Shown: positions 1-64,000 of the stretch, one piece after another
How positions within the stretch are numbered: the first letter of the stretch is position 1
Layout of the letters: each line of letters begins with the position of its first letter
NCBI GenBank assembly: GCA_017525875.1
Contig: JAFXSG010000045.1
Location: 12,276 to 76,275 of the forward strand
DNA from: Clostridia bacterium
Lineage (GTDB): Bacteria; Bacillota; Clostridia; Christensenellales; CAG-138
Length of the DNA stretch: 64,000 nt
Direction of reading: 5' to 3'
The notes under the pieces: model-generated
The model's database searches: none
Seen by the model: only the letters and a program-made list of their open reading frames with translations
What the model was told of the DNA's origin: nothing
Translations under genes and position numbers: made by a program

Positions 1-268
1 GGCGGGATTCTGCGAACAGCTCGGCATCCCCACTCCGACCTGCGGCGCATGCCTCTCCAACATGGCGATCACACCGGGCGGCAACGTCGTGCCCTGCCAG
101 AGCTGGCTCTCAGGGGATATCCTGGGCAATATGCTCACTGAGGACTGGGGGAAGATCTGGAGCAGTCCCGCATGCGTGGACCACAGAGCGTTTTCTTCAC
201 AGATGAGCGGCGAATGTCCGCTCCGCATCCATAAACACGAGAATGGGGAAGAGGAGGTCACGGAATGA
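1..268 (+). CDS. radical SAM enzyme, C-terminal SPASM/twitch-type domain (5' end outside window)
   Basis: Frame 2 is open from the window edge. The translation ...TCGACLSNMAITPGGNVVPCQSW...SPACVDH...ECPLR has the Cys spacing of SPASM auxiliary Fe-S domains. The stop overlaps the next start (ATGA at 265-268). Confidence 0.6.
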   Translation, partial: AGFCEQLGIPTPTCGACLSNMAITPGGNVVPCQSWLSGDILGNMLTEDWGKIWSSPACVDHRAFSSQMSGECPLRIHKHENGEEEVTE

Positions 269-1509
269 AAAAACGCATAATCGCAGCCGCCTTCGCGCTC
301 TTGCTGCTTTTTGCTTCAATAACGCTCGTTCTTCCGCGCACAGCTTACGCAAAAGCGCTTGACGAGATAGAAAACTACACTATCACCGTGAACGTCAACG
401 ACGATGCAACGCTGACCATGCTCTACCACGTCGAGTGGAAGGTGCTCGACAGCGACAGCGAAGGCCCGCTGGAATGGGTAAAGATCGGCATCCCCAACTC
501 CCACTACATATCCATGAAGGGCCTCAGCAGCACCGTCAAAAAGATAAGCTATTACTCTTCGGGCGGAAGCTACGTTCGCGTCGATCTCGATCGAAAGTAT
601 TATAAGGACGAGGTAGCAAGCTTTGATTTTGAGCTCGTCCAGGACTATATGTACGCGATGAACCACCTCAAAGAGGGCGAAACCCTATTCGAGTTCACCC
701 CAGGATGGTTCAACGATATCGACGTCGATCAGCTCGTGATCAGATGGAACGCCGATAAAGCCGCTTCGTTCACCCCGGCATGTCTTGTGGACGACGGCTT
801 CTATACCTGGACGACCGCACTGAAGAGCGGTGAGAAGTACACCGTGACCGTGACCTATCCGAACGACGCGTTCCAGTTTGACGAAACCAAATCGTTCGTA
901 AATAACGGTGGAAACAACGGCGGCAGCGACAGCAGCAGCTGCGTTGCGGAGTTCTTCGGGCTGATCATTGTAGGCGCGATCTGTTACGGTATTTTCGCTT
1001 TCTTCAGAGCCGTCAAAAACGCGATATTCAACAGCACCGCCAATTTCTCAGGCGGCACAACCAAAAAGAAAATCACCCGCGAGAAGATCGTTTACTATCC
1101 CACCTGCCAGGGCTGCGGCGCGCCGAGGCCCGAGGGCAAGGATACCTGCGAATACTGCGGCCGCAGTTTCATAAAGAGCAAGGAGACCGTGACCGAGGAG
1201 CAGGTTCCCGAAGACCTCAAGAGCAAGAATACGAACGGCAGTTACCGCTATTCCTCCGATCCGAACACCTACCTGCACGTCCACGTAGTGCCGGTCGTCG
1301 TTCCTTCGACTCCGCGTTCCACTCCCCGCCGCAGTTCCTCCTGTGCGAGTTCTTGCGCAAGCTCATGCGCCTGTGCAAGCTCCTGCGCCTGCGCCTGTGC
1401 GTGCGCCTGCGCCGGCGGCGGAAGGGCGGGCTGCTCCGTCAAGGATTTCTACAACACCGGTCTGAAGCTCCGACATCTTGAACTCGGGCTGAGATCAAAG
1501 AAAAAGTAA
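265..1509 (+). CDS. membrane protein: DUF2207-like exported N-domain, one TM helix, cytoplasmic zinc ribbon, Cys/Ala-repeat C-terminal tail
   Basis: 414-aa ORF with signal/TM MKKRIIAAAFALLLLFASI and mid TM FFGLIIVGAICYGIFAFF. It has a CQGCG...CEYCG zinc ribbon and the tail SSCASSCASSCACASSCACACACACAGGGRAGCS. It is translationally coupled to the upstream rSAM gene. Confidence 0.7.
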   Translation: MKKRIIAAAFALLLLFASITLVLPRTAYAKALDEIENYTITVNVNDDATLTMLYHVEWKVLDSDSEGPLEWVKIGIPNSHYISMKGLSSTVKKISYYSSGGSYVRVDLDRKYYKDEVASFDFELVQDYMYAMNHLKEGETLFEFTPGWFNDIDVDQLVIRWNADKAASFTPACLVDDGFYTWTTALKSGEKYTVTVTYPNDAFQFDETKSFVNNGGNNGGSDSSSCVAEFFGLIIVGAICYGIFAFFRAVKNAIFNSTANFSGGTTKKKITREKIVYYPTCQGCGAPRPEGKDTCEYCGRSFIKSKETVTEEQVPEDLKSKNTNGSYRYSSDPNTYLHVHVVPVVVPSTPRSTPRRSSSCASSCASSCACASSCACACACACAGGGRAGCSVKDFYNTGLKLRHLELGLRSKKK

Positions 1510-1511
1510 CG

Positions 1512-1547
1512 AAAAAAACTGCCGCAGATCCGTCTGCGGCAGTTTTA
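1512..1547. terminator. bidirectional rho-independent terminator
   Basis: A-run, then 10-bp perfect stem ctgccgcaga/tctgcggcag with loop tccg, then T-run. It lies between convergent genes. Confidence 0.8.
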
Positions 1548-1558
1548 TATGTGAAAAG

Positions 1559-2359
1559 TCATGCTTTCTTCAGTTTTGCAAGCCGGAACGGCAGGAACAT
1601 TATGAACGCTCCTACGGTCAGCGAAAACATGTAAGACGCGCACTGCACGACCCAGCCGAAACGGTCGTATATGTCCTTGAACACGACCAGCGAACTGCGG
1701 GCCGGACCGATATAGAACATATTCGGCGTGCTGCCTTCCGCCGTCATGGTAAGCGGCAGAATGAGGTTCAGCACGAGCGCAAGCGCGCAGCAGCCGACGA
1801 ACGTTATTACGGCAAGCCCGAAATGGCCGAGCTCCTGCCCGACTTCTCCGTAAAAGCCGATAAGCAGGCCGAGAAAGACCAGCAGCATATGCCACACGCA
1901 GGAGTGCATCGTTGAGAAAAGGTCAGCGTGCAGGATGCCGGAGGGCTCGATGAACGCCGCCAAACCGCTCATGAACGTGTACGTCATCATAAAGGTCAGC
2001 AGGGCGGTGCGCAGGCGGCAGCCGCGGCGCAAAAAAGACGCGATCACTGCGAGATACATCGGCACGCTGCAAAGCTGGAACGGGAAAAGATAGATCCATC
2101 TGTTGTAATCGCTGCCGCAGAGATTGTAATAATTGTATGCAAGCTTGAACATCTCACAGAGCATCAGAAAAAAGCCGACAGCCCGAAGCGTGCCGTTATA
2201 CAGCTTGAAACTCTGCTTTTTACGGATGAGCAGAGCGGCAGTGATAACGACTGCAAGCCCGATCACAGTAAAGCAGATATGGAAGCGGCCCCATGCCTGC
2301 GGCTTTTCAGCCATCTCGACATAGACTTTCTCAAAGAATGATCTCAGAAATGAGTCCAT
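1559..2359 (-). CDS. polytopic membrane protein, YwaF/TIGR02206-like
   Basis: Hydrophobic ORF with about 7 TM segments; the motif LFPFQLCSVPMY is reminiscent of the YwaF family. Start chosen at MDSFLRS (2359), preceded by GGAGGT. Confidence 0.5.
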   Translation of the reverse strand: MDSFLRSFFEKVYVEMAEKPQAWGRFHICFTVIGLAVVITAALLIRKKQSFKLYNGTLRAVGFFLMLCEMFKLAYNYYNLCGSDYNRWIYLFPFQLCSVPMYLAVIASFLRRGCRLRTALLTFMMTYTFMSGLAAFIEPSGILHADLFSTMHSCVWHMLLVFLGLLIGFYGEVGQELGHFGLAVITFVGCCALALVLNLILPLTMTAEGSTPNMFYIGPARSSLVVFKDIYDRFGWVVQCASYMFSLTVGAFIMFLPFRLAKLKKA

Positions 2360-2435
2360 ATTGTTACCTCCGCGATAATGCCCGCTCATTATATCCTATT
2401 GAGTGCTGCCTTGCAATACTATTGCGGAAAAACAA

Positions 2436-2476
2436 AGAAAAATCAAAACAGCAGGCGGCTCGGATGCCGCCTGCTG
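2436..2476 (-). terminator. rho-independent terminator of the ABC exporter operon
   Basis: Stem cagcaggcggc/gccgcctgctg (2449-2476), followed on the minus strand by TTTTGATTTTT. Confidence 0.7.
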
Positions 2477-2492
2477 CACATTAGCTTCGTTA

Positions 2493-4436
2493 TCAGCTCA
2501 ATTCAAACGCTCCTGTATAGAGCTTGTAATACCTGCCCTTCTGGGCGATAAGGTCCTTGTGATCGCCGCGCTCTATGATCCGGCCGTGCTCGAGCACCAT
2601 TATCGCATTCGAATTGCGGACGGTGGAAAGACGGTGCGCGATGACGAACACGGTACGCCCGTTCATCAGCTCATCCATGCCTCTTTCGATCAGCGCTTCC
2701 GTGCGCGTATCGATGGAGCTGGTCGCTTCGTCGAGGATAAGCACAGGCGGGTCCGCAACGGCAGCGCGGGCGATCGCCAGCAGCTGACGCTGGCCCTGCG
2801 AGAGGTTTTCACCGTCATCCACGATCATCGTGTCATAGCCCTGCGGCAGATGCATGATGAACGAGTGGGCGTTAGCGAGCTTGGCCGCGTGCTCGATCTC
2901 CTCGTCGGTCGCGTCCTTCTTGCCGAAACGGATATTCTCACGCACGGTACCGGTGAACAGGTGCGTGTCCTGAAGCACCATTGCGAGGCTTCGGCGCAGG
3001 TCATCCTTGCCGATATCGCGGATATTGAACCCGTCATAGGTGATCTCGCCCTGCTGAATATCGTAAAAACGGTTGATAAGGTTTGTGATCGTCGTCTTGC
3101 CCGCGCCGGTGGAACCGACGAAAGCGATCTTCTGCCCGGGTTTTGCATACAGGCTCACGTCGTCAAGCACGATCTTCTCGCCGTCATAGCTGAAATCAAC
3201 GTCGTGGAAGCGTACGTCGCCGCGAACGCGCGTCAGCGTGCCGTCAGGCTGTTTCCAGCCCCAAACGTCCGTGCGCTCGCCGCATTCGACGAGGCTGCCG
3301 CTCTCGTCATAGCGCGCGTTCACAAGGCGGATGGCGCCGTTGTCCTCCTCGGGTTCCTCATCGATCAGCGCAAAGATGCGCTCTGCACCGGCAAGTGCGG
3401 AGAGGATGGAGTTGAACTGCTGGCTCATCATCGTGATAGGCTGTGCGAAGTTCCTCGTGTACTGGAGGAACGTGATCAGACTGCCGACGGAAAGCGTGAT
3501 GATTGCAGGATAGTTATTCGTAGCCTTCGCGACGACCATCAGCGTTCCGAGAAGCGCCGTGATCGCGTACTGGATGTAGCTCAGGTTGCCCATGATCGGC
3601 ATCAGTATGCTCGCCCAGGTGTTTGCGCCGGCTTCTGCGCGGCGGAGATCATCGTTCAGCTTTGCGAATTCATTATTGATACGATCTTCACGGCAGAAAA
3701 CCTTAACGACCTTCTGCCCTTCGGTCATCTCCTCGATATAGCCGTTCGCGATGCCGAGCGCCGCCTGACGCTTTTTATAGAACGCACCGCTCTTTTTGCC
3801 GAGGTTCTTGACTACGAGGATCATCAGAACGAGCATCACGACCGTGATAACCGTCAGCGCGGGGCTTAGGATGACCATCATAACGAAGACGCTGACCACG
3901 CGGAACAGACTGTTGATGAGGTTCGGGATGCTTTGCCCGAGCATCTCGCGCATCGCGTCCGTGTCGTTGGTGTATCGGCTCATGATCTCGCCGTGGGTGT
4001 GACGGTCGAAATACTTGATCGGCAGCTTCTGCATCTTGCGGAACATCTCGGTGCGGATGTCGTACAGGATGCCGGTCGATACGTTGATCATAAGGCGCGA
4101 GTTCACGTAGATACACACCGCGCCGACGATGTAGACGACCGCCATCTTGATGATCTGGTGCACAAATGCCGCCCAGCGTTCCTGAGTCGCGCCGGATCCG
4201 ACCATCGGAGCGATGTAATCGTCGATCAGCGGGCGCAGCAGCGCCGTGCCGATGACGTTCGCTTCGGCGGCGATGATGATGCAGGCCGTGACGATCAGAA
4301 GCGTGATCCAATAGGGCTTGAAGTAACGCAGCAGACGAATGAACGTGCCTTTCGCGTTCTTGGGCTTTGCAAACTTAGGTCCGCGGCTGCCGGGGCCGTG
4401 GGTGACTCTTTCGGAAGCTTTCGGTGCGGGGCTCAT
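2493..4436 (-). CDS. ABC transporter, fused permease/ATP-binding protein (type I exporter)
   Basis: 647 aa with an N-terminal 6-TM domain. Walker A GSTGAGKTT, signature LSQGQRQ, Walker B LILDEATS. The start overlaps the upstream stop. Confidence 0.9.
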   Translation of the reverse strand: MSPAPKASERVTHGPGSRGPKFAKPKNAKGTFIRLLRYFKPYWITLLIVTACIIIAAEANVIGTALLRPLIDDYIAPMVGSGATQERWAAFVHQIIKMAVVYIVGAVCIYVNSRLMINVSTGILYDIRTEMFRKMQKLPIKYFDRHTHGEIMSRYTNDTDAMREMLGQSIPNLINSLFRVVSVFVMMVILSPALTVITVVMLVLMILVVKNLGKKSGAFYKKRQAALGIANGYIEEMTEGQKVVKVFCREDRINNEFAKLNDDLRRAEAGANTWASILMPIMGNLSYIQYAITALLGTLMVVAKATNNYPAIITLSVGSLITFLQYTRNFAQPITMMSQQFNSILSALAGAERIFALIDEEPEEDNGAIRLVNARYDESGSLVECGERTDVWGWKQPDGTLTRVRGDVRFHDVDFSYDGEKIVLDDVSLYAKPGQKIAFVGSTGAGKTTITNLINRFYDIQQGEITYDGFNIRDIGKDDLRRSLAMVLQDTHLFTGTVRENIRFGKKDATDEEIEHAAKLANAHSFIMHLPQGYDTMIVDDGENLSQGQRQLLAIARAAVADPPVLILDEATSSIDTRTEALIERGMDELMNGRTVFVIAHRLSTVRNSNAIMVLEHGRIIERGDHKDLIAQKGRYYKLYTGAFELS

Positions 4437-6172
4437 TCGTCTTCGCCTCCTTTCATCTGGGATTCATAGACCTCTCTGTAGATCTGGTTCGTCTCAAGCA
4501 GGTTCTCGGGCGTGTCGAAGGCAACGAGTTTGCCATCGTCCATGACCATGACTCTGTCCGCGTCCATTACGGAGGCGATGCGCTGAGCGATGATGAACGT
4601 CGTAGTTCCCTTGAGCTCTGTGCGCAGCGCTTTGCGGATAGCGGCGTCGGTCGCCGTATCACATGCGCTCGTGGAGTCGTCGAGGATAACGACCTTGGGG
4701 TCCTTCAGCAGCGCTCTCGCGATGCAGAGCCTCTGCTTCTGACCGCCGGAAACGTTCACGCCGCCCTGACCGAGGTCGGTCTGATATCCGTTCGGGAAAC
4801 TCATGATGAAGTCATGCGCGCATGCCGCGCGGCAGGCGGCCTCGATCTGCTCCTGCGTCGCGTTTTCATTGCCCCAGCGCAGGTTTTCTTCTATAGTGCC
4901 GCTGAAAAGCAGGTTCGTCTGAAGCACCATCGCAACAGAGTCGCGCAGCGTGTGCAGCTTGTATTCGCGCACGTCGTGCCCGCCAACGAGCACCTGACCG
5001 TCCAGCACCTCATACAGGCGGGGAATGAGCTGAACGAGCGTGGTCTTGGCGGAACCGGTACCTCCGATAATGCCTATCGTTTCACCGGAGCGGACGCTGA
5101 AGCTGACGTTTTCAAGCGTCAGATTGTCGGGATTCTTGCTGTAAGAGAAATCCGCGTCGCGGAACTCCACGCTGCCGTCCTCGACCTGAAGCTCGGGATC
5201 GGCGTCATCGTCGCTGATGTCGATCTCCTCGTCGAGCACTTCGGCGATACGCTTCTGAGAAGCTCTCGTGATGATGAAGCTCACAAACACCATCGAAAGC
5301 ATCATAACGCTCGAGAGGATCTGACCGATGTAGGCGAGGAAGCCGGACAGGTCGCCGATGCGCATCCCGCCCGCCACGATGAGCTTGCCTCCGAAGAAGC
5401 ATACAGCGACTATCGCCGCGTAAAAGATCAGCTGAGAGATCGGGTTGTTCCAGATGACGATACGCTCGGCCGCCCTCTGTGCCGTGCGGAGCGCCTTTGC
5501 GGAATCGTCGAAGCTGACGGATTCATCGTCGCCCTTCACGAAAGCCTTGACCACGCGGATAGCGATCAGGTTTTCCTGCACCCTTGCGTTCATCAGGTCC
5601 AGCTTCGTAAGCATCTTTTCAAAGAACGGATGAGCCTTGATCATGATGAACAGCATGATGCCGCCGAGCAGCGGTATCGCGATTGCAAAAACGAGCGACA
5701 GAGTCGGGTTGACGGCAACGGCAAAGCAGAACGCCGTTATCATAATGATAAGATTGCGGACGGTCATCCGGATCAGTATAGTAAACAGGTTCTGAATGTT
5801 CGTAACGTCCGTCGTAAGCCTTGTCACGATGCTTGCGCTCGAAAACTTATCAACGTTCGCAAAGGAAAAATCCTGCACCTTGCGGAACAGCATGTTGCGA
5901 AGGTTCGCAGCAAAGCCCGTGCCGGCAACAGCCGCAAACCTTGCGCACAGCGCGCCGGAGAGCAGCGCGAATACCGCCATGAGCAGCATAAGGCCTCCGT
6001 AGGTCAGAATAACGCGAAGACTCGGTGTTTCAACGTCTATACCTTCGTTGATGAGCTTCGTCATCAAAAACGGGATCATGATCTCGAGGACGCCCTCGAT
6101 GATGATCATGAGCGATGCGCCGATCGATTGCTTCTCATAGCCCCGAACGGCGGGCAGCAGTTTTTTGATCAT
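4433..6172 (-). CDS. ABC transporter, fused permease/ATP-binding protein (heterodimer partner)
   Basis: 579 aa with a TM domain plus GGTGSAKTT, VSGGQKQR and VILDDSTS motifs. It is coupled to the downstream ABC gene. Confidence 0.9.
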   Translation of the reverse strand: MIKKLLPAVRGYEKQSIGASLMIIIEGVLEIMIPFLMTKLINEGIDVETPSLRVILTYGGLMLLMAVFALLSGALCARFAAVAGTGFAANLRNMLFRKVQDFSFANVDKFSSASIVTRLTTDVTNIQNLFTILIRMTVRNLIIMITAFCFAVAVNPTLSLVFAIAIPLLGGIMLFIMIKAHPFFEKMLTKLDLMNARVQENLIAIRVVKAFVKGDDESVSFDDSAKALRTAQRAAERIVIWNNPISQLIFYAAIVAVCFFGGKLIVAGGMRIGDLSGFLAYIGQILSSVMMLSMVFVSFIITRASQKRIAEVLDEEIDISDDDADPELQVEDGSVEFRDADFSYSKNPDNLTLENVSFSVRSGETIGIIGGTGSAKTTLVQLIPRLYEVLDGQVLVGGHDVREYKLHTLRDSVAMVLQTNLLFSGTIEENLRWGNENATQEQIEAACRAACAHDFIMSFPNGYQTDLGQGGVNVSGGQKQRLCIARALLKDPKVVILDDSTSACDTATDAAIRKALRTELKGTTTFIIAQRIASVMDADRVMVMDDGKLVAFDTPENLLETNQIYREVYESQMKGGEDE

Positions 6173-6232
6173 AGCAATTCTTATGCCTTTCTCGGCAGAT
6201 CTTGCCGTTTTTTCAGTGCTTTTCGGCTGCTT

Positions 6233-6715
6233 TCACGATTTGTGTTCGGATTTCACGAACTTGGAAAGCTCCATATTGTTCATAGCTCCGGTGTCGCCGG
6301 ATTCGAGGTTGGCAATGAGCCTCGAAAGCAGGGAAGAGGTCAGCTCTTTTTCCTCCGCGGAAAAACCGGTGAACATCCTCTCCTCCAGTTCGTCAAAGAA
6401 TCGGCGGCAGCGTTTCGCGGCCTCCGTGCCGACGGCCGTAATATGCAGGCTGTTCGCCCTGAGGTTCCCCTTGCGTGCGCCGCGGCTCACGTAACCTGCC
6501 GTTTCCATGCGCTTGATGCTCTGCGCGACGGATGCGGGCGAAACGCTCATATCCTCAGCGACCTCCGCCTGAGTGCAGCCGTCGTTCCTTTCAATGAATT
6601 CAAGCATTCGCATCTGCGCAGGAGGGATCAGCCGCCCCGCTTCGTTGCGCAGGTAATACGCCATCAGCAGGTCGAGCCTGTGCAGCTTTCGGCCTACGCG
6701 GCATTTTTCGCTCAT
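6233..6715 (-). CDS. MarR family transcriptional regulator
   Basis: 160 aa with a winged-HTH pattern: MLEFIERNDGCTQAEVAEDMSVSPASVAQSIKRMETAGYVSR. It is the first gene of the exporter operon. Confidence 0.85.
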   Translation of the reverse strand: MSEKCRVGRKLHRLDLLMAYYLRNEAGRLIPPAQMRMLEFIERNDGCTQAEVAEDMSVSPASVAQSIKRMETAGYVSRGARKGNLRANSLHITAVGTEAAKRCRRFFDELEERMFTGFSAEEKELTSSLLSRLIANLESGDTGAMNNMELSKFVKSEHKS

Positions 6716-6763
6716 AACACCAGCTCTCCTTCCATTTCGGATACTTGATCTTAAACAATTAAA

Positions 6764-6780
6764 CGCTTAATTATTAAGCG
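6764..6780. promoter_or_regulatory. 17-bp palindrome, candidate MarR operator
   Basis: CGCTTAAT-T-ATTAAGCG is a perfect inverted repeat about 50 bp upstream of the marR start, in the divergent intergenic region. Confidence 0.4.
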
Positions 6781-6981
6781 CTTAACATTTTACTCCGCTG
6801 CCGGATACATGTCAAGGCCGTGCGGTGATCAAACGCATAATATATTGAACCGCGGGAAAGCTAAAACCGTTAAATAAGCGGGGAACGGAAAAGGATTCCA
6901 AATGTTGACAGTATCCGCGTTTTCCATTAGAATATTATCGGAGATTTTCTGTTATCCATTCTAAACTTACGGAGGTACACC

Positions 6982-8745
6982 ATGAGAAAGTGCAACAACT
7001 GCAATATAATTCTCGGCGATGCCGACAACTTCTGCCCTAACTGCGGCATGACGACCGTGCCTGTGCAGCAGGAGAAGTTTGCGGAGCCTGCGCAGCCTGT
7101 TGAGCCCGCGGGGCCTGCTCAGATCGCAGCTCCCGTTCAGCCCGAGACGCCGGTACAGCCCTCTCCGGAACCGTACCGCAATCCTGCGGGCGTAAAGAAG
7201 CCGGCAAAGAAGAAAAAAACCGGGCTCATCATCGGCATAATAGCCGCCGTTGCGCTGCTGGCGGTCGCAGCAGTCGTGATCGCTTCGCTATTCAAGAATA
7301 AACCTATGGTGCAGTTCTATAACGCTCAGAATCGCTTTATGACAACGAGCGTGCGCGGCAGCTCCATCGACGACGTGCTCCGCGGCAAAGCCGACGGGAT
7401 CAACACCGAGATCTCGACCGATGCGGTTCTCCGCGTTGCCGCAGAGGGGCTCGATATTATGGGCCTTGACATCATCGATAAGTTCGATATTTCGTTCAAC
7501 ATCGATACCCGCGGGGATGAGGACCTCTTCAGCGTAGGAGTAAACTACAAGGGTTCGCCTGTCCTCACCGGAACGATCAAGAGCACGGAAAACGATCTCT
7601 ACTGTTATCTCCCGGAACTGTCCGAAGAGTACTACGTCGTTGACCGAAACCTGCTCCTCGGTCTTATGGATATGGGAGAGCTGGACACAGAGCCGGTCGA
7701 TTATGAAAAGGTCGAGAACCTCTCCCGCGCCTATGACGACGTCAAATCCCGCTACGACGCGATCCTGCGTACCGGCGTTGCGGAAGAGGATTTTTCCGCC
7801 GAAAAGGGCGTTGTCCGTCTTGCCGGTCTTGAAGATGAACTGAAAAACGCTTCGACTATAATCTACCGTCCCAATAAGGACAGACTCACCGCGATGTTCA
7901 CAAAGCTCGGTGAAGAGATAAAGGATGATGAAGCGCTTTCAAACTACCTGCTTTCGCTGTTCGATTACTATTTCGCGAACAAGAGCGGCACGGTATTCTC
8001 CGCTGCCGATTACGAAAGCGACGAGGAGCGGAATTTGAAGGACGCACTGCGCGAGCTCGGAGAGAACCTTCAGGAGAATGCTGCAGAGATCGCAAACAAC
8101 ATCGCTGAGTCCGAATTCGAATGGCGCTGCGTGACCGATGACGGCAGCATTATCGCCCAGTACATCACCGGAAAGGATTTCAGCTTCACCTTCGAACAGC
8201 CGGATGATCTCCGTTCCTATCTGCGCTGCGAACCTGCGAACGGCGAAGGTGCGGTCACAGTGACCAGGACACTCGAAAAAACCGGCAGCACGATCGGCGG
8301 CGACATCCGTTTCGAGACCGAAGGCTCCGGCATGAACTTTACGGGTAAACTGACCATAACCTCCATGGACGAAAAAACCAAGTCGGCATTCGGCGTTCCC
8401 TATGGCAGCTATAAGCTTGACGTCACCTTGACGGACGAGGATGATTCGTTTGGCAGCCGCAGCCTCAGCCTCGATATCAACGTCGGAGCCAAAGACGGCG
8501 GCGGCACCGAGCACCGACTCACCGTGAACGGATTGAGCGATCTGATCGATGACGACGAGATCCCCGACAGCATCACCGTTTTCCTTGACACCACTGATCA
8601 GGATTCTACCGTTCGCGCTCCTTCCGCCGATCCCACCAGGATCTCAAATGAAGAGGAGTTCCAATCTGCTGTCTCCGATCTTTCGGACAGCCTGATGACC
8701 GTATTGTACCGTCTCATGCTCAGGATATCGCTCTCCGGCGATTAA
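6982..8745 (+). CDS. zinc-ribbon membrane protein with large extracytoplasmic domain, function unknown
   Basis: 587 aa with N-terminal CNNC...CPNC, a Pro-rich linker, TM LIIGIIAAVALLAVAAVVIASL and a long acidic domain. Confidence 0.6.
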   Translation: MRKCNNCNIILGDADNFCPNCGMTTVPVQQEKFAEPAQPVEPAGPAQIAAPVQPETPVQPSPEPYRNPAGVKKPAKKKKTGLIIGIIAAVALLAVAAVVIASLFKNKPMVQFYNAQNRFMTTSVRGSSIDDVLRGKADGINTEISTDAVLRVAAEGLDIMGLDIIDKFDISFNIDTRGDEDLFSVGVNYKGSPVLTGTIKSTENDLYCYLPELSEEYYVVDRNLLLGLMDMGELDTEPVDYEKVENLSRAYDDVKSRYDAILRTGVAEEDFSAEKGVVRLAGLEDELKNASTIIYRPNKDRLTAMFTKLGEEIKDDEALSNYLLSLFDYYFANKSGTVFSAADYESDEERNLKDALRELGENLQENAAEIANNIAESEFEWRCVTDDGSIIAQYITGKDFSFTFEQPDDLRSYLRCEPANGEGAVTVTRTLEKTGSTIGGDIRFETEGSGMNFTGKLTITSMDEKTKSAFGVPYGSYKLDVTLTDEDDSFGSRSLSLDINVGAKDGGGTEHRLTVNGLSDLIDDDEIPDSITVFLDTTDQDSTVRAPSADPTRISNEEEFQSAVSDLSDSLMTVLYRLMLRISLSGD

Positions 8746-8801
8746 TATCCCGCGGCCGGCAGTGATGTCGGCCGTGTTTTGCGTTTGTAAGCGGGGCAGA
8801 T

Positions 8802-9461
8802 TTGATGATAAAGCTTGAAAACGTTGAAAAATACTATGGTTCTGAACGCGTGCTCGGCCCGGTCTCACTTTCCGTCGGCGAAGGCGAGATCGTGGGCATC
8901 GTCGGCGAAAACGGCGCAGGGAAGAGCACTTTGCTCAGAATGATCGCCGGCGTCGAAAAGCCGGACCGCGGCAGCGTCAGGATCGATCCGATGAAAGCGG
9001 GCGAGGTGGGCTACGTCCCTCAGGAGCTCGCTCTCTACCAAAGCCTGACAGGGATGCAGAACCTTCGTTATTGGGCAACGGCGATCGGCCTTCGGGGCAA
9101 GCGCCGACGCAATCGCTGCAGGCATCTGCTCGACATTCTCGATCTATCCGAAAAGGCGGACAAGCCCGTTTCAACGTATTCCGGCGGTATGAAGCGCAGG
9201 CTCAACCTCGGCTGTGCGCTCGTGGGCGACGTAAAACTGCTGCTGCTCGATGAGCCGACCGTCGGTGCAGATACCCGTTCAACGGAGCTGATTTGGAACG
9301 CCGCAAGGAAACTGCAGGCGCTCGGGTGCGCAATAATACTCGTATCCCATCATGCCGAGGATATCTTGCGCCTTGCCGATCGTGTGATAACGCTTAACGA
9401 CGGCGTTACCGCCGGCGATGAACCGAAAGGAAAGACCGGCGAACAGGGGACCACGGAATGA
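8802..9461 (+). CDS. ABC transporter ATP-binding protein
   Basis: Walker A GENGAGKST, signature YSGGMKRR, Walker B LLLDEPT. Confidence 0.9.
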   Translation: MMIKLENVEKYYGSERVLGPVSLSVGEGEIVGIVGENGAGKSTLLRMIAGVEKPDRGSVRIDPMKAGEVGYVPQELALYQSLTGMQNLRYWATAIGLRGKRRRNRCRHLLDILDLSEKADKPVSTYSGGMKRRLNLGCALVGDVKLLLLDEPTVGADTRSTELIWNAARKLQALGCAIILVSHHAEDILRLADRVITLNDGVTAGDEPKGKTGEQGTTE

Positions 9462-10705
9462 ACAGCCTAAAAGCCGGCATATATAAGGATATCTGCCTGT
9501 TCCTCTCGGTCTCGGGAATACTCAGCCTGCTTCTCCCGGCGCTGGTCGCCGCCGCTTTGCTGCTTGGGCTGAACGATGCCGCCGCCGTGAAAACGAACGT
9601 GGAACCTTTCCCGATCGCTATCTACGACCGGGACGACACCCTTATGTCCCGTTCCCTGATCTCACAGCTCAGGAACGTGGAACTGTTTTCGCATATCACT
9701 GTACTGAATGCCGAAAAGCTTGCCGCCGCCTCTATTCCGGCGGATGAGAGCGGCGCGATAGAAGCCGGCGACAAGCTGTTTGATGCAGCACCGCTTTCGG
9801 GCTGTGCCGCTGTGATAACGATCCCGTACGATTTCTTCTATGACGCATATACAGGCGATGAAGAACCGGTTTCCGTCATTCTGAACGGCGCGATGCCGCT
9901 TGAAGGCGCGATCACATCCTCCCTCACGACTTCCGTCGCGGATATCCTGAACAGCGAGCGTGCCGCATGGTATGCCGCATATTCGCTTAAAAACGGCGGC
10001 GAATTCGACAGGGATGATTTCGCAAACTACTGTGCCGATGCATCCGCATCCATTCTCGACAGTGCGCTCGGCCGCAGATCGGTTATCAAAAACACAAATA
10101 TCAAAACCGAGATCAGCACATCCGTCAAGCAAAGTTTCTTTACTTGCGCCTGCTCGATGCTGCTGCTTTTCGTGCCGGCAGGCGTTCTTAAGACCCTCCC
10201 TGATGAACGCAGGGTCGGGCTTGCCGGACGGCTCATATCGATCGGCGGCAGCGTGACGGGACTGATCCTTTCCAAACTCATCGCCTCGTTCATCCTCTGC
10301 TCCGCAGGTCTTGCGCCGGTAATCGCGATCCTTCGTCCGCAGCTGAGCCTCGTATCGTGCTCCGCACTGCTCGCGGCGTTCCTTGCGGGCTTTGCGCTTA
10401 TGCTCGCGCTGACGTCGGTCACCCGCAGCACGGAGCAGTTCATGCTCGGTGCAGGACTGGTCACTGCCGCGTCACTGCTTTTCGGAGGGACGATCTATCC
10501 CGCAGCGCTCCTCCCGCGCTTTGCATCGGCGATCGGGGACGTTACGATACCCAAGTACCTGCTAGCGGCGCTTACGGCTCGGAAAGGGGAATGGAAGCAC
10601 GTCCTTTCGCTCGTTATGATCGCCGCCGCTGCGCTTGCCGTGTACTTTTTCTCGGGAGCGGTACGCCGCAGCCTTAAGGCGAGAAAGGGGGCGGCGCATG
10701 CTTAA
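9458..10705 (+). CDS. ABC-2 type permease
   Basis: 415 aa with an N-terminal TM, a large loop and a C-terminal cluster of TM helices. The start overlaps the ATPase stop. Confidence 0.6.
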   Translation: MNSLKAGIYKDICLFLSVSGILSLLLPALVAAALLLGLNDAAAVKTNVEPFPIAIYDRDDTLMSRSLISQLRNVELFSHITVLNAEKLAAASIPADESGAIEAGDKLFDAAPLSGCAAVITIPYDFFYDAYTGDEEPVSVILNGAMPLEGAITSSLTTSVADILNSERAAWYAAYSLKNGGEFDRDDFANYCADASASILDSALGRRSVIKNTNIKTEISTSVKQSFFTCACSMLLLFVPAGVLKTLPDERRVGLAGRLISIGGSVTGLILSKLIASFILCSAGLAPVIAILRPQLSLVSCSALLAAFLAGFALMLALTSVTRSTEQFMLGAGLVTAASLLFGGTIYPAALLPRFASAIGDVTIPKYLLAALTARKGEWKHVLSLVMIAAAALAVYFFSGAVRRSLKARKGAAHA

Positions 10706-11849
10706 GTTCCTTTCGCTTTCACTGCAAAAACTGCGTGCGATGGCGGGCGGATACCTGTTCGCCGCCGCAATGCTCGCGCTTGCGTTTTTAATGTTCCTGA
10801 CCGTGCGCCTGACCCTGAACAGCGCAGGTCCCGATTCGCTTTCACTTGCATACGTCGATGATGACGCAGGCCCGGACGCCGACAGATTCATAGAAATGCT
10901 CCGGAAGGACGACTCTGCAGCGCTCAGCCTTACCCGCTGTGAAGATATCGAAGCAGCAAGGAAACTCATGAATTCCGGAAGGGCCGAGGGCACGCTCGTG
11001 ATCGAAGCCGGTTTTGCGGCCCTGCTCGCAAAGGGCGACGCGGCTGTCGCATATTATCCGGCTGCGGGCTCGTCCTCTGCGGATGCCGCGCGGGAGATCA
11101 TCTCAGGCCATGCCGTCGCTGTAAGAAGCGCTCTTCGTGCCAAACAGTACGCGGAGCAGTTGTTCTCGCGGGAACTCACCGAAACCGAGCGCAATGAGCT
11201 CGAACGCCTTACTGACAGCGCGATGGCTTCCGCCGGCTCCTCGGTAAACGTGCGTGTTGTCGGCTCAGGGAAAACTGCGGCGGCAAAAAGCATTTTCAGC
11301 GCGCTTTACGCCCGCTCGGACGGCTTCTTCGCCTTTGTCTGCATGCTGCTTCTGCTCATGCTCGGGGCGTTCATCGGTTCCGACGACGCCCGCGCTTCGG
11401 CAAAACGCATGCTTTCGCTGCGCGGTGGCGCCGCAAACGAAACCATTTCCGGATTACTTGCACTGATACTGTTCGGGCTGGCCGCTGCCGTGCTTTATCA
11501 TGCCGCGTTCGGTCTGCCGAAACTGATCGATGCCGCTGCGGAGCTTGCCTACATTGTTTGTGTTTCCACGCTTTCAATGCTCCTCGGCAAGCTTGCGGGA
11601 GCAGCGCGGGCGGAGCTTGCGTCGCCGTTTATCGCGCTTATAACGAGCCTCGCGGGCGGCTGCTTTATCGATCCTGATGCGCTGGGAGGAGCCTTGAAAA
11701 CCGTGTCCCTTTTCACGCCCCAGGGGCAGCTTCTTGCGGCAAGGGGCAGCATTTCCCATGTTCTGATACTGCTTTCGGCGGCTGCGGTTTTGCTCGTTTT
11801 CAGCCTGCCCATTTTCGGGCGGAGAAAGCTCATCCTTCCGCCTCACTGA
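10698..11849 (+). CDS. ABC-2 type permease (second subunit)
   Basis: Same architecture as the previous permease. Start placed at ATG 10698 (MLKFLSLS), overlapping the previous stop; the track ORF begins earlier, at 10635. Confidence 0.6.
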   Translation: MLKFLSLSLQKLRAMAGGYLFAAAMLALAFLMFLTVRLTLNSAGPDSLSLAYVDDDAGPDADRFIEMLRKDDSAALSLTRCEDIEAARKLMNSGRAEGTLVIEAGFAALLAKGDAAVAYYPAAGSSSADAAREIISGHAVAVRSALRAKQYAEQLFSRELTETERNELERLTDSAMASAGSSVNVRVVGSGKTAAAKSIFSALYARSDGFFAFVCMLLLLMLGAFIGSDDARASAKRMLSLRGGAANETISGLLALILFGLAAAVLYHAAFGLPKLIDAAAELAYIVCVSTLSMLLGKLAGAARAELASPFIALITSLAGGCFIDPDALGGALKTVSLFTPQGQLLAARGSISHVLILLSAAAVLLVFSLPIFGRRKLILPPH

Positions 11850-12900
11850 CGTCGGTTATCACTCCGCCCTCAACGGTGAATTCAAACGGCACCGCTTTGT
11901 CACCTGTGACCGTTCCCGCCATCACAAGATCGTTTTGCCCGCTCTGCGTTTCCGTACCGAACGGAGGCACAGGGCGGGCTTCGTCGTATCCGCCGAAAAA
12001 CTCCGCGAGCCCGTCGAATCCCACTTCGGCGGCAAGCTCCGCTGAAAGCAGCTCGAGCGCTTCGTCCTTCCTGCCTAGCAGAACGCATTCAAGCAGCGCA
12101 AGCGCCGTTTCATTCGGTGATGCGTGCTGCTTTTTCGGAGCCGAATAGTATCCGATCCCGGTATCATACAGTTGTTTTTCCCGACCCGAAAGCTCAAAGC
12201 GTACACGCCGCTCATGCCCGAATACCGTTCCGAGCCGCTCAACGGAGACAAGGTAACCGTCCCCGATAAAACAGCTGTCACCTTCAACGGAAGCGATTAT
12301 CCCGATGTCCTCATCAAGAGCGATGAGCATTTCGCGGAGCGGGGGATGGGGGCTGAATTCAAATCCGTAAAACCGTTTGCTTTTACTAACCGATTCATTG
12401 CATCCGGAAGCATGCACGATGATCAGCCGTTCACTGCCGATATCGAGCAGCTGCAAGCTCCCGTCATTTCCGGCGCAGATCGCGTAACTGCGCTCCGAAG
12501 CCGCAGTACTGACGGCAAGCCGCAGCCCGCCGTCACGAAACAATGCTGCATGCGTTTGCTCTCCGGATCCTTTTACGAAGTCGATCGTGTCGAGCAGCTT
12601 AGGCATACCCTCCGGAAAAGGCGTCGCGCGGAAATTAACGATCAGTTCCGCGCGTCCCCGTCCCCAATCGACGATCCTTGCCGTTTCGCAGCCCGCGCTT
12701 ATCGAGAATCGCCCGTCCTCGGGTGCAATAACGCAGCCCGCGGGCATCAACCGCCCGGAACCGTCTGCCGGAATGACTGTAACGATCGCCTCGCGGTCAT
12801 CGGGAAGGCTGACCGCTCTCCCGCCCGCGCAGCATAAAAACAAAGACCCGCTGAGCACCGTTGCCGCAGCGGGGATATGGGTAGTGATGACAAGCTCCAT
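11830..12900 (-). CDS. hypothetical protein
   Basis: 356-aa ORF with coding-like composition and no motif I recognise. Its 3' end overlaps the convergent permease by 20 nt. Confidence 0.45.
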   Translation of the reverse strand: MELVITTHIPAAATVLSGSLFLCCAGGRAVSLPDDREAIVTVIPADGSGRLMPAGCVIAPEDGRFSISAGCETARIVDWGRGRAELIVNFRATPFPEGMPKLLDTIDFVKGSGEQTHAALFRDGGLRLAVSTAASERSYAICAGNDGSLQLLDIGSERLIIVHASGCNESVSKSKRFYGFEFSPHPPLREMLIALDEDIGIIASVEGDSCFIGDGYLVSVERLGTVFGHERRVRFELSGREKQLYDTGIGYYSAPKKQHASPNETALALLECVLLGRKDEALELLSAELAAEVGFDGLAEFFGGYDEARPVPPFGTETQSGQNDLVMAGTVTGDKAVPFEFTVEGGVITDVSEAEG

Positions 12901-12960
12901 CTTGCGCTCCGAATGCTTTATTAAAGCAGTTTATTCGATGAATGCTTGAAAAATGAAACT

Positions 12961-12985
12961 AAAGGCAAAGAAAAAACAGCCCGTA
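12961..12985. repeat. left flank of insertion: distal half of a tRNA-Gln-type terminator (25-bp copy of 39359-39383)
   Basis: aaaggcaaagaaaaaacagcccgta is identical at both positions. Confidence 0.9.
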
Positions 12986-13006
12986 CGGGCGCTCCGCATA
13001 AGGAAG
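12986..13006. repeat. left terminal inverted repeat / recombinase half-site
   Basis: cgggcGCTCCgcATAAGGAAG compared with the reverse complement of the right end, cacccgcGCTCCtgATAAGGAAG. Confidence 0.6.
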
Positions 13007-13049
13007 TTTTTAGGGAATGGTGCAGTCCATGGTGGGCTGCACCGTTTTC

Positions 13050-14983
<1,934 letters not shown>

Positions 14984-14998
14984 ATACGCCTCCCTTCC

Positions 14999-15835
14999 TC
15001 AGCGTTCCTCGCGCTGACGCTCAAGGTGGTTCCTGTAAAACTCACAGGCCTTGAGTATGAACGCCCTGGCGCGATCCGGGCTCGTATCGGGCAGATACTT
15101 CGAGAGGTCGCTCACGGGGATGCTGACGCGTTCCTTCTGATTGGGCTTCTCCTCGGCCATGATCTCCATGATCGCGTCCTCGGTGAGCTTGCCCTCGGCG
15201 CTGAGCCTTTTCATATGGCATGCCTGGGAGAGGGACGGCGTCGCCTGGGCGAAGCCGATCTCCGAGAATAACAGCTCCTGCTCCTCGGGCGTGAGGTACG
15301 AGAGCTCGACCGCGGGAGTGAATGCGATACGGCCTTCATCCACAAGGCGGAGAAGGTCGGGAACGAGGTGAGTTAGGCGGATGTAGCGCTGGATCTGACG
15401 GCCGCTTTCGCCTTCATCAACATCATCCCGCGACTTGTGGCCAACTTGTCCACAAGCGATATCCCGCTTTCCCTGCCGTGAAAGCGCTTCCAGCTTCAGC
15501 TTGTAAGCGAACGCCTTTTCGCTCGGCAGGATGTGCTCGCGGTTGAGATTGCTGTCAACGAGCGCGACAGCGGCCTCGTCCCTTGTAAGCTCGACTTCGA
15601 TAACGGGCACGGTCTTGAGCCATGCTCTCATAGCCGCGTGAGCTCTCCTGTGGCCGCTGACGATCTCAAAGCCGGTATCGACAGGCCGCACGATGAGCGG
15701 CACCATGACGCCGTGCTCGCGGACGCTCTCGACGAGGGCGTCCATTTCTTCATCGTCGCGCACCTTATACGGATGCCCCGTGAAGGGCTTGAGCTCCGCA
15801 AGGCTCAGTTCTTTTATTGTTCTGTTGTCTTTCAT
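14999..15835 (-). CDS. ParB/Srx N-terminal domain protein
   Basis: ELKPFTGHPYKVRDDEEMDALVESVREHGVMVPLIVRP...IVSGHRRAHAA matches the ParB-like nuclease domain signature. Confidence 0.8.
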   Translation of the reverse strand: MKDNRTIKELSLAELKPFTGHPYKVRDDEEMDALVESVREHGVMVPLIVRPVDTGFEIVSGHRRAHAAMRAWLKTVPVIEVELTRDEAAVALVDSNLNREHILPSEKAFAYKLKLEALSRQGKRDIACGQVGHKSRDDVDEGESGRQIQRYIRLTHLVPDLLRLVDEGRIAFTPAVELSYLTPEEQELLFSEIGFAQATPSLSQACHMKRLSAEGKLTEDAIMEIMAEEKPNQKERVSIPVSDLSKYLPDTSPDRARAFILKACEFYRNHLERQREER

Positions 15836-15861
15836 GTAAATCTCCTATTCTTTTTTTGTTA

Positions 15862-17220
15862 TTACCGCTCCCATTGAAATTGTGGAATGCTGCGGGAACG
15901 GTTTGCCTCCCGCACCTTCTTTTCGATATGCGGGATATCCTCGCGCAGAGCGGAGATCAGCTTGAGCTCGCCTCTCAGCTCCCGTAAGGATTTGTTAATG
16001 GATACCAGCCCGTCGTAGACCTCGGTCTTTTCCTTGTTGAGGGCTTCTATATCCCTTCCCTCCAGCAAACGCCGTGCTTCATCGAGCTGAGCGCGCTCAT
16101 CGGTGTAATCCTCGGGAACGCCCGCGAGGTATTCCGCCTTGGCAAGAGCGCCGTAAAGCTTCCTGTTCCGCTTCTTTTTGCTGTTCAGGATGATACGGGA
16201 TTTCGTAAGCTGTTCTATCTCCGCATTGACGATGGTCTCTCGCTCGTCGAGCGCGTCGAAATCGTTGATGCCGTATTTCTCAAGGAATTCGCCCTGCCTC
16301 TTCAGCTGTTCGAATTTCAGCACCTCCTTGGGATCGACATAGAAATCCGTCTGCTTTCCCTGACCGATGATCCCGAGCACGTACATCCAGTGATACACGA
16401 GCGCGATAAAGCCGGTGGGCTTTACGAGAGGCTTGTACGGGACGTATTCCCTCTGCTTGATGATGACCTCCTTGCTCGTATCCGTCAGGGCGTCGTCGAT
16501 GTAGCTTTCGAGCTCGTCCTCTGTGAGCGCCTTGCCGCACTGACGCATGCGGAAGCCGTTCTTCGCCCCGGCGGGACGGAACGTGGGATACTTGCTGTTG
16601 TGCTCAACTTCGTATCCCCGTGCCTCCATCATGCGGTAGATATCGCCCACGCTGCAGGCGGTGGAAAGCACCTCGTCGGTGTCTAGATCCATCTGCTCCC
16701 GCAGCGTGAGCATACCGTTCTTACGCGCTCTCCACTCGGCATATGAGAGCGCATGGGGCTTGGGCTCCTCGATGACCGACAGCCCGTGCTCGCGGCAAAG
16801 CCTGTCCGACGTTCCGCGCACTTGAACATAATACGATTCCGCCGTGCTGTGGTATTTCTTGCCCGTGAGAGCGTTCACGGAATTGACCGCCATATGGTTA
16901 TGGATATGATCCTTATCTATATGCGTGGCGAGGACTACCTCGTAACCGGGGAAATGCTCCTGCACGAACTGAGCTCCGATCTCATGCGCCTCCTCGGGAG
17001 AGACCTCGCCGGGATCGAACGCCTGTATGCCGTGGAACATCTCTATCCCGCCCTCCTTGCCCCAACGGGCTTTCGTTTCGAGCATCTGCCTTGCGGCTGT
17101 ATCCAGCTCGCAGTGAAAGCAGCTGACAAGGGTATGCTCCTCTGTCTTCATGGGATTGGCGACGTAGCTGATCAGCTGATCCGGCCGCATGTGTCTTGAG
17201 AGTACCTTCGTTACCGCCAT
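15862..17220 (-). CDS. relaxase/mobilisation nuclease (MobA/VirD2-type)
   Basis: His-triad HIDKDHIHNHMAVNSV and N-terminus MAVTKV... Start at 17220, preceded by GGGAGG; it overlaps the mobC stop. Confidence 0.85.
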   Translation of the reverse strand: MAVTKVLSRHMRPDQLISYVANPMKTEEHTLVSCFHCELDTAARQMLETKARWGKEGGIEMFHGIQAFDPGEVSPEEAHEIGAQFVQEHFPGYEVVLATHIDKDHIHNHMAVNSVNALTGKKYHSTAESYYVQVRGTSDRLCREHGLSVIEEPKPHALSYAEWRARKNGMLTLREQMDLDTDEVLSTACSVGDIYRMMEARGYEVEHNSKYPTFRPAGAKNGFRMRQCGKALTEDELESYIDDALTDTSKEVIIKQREYVPYKPLVKPTGFIALVYHWMYVLGIIGQGKQTDFYVDPKEVLKFEQLKRQGEFLEKYGINDFDALDERETIVNAEIEQLTKSRIILNSKKKRNRKLYGALAKAEYLAGVPEDYTDERAQLDEARRLLEGRDIEALNKEKTEVYDGLVSINKSLRELRGELKLISALREDIPHIEKKVREANRSRSIPQFQWER

Positions 17221-17531
17221 ACTGCCTCCCATTCCCGCATGAGGGCGAGTATCCGCTCAAAGGCGATACGGGCCATACGGAAGTCGTCGCTTTCGACAAA
17301 GCCCTCCGCGTTCGCTCTGTGCACGAGCTGATTGAAGTTGACGCCTATCCGGTCGATCGAGGTGCGGAGCTCGGTGAAGTCGGCGCTGGGCCGTTCCTTC
17401 ACGGGCTTGCTCATGATGAGCTTACGGATGAGGTTTGCTTTTGAAAGGCCGGTGCTTTCGCACAATCTTTCCAGCTCGCGGTTTTCTTCGTCGCTCATCC
17501 ACAGGTGATATTGATGCGCTGTTTTTTTCAT
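17211..17531 (-). CDS. mobC: MobC-type relaxosome accessory protein
   Basis: MKKTAHQYHLWMSDEENRELERLCESTGLSKANLIRKLIM...VNFNQLVHRAN is a ribbon-helix-helix MobC pattern. Start at 17531, preceded by GGAGGT. Confidence 0.8.
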   Translation of the reverse strand: MKKTAHQYHLWMSDEENRELERLCESTGLSKANLIRKLIMSKPVKERPSADFTELRTSIDRIGVNFNQLVHRANAEGFVESDDFRMARIAFERILALMREWEAVWR

Positions 17532-17694
17532 GGCGCCACCTCCCGCGGTAAGCGGCATAGGGGTTCGGGGACTGTCCCCGACAAGCAAGGCGTTTTTGGT
17601 ACAAAAAGGCGATGCTTGCAAAGACATTCACCCGTGCATGATTTGGGTTTTTGGTTAATTTTGTTCATTAAAACCTCCTGTATTTTGGTTATTT

Positions 17695-17742
17695 GATTTG
17701 GCATCACACAGAAGCGATCGTTTAGCTTCGTGATGCCAAATC
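17695..17742. other. candidate oriT: 13-bp perfect inverted repeat
   Basis: GATTTGGCATCAC-N22-GTGATGCCAAATC lies about 165 bp upstream of mobC-relaxase and is followed by the GC hairpin GGCGCttttgGCGCC (17744-17758). Confidence 0.4.
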
Positions 17743-17819
17743 CGGCGCTTTTGGCGCCATGGGTGCTTAACGCCTACGGGCAATTCTACAAGGCTGCAAA
17801 ATTGTGTGTACGCAGATGT

Positions 17820-17870
17820 TTGCAAGGTTGCAAAATAATTTGTACGTGCAATCTTGCAAGGTTGCAAAAT
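17820..17870. repeat. iteron-like direct repeats TTGCAAGGTTGCAAAAT (2 copies, 34-bp period)
   Basis: Exact 17-mers at 17820-17836 and 17854-17870. Related GCTGCAAAAT at about 17793 and inverted TTGCAACC at 17879-17886. Confidence 0.6.
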
Positions 17871-17887
17871 ATCGGACTTTTGCAACC

Positions 17888-18880
17888 TTAGACTTCGAGC
17901 GACGTCTGCTCCGTGCTTTGCTCGGGCGGGAGCCAGTACCAGCCGTCTTCTCGCTTCACGGACTTGATACCGAGATCTTTCTTGGCCGAATCGACGGTGC
18001 GCTTGCTGACTTCCTGGAACTTCATAAAGGTGTAGACCTTGTCCGCCGGGATATCGATCCCGTTCGCAAACAGGCCTGTCAGCATCTCCTTCACGAATCC
18101 GAGCTTCGTCTGCGTGAACTCGGCTTTAGTGCTGTCCAAGAGCTCGTCCGCCGTCATATCGCTCGTGCCTTCAAAGAACATGCGGTTGTCCTCTACGGTG
18201 AATACGAGCGTGGGGCTCAGCGCCGTAAGATTGCTCTTGACCGGAGCGAGGAACACGTTTGCTTCCTTCGGGTTCGGCTTTGCGAGCAGCAGAACGCTCC
18301 GCGCCGCCCCGGTGATGTCCATGGAGCCAAGACCCCGGCTTATCGCCTTCATGCCCTTCATCTTGTTCAGATGCTCGATAAGGACGATCGCGCAGCCTGT
18401 GCGCTCCGCAATGACCTTCAAGGTGTGGAACTGGGGACGAACTACGTTCGCGCGGTACATGTCCACGCCCGCTCCGAGATACGCCTGCAACGGATCGAGG
18501 ATGAACAGCTTCGCATTAGTCTCGCGGATGGCCGCCTCGATTCGCTCGTCCGAGAACGAAAGCGGATCCTTGGTCTCGTCGATGACAAACACCCTGCTGC
18601 AGTCCGCGCTATTCGCTTCAAGACGAGGCTTTATGGTGTCGCCCAAGCCGTCCTCAGCCGTCTGGTAGATGCAGTTGGCGGGATCGCGGAACGCATCATC
18701 CGGTTCGCCGGGGAGGGGCCTGCCTTGCGTGAGCCTTGATATGACGTGCATCATGAGCATGGTCTTCCCCTCGCCCGGGTTGCCGCGGACGATGGTCAGC
18801 TTGCCCGCTGGTATGTAACCCGGCCACAGCCACGAGACCTCTTCGGTCACAACGTCGTTCATGTTGATAAGATCGTTCAT
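17888..18880 (-). CDS. RepA-like P-loop ATPase (AAA_25-type) of mobile elements
   Basis: VSWLWPGYIPAGKLTIVRGNPGEGKTMLMMHV Walker A and LFILDPLQAY Walker B. Start at MNDLINM (18880), preceded by GGAAAGGAGGAA. Confidence 0.75.
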   Translation of the reverse strand: MNDLINMNDVVTEEVSWLWPGYIPAGKLTIVRGNPGEGKTMLMMHVISRLTQGRPLPGEPDDAFRDPANCIYQTAEDGLGDTIKPRLEANSADCSRVFVIDETKDPLSFSDERIEAAIRETNAKLFILDPLQAYLGAGVDMYRANVVRPQFHTLKVIAERTGCAIVLIEHLNKMKGMKAISRGLGSMDITGAARSVLLLAKPNPKEANVFLAPVKSNLTALSPTLVFTVEDNRMFFEGTSDMTADELLDSTKAEFTQTKLGFVKEMLTGLFANGIDIPADKVYTFMKFQEVSKRTVDSAKKDLGIKSVKREDGWYWLPPEQSTEQTSLEV

Positions 18881-19942
18881 GTGAGTTTCCTCCTTTCCTG
18901 AGTGATACACCGCTCCGTAACGATCAAAATTGGGAGCAGTATTCATATTCCGAATGCGCCGGGAACCGATAAAAGTTGATACAGTTATCAGATAACGGCG
19001 GCAATGAAACCAATACTGGGGGTAGTTATCAAATAACGGAAACCTCGCTTTTGAAAAGTGGTACTAGTTTCAATTAGTGAAAACCGGCGATTGAGGGAAT
19101 GATACCAATCAAAGCGGACACCTAATGTCCGGTTTGAAGAATCCGGGAAGATATATTTCTTCGACCTTCTTCCTTTCGCAGGAGATAATACAATTTGAAG
19201 GTGCAGCCTAATTGCACGTTCAGAAAACATCGAACAATATATATGAAGTATTGTTTTATTCATCCATCTCGTTCCTCCGTCTATAAGCTTAATTCTCAAA
19301 CTGCTCATCTAATGGGCAGTTACAAGACTTTTGCCCGCATCATACACTTTTTTTGCTCCAAAATCGGCAACCTACGGGGGTTACCAAAATTTCGGCCCCG
19401 AATCGCAATATGTAGATTTAGCCATGTAATCAACCACTATATGTTGATTTTTAGGCCCAAAATGTGATAAAAAACGTGCAACCCCCGTGGGTTACATATA
19501 TTATTGAATATATTTTCGTTATTCGGCGCTATTTCTCCGTTTGGAATCGATATTATGTTTTAAGGTTCGCTTGCATTGATGACTTTCAGATCGATAATAG
19601 CCCCGTTGCCCCACCCTTAACAGGACTTTGAAAGTCCTATTTCTTTTGCTTTGATTTGCTCGGCTTTTCCCATTCTTCGATCCGGTTGATCTCTGAATTT
19701 GTGCTTGAAAACAGCCTTTGAAAGTCCGGCTCCAAATAAATATATTTGTTTCGTGGGTCGCCCCTGATTGCGAGTATAAGAAAAAAGGGTGCAACCTAAT
19801 TGCACGCTTTTCCCCGTTCAAAATGATATATTTGATTTATGCTGACTTTTAGTGAATAGAACGCCTCTCTAAAATATCATTTAAGAAGAAAGGAACAATA
19901 TCAAGTTGTTCATGTAAGAAACAACTTCGGATTGGAGGAACC

Positions 19943-20467
19943 ATGATGAATCTTATCACAGCAAAAAAAGTAAAACCCATCATTATTGTACTAATCATCT
20001 TGATTGTCGCAATAATGCTTATTTCGGGCAGCATCGTCACATCGATTGTGCTGCATCAAAATAGTGTGCATAAGCTTTCTGAAAAGATGCGCGATGAGGG
20101 CCCCTGGAACCCGGAGCCTTCAATATGGGCTTCAAAAGATAACGACGCATTCCTCATTTGCGATAATCAGAATGCAGATAGGATCTGCACGATAACTGCC
20201 TTTTTCCGAATCGGAGATAAATGGGCGGCGTTTACTATGAATCAGAGAAACGGCAGGAAAGAGCTTGTATTTGAATCAGAGGTCGCAGAGTTTTCGGAAC
20301 CGGTTTTTTCCTGTTCTTATGACTTTAAGGACGACTCACTCACTTTCTGGAGGTTTAAAAAAGTGGAAGATGATGCTCTGCTTCCCGATGCTGTTGCCCT
20401 TACTTTAACTCGATTGGGCAATTATGAAGATGCTAAGGAATCTCTTCCTCAGGATCTTTGCTTTTAA
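19943..20467 (+). CDS. hypothetical membrane-anchored protein
   Basis: 174 aa with N-terminal TM PIIIVLIILIVAIMLISGSIV and RBS GGAGGAACC. Confidence 0.5.
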   Translation: MMNLITAKKVKPIIIVLIILIVAIMLISGSIVTSIVLHQNSVHKLSEKMRDEGPWNPEPSIWASKDNDAFLICDNQNADRICTITAFFRIGDKWAAFTMNQRNGRKELVFESEVAEFSEPVFSCSYDFKDDSLTFWRFKKVEDDALLPDAVALTLTRLGNYEDAKESLPQDLCF

Positions 20468-20693
20468 TCATCGACGATCTTTGCGATACTGCCTTCGAGA
20501 TGAAAAAGGCTGAATGCTGATTCAACAAGCATACATATGTACAGTCTGTGGATATGAAGGTCCTATGATCACTCCTTTGAGCAATCAGGGAGGTGAGCCG
20601 GATGAATAAACTTCATCCGCTTATCAAGAGGATTCCATTTACCCTGATTGTAATACTGCTTGTCAAGTTTTAATAGACAGGGAGGCTTTCATC

Positions 20694-21176
20694 GTGAAGA
20701 ATCATTTCCGCCGTGATATAATAATATGCGCTAATGCTATTACGCTGCTGGCCGTATGCATTATCTTATTGATACCTGCCTGCGCACCGAAGACGGATGA
20801 GCCGTTTGATGCTGAGGAAACACTAACGAGGCTTCTTGCAGAAGTAAAATATGCGGCTGACCTTGAGGATACAGGCGACTATGCCGAATATGCTTTTGCC
20901 GGCATGCCTGAGGGTGTGGAGATCAAGATGTACTCCTGCGGAGGCGGTCATGCGGATGCGGTCATCATGTGTAAAGCGAATGAATCCTCTGAATTCCCGG
21001 GGATCCGTAGCGCGCTGAAGGATTACATTGCGTCACGTCTGCATGACGCCGAGCGATATGATCCGAGGGAGGTCTCGAAGTACGATAACGCGATCTGGTG
21101 TGAAAGAGAGCTGTATGTTATTGTTTGCATAACTCGCGATAAAGAAACCGCAGAAGCGATCTTAAGTGGATCATGA
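20694..21176 (+). CDS. DUF4358-like lipoprotein
   Basis: GTG start after AGGGAGG and signal ending LLIPAC. Size and its pairing with a DHHW gene are typical of DUF4358. Confidence 0.55.
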   Translation: MKNHFRRDIIICANAITLLAVCIILLIPACAPKTDEPFDAEETLTRLLAEVKYAADLEDTGDYAEYAFAGMPEGVEIKMYSCGGGHADAVIMCKANESSEFPGIRSALKDYIASRLHDAERYDPREVSKYDNAIWCERELYVIVCITRDKETAEAILSGS

Positions 21177-22192
21177 ACGGAACGGAAAGAAAACCGAAAA
21201 AGCGATACGTGGTCTGGGTCTTACTGCTTATAATGCTGTTTCCCGCAGGATGCAGGGGAGCAAGAGAGGCAACTGTTGATTATGTCGCTTACAGCGGGGG
21301 TAAGCTTTTTCGCGTAGGCGATCGGGCGTATGAAGCTGTTGCCTATAACGAGAACACGGCTATGAAATACGCGGAGCTCATTGGAGAAGCGGCCGAGACG
21401 CTTTCGGGTAAAACGCGAGTTTACTCTCTCGTAATACCGACAGCATACGGTATAATGATGCCGGAAGCAGCAAAAGAGAGTGTCCCAAATTATACTGATA
21501 CCGAAGCATGCATCTCCGCCGTTTATACTGCCATGCCGGGAAGCGTCACAAAGGTTGCTGTCTGGGACAAGCTCATGGATCACCGCGGCGAGTTCATCTA
21601 TTTTCGCACGGACCACCATTGGACAGCTCGAGGGGCATATCTTGGCTACGAGGCGTTCTGCGAAGCGAAGGGCATTTCGCCCATACCGCTTGACGAGCAC
21701 CGCTCCGCAAGTTTCCCCGGCTTTCTGGGCTCATTCTATACTGAAAGCGTCGGCGATGAAAAGCTACTGCCGGAGGAGACCATCGAAGCGTTCTATCCAT
21801 TGTCCGATAACGCGACGCTCACAGTCACGGATGAGAACGGCAAAACAGAGATAAGACCTATAGTTGCCGATGTAAACGATCGACCCGCCTCAGCGAAGTA
21901 CATGACCTTCGCCGGAGGCAACAATCCCTTCACGGTGCTCGAAAACCACGCTGTGAATGACGGATCCGTTCTGATCCTTGTCAAGGAGAGTTTCGGGAAT
22001 CCCCTGCCGGCATTCCTCTGTGACCACTATTCGACGATCTACATCATAGACTATCGTTACTGGGACGGAAACATTATAGACTTTGCCCGGGAAGTCCATG
22101 CGGGCGATCTGCTTTTCGCAAACAGTGTCGTTGCCGTGAACACGGGAAGCAACGTGGGTTTTCTGGCAATGATGATCAAAAAAACTGGATAG
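21173..22192 (+). CDS. DHHW family protein (AlgJ/SGNH-like putative acyltransferase)
   Basis: Contains the family-defining FRTDHHWTARGAY motif and an N-terminal signal anchor. The start overlaps the upstream stop. Confidence 0.8.
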   Translation: MNGTERKPKKRYVVWVLLLIMLFPAGCRGAREATVDYVAYSGGKLFRVGDRAYEAVAYNENTAMKYAELIGEAAETLSGKTRVYSLVIPTAYGIMMPEAAKESVPNYTDTEACISAVYTAMPGSVTKVAVWDKLMDHRGEFIYFRTDHHWTARGAYLGYEAFCEAKGISPIPLDEHRSASFPGFLGSFYTESVGDEKLLPEETIEAFYPLSDNATLTVTDENGKTEIRPIVADVNDRPASAKYMTFAGGNNPFTVLENHAVNDGSVLILVKESFGNPLPAFLCDHYSTIYIIDYRYWDGNIIDFAREVHAGDLLFANSVVAVNTGSNVGFLAMMIKKTG

Positions 22193-22200
22193 GATATCAT

Positions 22201-22680
22201 ATGACTCAAAAAAAGACCGATTGGTTTTTCAACAGCATAACGGCTATGCAGGGCGATATGTTCGCCTATGCTTTCAGTATCACAAAATCGCGCGAAGACG
22301 CTGAGGACGCCGTCCATAACGCGGTCATAAAAGCGTTTAACAATCTGCCAAAGCTCAGGAACAGAGCGAAGTTCAGACCATGGCTGTTCAAAATACTGCG
22401 AAACGAATGCTTACTTTCGATGCGTTTCAGAAGGCGTTTTTCGCCGTTCACGGAGGATATCCCTGCTGAGCAAAAGGACTTGGAGACAAGTATCGATTTA
22501 AGCATAGCCGTCAGCGGTTTAAGCGAGGAGCTTCGCGAGATCGTGGTTCTGTATTACAAGATCGGCTATTCGACCGGCGAGATCGCCCAAATTCTCGATA
22601 TCCCTCGCGGTACAGTGATGAGCAGGCTAGCCCGCGCGAGGGAACTAATAGGATTTAGTCTTAAAGGAGAAAAACAATGA
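22201..22680 (+). CDS. ECF-type RNA polymerase sigma factor
   Basis: Region 2 (AEDAVHNAVIKAF...FRPWLFKILRNE) and region 4 (LREIVVLYYKIGYSTGEIAQILDIPRGTVMSRLARAR). Confidence 0.85.
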   Translation: MTQKKTDWFFNSITAMQGDMFAYAFSITKSREDAEDAVHNAVIKAFNNLPKLRNRAKFRPWLFKILRNECLLSMRFRRRFSPFTEDIPAEQKDLETSIDLSIAVSGLSEELREIVVLYYKIGYSTGEIAQILDIPRGTVMSRLARARELIGFSLKGEKQ

Positions 22681-24116
22681 CTTCAATAGATACGAAAATC
22701 AAGGAACAGATCGATGCGTTCGTTCCGCCTGTACCCGAAAGCTATACGCAAATGATCGAAAGCACTGTTGCGGAGCTCAGGGAGAGGACTCTCTCAGCTT
22801 CAAAACGCGGTAACAGTTTCGGAAGATACATTATTGCATTCGCGGCGATCATCACGGCTCTGCTTATTACATCGGTGGCCGTCTTCGGCGCTCGTCCCGC
22901 GCTTGCGGCGGAAGTGCCCGGTGTAAGTAACATCGTATATGCCGTATCTCCGCAAAAAGCTGTGAACGATTTGGGCCGTGAAAGGATCGAAGCCCTGCTG
23001 AATGATACATTCCGTTCCCTCGCTTTCTGCGATTATGAAGCGGCTTCGCCTTGTTTTCGCGCAGACAGCATTTCGGATCGTAGCAATTACCTTTCCGCGG
23101 CATATCTTAACTATCTTGTAGCGTTCGGCGACTTTTTCCCGAATGGTGCTAACGCCGCAAGAATCGAGATCAAGGATCTGCAGGCGGAACAGAAGGCTTT
23201 CAGATACACAGCTCATGTAACACTGAATCTTATTTCGAGGGACGGCACGAAGAAGAATACCGAGGATTGTACTGTTCAATTATGGGAAAACACAAAGGGC
23301 TTATACATAGAGAGTATTGGATTTGACTCTGCAGACTTTGAGTCGTATGTCACCATGTATGAAGGAATCTTCGGATCCGTCGCTTCCCATGGGGCAAGCC
23401 TTGATCTGATTCCGCTCGACACAGCTTATCTAAGCTATGTGCATGTTATTTCCGAACAGGAAGGCGCAAGACAAAGAGTGGATCGTCTGGAAAGCATGCG
23501 GAGAGAGCTTGACTCAGTCAACGCATCCTCCGATGAAAAGGCAATCAGAACAGCACTCATCAAGGCGGAGCTTGGAAAAGCAGAGGCGGAGATCACTCCC
23601 GAAGTAATCTCCGTTGAACAGCTCGCAACGGAGCTTATGTACCGCTACTGGCTTGGCGGAAAGACGGGAGAGGTTTTCGATTTCTCCGATATTATGGAGA
23701 GGAACGAAGAGACCGATCTGTTTTTCTGGGATGCAATTCTCGAAGCGGAGAAAGTTAAGCTGGGTGCGCTCAGACCTTTGGAATCGGTTGAATTGGGCAC
23801 GGCCCAGATCCTTGAAATTATAGAGGATACAGATGGGCTTATCGAAGCACGTTTCTATGTCCACACCGAGATCACCGATGGAATCAGTCAGGGCGTCGGC
23901 GAAGAGATCATACTGACTATCCGAAAGGATGACGCAGGGCTTATGATCGTCGGTTTTGACAGGGACATCGGAGACGGATTTTATACCTACAGCCTAAAGC
24001 CTCTTGCAAGACAGTATAAGGCTGCCGGCTATTCGTGGCAGGAAGCAGGACAGATGGCATACGACGTTCTGCACGAGCAGATCATCCGCGATGCTGAATG
24101 GCTGTCCAATCATTGA
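22677..24116 (+). CDS. putative anti-sigma factor / membrane protein with extracytoplasmic domain
   Basis: Overlaps the sigma-gene stop. Short cytoplasmic N-terminus, one TM (YIIAFAAIITALLITSVAVF) and a large external domain. Confidence 0.55.
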   Translation: MTSIDTKIKEQIDAFVPPVPESYTQMIESTVAELRERTLSASKRGNSFGRYIIAFAAIITALLITSVAVFGARPALAAEVPGVSNIVYAVSPQKAVNDLGRERIEALLNDTFRSLAFCDYEAASPCFRADSISDRSNYLSAAYLNYLVAFGDFFPNGANAARIEIKDLQAEQKAFRYTAHVTLNLISRDGTKKNTEDCTVQLWENTKGLYIESIGFDSADFESYVTMYEGIFGSVASHGASLDLIPLDTAYLSYVHVISEQEGARQRVDRLESMRRELDSVNASSDEKAIRTALIKAELGKAEAEITPEVISVEQLATELMYRYWLGGKTGEVFDFSDIMERNEETDLFFWDAILEAEKVKLGALRPLESVELGTAQILEIIEDTDGLIEARFYVHTEITDGISQGVGEEIILTIRKDDAGLMIVGFDRDIGDGFYTYSLKPLARQYKAAGYSWQEAGQMAYDVLHEQIIRDAEWLSNH

Positions 24117-24138
24117 AAAGCAGAAGGGAGATAAAAAG

Positions 24139-24897
24139 ATGAAACGAATCATAGCTTTTATAATCGTTTTCGCTGTGAGCTTTGCTGCGATTCTCTGCCT
24201 TACGTCATGCAAAGGGAAAGAATCAGAGCAGAATGTTACAGAGAATACCCCTGTGCCGGTTTCAGATACAACCGCTCCTGTTAGTGATACCTTAGCTCCG
24301 ACGGAAATCACAACGGAAGTACCTACCGAAATATCAACAGCGGAGCCGACCGCGGAACCTACTCCGGATCCGAATGAAAGGCCAGATACCGTTACGGTCG
24401 AATGGCTCGCGATGGAGCTTATGCGCCGATATAATACAGGCATTTATCTCACTCACGAGCTTGAGGATTACTCTAACATTATGGACAGAAACGAGGAAAC
24501 CGACCTGTTCTATTATGATAACCAGCTTGAGATAGACAGAATAAACCTCTATGGGCAGCATCGAAACGTACTCGAAGTAAATCGCGGAGAGTCGGGAATA
24601 CAAAGGATCATAAGTGAATCTGAGTCCGAGATCACTGTGGATGTTTATGTAACTACCCTTATTCCGGATGACGATCCGAATTCCGGTGACAGTGTAGGGA
24701 CCGATTTTCGTATCACTGTTGATAAGCAGCGCATGGTGATAGTTGCTTACGATCGGCCAAACGAGTGCGAGGGATACTATAGGAACGAGCTAAAGCCTCT
24801 TGCTCTGCGTTATCGCAACCAGGGTATGTCATGGCAGGACGCGGATAAAAAAGCGTATGATGAAATCTATGCACGGCTTGTCTCCAATGGATATTGA
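24139..24897 (+). CDS. lipoprotein, paralogous to the C-terminal domain of the preceding protein
   Basis: Start MKRIIAFIIVFAVSFAAILCLTSC (lipobox) after GAAGGGAG. It shares the DRNEETDLF...LKPLA..Y...G.SWQ block with 22677-24116. Confidence 0.65.
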   Translation: MKRIIAFIIVFAVSFAAILCLTSCKGKESEQNVTENTPVPVSDTTAPVSDTLAPTEITTEVPTEISTAEPTAEPTPDPNERPDTVTVEWLAMELMRRYNTGIYLTHELEDYSNIMDRNEETDLFYYDNQLEIDRINLYGQHRNVLEVNRGESGIQRIISESESEITVDVYVTTLIPDDDPNSGDSVGTDFRITVDKQRMVIVAYDRPNECEGYYRNELKPLALRYRNQGMSWQDADKKAYDEIYARLVSNGY

Positions 24898-25109
24898 AAC
24901 GAGCAGAGGTTAATAAGAACCTTATACTATAAGCATATAAAAGAGGTTTCGCTCACGATTTATGCGAAACCCCTATTGTATTTGCGGAATATTTAGGAAT
25001 TTTGCTTACGTTTTTACCGGAAGCTGTTTTTGTAGATCTGCAGGAAGTATGATACATCCTTACATTGTTCCTCAATGTCAGCATCTAATCCTTCCGGCAT
25101 ATCCAGACC

Positions 25110-25415
25110 TTATGTCGAATAAAACCTGTAGTCCTGTTTTGATATTGGATCAAGGTTAAATGCAGCTTGGATCGCCGATATCCCTACAGCATAGTCCTTA
25201 ATGAACGCTTCCCAGGCTTTTTCCGTATCCCTAAACACCGGCCTGCCCAGACTGTTTTCCCCAATTTGATACGCCTCGTTATCGGAGCTTATAAAGCTGC
25301 CCTTAAGCGCCGATGTATCATAGTCGCCGACGACGCGGGCATACTTTGAATTCGTGCATGAAGCAAATAACAGCACGCAGGCAAGCAAAAGTGTAATTGC
25401 AATATGCTTTTTCAT
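25110..25415 (-). CDS. small lipoprotein
   Basis: MKKHIAITLLLACVLLFASC lipobox. The start overlaps the upstream stop. Confidence 0.6.
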   Translation of the reverse strand: MKKHIAITLLLACVLLFASCTNSKYARVVGDYDTSALKGSFISSDNEAYQIGENSLGRPVFRDTEKAWEAFIKDYAVGISAIQAAFNLDPISKQDYRFYST

Positions 25416-26494
25416 GTTCCGTCCACCTCAAGAACGCCATCTACAACTCTGCCGATATTAAAGATCTTTGCGCCATCTTCCGTCAGTGTAAAATCCAGAC
25501 CATCAGTATCGTTTCCGCACAATGCATTGTTTATCATCTCGATTCGATACGTTATCTGTATGGCCAGCTTCATGGCCTCTTCCTCGCTGAGCTCCGTGTA
25601 TGTTTTTCGCACATGTGAATACATCACATTAAGCGTTTCCTCACGGTCAAACGGAACGATAAAGTCTTCATAGGAATACGTGACCGTTTCCATAAGCTCT
25701 TTAGAACACTTGCCGTTATCAGGGCCGTCAAATCCAATTACGATCCCGTCTTCCGGAAGGACGCGCCCGTAGTCTTCGACAGAGGCCATTCTTGCTCCGC
25801 TGAATGTTGTGTGATCGTTATATGAGATCCCTCCGTCGCTGCTAACGATGATCTGCGACAAGAACACGGTGCTTTGCTTGCCTTCGCTCGTGTCGGCCGT
25901 AAATACCGCTTTATCATATCTCGAGCCGAGTTCGAGGATGACGTCAGCCGCATATACTCCATTGCCACAGGAGGCCGTTTTAGCAGAAACGGCTTCGGCA
26001 TCGTTGTTTGAGGGATAAAAACTGATCACGCCGTCGCATGCAGCATTTGATGTGAAAATCAAGCTATACTTCCCATCCGCTGAATAGTAACCCAAGGGAA
26101 AATTCTCGACAGTCAAAGCTTTCGAAGCTTTTTCCGATAGGGGACCGCTATTGCCGTGCGGCAACGCGTATCTGCCAAGCAAAAATCCCGCTGTGCCTAC
26201 AGCCAGACAGACCGCTGCGGCAATAAGCACTCGGAGGAACGAAGGCCGTTTCGCTTTCGGAAGCTTCGGCGCTTCCAGTATGATGGGTTCAATCCTGACT
26301 TCTCTTCCGGTAAGCTCGTCAAGGCTGGTGCCAAGGACGTCAGAAAGCCTTAATAGCTTTTCGGAGTCGGGCAGGCACTCGCCGTTTTCCCACCGGCTTA
26401 CAGACTGACGGCTTACAGAAAGCTTTTCCGCAAGGTCGTCCTGCGTCATTCCAAGCTCCTTACGTCTTTTCATAAGCATTTCGTTGAACAGCAT
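25412..26494 (-). CDS. XRE-family HTH regulator with TM helix and extracytoplasmic domain
   Basis: RKELGMTQDDLAEKLSVSRQSVSRWENG HTH, then TM VLIAAAVCLAVGTAGFLLG. Confidence 0.75.
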   Translation of the reverse strand: MLFNEMLMKRRKELGMTQDDLAEKLSVSRQSVSRWENGECLPDSEKLLRLSDVLGTSLDELTGREVRIEPIILEAPKLPKAKRPSFLRVLIAAAVCLAVGTAGFLLGRYALPHGNSGPLSEKASKALTVENFPLGYYSADGKYSLIFTSNAACDGVISFYPSNNDAEAVSAKTASCGNGVYAADVILELGSRYDKAVFTADTSEGKQSTVFLSQIIVSSDGGISYNDHTTFSGARMASVEDYGRVLPEDGIVIGFDGPDNGKCSKELMETVTYSYEDFIVPFDREETLNVMYSHVRKTYTELSEEEAMKLAIQITYRIEMINNALCGNDTDGLDFTLTEDGAKIFNIGRVVDGVLEVDGT

Positions 26495-26625
26495 GATTTC
26501 ACCTCTTTCAGTTCGTTGGGTAAAGTGTTCGGTCGTTTACGATGAAAGCATACCATTTCATGCCGCTGCAGTCAATCAAATGCGCTTTACATTTGCGCAC
26601 GTGCAGATTGCGTTTTACAATAACG

Positions 26626-27945
26626 CTAGTTTCTATTTACCTTCGCACGTCTTGTCACGCTCACGGCTATGGCTATTGCCGTGATGACGGCGATAACGGA
26701 TATGATGGCGATGAGGATAGTCCAGTACTGACCCTGGGTGTTGACCTTGGCGGGTTCGGGAGTGGCGGCAGGCTCCTGCGCCTGATAGGGAAACAGGGCG
26801 ACGTTGAAAACGCGGCTTTCTTCATATTGTTTGCCGCTTTCGTCCTGATAGGTGATACGATAGGTCACGGGAAGCGTGCCGTCGGAATTGAGGTAGTTCG
26901 CGGCGGAGTAGAAATACGCCGTGATCATCCCCGCAGCGGTCTCGCCGGGCTGGATCGATTTATAATACACCTTGAGCGTCGATTCCTCCGAATAGACGCC
27001 CTGACCTTCGATGGAGACGAACACGTCGTACACGGGAGTGCCGCCGGTGTTGTAGACGTTCGCGGAAATGCTTACGGGCGTATCCTCGATGACGCCATCC
27101 GAAAGGTCGGGCTCGTCGAAGGTGATAGAGGTAGAGGATCGCACATCGACGAAAAAGCTCTCGCACGATTCCATTGCATTTCCGTCTGGCGAACGGTAGG
27201 AAAGCTCGATGTTAACACAAAATCTACCGGCGGAGGCATCCCGGCTCAAATGCAGAGGCAACTCCACATCGCGGCTCTCGCCTGCGGGAAAATCGTCAAG
27301 GAGCATGGAATGGGTGCTGCCGACGGGAACAAGCGAGGGAGATTCCGAGGAGTATTGGAGCTTAACGCCGGAGGCAGTCACGCCGCCGATGTTCCTGATC
27401 GTCACCTTAGCTGTGAAATCGCTGCCCGCCTCAATGTTTTCGGGACAAACGACGTCGGCAATATAAAAATCAACGTAGTTCGAGCCGCTCTGTGAGGCGG
27501 AACCATCGGAAGCAATGGTTGCGTAAACCGTGAAGCTGCCTGCCGTTCCGTCGGAAGTCGTCACGTTGAACGTCACGGGATAGACGCCGTTGACCGGGTT
27601 ATCCAACAGCTTAAGCCTGAGGTCGATAACGAAAACGGCTTTACTGTTCCGCTTCACGGTCATGTTGTAGTTCCCGTAGACGAAAGGACATGATGAGACG
27701 TCGCCCAGATCGGGAACGACTGTGAGCGTCGAACCCGTGCCGCCCTTCAATGGGAGCACAATGCGAACTTCACCGTTTTCAACGGTGGGGATATAGCCCT
27801 CCGAATAGGAGCAGGTCATGCCGTCATAGACGGTCTTCGTATCTATATAGAGCTCGCCCTCCGCTGCGGCGGGAACAGCCGCAATGCAAAGAAGAAATAC
27901 GGAAAACAATACCGAAATAAGCCTTTTGATCTTCATGCTTTTCAC
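26626..27945 (-). CDS. cell-surface protein with repeated beta-sandwich (CARDB/COG1361-like) domains and C-terminal TM anchor
   Basis: Signal peptide ...AAVPAAAEG, repeated NIGG/NTGG...V motifs and C-terminal TM WTILIAIISVIAVITAIAIAV. Confidence 0.55.
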   Translation of the reverse strand: MKSMKIKRLISVLFSVFLLCIAAVPAAAEGELYIDTKTVYDGMTCSYSEGYIPTVENGEVRIVLPLKGGTGSTLTVVPDLGDVSSCPFVYGNYNMTVKRNSKAVFVIDLRLKLLDNPVNGVYPVTFNVTTSDGTAGSFTVYATIASDGSASQSGSNYVDFYIADVVCPENIEAGSDFTAKVTIRNIGGVTASGVKLQYSSESPSLVPVGSTHSMLLDDFPAGESRDVELPLHLSRDASAGRFCVNIELSYRSPDGNAMESCESFFVDVRSSTSITFDEPDLSDGVIEDTPVSISANVYNTGGTPVYDVFVSIEGQGVYSEESTLKVYYKSIQPGETAAGMITAYFYSAANYLNSDGTLPVTYRITYQDESGKQYEESRVFNVALFPYQAQEPAATPEPAKVNTQGQYWTILIAIISVIAVITAIAIAVSVTRRAKVNRN

Positions 27946-27948
27946 CCC

Positions 27949-28587
27949 TTACCTGATCTTCGTCAGCACGCCCGCATCCATCTCGCAGGCGGTATCGCAG
28001 AGCTCGTCGATATCGGCTACGTTATGGCTGGCGATGAGTATGGTGCGCTCCGGATCCTTCAGGCTTCGTATAAGCTCGCGAATCTCCTTGACGCCGTGCT
28101 TGTCAAGGCCGTTCGTCGGCTCGTCCAGTATCAGGATTCGGGGCTTTTCCATGATGGCCTGCGCGATGCCGAGGCGTTGGCGCATACCGAGCGAATACTT
28201 GCCGACGGGCTTCCTTGAAGTCGGATCGAGCCCGACTCTGCGTATCACATCCGCGATCTCGGTGAGGGTAAGCTTTCCCCTTATCGACGCCAGCATCTCA
28301 AGGTTCTTTAGCCCGGAGAACTGCGGCAGAAACCCCGGAGCCTCGATGATTATGCCTATGCTTTCGGGAAAATCCCGTTCGCGGCCTATGCGTTTGCCCT
28401 CGACCGTCACCTTGCCGCCGGTCGGGTTCAGAAACCCGCAGATGCATTTGAACATGACCGTTTTGCCGGAGCCGTTGTTGCCGACTATCCCGTGGATCAT
28501 GCCCTTCTCAAAGCTGTGCGTTATTCCGTGAAGGACGCGGTCGCGCCTGAAATCCATTGTAAGGTTTTCTATCTCGATCGAATTCAT
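27949..28587 (-). CDS. ABC transporter ATP-binding protein
   Basis: GNNGSGKT Walker A, YSLGMRQR signature, LILDEPTNGLD Walker B. Confidence 0.9.
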   Translation of the reverse strand: MNSIEIENLTMDFRRDRVLHGITHSFEKGMIHGIVGNNGSGKTVMFKCICGFLNPTGGKVTVEGKRIGRERDFPESIGIIIEAPGFLPQFSGLKNLEMLASIRGKLTLTEIADVIRRVGLDPTSRKPVGKYSLGMRQRLGIAQAIMEKPRILILDEPTNGLDKHGVKEIRELIRSLKDPERTILIASHNVADIDELCDTACEMDAGVLTKIR

Positions 28588-28602
28588 ATCGTCACCCCTT
28601 AA

Positions 28603-30387
28603 CTAATTGCTGTCTCCCGCAGTAAAGCTGAAGCTGTATCTCCGTATCGCCAAAAGCGTGAGCACGAACAGCACGAGTATCAGCCCTCCGAAGATCAGAT
28701 TCGACTGTGCGAGCGTTGGTAAAAGGTCATAGCCGAAGTTATGCATATGATACGTCGCGTGGTTTAATGGAGAGATCCAGCCCATTATCACGTTCGCGCG
28801 GTACTGCATGTAATCCGGCAGCTTGAGCACGGTCATGAGTGTCTGCGGGTTAAGGATATAGCCGTATAGCGAGAACGCCAGCACCGCCGCCATGCCCGTC
28901 GCGCGGCTTTTGAGTATATTGAAAAGCAGCAGTATAGAGCCGACGAGCAGCGAATAAAGCAGCATTTCAACGAATATCGCCCCTGTTGCGGCGGCGGGCG
29001 TGCTCATTTCGAGCGTCTTTACGAACACGGGCAGCAGTATGCTTTTTCCCGTGCCGGAGTACCCAAGCAGCGCCGCCGTCTCCGACCACATATTGCCGGG
29101 GAAGCTGTTCTGCATGCAGATGAGCATCGTGACTGCCAGCACGAAGCAGCAGTAGATCACGGTGACGAGCGCCATATAGAGCATCTGCCCGAGGAGCCAC
29201 GTCCGCCGCTTCATGCGGATGAGGTAATACGGTACGCCCGCACTCAGGTTCGGCATATCGGAGAACAAAAGAAGGAGCATCAGGCTGATGAGCAGTATGC
29301 TGTTGCTGTCCCCGAAGGTCCAGACGAACGGCTCGAACATCTGCGTTGTCGTCCGATAGGTGTACGCGAAGGTCGTCACCTTGTTGGAGAGCAGGAAGCA
29401 GAGTATCGCGGTGAAAGCGAATGTGAGTATGATCCTCGGCCCCGTGCGCCATGAGCTGAAATTACACCTCGCGGCGGTGAGCACTTCGGAGAAGTCCCCG
29501 AGTATGCCCTTTCGGGGCATGCGGAGCCGGTTCCGTTCAGTGAGCTTTATGGGCTTGTCGCTGTAATGCGCGCCGCTTCTGTCTGCATTTCCGTCGATCT
29601 TCGCCGCGATCGCAAAGTATGCGGCGAGCATTGCCGCAAGCGCAGTCAGAGAAGATATCACGGCAGGTGAGCCGCCCCAATCGCCCGAAGCCGTGATATA
29701 GTTCTTCGGGTTCAGCACGAGCACGTCCCGGAAGTACCGCTCGGCTATTATGACGAGCACGTAGTAGCAGATGAACGGCGATATGTACGCGAGAAACTTG
29801 TTCATGCCCGCTGTGCCGGCTAAAAGCGCAAGCGCGCTCCACAGCGCGGCGGCGGGAAGACAGCGGAGCATAATTTCAAGATTACTTCCGAAAAGCTCTG
29901 CCGCCGCTCTCTGCTCGTCCGCAAGCTCGAAAGCCTTCTGGAGGGGCATGTGGTAGGCGTAGATGCCGAAATAGACGAGCCCAAGCCCGACGGTGACGGC
30001 CAGCACGGAGGCCAAAGCGCAAGAGCAAAGCTTCGATACGGCATAACTCCTTTTCGATACGAGCGGGAGATACTGCTTTATATAGCCGCTCTTCACGTCC
30101 TCGATAACTGCGGTCGAGAAGGGCAGAGCCGCTGCTATAGGCAGAACGGCAAGAAGCATATCGTTCGAAAGCGCTTTCGCCATTACCGTGTGCGCGAATA
30201 AGGAATCGAGCGCGCCTCCGTGCTGCCGGAAATATCGCATCGTCTCAATGTATGTGGAATCGGTCAGCACCGCCGTGAGCACGGCTCCGGCTATTAGCAC
30301 TGCCGCAGCGAGCCAACGGAAGGAGAATACGCTCCGGCGAATATCGGTAATAAACTGCCGCAAGATAATGCACCCCTTCGGCATCAA
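28603..30387 (-). CDS. polytopic membrane protein, putative ABC permease
   Basis: 594 aa with about 12 hydrophobic segments. It sits between a lipoprotein gene and the ABC ATPase; its start overlaps the upstream stop. Confidence 0.55.
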   Translation of the reverse strand: MMPKGCIILRQFITDIRRSVFSFRWLAAAVLIAGAVLTAVLTDSTYIETMRYFRQHGGALDSLFAHTVMAKALSNDMLLAVLPIAAALPFSTAVIEDVKSGYIKQYLPLVSKRSYAVSKLCSCALASVLAVTVGLGLVYFGIYAYHMPLQKAFELADEQRAAAELFGSNLEIMLRCLPAAALWSALALLAGTAGMNKFLAYISPFICYYVLVIIAERYFRDVLVLNPKNYITASGDWGGSPAVISSLTALAAMLAAYFAIAAKIDGNADRSGAHYSDKPIKLTERNRLRMPRKGILGDFSEVLTAARCNFSSWRTGPRIILTFAFTAILCFLLSNKVTTFAYTYRTTTQMFEPFVWTFGDSNSILLISLMLLLLFSDMPNLSAGVPYYLIRMKRRTWLLGQMLYMALVTVIYCCFVLAVTMLICMQNSFPGNMWSETAALLGYSGTGKSILLPVFVKTLEMSTPAAATGAIFVEMLLYSLLVGSILLLFNILKSRATGMAAVLAFSLYGYILNPQTLMTVLKLPDYMQYRANVIMGWISPLNHATYHMHNFGYDLLPTLAQSNLIFGGLILVLFVLTLLAIRRYSFSFTAGDSN

Positions 30388-31883
30388 TAATAATCCTCGC
30401 CCCAGCCGTTTGAGGATCTGCCCGATATCCTCGAGCCGTCTATCGCGTTGATTATCATAAATCTACAAGCGTCGAAAAGCTCGTCGGTGTAACCGGTTAC
30501 ATATGGATAGAGATCGCCGTCCACTATCTCCTCGCCGCAGAACATCCATGCGGGCACCACGGTATAGCCGCCCCCGACCGACTGTATGGCGCAATAAACG
30601 AGCTGGATCCTTTTGATCCTTAACTCCACCGTCCCCTTCTTTGCGCCTTCGCCCTTGAAGTTTTCAATGGTGTATTCGACCTTTGCCTGACGGCAGAAGG
30701 ATTCATATGCCTCATCGAAGCTCAGCATGGAAACATTCTCGTTTTCGACCGTTCCGAGCTCCCAGCTGTTCTTCATAAAGGCATAGCTGACGCCGTCGTT
30801 CGTCACGACCACAGTCAGGTGTGCGTCATTCTGAACGCGGGCGTACTCGTTCACGATGCCCGACTTCACGATGGGCACGCCGTTTATCGCCTTGCAGAAA
30901 TAGAAACTATATCCCAAGGGCTTTTCGCCGGGCTCGGAGCTGTACCATTCGTGTGCCTTCCCGGGCAGCTCTGTGCTGTTGTAGTGCGGCGTGACCCTGT
31001 AAAGTACGTAATCATCGAAGCCCGCTTTTTTAACAAAGTCCTCGGCGGTCTCGCGGGCTTCATCGACAGTGCAGTTGATCTGCGGCCATGCCCAGTTATC
31101 GGAATCTCCCCAGTACTTATCCCCGTATGTGTAAGTCAGAATGGAAGTATGGACCGAATGGTCATATTGATCCATATAATACTCTTCAACAATCCTGATC
31201 CTTTTTCCGTTCGAGTCGGTACCAAACGCTATCGAAAGTCGCTTGTACGTGTCGCTGCCCCAATCGACCGGGTTGAAATACGAAGGCGGTTGGAGCATGA
31301 AATCCGCGGGAATTGGATCGGTGCTCTGGGGGTTCTCTCTCGCTTCGTTTATGAGCCTCTGCGTTTGGGGTATGATATTGTTTTCATAATCCGCTTTCAC
31401 CTCAGCCGCTGTTTTCTCGGCTTCCTCCTGTGACAATCCCTCATCGATATAATGCTTCACAAGCTTATCCCAATCGGCGATGAAAGCGCGGTACTGCTCA
31501 AGCCTTGCCTCAAGCTCCTCGATCGAGACCGCGGCTCTCTTCTGATAAAACTCCACGTCGGGATGTATCCCCTCGGCGATTCTCCTCCCGAAACCGTCGG
31601 CTATCGGCGCAGCCTCGGCACGATAGACGGGGAATACGTTTGTTTCGGGCTTGACTATTTCCGCGCCGACGTTCACCGTCACGTTGGTATCGAGGCAAAC
31701 GAAGCTGTCTGTCTTGTGATCGGGATCCTCGCGGACAACGTCGGTCGGCAGAGGTGTGGCGTTGATGGCTTCATTCATCTGCTCGTCGTTGCCGGAGATC
31801 ACCGGAGGCTTTTCCGGCGTCGGCTGACAGGCCGAGAGGCACAGCATAACGGCGCAAATGAATATGATAACAAACTTTTTCAT
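30384..31883 (-). CDS. lipoprotein, function unknown
   Basis: MKKFVIIFICAVMLCLSAC lipobox, followed by a 480-aa soluble domain. Confidence 0.6.
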   Translation of the reverse strand: MKKFVIIFICAVMLCLSACQPTPEKPPVISGNDEQMNEAINATPLPTDVVREDPDHKTDSFVCLDTNVTVNVGAEIVKPETNVFPVYRAEAAPIADGFGRRIAEGIHPDVEFYQKRAAVSIEELEARLEQYRAFIADWDKLVKHYIDEGLSQEEAEKTAAEVKADYENNIIPQTQRLINEARENPQSTDPIPADFMLQPPSYFNPVDWGSDTYKRLSIAFGTDSNGKRIRIVEEYYMDQYDHSVHTSILTYTYGDKYWGDSDNWAWPQINCTVDEARETAEDFVKKAGFDDYVLYRVTPHYNSTELPGKAHEWYSSEPGEKPLGYSFYFCKAINGVPIVKSGIVNEYARVQNDAHLTVVVTNDGVSYAFMKNSWELGTVENENVSMLSFDEAYESFCRQAKVEYTIENFKGEGAKKGTVELRIKRIQLVYCAIQSVGGGYTVVPAWMFCGEEIVDGDLYPYVTGYTDELFDACRFMIINAIDGSRISGRSSNGWGEDYY

Positions 31884-31964
31884 AGCAAATCTCCTTTCTC
31901 TGCCTTCCCCTCGAGGGAAAGGTGGCGCGCAGCGCCGGATGAGGTGGCTTTAAATGCAATTCAG

Positions 31965-33290
31965 TTAATCGGTTATGCTTATGACTTCTCCCGTTTCAGC
32001 GTTGACCTGAGCCGTCCACGAGGCGATTGAATAGTTAAATTCTATTGTATAAACGGTGATCATTCTGTCCCCGCTGCCCGTTGTTCCGATGCGTATGGTC
32101 AGCGCTTCGATATCGGAAGGCGAGGCTCCGATCCCTTTGAGCACGGCGTTTACGGCAACGTTTTCCGAAACGAGCCTTGTGCGGTGGCTCGGCGTGAGCC
32201 CGTAATACGAGCTCCAAACGGGACACTTGAAGATCTCCGCGCCGTTTCCGTCGGCGTTCACGCGGACATCGTATTTCATTTCGCTGTCGCGGAACTCCAC
32301 CCAGTAGACGAACTCTCCGTTTTCGATACAGAGATCGGAAATCAGCTCGAAGGTGGTATTGGGTTCTCGGGAATTGACGCGGTAGGCGTCGACGGCGGGA
32401 GTGACGTATTTGCCGCTGACGGAAACAAGGAACGCATCCTTATAGCCCGCCGCATCGAGCGCCTTGGCGACGGCCTCTGCGGAGGATATGATGCTTGTCT
32501 TGGGCGTGCCGATGTGCATCACGTCCGCGGCCTTGGGATCGAGGAGCATATTGAGTTCCGAAATGTTCAGCATAACGAGCTCGTCGAAGCTGTAATAAGG
32601 GATGGACTCCGCAACCTTATTGATGAGCATCGCCTTTCCGAGAGTAATCCCGTACCTGTCCGCAAGCTTTTCAAGCTCCGCGTCGTGCACGGCTGTCATT
32701 CCAATTACCGCTCCGCCTCCCTGTGGGATCATGGCTTCGTCTATGACGGAGACGAGCCTGCGCGTCAGCTCCTCGGCCTTCGCTTCATCCTTATCGTCGA
32801 CCGTGACGAGCACGGAATTCGCAAACTCGTTCAGGTAGCTGTTCCGCACCATCGAGCCGATCAGCGCGTTTACGGCAAGATCGAGCGGCACGCCCGAAAA
32901 ATCCATTGAACCGACGACCTTTTCGGCGTCCCCGTTGAGAGGCACGACGGCGACGACGCGCTCATTCCGATTGAGCTTGATCTCAATGGACGGATTCACG
33001 TCGAGGGATACGGTATTGCTGACGGTCTTTTGCAGGAGCTTTGTCCCGACCGTATTTATGGCTCCGCCGAGGAATACAAGCGCCAGCGCAGCGGCGGCAT
33101 AGGCGTACCAAGGGATACGCCTATGCTTCGGAACGGAGCGGGTGTTATTTGCAGTTCGCTTTGCTCCTTCGGCGTCGGTCAGGCATTTATCAATAATTTG
33201 TTCATCGATATCGGCTATCGCGTCGAACATTCTGTGCTCATCCATTTTATGATCCTTTGCCTTTGCTTTGCAAAGGCCTCCTTTCTTCAT
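31965..33290 (-). CDS. single-pass membrane protein, anti-sigma-factor-like
   Basis: Short N-terminal cytoplasmic segment, TM YAYAAAALALVFLGGAI and an external domain. It lies directly downstream of the sigma-region-4 protein. The start is uncertain (ATG at 33290, 33245 or 33230). Confidence 0.5.
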   Translation of the reverse strand: MKKGGLCKAKAKDHKMDEHRMFDAIADIDEQIIDKCLTDAEGAKRTANNTRSVPKHRRIPWYAYAAAALALVFLGGAINTVGTKLLQKTVSNTVSLDVNPSIEIKLNRNERVVAVVPLNGDAEKVVGSMDFSGVPLDLAVNALIGSMVRNSYLNEFANSVLVTVDDKDEAKAEELTRRLVSVIDEAMIPQGGGAVIGMTAVHDAELEKLADRYGITLGKAMLINKVAESIPYYSFDELVMLNISELNMLLDPKAADVMHIGTPKTSIISSAEAVAKALDAAGYKDAFLVSVSGKYVTPAVDAYRVNSREPNTTFELISDLCIENGEFVYWVEFRDSEMKYDVRVNADGNGAEIFKCPVWSSYYGLTPSHRTRLVSENVAVNAVLKGIGASPSDIEALTIRIGTTGSGDRMITVYTIEFNYSIASWTAQVNAETGEVISITD

Positions 33291-33371
33291 GATATTTGCC
33301 GGTTTCGCGGCAGCGAAATTGACGCGCCGTCTGCGGCAAAGGCAAATTCATCAAGTTTGAAAATCCCATTT

Positions 33372-33824
33372 TCAAACTTTTTCCTCCCTCAAGTATTTTT
33401 TGAGCTTTTGGACCGTTCTGGAAAGTCTGCTTCGTACTCTGTTTTCGCTTATGCCGTAGTATTCGGCGATCTGGGCGTTCGAGTTCAAAAGGTAGTATCT
33501 TCGGATGAACATCCCCGCGTCCGGCTGCGGGAGCCCCTCGGCAAAGCGACCGATCAACCGGGACAGCCGCTCGCGCGGGATCTCGCACCCCGGTGGAACG
33601 CAGGCTTCAAGCTCCTCGAAAACGCAATCCTCACGCCGTATCAGAGATTCCACGGGGACGGACAGCGCATCGGCGATTTGCAGGAAAGTTCCGTAGTTCG
33701 GACGGCGCAGGCCGTTCTCCCATTTGGAAATCAGCTCGCGCGAAACAAAGAGCTTATCCGCAAGCTCCTGCTGAGTGATATTCGCTTTTACCCTCGCGTC
33801 CGCTATTTTTCTGCCGAAGTCCAA
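33372..33824 (-). CDS. XRE-type HTH fused to a sigma-70 region 4-like domain
   Basis: TTG start after GGAGG. N-terminus ANITQQELADKLFVSRELISKWENG (XRE HTH); C-terminus MFIRRYYLLNSNAQIAEYYGISENRVRSRLSRTVQKLKKYL (ECF region 4 pattern). No region 2 is present. Confidence 0.7.
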   Translation of the reverse strand: MDFGRKIADARVKANITQQELADKLFVSRELISKWENGLRRPNYGTFLQIADALSVPVESLIRREDCVFEELEACVPPGCEIPRERLSRLIGRFAEGLPQPDAGMFIRRYYLLNSNAQIAEYYGISENRVRSRLSRTVQKLKKYLREEKV

Positions 33825-34000
33825 CTCAGCGCCTCCATCCGCTTTTCTTTACAATGGAATTGTATCATACTCCGGCGGATAATACACGGTACAATTCGCA
33901 CGGAAATAATGACAAAAGAAATAAGGGCTTTGCGAGTTAGCTTAATGCTAATGCAACTGCCCTTAATCTATTATTGGCCAAGTTCCAATGTGGAGCTTTT

Positions 34001-35374
34001 TCAAAAATCATATTTCCTTGTGCAATTGATGCAGAAACCGTTTCCGGCATAGTTGCTTTCCGTTAGCGGATCGCCGCAGTACGGACAATAACCATATTCC
34101 CCGGAATCCGAAAGCCTGTCTGAATAGGAGAGTTCTTTGATTTTTCCTCTTGCTATCTTTGCTGCCTCAAAACTGTCATCATCTTCAAAATCATAAAAGG
34201 ATTCTACCTGCCGTTCGACTGTAACGAAAATTTTGCCTTCAAAAACATGATCCCTTCCCTCCGAGCAAATTACCTCTTTGGTATCATCGTCACGTCCCCA
34301 ATAATCATAAGATACACCTTCCATCCTAACCATGAATATGAACTCATAGATAACCAAATATTCTTCCCGATCAACACGGTGAGCCGAAACAAACTCGTGA
34401 TAGGTAATGTCACATTCATCTATTCCCTCGGTTCCAATGTGGGCAGAATCTTGAATTATATAGTCTTCGGAATTATACATCAGATCGACTACCACTTTAT
34501 CAAATACCCGATCCGCTATTCTGTCACAATAATCTGCATCAGTCATTTTCAGAGCAAGTTCTACTGTATCAGTTTTCGCAATTGAGAACGATAATGAAAC
34601 ATCAGAAAAGAAATCGCTGCATTTCATCGGAACAATCTGCTGCCCTGTTTTATTGAACTCGTCCATTAGTTGTGAATGGAAACATGAGCCGTTTCCGTTT
34701 ATCTCCCACCAATCCTCCTTTGCATCGTCGGTAACAAAAATAACGTCTATTCTTTCAGCTCTAGCATATCTCAAGATTTCTTTCCAGATAAATAAGTCGC
34801 TATATTTGCGCACTCCATCCTTTTTAGCATCTTTATAACCTGGGGGAGTCTGTTTTTTATATCTCTTCTCTCCTTCATCACACCACATGTAAATCTCATC
34901 GTGTGTGAGTGGTTGCATTACCGATAAGGAAGTAACGAGTTGGTTAAGGCGATCGGTACCGTTCCAATAATGCTGTGTCAAATCAATGGAGGTATGATCT
35001 TCATAATAGTTTTCCAGCACTTTCAAAACAGCATCCATTTTTTCACTCAAAGAACTTTCCAGTAAATCCACATCGGGATACTGGAGCCTTGTAAGGTTTG
35101 CGCAGGAACCAAGTATTTTGGTTTTTGCATTATTAATTTGCTTTTTCGGCTCGTCTACTGTTGTTAGAAAGCGTTTTCCCATTTCCGCGTAAGCAGATCG
35201 GTAGTGACGTGAATACTCTAAAAATACCGTTGCAGGAAGGACTACATGTTCTGCTACGGCTTTTATGCATTCCAATGCGAACTCCGAAAACTCTGGTGAG
35301 TACCTATATGTATTCAGCAGAACATTAGTGTCAAGCACAACTATGTGAGTTTCCAGCAGGTCTTTAATTGACAT
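34001..35374 (-). CDS. PIN-like domain protein with C-terminal zinc ribbon (third gene of the Gabija-like operon)
   Basis: 457 aa. N-terminus VVLDTNVLLNTY, then PPGYKDAKKDG...SDLFIWKEIL...DVIFVTDDAKEDWWE (PIN-like/DUF4935-type pattern). C-terminus CPYCG...CINC. Its start lies 21 nt after the helicase stop. Confidence 0.7.
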   Translation of the reverse strand: MSIKDLLETHIVVLDTNVLLNTYRYSPEFSEFALECIKAVAEHVVLPATVFLEYSRHYRSAYAEMGKRFLTTVDEPKKQINNAKTKILGSCANLTRLQYPDVDLLESSLSEKMDAVLKVLENYYEDHTSIDLTQHYWNGTDRLNQLVTSLSVMQPLTHDEIYMWCDEGEKRYKKQTPPGYKDAKKDGVRKYSDLFIWKEILRYARAERIDVIFVTDDAKEDWWEINGNGSCFHSQLMDEFNKTGQQIVPMKCSDFFSDVSLSFSIAKTDTVELALKMTDADYCDRIADRVFDKVVVDLMYNSEDYIIQDSAHIGTEGIDECDITYHEFVSAHRVDREEYLVIYEFIFMVRMEGVSYDYWGRDDDTKEVICSEGRDHVFEGKIFVTVERQVESFYDFEDDDSFEAAKIARGKIKELSYSDRLSDSGEYGYCPYCGDPLTESNYAGNGFCINCTRKYDF

Positions 35375-35395
35375 TTTTTCAGTTCCTTTCTTGTT

Positions 35396-36538
35396 TTAAT
35401 CAGAGATGATATATTTTAGCGCACGAATTGATGTGTTTCCACATGCAATCATAGTTTCCTCGTAGCCGCTCAATGCCTTAGGTAATTTCTTAAAAGCAAT
35501 AGCAATACTGTATTTGGGTCTAGTGACAGCAACATAGTATTTTTCGGGAGAGGAAAGGACTGTTCCTTTCATTACGAAATCCGTAAGCGGGCCATTTGGG
35601 ACAATTAAAACTCGTTCATAGGTTTCACCCTTGCAAGCCCCGAAGTTCACAGCAAATCGTCCATAGTTATCAAATGTTTTATCATACCGCAAAACTTGAG
35701 GGGAGTAAGCAGCGAGATAAGCAGATACATCAGAGACTGCAATAAGGAAAACACCATCATGGTCTGTTTGGTCTGTCATAATAGTAGTTATGGGCTCTCC
35801 AACAGGGAATATGCTGTTTGCAAAGCAACATATTTGTTGGTTGAATCTTCGACTCGAAAGGTTTCTTTCAACTATGACAGAACCATTCTTTTCCATCTCA
35901 GAGAAGAACTGCCAAATGTTTTTCCCAGTCTTTCCTTTGTTTTTCTTTGTGTTATGTGTACTAAATGTTGCCTGCTTGTTATCTCCACAAAACACAACTC
36001 CAATTGAGGAGTTGATAAGCAAACGGATAATTTCTAAATCATCTCCAACCATATCCTGTATTTCATCAAAGAAAATGGTGGAATAGACCATCTCCAATCG
36101 GGTAATAACCTTACCGTTACTTAGTGAATTCAGCAAGCACGCCAAGGATGCTCCTTCGTTAGAACGCACGTTTTTAGAATCAGTAAGATACCTTCTGATG
36201 GTACCAGCCTTTGCATAATTAATGTAGCCGTATGACTGTGAATAATCAAATCCCTTAACTCCCCCAACTCTTTGTGTTAAGTATCTTTGATATGGTTTTA
36301 TCAATTCTGACAGCATGAAGACATACCATGTTTTCACAATAACAAGGGGATGCAAAACCCCGTCATTTTGCAGCCGTATTTCGTTTCGTACAGATTCAGC
36401 ACCACGGTTTGTATAAGTTGTTATTAGAACTCTGTTACCAGACCTTGCCTGTTCCAGTGCACTATTACAGATATCATATGTCTTGCCTGAGCCCGCGGCC
36501 GACATTTTTGCAATGTTATTCAAAGAAATTGATGGCAT
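35396..36538 (-). CDS. gajB: short UvrD-like SF1 helicase (GajB-like)
   Basis: Motif I AAGSGKT, Ia TYTNRGA, II IFFDEIQD, III CGDNKQATF, V ACKGETYERVLIV, VI YYVAVTRPK. Start at 36538 overlaps gajA by 23 nt; ATG 36505 is the alternative. Confidence 0.7.
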   Translation of the reverse strand: MPSISLNNIAKMSAAGSGKTYDICNSALEQARSGNRVLITTYTNRGAESVRNEIRLQNDGVLHPLVIVKTWYVFMLSELIKPYQRYLTQRVGGVKGFDYSQSYGYINYAKAGTIRRYLTDSKNVRSNEGASLACLLNSLSNGKVITRLEMVYSTIFFDEIQDMVGDDLEIIRLLINSSIGVVFCGDNKQATFSTHNTKKNKGKTGKNIWQFFSEMEKNGSVIVERNLSSRRFNQQICCFANSIFPVGEPITTIMTDQTDHDGVFLIAVSDVSAYLAAYSPQVLRYDKTFDNYGRFAVNFGACKGETYERVLIVPNGPLTDFVMKGTVLSSPEKYYVAVTRPKYSIAIAFKKLPKALSGYEETMIACGNTSIRALKYIISD

Positions 36539-38132
36539 CCTGAATGTACTGGGGGTAGCAAATAGAGCTTTCAGACTCAAAAACTCTGAATGCCCATTCA
36601 ACCTTATTCCCTTTCATAAAATCAAGAATTCCTGTATAGTCTCTGGACTCAAGAGACCCGTCTTTGGATATTATGGATTTGAACGCCATATGAGGTTGAT
36701 CACCGTCGCAGTTTACAGCAAGCACGCTCGGCTCAATAGTGTTAAGATGCTCGTTCTCTTCGTAGTAGAAGTGCAAATTGTCGTGTTCGATGTACTCAGC
36801 ATACTTTTTTCGTATATTTTTGTCGATATCTCCGTCGTTATCGGTGACAATCACAACGTCCTTGCCGATTAAATTTGCTATATCTGCAAAACGTTTGAAT
36901 GCTAAAGAGCCTACCGAAATGATATCGATCCCATCATCGAAAGGAAGACGCCCATATTTATCCTTATAAGCGCGTTGAATAATCAGATCATCGGTTGGCC
37001 CTTCTACTAAAACAACTCTTGTCGCCAAAGCAAAGCGCAAGGTATCATAACCAGGCAGTTTTGTAAAGTATCGCTTTGTTTCTGCTGGCAAATCACCATA
37101 TGATTGCACCTGTCCATCGCGAACAAGAATAACATTACCCAAATCGAGTTTATTGGCGATATAACTGCTATGGGTAGAAATAAAAACCTGCTTATCAGAA
37201 GATTGTACAACATGTTTTACAAGACGAGTCATGTTTGAGAAAGAGAGATTGTTTTCTGGCTCTTCCATAAGGACTACATTAGCTTGATTATCCGCATTTC
37301 TAAGAGCAAGTTCTATTTTGATGCTGTTTTGCGTTCCAAAACCAATTTGCTCGAAAGGTATTTCATCGACTACAATGGACATTTGTTTCTTCCATGCATT
37401 GACATCGTCTTCCCGCAAGTCAAGAGATACAGTTCGGCCTTTTATTATCTTGCTTGTTTTTACAGCATCATTAAGCTTTTGAACCACATCATTTTCTCGG
37501 AATTGTCTTCTGCTTGCATTATATGCCACAGCAAGATTGGTCAGTTCGTCTTCGGTTAAATTATCAGAAATGCTGTCTGAAACAAAATGATCGACAATTC
37601 CAGCGTATTCTTTTCGTGTTGTATCAATGGTTATACATTTAAAGGGGGATAACCGGAAAGAGACGGTGGCTCCGCTAAAATAGTGGTAAGTGACACCATA
37701 AAGCTCGACCGGAATGTCTTTGACTTTTCTTTCAGACAACATTTGCCTATATGCCTCTGTGTTTGAGTCGAGAATATCAACTACCACACGAATGCCAGCG
37801 GCATCTTCGGATAATTCGTTTTCAGTTCCCTGGTAAATGGGATCGCCATCAAAGTACGCTTCAATAATAATTCGTGGGGGCGCTGGGTTAAGCCCGAGTG
37901 CCATATTAGCAATGAATTCATCACGTATATCTCTGTTGAATAGATTTGCTTTAAGCTGACGATCAAAAGCTATTCCGTTCAGTTTCCCAGTAGTTGCAAT
38001 TGAAAGCGCATCAAGGAGCGTACTCTTCCCGGCATCATTATCACCGACAAAGATGTTAATCTTTGGGTTTAGTTTGATTACGCTATCCTTAAGCAGTTTA
38101 TAGTTCTTAACAACAAGTTTTTTTATGGTCAT
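36516..38132 (-). CDS. gajA: OLD-family ATP-dependent endonuclease (ABC-type ATPase plus TOPRIM; GajA-like)
   Basis: N-terminus LVVKNYKLL...IFVGDNDAGKSTLLDAL, LMEEPENNLS, and C-terminal TOPRIM VLVEGPTDDLI...VVIVTDNDGD. Start MTIKKL at 38132, preceded by GGGAGG. Confidence 0.8.
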   Translation of the reverse strand: MTIKKLVVKNYKLLKDSVIKLNPKINIFVGDNDAGKSTLLDALSIATTGKLNGIAFDRQLKANLFNRDIRDEFIANMALGLNPAPPRIIIEAYFDGDPIYQGTENELSEDAAGIRVVVDILDSNTEAYRQMLSERKVKDIPVELYGVTYHYFSGATVSFRLSPFKCITIDTTRKEYAGIVDHFVSDSISDNLTEDELTNLAVAYNASRRQFRENDVVQKLNDAVKTSKIIKGRTVSLDLREDDVNAWKKQMSIVVDEIPFEQIGFGTQNSIKIELALRNADNQANVVLMEEPENNLSFSNMTRLVKHVVQSSDKQVFISTHSSYIANKLDLGNVILVRDGQVQSYGDLPAETKRYFTKLPGYDTLRFALATRVVLVEGPTDDLIIQRAYKDKYGRLPFDDGIDIISVGSLAFKRFADIANLIGKDVVIVTDNDGDIDKNIRKKYAEYIEHDNLHFYYEENEHLNTIEPSVLAVNCDGDQPHMAFKSIISKDGSLESRDYTGILDFMKGNKVEWAFRVFESESSICYPQYIQDAINFFE

Positions 38133-38229
38133 TTGCTCTGCCTCCCTTTTGCCTATTCCTAAGGACAATCAGAATTATGCCGCCTTGATCCAAAGCGAGA
38201 TTGAAACAGCTTGGTTCTATGCTCCAAAT

Positions 38230-38258
38230 AATATAGCATTTTCTCCCTTCGTTTTCAA
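38230..38258 (-). promoter_or_regulatory. sigma-A type promoter of the defence operon
   Basis: Minus strand reads TTGAAA, 17 bp, TGcTATATT (extended -10), about 90 nt upstream of the gajA start. Confidence 0.5.
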
Positions 38259-38285
38259 GACAACGAAAGATGTTTGTAGGCAGAA

Positions 38286-38319
38286 TAGCAAAAAGCGATG
38301 GAGCTTGAAGTCCATCGCT
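38286..38319 (-). terminator. rho-independent terminator after the tnpV-like gene
   Basis: Stem agcgatgga/tccatcgct, followed on the minus strand by TTTTTGCTATT. Confidence 0.65.
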
Positions 38320-38355
38320 TACATAAGTGGATAATTCTTTTCGTCAAGTCAGTTG

Positions 38356-38706
38356 CTACTTGAGCACTATTTCTCGGATAACCTGTCCTTCAGCTCTCAC
38401 TCGGCAGGAGTTCATCGCGTGTATCCAGCCGAGCTGATTCCATGCTTTGAGGTCTTCGGTGACGCCTTCGGCTTTGGCGAGCTGGGATGTAATGAGGTCG
38501 ATCTGTTCCATAGCTTGTTGGTTAATGTCGATAAGGTGCTGTGTCAGGGTGTTCTCCATCAGCATCAGCGCAAAGGTGTCGGGCTGATGCTCCCTCAAAA
38601 ACTTCTTCCGCATCCGTCCAAATCGACCAATATCACCGGTCGGCTGGGGAGGGAGCGTGAGGTCGGGATAGTAATAGTCTCCGTGCTTGGTGTAAGTGAT
38701 TTCCAT
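38356..38706 (-). CDS. tnpV: TnpV-like transposon protein
   Basis: MEITYTKHGDYYYPDLTLP...GRFGRMRKKFLREH...LIDINQQAMEQ...KAWNQLGWIHAMN matches my memory of the TnpV family of Tn4451-type elements. Strong RBS AGGAGG. Confidence 0.7.
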   Translation of the reverse strand: MEITYTKHGDYYYPDLTLPPQPTGDIGRFGRMRKKFLREHQPDTFALMLMENTLTQHLIDINQQAMEQIDLITSQLAKAEGVTEDLKAWNQLGWIHAMNSCRVRAEGQVIREIVLK

Positions 38707-38721
38707 GTGAGCATCCTCCTT

Positions 38722-39012
38722 TTATGATTCAATGAATTCTTTGATGGGTTCCTGCATCGCTTCCAGCAGGCCGGTCATAATCCCCGCGATGAGAGGGACG
38801 GCAATCAGCAGACCGCTGACGGTCAAAAGTTGTAGCATGAGATCTTTTGAGCCAAGGCCGATGATCAGCAGGATCAAGTCATATGCGAGCAGCAGTCCTC
38901 CGCCTATCGCGAGCACGAACGCCGCCGCACTCGCAGCGAGCTTGAATACGAGCTTCAGTATCGCCAGCAGCAGCAATATCAGGGCAAGCAGTATTCTGAA
39001 AACGGTCCGCAT
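38722..39012 (-). CDS. small three-TM membrane protein
   Basis: Hydrophobic 96-101-aa ORF. Start probably MRTVF (39012), 7 nt after GGAGGA; the track ORF extends to 39027. Confidence 0.5.
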   Translation of the reverse strand: MRTVFRILLALILLLLAILKLVFKLAASAAAFVLAIGGGLLLAYDLILLIIGLGSKDLMLQLLTVSGLLIAVPLIAGIMTGLLEAMQEPIKEFIES

Positions 39013-39173
39013 AGTCATATCCTCCATTCATGATTCTGAAAATATGATAGCAGACCGAATTCGTTTTGACGAATGTGCGAGATGCTTTTCTCAAAAAGAA
39101 AACCGAGACAAGCGTAATGCTTATCTCGGGATTTCTTTGCCTTTTCCTGTGCGCTATAATCTGATTTGGATTA

Positions 39174-39196
39174 CTTCCTTATCAGGAGCGCGGGTG
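39174..39196. repeat. right terminal inverted repeat / recombinase half-site
   Basis: CTTCCTTATcaGGAGCgcgggtg mirrors the left end (12986-13006). Confidence 0.6.
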
Positions 39197-39233
39197 TGGC
39201 TGCTTTTCTTTGCTGGCTGCCGAACCTGGATTC
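39197..39233. repeat. displaced copy of the tRNA-Gln 3' end (T-loop to CCA) plus proximal terminator half; 37-bp exact copy of 39384-39420
   Basis: tggctgcttttctttgctggctgccgaacctggattc is identical at both sites. Confidence 0.9.
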
Positions 39234-39358
39234 CTTTTCGCTCATCGGCTCTCGTTCTCGCTCACTCCGCTTCGTACTCGGCCTGAGGCGAAAATCCGGC
39301 CGCGGCGAAAGCAACACCGTTGCTTCCGCTGATCGCGGCTTCGAATCCAGATGATAAA

Positions 39359-39420
39359 AAAGGCAAAGAAAAAACAGCCCGTATGGCTGCTTTTCTTTGC
39401 TGGCTGCCGAACCTGGATTC
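39359..39420. repeat. intact 62-bp reference copy (terminator hairpin plus last 20 nt of tRNA-Gln)
   Basis: It equals 12961-12985 joined to 39197-39233. Confidence 0.9.
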
Positions 39421-39474
39421 GAACCAGGAATGAACGAGTCAGAGTCGTTAGTGTTACCGTTACACCATTCGGCA
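39401..39474 (-). tRNA. tRNA-Gln (anticodon CUG)
   Basis: Hand-folded cloverleaf: acceptor TGCCGAA/TTCGGCA, anticodon arm AACGA-CTCTGAC-TCGTT, T arm CCTGG-TTCGAAT-CCAGG, encoded CCA. 74 nt. Confidence 0.85.
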
Positions 39475-39488
39475 TCGTCCATCCCGTC

Positions 39489-39652
39489 GTGCCGTCCGCT
39501 TCGTTTATAATACCCGCCTCGAGAGGACAGGTATGGGTGCTTAGCTAACGCTTCCGGTACCCCTTAACACTCCGGGGAGTGGGGGCGCCTGCCACGGTTC
39601 GACTGAAGCCCCTAATGTAAAAGTGAGGGTTTATAATCGAAGCGTAACGCAC
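39489..39652 (-). ncRNA. candidate structured RNA of unknown class between two tRNA genes
   Basis: The ends form an interrupted closing helix of about 28 bp (39625-39652 pairs with 39489-39520, sharing the attataaac core) around a GC-rich 104-nt interior. No ORF. It lies in the same orientation inside the tRNA cluster. Confidence 0.25.
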
Positions 39653-39668
39653 ACCACAGGATAGAATA

Positions 39669-39745
39669 TGGTGGGATTAGTTGGGATCGAACCAACGACC
39701 TCTACGATGTCAACGTAGCGCTCTGACCAGCTGAGCTATAACCCC
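39669..39745 (-). tRNA. tRNA-Val (anticodon GAC)
   Basis: GGGGTTATAGCTCAGCTGGTCAGAGCGCTACGTTGACATCGTAGAGGTCGTTGGTTCGATCCCAACTAATCCCACCA folds as a canonical cloverleaf. 77 nt. Confidence 0.9.
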
Positions 39746-39903
39746 TAACGCGTAAACTATTATACACCAAATTTTTGATTTTGCAAGCCCTTTTGCAATT
39801 TTTTTTTGAAACAGTTTGTGGTATAATGTTCAAGCGGTGGTTTGAGGCGCGAAAAAACGCCAGAAATCCGCCAAAAATTAGTTTTTGATCACCGGAGGCC
39901 TGT

Positions 39904-40476
39904 ATGGCGTTTTTCACGAGCGGCGGCGATAAAGAAAAGCTTATGATACTCTATTCCCTCAAAAAGGCGGGCATACCGCTCTCCCGGGAACAGATAACCG
40001 CAGTCTTAAGCGAGCATGGGTGCAACTATATAACGATATCTCAGCACGTGATCGAGCTTGAAGAGACGGCATGCGTTGCGACGGTGCCGGCATACAGGCT
40101 CCAGACCATAGTGCTCACAAAGCGCGGTGAAGAGGTCGTGAACCTGTTCTCATCGATGCTGCCCAAGTCTCTGCGCGAGGGGATAGACGCCGTCGTTGCA
40201 GCAAAGCTCGATGACTTTCACCGGGAGAACACCGTCCAGGTAGAAACGCGCAGCCTGACGGACGGCAATTTCACCACTTCGCTCGCCCTTGTGGAAAACG
40301 GCGATGCGTTCTTTGAGATACGCATCAAGCTGCCTGCAGCCAAGTACACCCATATAGCGGAGCGCAGGTGGGACAAAGTCAGTAAAAAACTATACATGGA
40401 TACCCTGCTCGCCCTCACCACTGAGGACGATCCCGCACCGGATATCGACGTTCCGGAAGAAACTGCCGAGGAATAA
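39904..40476 (+). CDS. DUF4364-like (PadR-related) protein
   Basis: 190 aa; KLMILYSLKKAGIPLSREQITAVL has a winged-helix-like start. The family assignment is from memory. Confidence 0.5.
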   Translation: MAFFTSGGDKEKLMILYSLKKAGIPLSREQITAVLSEHGCNYITISQHVIELEETACVATVPAYRLQTIVLTKRGEEVVNLFSSMLPKSLREGIDAVVAAKLDDFHRENTVQVETRSLTDGNFTTSLALVENGDAFFEIRIKLPAAKYTHIAERRWDKVSKKLYMDTLLALTTEDDPAPDIDVPEETAEE

Positions 40477-40479
40477 AGA

Positions 40480-41382
40480 ATGAAGAATGCCAATGCGGAA
40501 ATAAAGCCTTTCAACCCATACGACCCTTCGTTCAACCCGAAGGAGGACGTGAAGACGCTGCTGCTCATCATAGCCGCCTGCCTTATCCAGAGCTTTGTGA
40601 TCAGCGCGTTCTACACGCCCAATCACTTCCTCTCGGGCGGCGTCACCGGTATCGCGATGCTCATTCAGTACGTCACGGGCGTTCCGCGCTTTGTGCCGCT
40701 TATCCTGCTCAACGTCCCGATCTGCATCATCGGACTCAAACACGTCAACCTCAAGTTCATCATCTTCAGTGCTACGGCAACGCTGCTGTACTCCGTATTT
40801 TTCTCGATACCGTTCATTGCGAATTTCAGAATCGACCTCGGTCCGGATTCGGAGATGCTCTCGATGATCGTCGGCGCGGCGCTGATCGGCTTTACGGGAG
40901 TCCCGGTCGTCAAGCGCGGTGCGACGCTCGGAGGTATGGACGTTTTGAGCGTAATCCTTTCCCGCAGGTTCTCGATCCAGATGGGAACTTTCAACATCGC
41001 GTATAACCTGGTCATTATGACGGCGCTCGGCTTTTTCTACGGCGTACGTCCCGCGCTGCTCTCGATGCTCGCAACGTTCATCGCAAACACCGCTTTCAAC
41101 TATGGCATGAACGGCTTCAACCGCAACATGACGGTGTTCATAATCAGCGAAAAATGGGACGAGATCGCTCCGCATGTTTTGAACGAGATGCATCGCGGCG
41201 TGACCTATCTGAACGGCGAAGGCGCGTACACCGGCCAACCACGCAAGATCGTCTACTGCATCGTGAAAACGACGGAGCTTGCAAAGCTCAAATCCATCGT
41301 GCGTAAGCTCGACAAGAACGCCTTGTTCTCGATCGTCGAGACAAAAGAGGTCGTCGGCCGCGGTTTTGCCGCCATGAACTGA
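40480..41382 (+). CDS. YitT family membrane protein (with DUF2179 C-terminal domain)
   Basis: IQSFVISAFYTPNHFLSGGVTGIAMLIQY plus the C-terminal block GVTYLNGEGAYTG...IVYCIV...E...LK.IV...D..A. Confidence 0.8.
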   Translation: MKNANAEIKPFNPYDPSFNPKEDVKTLLLIIAACLIQSFVISAFYTPNHFLSGGVTGIAMLIQYVTGVPRFVPLILLNVPICIIGLKHVNLKFIIFSATATLLYSVFFSIPFIANFRIDLGPDSEMLSMIVGAALIGFTGVPVVKRGATLGGMDVLSVILSRRFSIQMGTFNIAYNLVIMTALGFFYGVRPALLSMLATFIANTAFNYGMNGFNRNMTVFIISEKWDEIAPHVLNEMHRGVTYLNGEGAYTGQPRKIVYCIVKTTELAKLKSIVRKLDKNALFSIVETKEVVGRGFAAMN

Positions 41383-41405
41383 CACGGTCCCAAATACAAA
41401 ACAAA

Positions 41406-41445
41406 AGCACCCCGCTTGCGGCTGCAGGCGGGGTGCTCGTTTGTT
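41406..41445 (+). terminator. rho-independent terminator
   Basis: Stem agcaccccgc/gcggggtgct followed by cgTTTGTT. Confidence 0.6.
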
Positions 41446-41455
41446 ATGCAGGCGT

Positions 41456-42244
41456 TTAGCCGACCACGCGGCCGACTATACGCAGATCGGAAAAGGCTTC
41501 GGGCACTATCGGTGCGTACTTCGGGTTCACGGAGATCAGGCGGATACCGTTCTCCTGATCGAACTTTTTGCAGTAGGCTTCGCCGTTGAGCAGGAAAATA
41601 CCGATGTCGCCGCTCTCGAGCTCCGGCTGCTGATGCACGTAAACGATCTGTCCGTCGACGAACAGGGGAGCCATGGAATCGCCGCTGATGCGAACGGCAA
41701 ATGTCGCCGCTTCGGGAACGCTGTCGTCCGCGTCGATCATGGTGTATGATTCCCCGTCCAGGAAAACACCGCGGCCTGCGGACGCCGGCAGGTCGTAGAG
41801 GGGGATCTGGCGGAAGATGCGTTCCTTTTCCGGACGGACGGAAAAGTACGGGTTCTCGGAAAGCATGCCGATGTATTCATTTGCGCGTTCGCGCCCCAGC
41901 TTGTTGAGCCCCAGGAAAGGATCGTTTGCGGAAGGCGTGCCGCGGAAGGCAAACTGTATGTCCGTGACGCCGTAGAGCCGCATCAGACAGATGAACTGCT
42001 GCGCGTCGGGCAGACTGTCGCCCGTTTCCCATTTGCTTACGGCACGGTTGGTGATGGGTTCGCGTCCAAGCAGTATGGCGCATTCTCGGCTGACCTCGTC
42101 CGCCACCTGCTGCTGGTTGAGCCCACGGCTTTTACGCAGCGCAGCAAGCCTTTCACCGAATGAGGCGGAAGACGTGTCCGCCTGTTCCGCAGTTTTTTTG
42201 CGATCGGTTTTTTTCGTTCCCTTTGCGTCGATATCACTGATCAT
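41456..42244 (-). CDS. LexA/HdiR-like repressor (XRE HTH plus S24 peptidase domain)
   Basis: FGERLAALRKSRGLNQQQVADEV HTH and C-terminal VRISGDSMAPLF...GDIGIFLLNGEAYCKKF (S24 Ser/Lys pattern). Start MISDID (42244), 6 nt after GGGAGGG. Confidence 0.75.
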   Translation of the reverse strand: MISDIDAKGTKKTDRKKTAEQADTSSASFGERLAALRKSRGLNQQQVADEVSRECAILLGREPITNRAVSKWETGDSLPDAQQFICLMRLYGVTDIQFAFRGTPSANDPFLGLNKLGRERANEYIGMLSENPYFSVRPEKERIFRQIPLYDLPASAGRGVFLDGESYTMIDADDSVPEAATFAVRISGDSMAPLFVDGQIVYVHQQPELESGDIGIFLLNGEAYCKKFDQENGIRLISVNPKYAPIVPEAFSDLRIVGRVVG

Positions 42245-42290
42245 GTTCATCCCTCCCGTGGCTTTCGCCCGTTTTTCTTTTGATGTGTAC

Positions 42291-42319
42291 ATTATATCGT
42301 ACAGCCTGGGGGATTGCAA
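42291..42319 (-). promoter_or_regulatory. promoter of the LexA-like gene with an overlapping palindromic operator
   Basis: Minus strand reads TTGCAA, 17 bp, TATAAT. The palindrome TGTAC-N8-GTACA (42286-42303) brackets the -10 box. Confidence 0.5.
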
Positions 42320-42361
42320 GCACTTTTTGCATAAAAATCTCTTTTTTGGAGAAAAAATATC

Positions 42362-42390
42362 TTTACATCTCTTAAAAGGACTGCTATACT
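42362..42390 (+). promoter_or_regulatory. promoter of dinB
   Basis: TTTACA, 17 bp, TGcTATACT (extended -10), about 25-90 nt upstream of the candidate dinB starts. Confidence 0.5.
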
Positions 42391-42413
42391 GCAATTAATC
42401 TATAAATGGGAGA

Positions 42414-43712
42414 ATGTCAAACCGAAAGAAAACGATGCGCAGGGGGGTGCCGATGCTGCAGGCGGTACAGGGCGAAAGAATGGGCAGGAGTATCCTGCAC
42501 GTGGATATAAACAATTTCTACGCAAGCGTGGAAGTCAGGGACAACCCGACGCTTGCCGGCCTGCCGGTCGCCGTATGCGGCGATGCGGAAGCAAGGCACG
42601 GCATCATCCTCGCAAAGAACTACAAGGCCAAGGAATTCGGCGTTCAGACGGCGGAGGCGATATGGCAGGCGAAGCGGAAATGCCCGGAACTCAAACTTGT
42701 TCCGTGCCATTTCGAAAAGTACGAAAAGGTGACGGCGGAGAGCCGCAAGCTACTTTTGACTTACAGCGACCGTGTGGAGCCGTTCGGCATGGATGAAGCG
42801 TGGGTGGATATCAGCCCCTACGCACCCACGGCAGAAGCGGCGGAGGGGATCGCGGATGAGATACGCGCTCATTACAAAAACGATCTCGGGCTGACGGCCT
42901 CTGTCGGCGTCAGCTTCAATAAGATCTTTGCAAAGCTCGGCTCGGACATGAAAAAGCCGGATGCAACGACCGTCATCACACCGGGCAATTTCAAAAGCAA
43001 GATCTGGCGGCTGCCGGTTGAGGATCTGCTGTTCGTGGGGCGAAAAACTCAGCGGAAACTGAACCTTCGCGGCGTGCATACGATCGGTGACCTTGCAAAT
43101 GTGAACGAGGAGCTCGTGCGCGCCTGGCTCGGGAAATGGGGCTCGGATCTGCGCTTCTGCGCAAACGGGCTTGACAGGACGCCGGTCGTACCGATGGGCA
43201 GCGAAGCGGCGGTGAAAAGCATCGGCAACAGCTTTACGCCGCCCGGAGACCTGCATAACGAGCGTGAGGCGCACGCGCTGATACACGCGCTCAGCGAGAG
43301 CGTGGCAACGCGCATGAGGCGGAACGGAGTGCTCGCGTCGGTCGTAGTGCTTGCTCTCAGGGACAGCGAACTCTTTTCATTCGAGCGGCAGACGCGCCTT
43401 TCAAGGCCGACGAATATAGCGCTCGAGATCCGTGACGCTGCGCTCGTCCTTCTTCGAGAGAATTGGAACTTCATCCGTCCTCTGCGCAGCCTCGGCGTCC
43501 GCGGGACAGGGCTCGTTTCGGAGCAGACTCCCGTTCAGCTCAGCCTTTTTGATGACGATGGAGCAAGTGAACGCCGGCTCGCTGCGGAGCGCGCTGTGGA
43601 TACTGTCCGCGAAAAATACGGCAAAACAAGCATACTTGCCGGTCGGGTGTTTGCTCAAAAAACCGCGGCAAAGGCGCTCGACATGAATTATGCGCCTCGC
43701 GCAATGCGGTGA
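42414..43712 (+). CDS. dinB: DNA polymerase IV (Y-family)
   Basis: ILHVDINNFYASVEVRDNP..LPVAV, then the YSDRVEPFGMDEAWVDIS motifs. The true start may be ATG 42480 (MGRSILHVD). Confidence 0.9.
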   Translation: MSNRKKTMRRGVPMLQAVQGERMGRSILHVDINNFYASVEVRDNPTLAGLPVAVCGDAEARHGIILAKNYKAKEFGVQTAEAIWQAKRKCPELKLVPCHFEKYEKVTAESRKLLLTYSDRVEPFGMDEAWVDISPYAPTAEAAEGIADEIRAHYKNDLGLTASVGVSFNKIFAKLGSDMKKPDATTVITPGNFKSKIWRLPVEDLLFVGRKTQRKLNLRGVHTIGDLANVNEELVRAWLGKWGSDLRFCANGLDRTPVVPMGSEAAVKSIGNSFTPPGDLHNEREAHALIHALSESVATRMRRNGVLASVVVLALRDSELFSFERQTRLSRPTNIALEIRDAALVLLRENWNFIRPLRSLGVRGTGLVSEQTPVQLSLFDDDGASERRLAAERAVDTVREKYGKTSILAGRVFAQKTAAKALDMNYAPRAMR

Positions 43713-43792
43713 AAGCACAAAAGATTTGTCCTTCCTGATTGCAAACAGATGAAAGATATGGTAATATATTAATACACAGGGAGGATATCATC

Positions 43793-44806
43793 ATGGAAAC
43801 CGAAAAGAAAAAGATAAAGCGCATTGGCGTTCTGACCAGCGGCGGCGACGCTCCCGGCATGAATGCGGCCGTGCGCGCCGTCGTGAGGACGGCAGTTGCC
43901 CACGGTATCGAATGCGTCGGCATTCGCCGCGGCTGGCAAGGCCTCATCAACAGCGATTTCATCCCGCTTAAGAAGGACAGCGTTTCGCATATACTGCCGG
44001 CGGGCGGTACTATGCTCTATACTGCCAGGAGCGAGGAATTCATGCAGCCCGGCGGGCGGCAGAAGGCAGTCGCGACCTGCAAAATGCTTGGTCTTGACGG
44101 CATAGTCACCATCGGCGGAGACGGAACTTTCCGCGGCGCGCTCGAGCTTTCGCGCCTCGGAGTTCCTACGGTCGGCATTCCCGCAACGATCGACAACGAC
44201 GTCGGCTGTTCACACTATACCATCGGCTTTGATACGGCCTGCAACACCGCGGTCGAATGTATCGACCGCCTCAGGGATACAATGCAGTCCCACGAGCGCT
44301 GTTCCGTCGTGGAGGTCATGGGCAGGAACGCCGGCTTCCTCGCGCTGTACGTCGGCATTGCCGTTGGCGCGTCAACGGTGCTCGTTCCGGAACGTAAAGT
44401 GGATTTCCAGAAGGACGTAATAGAGCGCATCCAGTACTCACGCCTTGCAGGCAACACGCATTTTATGATCGTTGTTGCGGAAGGCGCAGGCAGCGCTGTG
44501 GATATCGGCAAGCAGATCCACGACGCTCTGGGCATCGAGCCCCGCGTCACGGTCCTCGGCCATATCCAGCGCGGCGGCTCGCCCACCGCAAGGGATCGTG
44601 AGATGGCTACGCGCATGGGTTATTCCGCGGTGAAAGCAATGGCGGAAGGCAGATACAACAGCATAGTTGCCACCAAGGAAGGCAGCATCATCGAGATCCC
44701 GATCGAAGAGGCGCTGCAGATGAAAAAACATCTTCAGATGGATCGTTACAACATCATGCAGACCATGCAACTCGGCGGCATCTCCGATTATACCGACGAT
44801 TTCTGA
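43793..44806 (+). CDS. pfkA: ATP-dependent 6-phosphofructokinase
   Basis: IGVLTSGGDAPGMNAAVRAVVR, IGGDGTF, PATIDND, VEVMGR, LGHIQRGG. Start after AGGGAGGA. Confidence 0.9.
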   Translation: METEKKKIKRIGVLTSGGDAPGMNAAVRAVVRTAVAHGIECVGIRRGWQGLINSDFIPLKKDSVSHILPAGGTMLYTARSEEFMQPGGRQKAVATCKMLGLDGIVTIGGDGTFRGALELSRLGVPTVGIPATIDNDVGCSHYTIGFDTACNTAVECIDRLRDTMQSHERCSVVEVMGRNAGFLALYVGIAVGASTVLVPERKVDFQKDVIERIQYSRLAGNTHFMIVVAEGAGSAVDIGKQIHDALGIEPRVTVLGHIQRGGSPTARDREMATRMGYSAVKAMAEGRYNSIVATKEGSIIEIPIEEALQMKKHLQMDRYNIMQTMQLGGISDYTDDF

Positions 44807-44833
44807 TCCCGCAGAGAATAAAGCACAAACACG

Positions 44834-44863
44834 CTCCGCCGCACAGCGCGGCGGAGTTTTTAT
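44834..44863 (+). terminator. rho-independent terminator after pfkA
   Basis: Stem ctccgccgc/gcggcggag plus TTTTTATT. Confidence 0.8.
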
Positions 44864-44961
44864 TGCCGAAAAAACGCGGCACAGGTCGTTTCGCGGGTGT
44901 TATTCACAGCGCGTTTGTGGTATAATCAAACCGAAAAACAACCTTCAAGGAGGATGGAATA

Positions 44962-46425
44962 ATGCCCTGTACAACAGTTCTCGTCGGCAAAAAAGCCGCG
45001 AATGACAATTCAACCATGATCGCCCGCACGGACGACGGATTTTTCGATGAAAAAAAGCTGATCGTCGTCGAGCCGAAGGATCAGAAACGGAAGTACAAAA
45101 GTGTGATCTCCCACGTTGAGATCGAGCTTCCCGCCGATCCCATGCGTTATACCTCCTGCCCGAGCGTCGACCCCAAACACGGCATTTGGGCGGCTACCGG
45201 CATAAACGCCGCAAACGTAGGCATGACCGCTACGGAGACTATCACATCAAACCCGCGCGTGCTGGCTGCGGACCCGATGGTGGAGTTCAAAAAAGCAAAG
45301 ACCCGTCGTGAGAAGGACGTACCCGGCGGCATCGGCGAAGAGGATATCGTCGTGCTCGTACTGCCCTATATCAAAACCGCCCGCGAAGGCGTTCTCCGCC
45401 TTGCGTCCCTGCTCGAACAGTACGGCACCTATGAATCGAACGGCATTGCATTCAACGATGAAAACGAGGTCTGGTGGATGGAGACCATCGGCGGCCATCA
45501 CTGGATGGCAAAGCGCGTTCCCGATGACGTCGTGGTCGTGATGCCCAATCAGTTCGGCATGGACAGTTTCGACCTTGACGACGCGTTCGGCGCGAAAAAG
45601 GCACATCTCTGCTCCGCCGATCTTCGCGAGTTCATCCGCGACAACGATCTCGACCTCAACCAGAACGGCGTGTTCAACCCGAGGGATATCTTCGGCTCAC
45701 ATACCGACATGGACCACATCTACAACACTCCCAGAGCCTGGTTCATGGGCAGGTTCCTGACTCCAAAGACCCACCGCTGGGAGGGAGAGAACGCGGAGTT
45801 CACGCCCGAGAGCGACAATATCCCGTGGAGCTTCGTTCCGGACCGCAAGGTCGCCGTGGAGGACGTCAAATACATGCTATCCTCAAACTATCAGGGAACG
45901 CCCTACAATCCTTATTCCAATCAGGATACGGGCAAGCGCGGCATGTACCGTTCGATCGGCATCAACCGCACGGGCGTGACCTCCGTCTGCCAGATCCGTT
46001 CCGGTGTTCCGGATCCTATCCGCGGCATAGAGTGGATCTGTTTCGGCTCCACAACTTTCGACGCGCTCCTGCCCGTCTACACGAACGTCCCGAAGATGCC
46101 CGCGTACCTTTCCAAAGTCACGATGGACGTTTCCACCGAAAACTTTTATTGGGGCAGCCGCCTCATCGGTGCGCTTGCAGACCATAACTACAATACCTGC
46201 ATCCAGCTGATAGAGCGCTATCAGAATGCGGTCATCACCAAGGGCAGAACGCTCGTTCGTGAATACGATAAAAAGATGATCGACAGCGGTGATTTCTTGC
46301 TTGCGGCGGAGGCTAACGAAGCGCTTGCCTCTATGGCAAAGGAGCAGACGACGAGCACCCTGAACAAGGTCCTTCGCGATGCGAGCATCCACATGAAGAA
46401 CGGCTACAACAGGGCCGATAACTGA
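44962..46425 (+). CDS. C69 family dipeptidase
   Basis: N-terminus MPCTTVLVGKKA..DNSTMIARTDD, with the nucleophile Cys at position 3 typical of C69/PepD. Confidence 0.85.
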   Translation: MPCTTVLVGKKAANDNSTMIARTDDGFFDEKKLIVVEPKDQKRKYKSVISHVEIELPADPMRYTSCPSVDPKHGIWAATGINAANVGMTATETITSNPRVLAADPMVEFKKAKTRREKDVPGGIGEEDIVVLVLPYIKTAREGVLRLASLLEQYGTYESNGIAFNDENEVWWMETIGGHHWMAKRVPDDVVVVMPNQFGMDSFDLDDAFGAKKAHLCSADLREFIRDNDLDLNQNGVFNPRDIFGSHTDMDHIYNTPRAWFMGRFLTPKTHRWEGENAEFTPESDNIPWSFVPDRKVAVEDVKYMLSSNYQGTPYNPYSNQDTGKRGMYRSIGINRTGVTSVCQIRSGVPDPIRGIEWICFGSTTFDALLPVYTNVPKMPAYLSKVTMDVSTENFYWGSRLIGALADHNYNTCIQLIERYQNAVITKGRTLVREYDKKMIDSGDFLLAAEANEALASMAKEQTTSTLNKVLRDASIHMKNGYNRADN

Positions 46426-46429
46426 CGGT

Positions 46430-47398
46430 ATGAAGGCTGCACCAACAGGGGCGGGAGTGTTCCCGAAGCTCAATAAAGAAAAAACACGTGAGGTTTTCGC
46501 CCGGGCTTACGAGCTGGGCCTTAAAGCCGCGCCCGAAGGCAGGGTCGCGGACTATATCCCGGAGCTTGCAAAGGCCGATCCAAACGCTTTCGGCATTTAT
46601 ATGCTCAATGGGGAGGGTGAGAGCCTGGCCTTCGGCGACGTAGGCACGAGGTTTTCAATTCAATCCGTCTGCAAGGTGATAATCCTTGCGATCGCTTTAA
46701 AATTCAAGGGCTTTGAGGAGACGTTCAAGCACGTCATGATGGAGCCATCTGGCGATTCGTTCAACTCGATCCTGAAGCTCGACCTTCGAAGCAACCTGCC
46801 TTTCAACCCAATGATAAACGCCGGCGCGATACAGACCGTCAGCATGCTCGCAAACGATTTCGAGTTTGAGGAGATCATGCAGTTCGCCAGGGAACTCTGT
46901 ATGGACCCTAACATCGTTCTCGATGAAGCGGTCTATAAAAGCGAGGCGGAGACGGGCGACCGCAACCGGGCGATCGTGTACCTGCTCAAGAGCAAGGGCG
47001 TTCTGATGGCGGATCCTGAAAAAACAGTGGATCTGTATTTCAAGCTCTGCTCGCTTTCCGTCAACGCTCGCTCTCTTGCCGCGCTCGGCCTCGTGATCTC
47101 AAACGGAGGTGTGAACCCGTTCTCAGGTGAAAACTGGATCGAACCGAACCACGTCCGTACGCTCAAAAGCATCATGTTCACCTGCGGGATGTATGATTTC
47201 TCGGGAGAATTCGGCGTCAGGGTGGGCGTTCCGAGCAAGAGCGGCGTCGGCGGCGGGATCGTCTGCGCAGCGCGCGGTCCGATGGGCATTGGTCTGTACG
47301 GCCCCTCGCTCGATCCCTACGGCAACAGCATCGCTGCGGTGAGGGCAATGGAGCATATCTCTGAAGAACTCGATCTGCACGTTTTCGACTATCTGTGA
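46430..47398 (+). CDS. glsA: glutaminase A
   Basis: SVCKVIILAIAL, NPMINAGAI and VPSKSGVGGGI motifs of the serine-dependent glutaminase family. Confidence 0.9.
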   Translation: MKAAPTGAGVFPKLNKEKTREVFARAYELGLKAAPEGRVADYIPELAKADPNAFGIYMLNGEGESLAFGDVGTRFSIQSVCKVIILAIALKFKGFEETFKHVMMEPSGDSFNSILKLDLRSNLPFNPMINAGAIQTVSMLANDFEFEEIMQFARELCMDPNIVLDEAVYKSEAETGDRNRAIVYLLKSKGVLMADPEKTVDLYFKLCSLSVNARSLAALGLVISNGGVNPFSGENWIEPNHVRTLKSIMFTCGMYDFSGEFGVRVGVPSKSGVGGGIVCAARGPMGIGLYGPSLDPYGNSIAAVRAMEHISEELDLHVFDYL

Positions 47399-47399
47399 T

Positions 47400-47945
47400 A
47401 TGAGCACGATGAACACATACACGGGCCGCAAATTCGACCCGATGACCATAACTCCGGCCGATATCGACGGGCTGGACATCGCCCACGCACTCAGCATGAT
47501 GTGCAGGGGCAACGGGCATCTGCGCCGTTTCTATTCGGTAGCCCAGCATTCTCTGAACTGCGCAAGGGAAGCGCAGGCCCGCCGATTTGATCGCCGCACC
47601 GTGCTTGCATGTTTGCTCCATGATGCATCGGAAGCCTACATTGCGGATATAATCCGCCCGGTAAAGGAGCATCTCCCCAACTATATGGAGATCGAAAGTG
47701 CGGTCATGGAAGCCGTGTTCGCCCGCTTCGGGCTTTCGGATCTTGATGAAGAGGAGCATGCAGCATGGAAGCTGATCGACGATGACCTGCTTGAAACGGA
47801 GCTTCACGCGCTTCTGCCCGGCGAGGAGGAAAGGGTCCCGGTGCCGCTTATGAGCGAACCGGACCTTGCCGAATACAGCTGCCGGCAGATCGAGCATGAA
47901 TTCCTCGAGATGCTCGAAGAACTGATAAACCGAGAATGGCGATAA
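47400..47945 (+). CDS. HD-domain phosphohydrolase
   Basis: SVAQHS...LLHDASEAYIADIIRPVK gives the H...HD...D pattern. Confidence 0.7.
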   Translation: MSTMNTYTGRKFDPMTITPADIDGLDIAHALSMMCRGNGHLRRFYSVAQHSLNCAREAQARRFDRRTVLACLLHDASEAYIADIIRPVKEHLPNYMEIESAVMEAVFARFGLSDLDEEEHAAWKLIDDDLLETELHALLPGEEERVPVPLMSEPDLAEYSCRQIEHEFLEMLEELINREWR

Positions 47946-49033
47946 ACACAAAAAACACCGTAAAGACGGACAAAACGTTGCGATGTGTCAGGGCTGCAGC
48001 ATTACTGCTTGCCGTTCTGCTGACCGTCTGCGCATGCTCCGTGAAACCTCCCCGGGAGGTGCCGACTGCCGAGCCGCAGACGGCTTCACCGACCGAAACA
48101 GCGTCCGTTGATGTATCGGAACCGGCCGCTGCGCCGAGCACGGCAGCACCCATCGCACAGACCGGATACACAAATCCGGTACCCCAAAGCTATACCGAAG
48201 AATCGGCTCATCCGGGCAGCATCGTCACGCTCAGCTACGACTCGAAGGATTATTTGCGTGGCGACGCCCCGATCATCAAGACCGCTCAGATCTATCTCCC
48301 ATACAGTTACGATGAAAACTCGGAAGAACGCTATGACGTTCTCTATCTTATGCACGGCTGGACGGGGAATGAGGGCGAATTCTTCACAGTGCTCGGCGGC
48401 AAGATAAAGAGACTGCTCGACAACATGATCGACGGGGGCAGCATAGCACCGCTCATCGTGGTCGGAGCCGCTTTTTACAACGAAAACAGCGATACGGGCT
48501 TTTACGAATCAGTCGATGAACTGTGCGTTTTTCACTGTGATTTCAGAGAAAACCTGATGCCCGCCGTGGAGTCCCGGTTCCGCACGTATGCCACTTCCGT
48601 TTCGGAAGAGGATCTCATCGCATCGCGCGATCACCGTGCCTTCGGAGGCTTCTCAATGGGCTCTGCAACCACATGGAACGAGTTTTGCTATGACAGTGAA
48701 TTCATCCGCTGGTACCTTCCGATGAGCGGCGGATGCATTTGCTTCGGCGGTTGGGACGATTATGATACGCAGCGCACCTGCGACTATTTCGAACAGCTCA
48801 TCGCGGAGAAGAGCCTGGATGAACGCGGGTTCTTCATCTATTCCGCAACCGGCACAGAGGATTGGCTGAAATATCAGGTGGACGATCTGATGAACGAGAT
48901 GCTGAAACGCCCTTCGGTATTCACACCCGTTCATCTCGCTTACTATCTGAAGCAGGGCGGCGTCCATAATCACGACGCAGTGATGGAGTATATGTATAAC
49001 GCTCTGCCGCTTTTTTTCAGAGGAGATAACTGA
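47936..49033 (+). CDS. secreted alpha/beta-hydrolase (putative esterase family) lipoprotein
   Basis: Signal LLAVLLTVCAC; YLPYSYDENSEERYDVLYLMHGWTGNE and the GFSMGS nucleophile elbow. Confidence 0.7.
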   Translation: MAINTKNTVKTDKTLRCVRAAALLLAVLLTVCACSVKPPREVPTAEPQTASPTETASVDVSEPAAAPSTAAPIAQTGYTNPVPQSYTEESAHPGSIVTLSYDSKDYLRGDAPIIKTAQIYLPYSYDENSEERYDVLYLMHGWTGNEGEFFTVLGGKIKRLLDNMIDGGSIAPLIVVGAAFYNENSDTGFYESVDELCVFHCDFRENLMPAVESRFRTYATSVSEEDLIASRDHRAFGGFSMGSATTWNEFCYDSEFIRWYLPMSGGCICFGGWDDYDTQRTCDYFEQLIAEKSLDERGFFIYSATGTEDWLKYQVDDLMNEMLKRPSVFTPVHLAYYLKQGGVHNHDAVMEYMYNALPLFFRGDN

Positions 49034-49894
49034 ATGAACGTGATCGATGCGAGCAGGATAGACTCAGCGTATGAAAACGGGGCTTTCAGCCTTGACCGGT
49101 GGAAAGAGTACATCCGTAAAGCGTTTCCGCCCGCGGAAACGCTCTGCCTTGACGACCTTGAAGAATGCCTGAAAGCAGGGCTGTCTTGGGAAAACGATTA
49201 TCTTCCGATGCTGAATCAGGCATATCAAAACGCGGCAGCCCGCGCCCGCGCGCTCGCATCGTTTCGATCCCTGACCGTTGACCTGAACGATCGCGTACGC
49301 AGCGTTTTCGGCCGGGAGCTCGATGCGGACCTCGTGCTTTATCTCGGCCTTGGGAGCGGCGCGGGCTGGGTAACGCAGCTCGGCGGAAGGACTGCGGTGC
49401 TGTTTGGGATCGAAAAGATAGTCGAGCTTGGCTGGGAAGGCGAAAAGTCGATGACAGGGCTGATCTATCATGAACTCGGGCACGTATACCAACGTCAGCA
49501 CGGCGTGCTTGACCGGGAGTTCGCTGAAAATGCCGACAGATTCCTTTGGCAGCTTTTCACGGAAGGCGTTGCGATGGTGTTCGAGCAAATGCTCGCCGGC
49601 GACGAAGAATACTTCCATCAATACGACGAGGAATGGGCTGAATGGTGCGGCGCGAATCTCCGCAGGATCGCAAATGATTTCAATTCCGATCTCGGTTCGA
49701 TGACGTTTGAAAACCAACGCTATTTCGGCGATTGGGTGGAATACGACGGCCGCGGCGACACGGGCTATTACCTCGGCGCTCGCTTCGTCCAAAGGATCAT
49801 GAAAACGCATCCCTTTGACGAGCTTATAAACTTCGATATCGACGAAGTCAAAGCTCGGTTCAAAGCTTTCCTGAACGATCTAAATGAAGAATAA
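49034..49894 (+). CDS. hypothetical protein with HExxH motif (possible zinc peptidase)
   Basis: 286 aa containing LIYHELGHVYQ. There is no further family evidence. Confidence 0.4.
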   Translation: MNVIDASRIDSAYENGAFSLDRWKEYIRKAFPPAETLCLDDLEECLKAGLSWENDYLPMLNQAYQNAAARARALASFRSLTVDLNDRVRSVFGRELDADLVLYLGLGSGAGWVTQLGGRTAVLFGIEKIVELGWEGEKSMTGLIYHELGHVYQRQHGVLDREFAENADRFLWQLFTEGVAMVFEQMLAGDEEYFHQYDEEWAEWCGANLRRIANDFNSDLGSMTFENQRYFGDWVEYDGRGDTGYYLGARFVQRIMKTHPFDELINFDIDEVKARFKAFLNDLNEE

Positions 49895-49908
49895 TGGGAG
49901 GAAACAAC

Positions 49909-50538
49909 ATGGCAAAGGTATTATTGATAAACGGAAGCCCGCACACTGGCGGCTGCACCGCGACCGCGCTCTCGGAAATGATCGGCGTCTTTACCGAAGA
50001 AGGGATCGGGACCGAGCTCATAACGGTCGGAAACAAACCGATCCGCGGCTGTATCTCCTGCAATACCTGCGGGCGCCTCGGGAAATGTGTGTTCGACGAC
50101 GACCTTGTGAACGAGGTGGCTGATAAGTTCCGCGAAGCGGACGGGCTTGTTGTCGGCAGCCCGGTGTACTACGCTTCACCGAACGGAACTCTCATCTCAT
50201 TCCTCGATAGGCTGTTTTACAGCACGTCGTTTTCAAAACAAATGAAGGTCGGCGCTGCAGTAGTAAGCTGCCGTCGCGGGGGCAATACTGCTTCGTTCGA
50301 CGTGATCAACAAGTACTTCTCGATAAGCGGGATGCCCATTGCAACAAGCAATTATTGGAATCAGGTCCACGGCTTCACCGCGGAGGACGTTAAAAAGGAT
50401 CTTGAAGGTCTCCAAACCATGCGCAACCTTGCCCGCAGCATGGCGTTCATGATCCGTGCGATCGCGGACGCAAAAGCAAAATACGGCCTGCCGGAAATGG
50501 AACGCGGTATGTTTACGAGTTTTCCGGACGGAAAGTGA
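49909..50538 (+). CDS. flavodoxin-like NAD(P)H-dependent FMN reductase / iron-sulfur flavoprotein
   Basis: MAKVLLINGSPHTGGCT...GSPVYYASPNG. Start 6 nt after GGGAGGA. Confidence 0.75.
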   Translation: MAKVLLINGSPHTGGCTATALSEMIGVFTEEGIGTELITVGNKPIRGCISCNTCGRLGKCVFDDDLVNEVADKFREADGLVVGSPVYYASPNGTLISFLDRLFYSTSFSKQMKVGAAVVSCRRGGNTASFDVINKYFSISGMPIATSNYWNQVHGFTAEDVKKDLEGLQTMRNLARSMAFMIRAIADAKAKYGLPEMERGMFTSFPDGK

Positions 50539-50547
50539 GGAAAAGCT

Positions 50548-51624
50548 ATGGCGACAGACTGCATTGAACTGATCAGGGAACTTTCCGATGCATTCGGACC
50601 GTCCGGCTTTGAAGACGACGTGCTGTCCGTGATCCGCAAGTACGCCGGCAGGTTCGGCAGGATAGAGGAGGACAGGCTGCGCAATCTGTACGTTTACCGC
50701 AGCGAAAACACCGGCGACAAGCCCGTGCTGATGCTCGACGCGCATTCCGACGAAGTCGGCCTGATGGTGCAGGCGGTGCGTCCGAACGGAACGGTCAAAT
50801 TCCTCCCGCTCGGCGGTTGGAACAAGCCTTCGCTCCCGGGGAGCCGGATGCTCATCCGCAACGCTGAAGGCAAGCTCATTACCGGCATCGTCGCCGCTAA
50901 ACCCGTCCATTTTATGACAGCAGCCGAAAAGGAAAGCACGGCTTTCGAGATCGCGGATCTCAGCCTTGACGTCGGTGCGGTCTCGAAGGCGGAAACGGAA
51001 GAGCTCTTCCGCATAGCGCCGGGCGATTCGATCGTTCCCCTAACGGAGTTCCGTTACGACGCGGAGCGAGGTCTGCTTTTCGGCAAAGCGTTTGACTGCC
51101 GTATCGGCTGTGCCGCGCTGATAGAAACGCTTTCGAGGCTTTCCGGCAGGGAACTGTCTTTCGACGTCGTCGCCGTGTTTTCCTCGCAGGAGGAAGTTGG
51201 AGAACGCGGCGTGCAGGCAGCCGTGAAAAAGGTCTCTCCGGATATCGCCGTCTGCTTTGAAGGCTGTCCTGCGGACGACACTTTCACCGAACCCTGGCTC
51301 ACTCAGACAGCGCTGCGCCGCGGGCCGATGCTGCGCCACATGGATAAGTCGGTGATCTGCAATCCCCGATTCATGCGTTGGGCAACGGACACCGCAAAGC
51401 AAAGCGGCATCCCCGTCCAGTGTGCAGTGCGCGAAGGCGGCGGAAACAACGGCGCAGTGATAAACATTTCGCAGGGTGCAGTTCCCGTGATCGTCGCGGG
51501 CGTGCCGGTACGCTATATCCATTCTCCAAACTGCATTGCGGCGTACAGCGACTTTGAGAACACCGTCCGCCTTGCCGTAAGACTTGCGGAGAACATGACC
51601 CCTGCTGTCACGGATTCATTCTGA
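50548..51624 (+). CDS. M42 family metallopeptidase
   Basis: VLMLDAHSDEVGLMV, FDCRIGCA, SSQEEVGERG and YIHSP are typical of FrvX/M42 enzymes. Confidence 0.85.
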   Translation: MATDCIELIRELSDAFGPSGFEDDVLSVIRKYAGRFGRIEEDRLRNLYVYRSENTGDKPVLMLDAHSDEVGLMVQAVRPNGTVKFLPLGGWNKPSLPGSRMLIRNAEGKLITGIVAAKPVHFMTAAEKESTAFEIADLSLDVGAVSKAETEELFRIAPGDSIVPLTEFRYDAERGLLFGKAFDCRIGCAALIETLSRLSGRELSFDVVAVFSSQEEVGERGVQAAVKKVSPDIAVCFEGCPADDTFTEPWLTQTALRRGPMLRHMDKSVICNPRFMRWATDTAKQSGIPVQCAVREGGGNNGAVINISQGAVPVIVAGVPVRYIHSPNCIAAYSDFENTVRLAVRLAENMTPAVTDSF

Positions 51625-51643
51625 CAGGCAGAACGGAGGAAGC

Positions 51644-52960
51644 ATGAGCAAACGCAGATTCTATCTTGCACTCGTCATTTTCGCCCTCACAGGTCAGGTG
51701 GCGTGGGTCGTGGAGAACATGTATTTCAATGTGTTCATCTACAAAATGTTCAACGCATCCGCATCGGATATCTCGCTTATGGTACAGGCGAGCGCAGTTG
51801 CGGCAACTCTAACCACGATCTTCATCGGAGCGCTTTCGGACAGGCTGCAAAAGCGAAAGATCTTCATGTGTCTCGGCTACGTGCTCTGGGGCATATCCAT
51901 CCTCGCCTTTGCGCTGATAAGGCTCGATCTGATCTCGGCCGCATTCGGAAAGGCGGCGAACACGGCGGCGATAGCGATCACCGCGGTCATTATTCTGGAC
52001 TGCGTTATGACCTTCTTCGGCTCCTCGGCAAACGACGCAGCATACAACGCGTGGCTCACCGACCGCACGGATGAAACGAACCGGGGCAGGACGGAGGGCA
52101 TAAACTCCATGATGCCGCTTATCGCGATCCTCATCGTATTCGGAGGGTTCATGGGCTTTGATCTGAACCTTGCGTCGAGCTGGACGATCATTTACGTCAT
52201 AATCGGGGCTGCGGTGCTGCTGATCGGCGTGCTCGGCTTCTTCATAGTGGAGGATGCTCCCGCAAAAAAGGCGGACGATTGCGGCTATATGGCAACGATC
52301 CTTTACGGTTTCCGTCCGTCGGTCATCCGCAAAAACTCGGGCCTGTACTTCACCCTCATCGGGTTTATCGTTTTCGGTATCTCGATCCAGGTCTTCATGC
52401 CGTATCTGATAATCTATTATGAACAGACGCTGGGCATGAGTGATTATGTGCTGATAATGGCTCCGGCGATAATCCTTGCGGCGGTCGTGACCGTGCTTTA
52501 CGGCAAGCTGATAGACAGATTCGGCTTCGAAAAGACCGTGCTTCCGTCACTTGGCATGCTCATCCTCGGTTATATCCTCCTCTTCGTTTTCCCCGGTGTG
52601 ATAAGCGTTTCCGGCTTAGCAATGAAAGCGCCCGTGTTCATCGGCTCACTCCTCATGATGAGCGGGTATCTTACCGGGATGGCGGTCTTCGGCGCAAAGA
52701 TCAGAAACGAGACTCCTGAGCGCATGGCGGGCCGCTTCCAGGGCCTGCGCATCATTGCACAGGTGCTCGTTCCGGGCGTGATCGGTCCTGCGATCGGCGC
52801 CGCAGTGCTGAAAAATGCGGATACGATCGTGAATAACGACGGTACGACTTCGTTCCTGCCTTCAAATGCTATATTCCTTGCCGCGCTCATCGTAGCATTG
52901 GTGCTCACCGTACTTCTCGTTTTGTATTTCGCCGTGAAGCGCAGGCGCAGCGAAAGGTAA
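51644..52960 (+). CDS. MFS transporter
   Basis: 438 aa with about 12 TM segments and the GALSDRLQKRK loop motif. Confidence 0.8.
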   Translation: MSKRRFYLALVIFALTGQVAWVVENMYFNVFIYKMFNASASDISLMVQASAVAATLTTIFIGALSDRLQKRKIFMCLGYVLWGISILAFALIRLDLISAAFGKAANTAAIAITAVIILDCVMTFFGSSANDAAYNAWLTDRTDETNRGRTEGINSMMPLIAILIVFGGFMGFDLNLASSWTIIYVIIGAAVLLIGVLGFFIVEDAPAKKADDCGYMATILYGFRPSVIRKNSGLYFTLIGFIVFGISIQVFMPYLIIYYEQTLGMSDYVLIMAPAIILAAVVTVLYGKLIDRFGFEKTVLPSLGMLILGYILLFVFPGVISVSGLAMKAPVFIGSLLMMSGYLTGMAVFGAKIRNETPERMAGRFQGLRIIAQVLVPGVIGPAIGAAVLKNADTIVNNDGTTSFLPSNAIFLAALIVALVLTVLLVLYFAVKRRRSER

Positions 52961-52964
52961 ACCC

Positions 52965-54677
52965 ATGCCCAAACATGCCGGATACCAAAAACTCTATACT
53001 GCAGAAGGCGAAAACCTTGGGACCGTACCGTGGCAGGAGTATCCGCGCCCGCAGCTCGTGCGGCGTGATTGGCTCTTGCTGAACGGCGAGTGGGAGTTTT
53101 CCTGCGAAAGCGGAACGGGCACGATAACCGTTCCGTTCAGCCCGGAAAGCCTGTTGTCGGGCTTCAAAGGCAAACTGCGATACGGTGAAAAGCTCCGCTA
53201 TCGCCGCGGTTTCACGCTGCCTGAAGAATGGCAGGGCAGGAGGATCATCATCCATTTCGGCGCGGTAAGCCGAAGCTGCGGCGTTTTCATAAACGGGGCA
53301 TTGGCGGCGGAGCATAACAACGCCTATCTGCCGTTCTATTCTGATATAACGGATCTGATAAAACCGGGCGAAAACACTGTTGAAGTCGATTGCGTTAACG
53401 ATCTTGACCCGCACTATCCCTACGGCAAGCAGAAACTGAACCGCGGAGGCATGTGGTACACGCCCGTCAGCGGAATATGGCAGACGGTATGGCTCGAACC
53501 CGTGCCGGAGGATCATATCGAGCGCCTAATCATCTCATGCGATATGACCGGGGCGGATATCGAAGTGGTCGGCGTAACCGAGGGTACGGTGCTTTTTGAC
53601 GGCAGCGAGTACAAACTCGAATGCGGAAAATGCCGCATCGAGCCCGTGGACCCAAAGCTCTGGTCGCCTAACGAGCCGAATCTCTATGACTTTTGCGTTA
53701 AAAGCGGCGAGGATGAAGTCAGCTCCTATTTTGCCCTGCGCAGTCTCTCAACGGAAACCGTGGACGGCATGCCTCGGCTGATGCTGAATGGCGAACCGTT
53801 CTTTTTCCACGGCCTGCTCGATCAGGGCTATTTCAGCGACGGACTCTACACACCCGCATCACCCAAGCTGTTCGAACAGGATATCCTTCGGATGAAATCG
53901 CTTGGCTTCAACACGCTCCGCAAACATATCAAGATCGAACCTGAGCGTTTTTATTATGACTGCGATCGTCTTGGAATGGTCGTATTCCAGGACATGGTGA
54001 ACAACGGAAAATACAGCTTCCTGCGAGACACACTGCTGCCGACGCTCGGAATAAAGCGCCTTGGCGACAAACGTCCCGGAGTCGATTCCGAGACAAAACA
54101 GCAGTTTTTAACTGCAATGGAAGAAACGGTCGGCATGCTCTCGAACCATCCGTCGATCTGCCTTTGGACCATCTTCAACGAGGGCTGGGGTCAGTTCGAT
54201 GCGGATGACGCATACCAAAAGCTGAAAACGCTCGACAGCAGCCGCTTTATCGACTCAACGAGCGGCTGGTTCCACAGAACAAAAACGGACGTCGACAGCC
54301 AGCATATCTATTTCGGATGGCTGCATAACGGAAAAAACAGCGCGCTCCCGCAGGTGCTTTCGGAGTTCGGAGGGTACGTGCTAAAACTGCCCGGGCATAG
54401 CTTCAATACCGAAAAAACGTATGGCTACAAACTCTTTCAAAATCGTGCTAAGTTCGTCAGAGCTATGCGCGAGACCTATATTCTGGAGGTCGTTCCCCTT
54501 GCCGAAAAAGGACTGTGCGCTTCGATATGGACGCAGGTGTCGGACGTTGAGGATGAAACGAACGGGCTTTTGACCTACGACCGCCGCATGATGAAGCTTG
54601 GACCCGATGAGTTTGCGGATATCGCAGAAAAGCTTTTTAACGCAGTCAGAAAGAAAACGAGCAAAGACGATGAATGA
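52965..54677 (+). CDS. glycoside hydrolase family 2 protein
   Basis: GAVSRSCGVFINGA...HNNAYLPF sugar-binding domain and TIM-barrel motifs FNTLRKHIK and WTIFNEGWGQ. Confidence 0.8.
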   Translation: MPKHAGYQKLYTAEGENLGTVPWQEYPRPQLVRRDWLLLNGEWEFSCESGTGTITVPFSPESLLSGFKGKLRYGEKLRYRRGFTLPEEWQGRRIIIHFGAVSRSCGVFINGALAAEHNNAYLPFYSDITDLIKPGENTVEVDCVNDLDPHYPYGKQKLNRGGMWYTPVSGIWQTVWLEPVPEDHIERLIISCDMTGADIEVVGVTEGTVLFDGSEYKLECGKCRIEPVDPKLWSPNEPNLYDFCVKSGEDEVSSYFALRSLSTETVDGMPRLMLNGEPFFFHGLLDQGYFSDGLYTPASPKLFEQDILRMKSLGFNTLRKHIKIEPERFYYDCDRLGMVVFQDMVNNGKYSFLRDTLLPTLGIKRLGDKRPGVDSETKQQFLTAMEETVGMLSNHPSICLWTIFNEGWGQFDADDAYQKLKTLDSSRFIDSTSGWFHRTKTDVDSQHIYFGWLHNGKNSALPQVLSEFGGYVLKLPGHSFNTEKTYGYKLFQNRAKFVRAMRETYILEVVPLAEKGLCASIWTQVSDVEDETNGLLTYDRRMMKLGPDEFADIAEKLFNAVRKKTSKDDE

Positions 54678-55185
54678 TCCTAAAACAAACAAAGCGGATA
54701 AAACTGCGGCGGATATCAGTTACATCTCAGAAAACGAAAAATTCAATTTCAGAGTCTGTGCGATCATCTTGAACGCGGGCAAGCTCCTTGCCATGCATGA
54801 CGAACGTTCGCCCTATTTCTACCTCCCGGGAGGCAGAGTGAAGCTCGGCGAAACTGCGGAGGAGGCTGTTCTGCGCGAGGTGCGCGAAGAACTCCTTATA
54901 GACGCATCCGTCGTCCGCCCGCTTTGGCTGGCGCAGTCGTTTTTCAACGAGGACGTCGATAAGCTGAACTACCACGAACTCTGCCTCTATTTTCTGATCG
55001 ACGTTTCCGCGACCGATCTTTTAGGCAGGGGAGAACGCTTCACGCTTCATGAAGCGAAACACACTCACGAGTTTGAGTGGCTGGCGTTCGAGCGCCTGCG
55101 GGGCGAGTATTTCTATCCGCTGTTTTTAAAGAAGGAAATATTCCGGCTCCCGGAGAGCTTTACTTTGATCACGGAGAGGGAATGA
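54670..55185 (+). CDS. NUDIX hydrolase
   Basis: Nudix box GGRVKLGETAEEAVLREVREEL. Start ATG 54670 overlaps the GH2 stop (ATGAATGA). Confidence 0.8.
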   Translation: MNDPKTNKADKTAADISYISENEKFNFRVCAIILNAGKLLAMHDERSPYFYLPGGRVKLGETAEEAVLREVREELLIDASVVRPLWLAQSFFNEDVDKLNYHELCLYFLIDVSATDLLGRGERFTLHEAKHTHEFEWLAFERLRGEYFYPLFLKKEIFRLPESFTLITERE

Positions 55186-55186
55186 T

Positions 55187-55675
55187 ATGAAGATCGAACC
55201 GTTAACAAAAGCAGACGTCAGGAGCGCTGCGCCGCTTACTGCCGATTTCAGAGTTCAGCTGAACAGCTTCAAAGGCGTCGTATCGGAGCCGGATCGCGCC
55301 GCGGGAGAAGAGGAACTGCTCTATTATCTTGAAAGAGATTTCCCGATGTACGCCGCGAAGGACGGCGACAGGATCGTCGGCTATATAGTTTGCCGTGTTG
55401 ACGAGCCCTGCGTTTGGGCGGAATCGCTGTACGTTATGCCGGAATACAGGAGGCAAGGCGTCGCCTCCGCGCTGTTTGAAAAGGCGGAGCAGCTTGCCGC
55501 GTCCTTCGGGGAGGACACGGTCTACAACTACATTCATCCGAACAACGCTGCGGTCATAGCCTTCCTTAAATCTCGCGGCTATACCGTGCTGAATCTCGTG
55601 GAGGTACGAAAACCTTACGCAGGCGAAGAACTCAGTAAAAAGATCCGCGTAGCGGATGCCGAATTCGATTATTGA
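55187..55675 (+). CDS. GNAT family N-acetyltransferase
   Basis: YRRQGVASALFEKAE acetyl-CoA binding motif. Confidence 0.8.
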   Translation: MKIEPLTKADVRSAAPLTADFRVQLNSFKGVVSEPDRAAGEEELLYYLERDFPMYAAKDGDRIVGYIVCRVDEPCVWAESLYVMPEYRRQGVASALFEKAEQLAASFGEDTVYNYIHPNNAAVIAFLKSRGYTVLNLVEVRKPYAGEELSKKIRVADAEFDY

Positions 55676-55693
55676 CAGAAAAGATAGACCTAA

Positions 55694-55723
55694 GCAAATG
55701 CCGCCCCAAAGGACGGCATTTGC
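55694..55723. terminator. bidirectional terminator hairpin
   Basis: gcaaatgccg/cggcatttgc stem between convergent genes. Confidence 0.65.
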
Positions 55724-55734
55724 TGTTGAAGCGG

Positions 55735-57087
55735 TCAGATGCCGCGCGTCCCGCGAGCCCGCCGCTTTTTCCAGACTGCAAAGCAGATGAAGCACAGAGT
55801 GATCTGCAGCAGGGTGGAGCAGGGGGTAGCGAGCCCGATATGAAACAGTGAAACGGGCGCCTGCCTGCTCATGAAGTACGATACCGGGATCCTGACGAGA
55901 AATGCGCCCACAATGCCCTGCGACATAACAAAACCGGTGTAACCCATGCCGTTGAAGAAGCCGATGAAACAGAACAGAAAACAGGTCAGCAGGCAGTCTA
56001 TGGCATAGGATTTCAGATATTGGGAAGCCGCTTCGATTATCTCGGCATCCTTTGCGAAGATGGAGGAAAGTATGCTGCCATGGAAGAAAGCCATGTAAAA
56101 CATCATTACGCCGAAGAGCGTGGAAATGCCGATCGCAGTCCAAAGCCCGCGTACGGCACGGTCATTCTTGCCCGCACCTCTGTTCTGCGCAGCAAAAGCG
56201 GACATCGACTGCATGAACGCAGCCGGAACGAGCATAATGAAAGCACAGACCTTCTCCGCAACGCCGACGCCGGCGGAAAAGATAAGGCCGAGAGAGTTAA
56301 CGATCGCGAACACAACGAGGAACGAAATACCGACCAGCAGATCCTGCAGCGCGATAGGAGTTCCGAGCTTCAGTATCCGCTTGATTATCGAGCCGTCCCA
56401 CCGGATGCAATCGCGGGTGAACGTGAACGGAAGCTGCCTTCTCCTGATCATCCAAAGGGAAATAAGCACGCTCACAAACTGCGCGAAGACGGTCGCTATC
56501 GCCGCGCCTTTCGTGCCCATCCCGAGCACGGCGATAAGCAGGAAATCCCCGCCGATATTGAAAACACAGGCGATCGCGACCGTCACGAGCGGCGTTTTCG
56601 AGTCGCCGATGCCGCGAAAAACGCTGCCGATAAGATTGTACGCGATAATGACGACGATACCGATACCGCAGATGCGAACGTAGCTCGCGGTTCGGCTGAA
56701 CGCCTGCGCAGGAGCCTGCATGATCCGAGCGAGCTGAGGCGCAAAGCAAGCCATAAGCGCAGTCATGACAGCGCCGACGACGAGGAAAAGCAAGATACCG
56801 CTTCCAACGATCCTTCCGCCCTACTCGGGCTTCTTTTCACCGATCTTTTCGCCGATAAGTATCGTCATTCCCATCGCGAGCGAGCTTATCAGGCCGGTGA
56901 TCGTCATCATGATCTGCGAGCCCGTCGCGACCGCGGAAACGTCCGCCGCTTCCGCGAACTTGCCAACGATCATAAGGTCGACCGCTCCGTACATCGATTG
57001 CAGAAACAGCGCAAACAGCACCGGTCCTACGAACCGGAGCAGAGGCCCCACGATCTTTCCGCTTGTGAAATCTATATTCCTTTCCAT
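55735..57087 (-). pseudogene. MATE family efflux transporter interrupted by one in-frame TAG
   Basis: The two track ORFs (56821-57087 and 55735-56793) are in the same frame. The joined reading is ...LIGEKIGEKKPE*GGRIVGSGILLFLVVG..., continuous MATE-like sequence across the stop at 56821-56823. Confidence 0.75.
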
Positions 57088-57092
57088 TGCCT

Positions 57093-57968
57093 TCAGCTAT
57101 CTGCCGTATTCTTCCGGTAAAACGTGTAGTGCAGTTCCTTGCGGAAACCGAGCTTTTCATAGAAAGCAAGATCCGAGATCACGTACGCTTTCTTTGCGCC
57201 GAGCGCAGCTGCACGCCCGAGCGCTTCGAAGATCACCGCTCGCGCCGCGCCTTTGCCGCGCCATGCGGGAACGGTGCAAACGGGTTCGACGTAGGCATAG
57301 TCGGTCCCACTGCAGAACCACAGGCAGCAATACGAAACAAGTTCGCCGTCCTCGGTCACAGCGCCGACGCTCAGCCTTTGATCAAAATGCACGCGAGCCC
57401 GCGGCGGGGTCTGCCCCGACTGTTCGAATTCACTGCGATCACTGCCGTGGTCAAAGCCCTGCCAGAAAAACCAGGCAAGCGCTTTTTCGTCGGTTCCGGG
57501 TCCGATCTCCTCAAAATGAAGCCCTTCCGGCAGACCGGCGCGGAATGAGCGTGAAAGATCCATGCTCATTATCGTTTCATCCTGCTCGGCGGCGGCAAAT
57601 CCCTCGGCAGCAGCTGCTGCGATCTCGGCCCCGTTCTCATCGCAAACAGCTATGCCAAGACCGGCGTCATCCTTTAATTCCATGTATGCGTACTGTAAAA
57701 CAGCAGCGTACTGCGCTTCATATCCTGGCAGCACGCCGCAGAACGCCTCCCCAAAGTACATATCGTAGATGGCGGCGCCGACGATCCGTTCGCCGTCAAA
57801 CCATAGCCCTATCGAACAGATGGCGGAAAGATCAAATTCAGGATGGCCGTACATCCATTCAAACCGTGCCCAGTTCCAATTGATATGCGTGCAGTCAGCT
57901 CTGTTCAGCTCGATCAGAAAATCGCATAAGGCGTTATAATCGGTTTCAACATACCTGCGAAATTCCAT
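57093..57968 (-). CDS. GNAT family N-acetyltransferase (two-domain)
   Basis: C-terminus VPAWRGKGAARAVIFEALGRA acetyl-CoA motif. 291 aa. Confidence 0.7.
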   Translation of the reverse strand: MEFRRYVETDYNALCDFLIELNRADCTHINWNWARFEWMYGHPEFDLSAICSIGLWFDGERIVGAAIYDMYFGEAFCGVLPGYEAQYAAVLQYAYMELKDDAGLGIAVCDENGAEIAAAAAEGFAAAEQDETIMSMDLSRSFRAGLPEGLHFEEIGPGTDEKALAWFFWQGFDHGSDRSEFEQSGQTPPRARVHFDQRLSVGAVTEDGELVSYCCLWFCSGTDYAYVEPVCTVPAWRGKGAARAVIFEALGRAAALGAKKAYVISDLAFYEKLGFRKELHYTFYRKNTADS

Positions 57969-57995
57969 CTTATCTCCTTATAAGACATTACAGCT

Positions 57996-58613
57996 TTATT
58001 TGGCAAGCGTCAAAATGCCTGCGCAGAATGAGATCTTTGTGAAACAAAGTTTCGGGATCGCCTCTTGCAGCTCGTCGAAAACGAAGTATTGCTCCTCATC
58101 GTCCCATTCATCCCCGGCCTGCATCCTGCAGCTGTCGAGCTCGCTGCGGCAGGCAAAGGCAACGTCTCCGATGAGGATCATGCCGCCCTCGCGAAGAAGA
58201 CCGCGCAGCATGATAATAAACGGGATCTTCTGCTCGTTCGTCAAGTGGTGGAGCGAGTAAGTCGCAATAATAAAATCATAGTTTTGATCAAGCAGCGGTC
58301 CGGCCAAGCCTGCGGCAAAATCTCCGGTAAACAACCGTGCATCCGGCATTTTTTCGGCCGCAAGAGCAGTCATCCGTTCTGAAAAATCCTGCCCGAAGAC
58401 GGTGCAGCCATGCTCGTACAGTTTTGAGGTAAGCGTGCCTGTCCCAAAACCGATGTCGAGCACAACGGCTCCGGGCTTTTTCATTATCGTCCGGAAGATA
58501 CTTCCAAGCACCTCTTTGTACCCGGCAAATGGGTAGCTGTTTTCCTCATCAGAAAGGCCTGCGGCTTTGTCGTAGCCGTCAGCCCAAAGATCAAAACCTT
58601 TATTATCGAGCAT
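57996..58613 (-). CDS. class I SAM-dependent methyltransferase
   Basis: VVLDIGFGTGTLT motif I. Start MLDNKGF (58613), preceded by GGAGG. Confidence 0.8.
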   Translation of the reverse strand: MLDNKGFDLWADGYDKAAGLSDEENSYPFAGYKEVLGSIFRTIMKKPGAVVLDIGFGTGTLTSKLYEHGCTVFGQDFSERMTALAAEKMPDARLFTGDFAAGLAGPLLDQNYDFIIATYSLHHLTNEQKIPFIIMLRGLLREGGMILIGDVAFACRSELDSCRMQAGDEWDDEEQYFVFDELQEAIPKLCFTKISFCAGILTLAK

Positions 58614-58639
58614 ACTGTCCTCCGAGATCCGCGTGCGGT

Positions 58640-59167
58640 TTACCGCTCGGAAAGATCTATCCAATACCTTTCGAGATAAACGTCCCGCTCCGCAAGACGG
58701 ACTGTTGATTCGTACACACCGCCGTTGTTCGTGATTACTCTTCTGCTGCCCTCGTTGCCCTGCACGCAGGAAATGAGCACGCGATCGATCCCGAGTGCTT
58801 TGCACTTCGGCAGTACGAGACGCAGCATCGCGGTCGCATAGCCCTTCCTGCGCTCGCTCGGGCAGACCGAGTAACCGATATGACCTGCGTATTTTTCCAG
58901 GAATTCATTGAAATAATGCCTGATCTGTATAACGCCGACGACCTTTTTGCCCTCTTCCCGAACGTATATGTACTGCGACATCGGAACGAGCTCCGGCGGG
59001 GTGGTCTCAGGCTTTTTCAAGGCTTCAACCTGGTCGAGCCAATCCTCTGTGCGGTCAAAACGGCGCAGTGAACCGCAGCCGTCCATAGAGCCTCCGAGAT
59101 CGAGAAACTCCTGCCTGTAGGCCTGTATCTGCGCATCGTATTCAATGGTCGGTTCTATCAGTTTCAT
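58640..59167 (-). CDS. GNAT family N-acetyltransferase
   Basis: ERRKGYATAMLRLVL motif. Confidence 0.8.
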   Translation of the reverse strand: MKLIEPTIEYDAQIQAYRQEFLDLGGSMDGCGSLRRFDRTEDWLDQVEALKKPETTPPELVPMSQYIYVREEGKKVVGVIQIRHYFNEFLEKYAGHIGYSVCPSERRKGYATAMLRLVLPKCKALGIDRVLISCVQGNEGSRRVITNNGGVYESTVRLAERDVYLERYWIDLSER

Positions 59168-59772
59168 GTGTCGTTATGTTTGCTTTCATTCATAAAATAG
59201 CCGAAGTTCAGGCGAACCTCATGCCGCTGTACGTCCGTATTGGTATAGCAGCATGCGTCATATCCTATCAGTTCAAACCCTCGGCTGCGATAAAAATCGA
59301 TCACGCGGACGTTGCAGGACTGCGTCTCAAGAATGATTGCGCGACGCCCCTGTTCCGCCGCTTTTGCTTTGGCAATATTCATCAGCCTTGTTCCGATGCC
59401 ATGCCTGTGCAGGCCGTCGCTGACCCAAAGCTCAGTGACCATAAGGCGGTTGCTCCATTCCTCCGGGCAGACCTCAATGCAGGCAAGCAGCTTCTTCTCT
59501 CCGCCGGCTTCGGAAACTATGCCAAACGCCTCGGCTTTCTCCCAATGAGGCTGATACAGTCTGTCGGGGAAATCGTATTCCTCGGGCGTATGCGTCACGG
59601 GCGTTTCGAATCTTCTGCGTACCATGCGCACGCTGAACGCTGCGCCGCTTTCCTCTTTCTCAACGTCATAGTATTCATCCGTCGTGTACCTGATGGGTAT
59701 AGGAGTACCCTCCCATTCAGCTTTTGTAAGAGGAACTATCTGAAAACAAACGGAAGCATCGTTGCTTTTCAT
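59164..59772 (-). CDS. GNAT family N-acetyltransferase
   Basis: HRHGIGTRLMNIAKAKA motif. The stop overlaps the next gene's start. Confidence 0.75.
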   Translation of the reverse strand: MKSNDASVCFQIVPLTKAEWEGTPIPIRYTTDEYYDVEKEESGAAFSVRMVRRRFETPVTHTPEEYDFPDRLYQPHWEKAEAFGIVSEAGGEKKLLACIEVCPEEWSNRLMVTELWVSDGLHRHGIGTRLMNIAKAKAAEQGRRAIILETQSCNVRVIDFYRSRGFELIGYDACCYTNTDVQRHEVRLNFGYFMNESKHNDT

Positions 59773-59810
59773 TTTTGCGTTATTCCTTTCAAAAATCAGG
59801 ACGGAGAACC

Positions 59811-60296
59811 TTATCTGCTGCTGTCTCTCTTTTTCTCATAAAAGACGAGCGTCATTCTTTCATTAACACATATCGGCTCACCGATCCTTGCATAACCGAG
59901 CTTTTCGTAGAGCCGGCAGTTGCCTTCTTCCTCGAGAATGGTGCTCAGGTGCCAAGTGTCGATATCGCCGTGCAGTTTTTCGATCGCTTTCATTGCGGTA
60001 AAGGCGATGCCGCGCCGCTGATACTCCGGTAGCACGCACAGCGCGGAGACCTTTGCTTCGTTATTGCCATGCAGGATGACTCTGACGGCTCCGACCGGGA
60101 TCTCATCCGCGAAAAAGACGTATCCGCAAGTCCCTTCGCGCGTGTATTTGCGCAGGATCGTCTCCCGGCTTTCGAGATATGGACTCGTATCGTCGTCGCG
60201 GTATTTCCGGTACAGCGGCTCGAATGCGGCTTGCTGGACCGCAAACACCGTGTCGATATCGGAGACCTCGAAATCCTTGATGTTTAGCGGTTCCAT
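59811..60296 (-). CDS. GNAT family N-acetyltransferase
   Basis: YQRRGIAFTAMKAIE motif. Start MEPLNIK (60296), 1 nt after the upstream stop. Confidence 0.8.
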   Translation of the reverse strand: MEPLNIKDFEVSDIDTVFAVQQAAFEPLYRKYRDDDTSPYLESRETILRKYTREGTCGYVFFADEIPVGAVRVILHGNNEAKVSALCVLPEYQRRGIAFTAMKAIEKLHGDIDTWHLSTILEEEGNCRLYEKLGYARIGEPICVNERMTLVFYEKKRDSSR

Positions 60297-60297
60297 T

Positions 60298-61323
60298 TTA
60301 TTCCTCAAAAGTAATAGTCTGTTTTTCGGCGTCGACCGTAGCCGTAACGCCGAACGGTATGATACAGCGGGGAAGAGCATGACCGATATTGATATTGCAG
60401 ACGATCGGCAGCTCAGGCTTACCGATCTCCTCTATCAGCGCCTGCTTGTATTCGCTCACATACTTCCTGTCCATCGGTTTGCCGAAGAGGACGCCGGACA
60501 CCGCATCGAAAATGCCGTAACTCTTGAAACACCTCAAAGCATCGCGAAAATCCTCCGGCGGCATATAGAGCTCGCTCGATTCAAGCAGAAGGATCCTTCC
60601 GCGCCAATCCTCAACGCTCGGGAACAGATCATACTTCGCGCAAAGCTCGGGCAGGTCATCATAGTACTGGCTGTGGAAAAAATCGTAAAGCGATTCGATG
60701 CAGCCGCCGAGGATCTTACCGCTGAATCTCGGCGCTCCGGTAAGCAGTTCAAACCCGCAGTCCGGGTGCGAAATGAGCGGAGTATCGATCGCGCTGACGC
60801 TGAAATCCGTGCGGGATTCATACCAAACGTCGCTCGGGGTGATCTCGCGGATCGTGCCGGTCGTGATCAGCTCTTCAAAATACTTTTTCGTGTACGGGAG
60901 CATCTCGCGGTCAAGCTCGCATACGTCCGGGAGGAAAGCCTGGCCGTAAAACGTATTCAAACCGACCTTGTGAAGCATCAGGTGATTCACGGTCGTATCG
61001 GAAAAACCGAGGAAAATCTTTTCGCTGACGGCATTTTTCAGCTCGTCGTTCTCAAACAGGTATGGGAGCAGACGGTAGGTGTCGTTGCCGCCGATCGCGC
61101 AAAGGATCATATCGATCTTCGGGTCGCGAAACGCTTCGAGAAGATCCGCAGCTCTGTCCTCCGGATGTTCCTGAACGTATTTGAGCCCTTTTAGCGCATG
61201 CGGCATAAAACGAACTTCAAGCCCATAGTCTTCAAGCCGCTTTACGCCTTTTTCCAGTTCGTGTTTGACTTTGCTTTCTCCGAGCAGTCCGCGTGACAGG
61301 CTGACTACAGCAATCGTCTTCAT
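60298..61323 (-). CDS. S66 family LD-carboxypeptidase (MccF-like)
   Basis: IAVVSLSRG, GFSDTTVNH (nucleophile Ser) and a C-terminal NINIGHALP His motif. Confidence 0.8.
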   Translation of the reverse strand: MKTIAVVSLSRGLLGESKVKHELEKGVKRLEDYGLEVRFMPHALKGLKYVQEHPEDRAADLLEAFRDPKIDMILCAIGGNDTYRLLPYLFENDELKNAVSEKIFLGFSDTTVNHLMLHKVGLNTFYGQAFLPDVCELDREMLPYTKKYFEELITTGTIREITPSDVWYESRTDFSVSAIDTPLISHPDCGFELLTGAPRFSGKILGGCIESLYDFFHSQYYDDLPELCAKYDLFPSVEDWRGRILLLESSELYMPPEDFRDALRCFKSYGIFDAVSGVLFGKPMDRKYVSEYKQALIEEIGKPELPIVCNINIGHALPRCIIPFGVTATVDAEKQTITFEE

Positions 61324-61489
61324 AGCCGATCCCCCGATTCAACAATCACAAGCCGGTTCGCCGGTCGATTCTGAGTTTCACCGATCCGACGCATCCACAG
61401 GCTTTTTTTTAAAATCGTTTCCGCCATAGAACGGCACGGCTTGCTTCGTTAAGTTTATCATATAAAGCGTCGCTCTTCAACTGCACCGC

Positions 61490-61520
61490 TAAAAAATGCC
61501 GCCCCGTGAAGGAGCGGCAA
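61490..61520 (-). terminator. rho-independent terminator after the 5'-nucleotidase gene
   Basis: tgccgc/gcggca stem, followed on the minus strand by TTTTTT. Confidence 0.7.
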
Positions 61521-61545
61521 GATCGTTATTCGATATCGGCAAGCT

Positions 61546-63021
61546 TCACTCATCCTTGAGACGCAGTATGAGCCTGCCCTCGCCGGAAGCGTTTTGATGC
61601 TGCCCGGCAAGCAGCTTTTCTTCGATTATCTGCATGCAGGAAGTCGAAACGATCCGGTCACTGTGGTTTTTGCGCAGTTCGCCGATCGTAAGGTCGAACG
61701 AATCCGGCATATTCATATAGTGAAAATGCTGGAGACCAACGGTGAAGACCCTTTCATCGTCAACAGGTTCGCCCTCAAACTCAAAACGCAGGAAACTGTG
61801 CGACGCCTGATCGTATTCCACAAGCAGACCTTCCGAGAGCTGATAGAACTCCGTATGCGCTCCTGCCAGCGCTTCGTCCCTTAGCATGCGCATTATCGCA
61901 TGCTTAAGCTGAGCGCCGGTCATGTATACCAGATGCACCGAGTCGTCGTAGGGGAAACACTCGCACAGATCGCCTTTTGTTACGACTGGTCCAAGCTTTT
62001 CCGTGCGGATGCTGCCGGAGCCGAGCAGGAAAACGTCCACAGCAAGCGCATCCTTCAGGACGTCGCTGAACAGGTCTCCAAGCTCCGTTTCGCGGATGCG
62101 GGTCGGGTGGGTCAGCTCTCTCACAAAACGAGTGATTATCCTGTTGTATTTTTCATCCGTGGTGGTTTTATAGCTGTAGATGATTTCTTCGATCGCGGGA
62201 TCGCGCGGGCAGTGCTCCGAGTCTATGGGTATCGCCTTCCACGTATAAGAATCGATACAGTTCTCATCGGTATTGATCAGCAGATCGAACCGGCCGATCT
62301 GGTCCGTCCCGGTGCCCGCCTGAACGATCGGAATGCCGTTGACGACGGCCGGCTCGTCGATGAAGGTGTGCGAATGGCCGCCTATGATCACGTCAACGCC
62401 CCAGTGCGGGTCAAGCATCGCCGCAAGCTTCTTGTCCTCTTCAAAACCGATATGGGTCAGCAGCACTGTGAAATCGATATCGATCGCATTATATGTGTTG
62501 CAGATCCTGCCGACCTCGTCCGCTGCATCCTCAAGCGTGACAAAGCTTCCGATCAGGCCGTCGCTCTTGCATTGCATCAGCGCCACGTCGGTTATGATAC
62601 CGATGAACAGTATCTTCATGCCGTCGATCTCGATTATCTTATACGGGTCGAACAGGCGGGCGTGGTTGGTCTTGATGTGCAGGTTTGCATTGACGATGGG
62701 GAAGTCCGCGCACTTTTCAAGGAAAAGCAGATGCGCAACGCCGTAGTCGACCTCGTGATTGCCGACGGTCACGATGTCCGGTCCCAGCATATTCATGATC
62801 TGAATCGTCGAGATCCCGCGGAATTCGGAATCGATGATCGATCCGCGGAACATATCGCCGGCGATCGCGTAGATAACGTTTTCATCCTCACTTCGGACCT
62901 TGTTGACGTAGCCGGAAAGCATGGACAGGCCGCCGATAAGCGCTTGCCCGTTTTTCTCCTCAAGAAAATCGCCGTGCATGTCGTTGGAATGGAGCAGAGT
63001 CAGCTTTTTCAGGTTTTTCAA
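61546..63021 (-). CDS. bifunctional metallophosphatase / 5'-nucleotidase
   Basis: LLHSNDMHG, GDMFRGS, GNHEVDYG, and a C-terminal 5'-nucleotidase domain. A TTG start at 63021 lies 8 nt after AAGGAGG; the track ORF begins at 63054. Confidence 0.85.
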   Translation of the reverse strand: MKNLKKLTLLHSNDMHGDFLEEKNGQALIGGLSMLSGYVNKVRSEDENVIYAIAGDMFRGSIIDSEFRGISTIQIMNMLGPDIVTVGNHEVDYGVAHLLFLEKCADFPIVNANLHIKTNHARLFDPYKIIEIDGMKILFIGIITDVALMQCKSDGLIGSFVTLEDAADEVGRICNTYNAIDIDFTVLLTHIGFEEDKKLAAMLDPHWGVDVIIGGHSHTFIDEPAVVNGIPIVQAGTGTDQIGRFDLLINTDENCIDSYTWKAIPIDSEHCPRDPAIEEIIYSYKTTTDEKYNRIITRFVRELTHPTRIRETELGDLFSDVLKDALAVDVFLLGSGSIRTEKLGPVVTKGDLCECFPYDDSVHLVYMTGAQLKHAIMRMLRDEALAGAHTEFYQLSEGLLVEYDQASHSFLRFEFEGEPVDDERVFTVGLQHFHYMNMPDSFDLTIGELRKNHSDRIVSTSCMQIIEEKLLAGQHQNASGEGRLILRLKDE

Positions 63022-63424
63022 TTTCCGTTCCTCCTTTACTGAATTGACGCACAATCCGAGCAGTTCCCCGATTCCGAAGGAATGCAGTTGTGCTGCCGCC
63101 AGCCGGGCTTACCGACCGGAAACGTGGCAGCAGGGTTTACCTATAAACTATATACTAAAACGAGAATGGTGTCAACATAACACATCGGGAAAAAGCCTGT
63201 TTCTTCCGCAGTTTTCGAGTTCAGCCTGATCCCATGGAGGCCTTAGCCGGTCAAATGCTTCGCTTGGCTGTCATACATCCTCCCAAGGAGTGCCGGATGC
63301 CGAGCATATCTTCTTCCCAGCGGTGTTTATCGAGCTCCCTGCGGGGCTGTTCCCGGGATACCGCTCGGTCTCGTCCTGGATCTTTATAACACGTGCTTAA
63401 AACTGACCATCTCGCAAGGCGTAT

Positions 63425-63742
63425 TCACAGTATCCTCGCAAGGCCGGCGCTGGTGTATCCCTTTTCGCCTGTGACCTCACGGATTACGTTAATAAACTCC
63501 GGGAACCTGATCTCCTGATCTTCGGAACGAAGCTCGATCTCTGCTACCGCTTTATCAGTCCAGAATGGATATACGTCGATCTCGAAATACTGTCCTTCAT
63601 ACGTGAGACAATAGCGTGTTTTGCGGATCTGCCTCATTGAAGTGTCTGCATCCATCATTAGAGTAAGGTACTCGGACTGTGAGAGCCGCTCCTCGACTTC
63701 GATACGCTTTAAATCGGAAATATTGCGTTTCTTTCTCCGATA
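63425..63742 (-). pseudogene. 5'-truncated CYTH-domain gene remnant
   Basis: The frame is open only from 63742. The translation ...KRIEVEERLSQSEYLTLM...IRKTRYCLTYEGQYFEIDVYPFW...AEIEL resembles the C-terminal two-thirds of CYTH triphosphatases. The N-terminal strands are missing. Confidence 0.45.
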
Positions 63743-63900
63743 TCAATAAAAAGATTATATCTAATCCAGCCATTGCAGTCAAGCAAAGAGTGCCTGATAT
63801 GGTAAAGGGCAATGACCTATAAACAAATGTATCACAAATTATGCTCTGGCAGTATTCAAGTGAATCAGTTCAGAGAATGATTGATTGGTAATGAGTTCCC

Positions 63901-63935
63901 AAAACGAAATTGCCGCCCCCGTCGGGAGGCGGCAA
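63901..63935 (-). terminator. rho-independent terminator of a gene entering from the right window edge
   Basis: ttgccgcc/ggcggcaa stem, followed on the minus strand by ATTTCGTTTT. An open frame ending ...FAVKVKI* stops at 63949. Confidence 0.55.
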
Positions 63936-64000
63936 AACTGTTGCGTCCTCAGATCTTTACCTTTACTGCGAACCCGGTGGGCCAGAAATAAAAGTTCGTC

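Follow-up and report, generated by a model that had tools for sequence, protein, structure and literature searches.

A Gabija pair and a probably independent PIN_8-family nuclease gene in the cargo of an integrative mobilisable element

The cargo block and the element that carries it

The window (the whole 64,000-nucleotide stretch of DNA that was analysed) contains a block of about 4.3 kb with 40% GC, set in DNA of about 55% GC. The GC fraction is 0.38-0.42 across positions of about 33,900-38,300 and 0.52-0.59 in the flanks on either side, in agreement with the AT-rich block described in the first-pass annotation. Within the block lie three tightly packed open reading frames, all on the minus strand, which encode an OLD-family nuclease (GajA), a short UvrD-like helicase (GajB) and a PIN_8-family protein that ends in a zinc ribbon (Table 1). 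The gajA and gajB frames overlap by 23 nt, and the PIN gene starts 21 nt past the gajB stop; the reading-frame coordinates, the overlap and the gap reported earlier were all recovered. The length of GajA is counted from an ATG with AAAGGGAGG just before it.

The top promoter-like match of the region is a TTGAAA-17-TATATT site with an upstream TG, located 5' of gajA. Its earlier description as near-consensus holds for the sequence (10 of 12 matches plus the TG extension) but not as proof of function, since promoter-like sites occur across the whole region at chance level (13 found versus 11.3 expected). Upstream of the block, a terminator-like hairpin closing the tnpV transcript (10-bp stem with 5 GC pairs, then TTTTGCTATTC) is predicted to shield the operon from transcription arriving from upstream. 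A second terminator-like hairpin lies at the end of the three-gene unit, where an AAGGGC...GCCCUU stem is followed by a U-tract, AUUUCUUUU. The 111-nt fold has an energy of -27.2 kcal/mol (z = -2.07) and was missed by a strict terminator scan because its loop is long. Scanning of the interval between gajB and the PIN gene found no terminator-like site. Together with the close spacing, this upholds the proposal of a single tight unit: the genes themselves are real, and their co-transcription is probable.

The block is carried by an integrative mobilisable element, the approximate extent of which was taken from the gene content between a large serine recombinase and a tRNA-Gln gene. Relaxase, serine recombinase, ParB-like and AAA_25 genes are found at 13050-18946, and the cargo adjoins a tnpV gene, as had been proposed. 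The downstream flanking genes, encoding the HTH/sigma-70 region 4 protein and the RsgI-like protein, are also present at three homologous loci (L001, L002 and L163), and L001 and L002 are colinear by homology with window positions 17253-39194. The host of the element is presumably a Clostridia-type gut or rumen bacterium.

Table 1 Features of the element and its cargo, in window coordinates.
Feature	Position	Strand	Remarks
Integrative mobilisable element	13050..39474	.	ends approximate
Large serine recombinase	13050-14798		element backbone
ParB-like protein	14999-15835		element backbone
Relaxase	15862-17232		element backbone
AAA_25 protein	17888-18946		element backbone
RsgI-like anti-sigma gene	31965-33290		next after HTH/sigma-70 region 4 gene
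HTH + sigma-70 region 4 protein	33372..33824	-	first backbone gene downstream of cargo
Terminator-like hairpin and U-tract	33914..33965	-	end of three-gene unit
PIN_8-family protein	34001..35374	-	457 aa; PIN_8 5e-48, PIN_12 1e-12
C-terminal zinc ribbon CPYC...CINC	34022..34087	-	residues 430-451
PIN_8 nuclease domain	34691..35344	-	residues 11-228; PF18476 5.1e-48, profile positions 1-218 of 227
gajB, short UvrD-like SF1 helicase	35396..36538	-	380 aa; PADLOC GajB PDLC00148, 4.3e-92
gajA, OLD-family ABC ATPase + TOPRIM nuclease	36516..38132	-	538 aa; PADLOC GajA PDLC00102, 1.3e-164
Promoter-like site TTGAAA-17-TG-n-TATATT	38230..38258	-	98 nt 5' of gajA ATG
Terminator-like hairpin	38293..38320	-	closes tnpV transcript
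tnpV	38356..38706	-	backbone gene upstream of cargo; PF14198 TnpV, 7e-37
tRNA-Gln	39401-39474		far end of element

Identity of the GajA-GajB pair

GajA matches its PADLOC profile over residues 1-536, its full length, and matches the Pfam families AAA_15 (2e-24) and OLD-like_TOPRIM (9e-14). The Walker A G-x-x-G-K, EEPEN, VEGPTD and TDND (DxD) motifs are invariant among 19 homologues. GajB likewise matches its PADLOC profile, as well as the Pfam UvrD-helicase family (1e-9), and the top PDB fold match of its AF2 model (pLDDT 86) is 8tk1_F of the Gabija AB complex (E 8e-13), with Rep and UvrD ranking next. At the homologous loci of this GajB subfamily, the gene directly 5' of gajB encodes GajA in all 80 cases. 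The earlier assignment of the OLD/UvrD pair to Gabija is supported by profile and by fold, and the first two genes most likely form an ordinary two-gene Gabija; its subfamily, divergent and with a short GajB, is already in the PADLOC catalogue.

We compared the pair with the Gabija of Bacillus cereus VD045 (PDB 8SM3, 8TK1), which consists of the class 2 OLD nuclease GajA and the UvrD-like helicase GajB. Both domain architectures, the order gajA then gajB, the overlapping frames and the strict pairing are alike. However, the sequences here are very divergent, with no HMMER match to BcGajA or BcGajB, and at E <= 0.01 single-sequence and profile searches alike failed to reach the class 2 Toprim structures or either B. 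cereus protein. The nearest solved sequence to GajA is the class 1 TsOLD (6p74, 2e-15), its length is that of a class 1 protein, and GajB is about 110 aa shorter than its B. cereus counterpart (380 versus about 490 aa). These features would suit a separate system type, built from a class 1-like OLD nuclease and a different minimal helicase, rather than a true Gabija. We regard this as very improbable, given the invariant gene pairing, the full-length PADLOC models that already file both proteins as GajA and GajB, and the finding that, among solved structures, the helicase fold is matched best by GajB of the Gabija complex itself. By analogy with the B. cereus system, a GajA-GajB complex would cut DNA during phage infection, and gajB may be translationally coupled to gajA through the overlap of their frames.

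The PIN_8-family protein and its homologues

The third protein (AF2 model, pLDDT 83) combines a PIN domain, which carries a helical insert, with an alpha+beta domain and a zinc ribbon at its C terminus. The PIN acidic residues D15, E53, D216, D217 and D221 are invariant among homologues, and the four ribbon cysteines (C430, C433, C448 and C451) are invariant among 21 sequences of 47-95% identity, which bears out the first-pass description of a PIN-like protein ending in a zinc ribbon. The protein also matches phrog_9788 (7e-40); searches of the PADLOC and NCBIfam models gave no match. Its Pfam matches (PF18476 and PF16289) make it a member of the PIN_8/DUF4935 (PIN_12) groups of the VapC-like PIN superfamily, with which it has in common the conserved acidic residues and, past the second strand, a long helical insertion. 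The DUF4935 family is related to PIN_8, is described as usually monocistronic and has a C-terminal alpha/beta region without a structural homologue; PIN_8 is listed only as of unknown function (Matelska et al. 2017, PMC5499597). The third protein resembles DUF4935 in its C-terminal alpha/beta region and typically monocistronic context, but its subfamily adds the invariant four-cysteine ribbon.

The PIN gene usually stands alone with its own upstream intergenic region. The upstream neighbour is on the opposite strand at 24 of 57 non-redundant PIN loci; at the 33 loci with a same-strand neighbour, a set that leaves out L001, gaps have a median of 162 nt, and a single one measures 30 nt or less. 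Tight neighbours are unrelated genes, namely those for a transposase, PTA, ADH, PurK, MreB, a kinase and a DUF4238 protein. Recurrent genes within 3 kb encode N6 and C5 methyltransferases, Eco57I, HsdS/HsdM, ResIII, AbiH, Shedu and AAA_15/AAA_21 proteins, and also T4SS coupling proteins, resolvases and integrases. Some homologues are inserted singly between chromosomal housekeeping genes, and homologues are also found on 65 plasmids and in phages. On a 5.2-kb ColE1-type plasmid the homologue is the largest ORF, and in a Peptoniphilaceae conjugative element it holds a fixed position between a DUF1706 gene and a small gene, near conjugation genes.

The frequent carriage on conjugative elements, plasmids and phages, the fixed position in the Peptoniphilaceae element, the placement in the VapC-like PIN group and the lack of a PADLOC match could all be read as signs of a function other than defence. 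The protein might then be an element maintenance or addiction toxin, or a nuclease for RNA processing or competition, and its adjacency to Gabija incidental cargo packing. We consider this unlikely. The VapC-group fold and the intact acidic site are shared with VapBC systems; however, no conserved small antitoxin-like gene neighbours the PIN gene at the window locus or across the homologous loci, and the protein, with its extra domains, has 457 aa compared with about 130 aa for VapC. The occurrence as single insertions among housekeeping genes also speaks against such a role, as does the recurrence beside restriction-modification, Shedu, AbiH, DUF4238 and Gabija genes, which is the usual signature of defence genes. 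Judged from this genomic context, the members of the PIN family, which is large and has no assigned function, are plausible candidates for defence nucleases that act as single genes.

Synteny between the PIN gene and Gabija

The PIN protein had been proposed as a third Gabija component, and missing synteny with OLD/UvrD pairs in other genomes had been named as grounds for refutation; the synteny survey speaks against the proposal in both directions. A PIN homologue is present at only one of the 80 GajB-subfamily loci (L081, where the same element recurs and GajB is 100% identical), and among 80 genome loci with PIN homologues the layout is shared by only two (L001 and L002, again the same element). 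For the nearest other PIN homologues (L003-L016, at 44-60% identity), neither GajA nor GajB is encoded within 10 kb. In the other direction, the closest sister gajAB pairs (74-75% identity) are without the PIN gene, and the gene 3' of gajB is highly variable among the subfamily loci. Elsewhere, gajB is followed by BrxC (33 nt), an SNF2 helicase (1 nt) or a RhuM-family gene (35 nt), so close packing against genes unrelated to it is frequent. The three-gene layout is confined to near-identical copies of one element. At L163 each of the three proteins shares 93-95% identity with its counterpart in the window, indicating that the trio co-diverged. The five trio copies all belong to one lineage and thus count as one evolutionary event. 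Gabija lies 1-4 kb from the PIN gene in three further independent lineages (L019-21, L048 and L057), with different order and spacing. That makes four independent lineages in which a PIN_8 gene is within 10 kb of Gabija, which could hint at something beyond co-residence in islands.

A lineage-specific three-component Gabija, in which GajAB would have captured the PIN/zinc-ribbon protein to serve as an added sensor or effector within one system, would be consistent with the 21-nt spacing, the uninterrupted gajB-PIN interval, the one promoter-like site and the one terminator-like hairpin. It would also fit the trio being kept and co-diverged to about 94% in L163. The stability of the trio within the element lineage, and the single GC content and flanking signals common to the three genes, sit less easily with two separate modules, as do the precedents for GajB or an ABC ATPase acting with an RNase-like effector. 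Type II Gabija Liu-DS1, the only departure from the GajA+GajB composition found in a literature search, pairs a GajB homologue with a MazF-like GajC, and this nuclease swap shows that effectors with an RNase fold can partner a helicase of the GajB type (NAR 2026, PMC13069673). That system has two genes, with GajC replacing GajA, whereas the window locus keeps an intact GajA, and its extra protein is of the PIN_8/zinc-ribbon type rather than a split MazF fold and has no conserved linkage. In HEC-03, a validated defence system of an ABC ATPase and a VapC-like PIN protein (bioRxiv 10.1101/2024.01.29.577857), an ABC-type ATPase gene likewise adjoins a PIN nuclease gene in a defence context. Unlike in HEC-03, the PIN protein here is much larger, has extra domains and is matched by no PADLOC model, and the neighbouring ATPase already comes with a fused TOPRIM nuclease and a helicase partner of its own.

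We nevertheless think such a capture improbable. Outside the single element lineage, with its one evolutionary event, synteny is absent both ways, the sister gajAB pairs do without the PIN gene, PIN homologues as a rule stand alone behind upstream gaps of more than 100 nt, and gajB elsewhere abuts unrelated defence genes just as tightly. Moreover, all GajA nuclease motifs are kept, so that no effector is lacking for which the PIN protein could substitute. Most likely, the locus is not a new three-part Gabija; rather, a Gabija stands beside an independent PIN-nuclease gene. We consider it likely that a single cargo operon of the integrative mobilisable element has come to combine two independent modules. 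The first would be a two-gene Gabija of canonical composition, and the second a stand-alone PIN_8 protein with an intact acidic site, the family-specific helical insert, the alpha+beta domain and the zinc ribbon. The PIN protein would be an autonomous, self-regulated nuclease, independent of GajAB at the protein level. Its C-terminal domain and zinc ribbon may bind a trigger or substrate, the PIN domain would cut nucleic acid, with RNA as the probable target, and the most likely role of the protein would be single-gene defence against phages or mobile elements. If this is true, the operon would provide layered defence rather than one machine. The PIN gene may be expressed by read-through from the gajA promoter, possibly with a contribution from a weak internal promoter.

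Anatomy of the operon and its Gabija pair

The three genes lie in a tract with a GC content of 0.38-0.42 (about 33,900-38,300), against 0.52-0.59 on either side, and their coordinates and accompanying signals are collected in the table below. The terminator scan revealed no terminator-like site between gajB and the PIN gene, and a hairpin follows the PIN gene, so the description as a three-gene unit is correct. From the sequence, the genes probably form one tight, co-transcribed unit. The first-pass annotation had described three closely packed, co-oriented genes in an AT-rich block with a near-consensus promoter, and the open reading frames, the GC content and the promoter-like match all check out, the number of promoter-like sites in the region being at chance level (13 seen, 11.3 expected). 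A weak promoter-like site (TGGAAA-17-TAAAAT, 9/12) is present in the 3' end of gajB at 35441-35413, 39 nt before the PIN start codon. It is statistically no different from chance, and it could provide for independent expression of the PIN gene.

Features of the operon and of the mobile element that carries it (window positions)
Feature	Position	Strand	Remarks
Large serine recombinase	13050-14798		
ParB-like protein, MobA/VirD2-type relaxase, AAA_25 protein	up to 18946		
Hairpin with U-tract 3' of the PIN gene	about 33965-33914		
PIN gene, 457 aa	34001-35374	minus	begins 21 nt past gajB
gajB, 380 aa	35396-36538	minus	23-nt overlap with gajA
gajA, 538 aa	36516-38132	minus	ATG with AAAGGGAGG in front
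Promoter-like site, TTGAAA-17-TATATT with TG extension	38258-38230		10/12, top match of the region
Hairpin closing the upstream tnpV transcript	38320-38293		
TnpV	38356-38706		
tRNA-Gln	39401-39474		adjoins the far end of the element

The OLD-family protein is a GajA by its end-to-end match to the PADLOC model PDLC00102 (1.3e-164), its Pfam matches to AAA_15 and OLD-like_TOPRIM, and its Walker A, EEPEN, VEGPTD and TDND motifs, which are invariant among homologues and include a complete set of nuclease motifs. The helicase matches the PADLOC GajB model PDLC00148 (4.3e-92) as well as Pfam UvrD-helicase. Gabija is recognized by a UvrD/PcrA/Rep-like SF1 helicase gene (gajB) that directly adjoins, in a conserved pairing (PMC10568477). 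A metagenome search with a profile built from 22 short-GajB homologues gave 80 loci (35-100% identity), and GajA was found immediately upstream of GajB in all 80, mostly overlapping it. Since the best PADLOC GajB models are only 365-369 positions long, the short-GajB subfamily is already catalogued, and the pair in the window is a further member of it. Thus, the profile and family matches, together with the predicted fold of GajB, uphold the initial assignment of the OLD/UvrD pair to Gabija.

No sequence homology to the validated B. cereus proteins was detected, as neither BcGajA nor BcGajB was reached at E <= 0.01 by phmmer or profile hmmsearch against the PDB sequences. Among solved structures, GajA has its closest relative in TsOLD, the class 1 OLD protein from Thermus scotoductus (6p74; profile E 2e-15), and none of the solved class 2 or GajA proteins was matched by this GajA subfamily at E <= 0.01. 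The AlphaFold2 (AF2) model of GajB (pLDDT 86) has as its top solved fold GajB from the Gabija AB complex (8tk1_F, E 8e-13), followed by Rep and UvrD, with 8iud and 8sm3_B also among the matches. Kinship to B. cereus Gabija is visible at the level of the fold only, in the predicted structure of GajB. Class 2 OLD proteins differ from class 1 in an extra helical insert in the Toprim domain (PMC10568477). Because GajA is of class 1 size and has class 1 TsOLD as its best solved relative, the insert may be absent, and the subfamily may represent a minimal Gabija. With its short GajB and class 1-like GajA, the subfamily is remote from all Gabijas so far studied and could reveal what the GajA-GajB assembly can do without.

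The PIN/zinc-ribbon protein and its usual setting

The product of the third gene matches PIN_8 (PF18476) over residues 11-228 (5e-48; 164 bits against a curated cutoff of 26), and D15, E53, D216, D217 and D221 are invariant among homologues, as are cysteines 430, 433, 448 and 451. A score above the curated threshold combined with conserved acidic metal-binding residues places it in the PIN_8 group, and the four cysteines likewise bear out its early description as a PIN-like protein with a zinc ribbon. In the AF2 model (pLDDT 83), a confident alpha/beta PIN core with a long helical insert is joined to a helix-plus-four-strand domain and the zinc ribbon. The fold search returned no PDB match at E <= 1e-3, and no solved structure resembles the whole protein; matches of the C-terminal sheet to NTF2-like and CaMKII-hub folds were weak and uninformative. 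The sole significant BFVD match was a phage protein annotated as "PIN like domain", and the protein also matches phrog_9788 (7e-40), a functionally uncharacterised phage family.

None of the 5027 PADLOC models matched at E <= 0.01, and neither did any NCBIfam model. Thus, the protein differs from the PIN component of HEC-03, a system of an ABC ATPase and a PIN protein (bioRxiv 10.1101/2024.01.29.577857), and from the other catalogued defence PIN proteins. In the 2017 classification of PIN domains, PIN_8 is listed as being of unknown function and the related DUF4935 genes as usually monocistronic (PMC5499597); our literature search retrieved no papers on PF18476, with PIN_8 and DUF4935 appearing in that classification only. 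The family is large: clustered at 50% identity, it numbers 7,685 clusters at E <= 1e-3, of which 505 reach <= 1e-30. We also considered a protein from Butyrivibrio (P0241, 844 aa, locus L013), in which a 380-aa N-terminal extension of GajB length precedes a complete PIN/zinc-ribbon protein, as a potential "Rosetta stone" fusion of GajB and PIN, and rejected it since the extension has no Pfam match and no helicase motifs.

The spacing of PIN genes was compared in 57 non-redundant loci, the gap figures leaving out L001, a copy of the window's element. The upstream neighbour is on the opposite strand in 24 of the 57. For the 33 loci with a same-strand neighbour, the median gap is 162 nt, with 26 gaps above 100 nt and only one of 30 nt or less. 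The rare tight neighbours are unrelated (YhgA-like transposase, PTA, alcohol dehydrogenase, PurK, MreB, protein kinase, DUF3800 and DUF4238). A VapBC module would have a small cognate antitoxin gene adjoining and co-oriented with the PIN toxin gene; no conserved small partner was found at this locus or the homologous ones, where the upstream genes are of varied kinds or lie on the opposite strand. Within 3 kb of full-length homologues (32 loci; pooled family tallies, hence qualitative), the recurrent neighbours are defence-related (DNA methyltransferases, Eco57I, HsdS/HsdM, ResIII, AbiH, Shedu and AAA_15/AAA_21 ATPases) or mobility-related (T4SS coupling proteins, resolvases and integrases), and homologues are found on 65 plasmids. 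Judged by its neighbourhoods, this setting fits a gene that is autonomous, moves horizontally and belongs to the defence or mobile-element-conflict type. The PIN_8/alpha-beta/zinc-ribbon family, large and absent from PADLOC and NCBIfam, is a candidate for single-gene defence, and since such surroundings are usual for stand-alone defence genes, it is a cheap one for phage challenge.

Two individual loci illustrate the family. On the ColE1-type Klebsiella pneumoniae plasmid NZ_CP042487.1 (L161; whole plasmid, 5,240 bp), the largest gene encodes a PIN-like domain protein of 574 aa and has two small hypothetical genes in front of it; so small a natural construct would suit tests of the family. At L022:6032-7069, 26 nt separate a PIN-family homologue from a downstream gene for a DUF4238 protein. 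DUF4238 has been described in phage-satellite hotspots as a defence encoded by a single gene, and the locus adds to the cases in which PIN_8 genes and small defence genes are stacked.

Gabija and PIN genes as one system or two

A profile of 21 PIN homologues retrieved 80 genome loci, taken with 10-kb flanks. The gajA-gajB pair lies directly upstream of the PIN gene in two of them, L001 and L002, both copies of the window's element, and neither GajA nor GajB occurs within 10 kb of the next-closest PIN homologues (L003-L016, 44-60% identity). Searching from the Gabija side gave a corresponding picture. A PIN homologue is present in one of the 80 GajB loci, L081, where GajB is 100% identical and the element is the same. 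The nearest sister gajAB pairs (GajB 74-75% identical) have no PIN gene; they are followed by an ORF of 41 codons or by an HTH gene on the opposite strand. The first-pass annotation had proposed a three-component Gabija, and had named as one refutation a lack of synteny between the third gene and OLD/UvrD pairs in other genomes. All instances of this synteny, from either side, belong to the one element and the sister pairs lack the gene; thus, in the loci retrieved, the PIN gene is not syntenic with OLD/UvrD pairs elsewhere, which is the outcome named as refuting the proposal.

Gabija is found near a PIN gene in three further lineages, differently arranged. A Bacillus/Ureibacillus element has the order PIN gene, 244-aa gene, GajA (629 aa) and GajB (608 aa), Paeniglutamicibacter has a short-type gajAB 3.6 kb downstream of the PIN gene, and Aliiglaciecola has gajAB 2.6 kb upstream. 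Gene order here indicates co-residence in defence islands with no fixed operon. In these lineages, at L019:6311-12482 (also L020 and L021), L048:9956-17633 and L057:3448-11329, the PIN_8 genes are 1-4 kb from Gabijas of different subtypes and in different orders, and together the loci span Bacilli, Actinomycetota and Gammaproteobacteria.

The gene 3' of gajB varies by clade and, if close and co-oriented, is often another defence gene. Tightly packed examples are BREX brxC 33 nt after the pair (L085:9920-13534), a SNF2-family helicase gene 1 nt after (L113:1500-4172) and a RhuM-family gene 35 nt after (L084:11185-12189). In a GajB clade at about 59% identity (L088, L091-L094), gajB is directly followed by an ORF of 155-169 aa with no Pfam match (e.g. 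L091:11101-11610), which shares 28 nt with gajB in four loci and in one lies 39 nt away. This ORF could be a lineage-specific third gene that belongs to another clade of Gabija, or else a small defence gene that adjoins it.

Nucleotide identity between the window (33381-39194) and L001/L002 is layered, with 99.8% for gajB, about 99.1% for gajA, 95.5% for the PIN gene and 82-92% for the flanks and backbone; at the 150-nt resolution of the first reading, the layers were 99-100% for gajAB, about 95% for PIN and 80-92% for the backbone. At base resolution, the high-identity tract extends over about the first 120-170 nt of the PIN gene, with the step at about 35,200-35,320. We rejected the idea that gajAB was exchanged separately, as a cassette with its boundary at the gajB stop codon, since the tract enters the PIN gene and the trio in L163, a further copy of the element, co-diverges at 93-95%. 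As read from these alignments, the pattern is that of recent homologous exchange between elements already carrying all three genes. It therefore holds no evidence of modular insertion and is not usable against a three-gene reading, and the identity step says nothing on function.

Type II Gabija (PMC13069673) consists of two genes, with GajB and a split MazF-like GajC in the place of GajA. In the window, GajA is present and intact and the extra gene is of the PIN_8 family, not MazF-like. The literature terms "GajC" and "type II Gabija" were therefore discarded as matches, as they describe a different two-gene system. Type II Gabija and HEC-03 nevertheless serve as precedents for other nuclease partners under the alternative that the trio is a lineage-specific tripartite Gabija, with the PIN nuclease recruited as a Gabija-dependent accessory effector. 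The trio is stable in its lineage (the L163 proteins are 94.8%, 94.7% and 93.4% identical to those of the window) and has a common GC content, with a single promoter-like site and a single terminator-like hairpin for all three genes. However, all five copies of the trio are of one lineage and amount to one evolutionary event, GajA retains its complete nuclease motifs, and nothing outside the element lineage supports coupling. We regard such a recruitment as improbable, and give similarly little credence to the scheme in which GajAB, on sensing infection, would license a second nuclease directed at RNA, as a nascent arrangement parallel to the exchange that paired GajB with GajC. Gabija ranks among the commonest defence systems and by definition has two genes, so a tripartite form would have mattered. 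Of the proposed variant, the tight co-oriented unit, the Gabija pair, the PIN/zinc-ribbon protein and the mobile element all stand, while the PIN gene as a Gabija component is not supported. The operon is most likely a Gabija subfamily member beside an orphan PIN_8-family gene, an ordinary stacking of defence genes in a mobile-element cargo slot; close packing and a common promoter are not enough to make genes a system.

Mobile-element cargo and proposed mechanism

The operon is cargo of an integrative mobilisable element, as was suggested at the outset, along with its position by tnpV; the serine recombinase, the relaxase and TnpV itself agree with this. The same element is present in rumen and gut assemblies (L001, L002, L081 and L163), in each of which the trio lies between tnpV and an HTH/sigma and RsgI-like pair.

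Our results describe anatomy and comparative genomics, from which we infer the activities of GajA, GajB and the PIN protein. By analogy with B. cereus Gabija (PMC10568477), the GajA-GajB complex would be held inactive until infection and would then cleave DNA via the TOPRIM site. The PIN protein would act as a self-contained nuclease, its alpha/beta domain and zinc ribbon binding a trigger or a nucleic-acid substrate and so freeing the PIN active site, most likely with RNA cleavage and growth arrest or abortive infection as the outcome. One promoter for both modules would give the element two mechanistically different barriers.

A second AT-rich patch in the element (18988-20467, GC 0.40-0.42) contains three small ORFs of 100-174 aa and may be another cargo insertion. 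The element also has two sigma/anti-sigma-like pairs, at 22201-24116 and 31965-33824. The latter, on the cargo side, consists of a protein with HTH_3 and sigma-70 region 4, then an RsgI-like anti-sigma protein with a PepSY domain, and past the RsgI-like gene are large genes for lipoprotein and membrane proteins (28603-31883).
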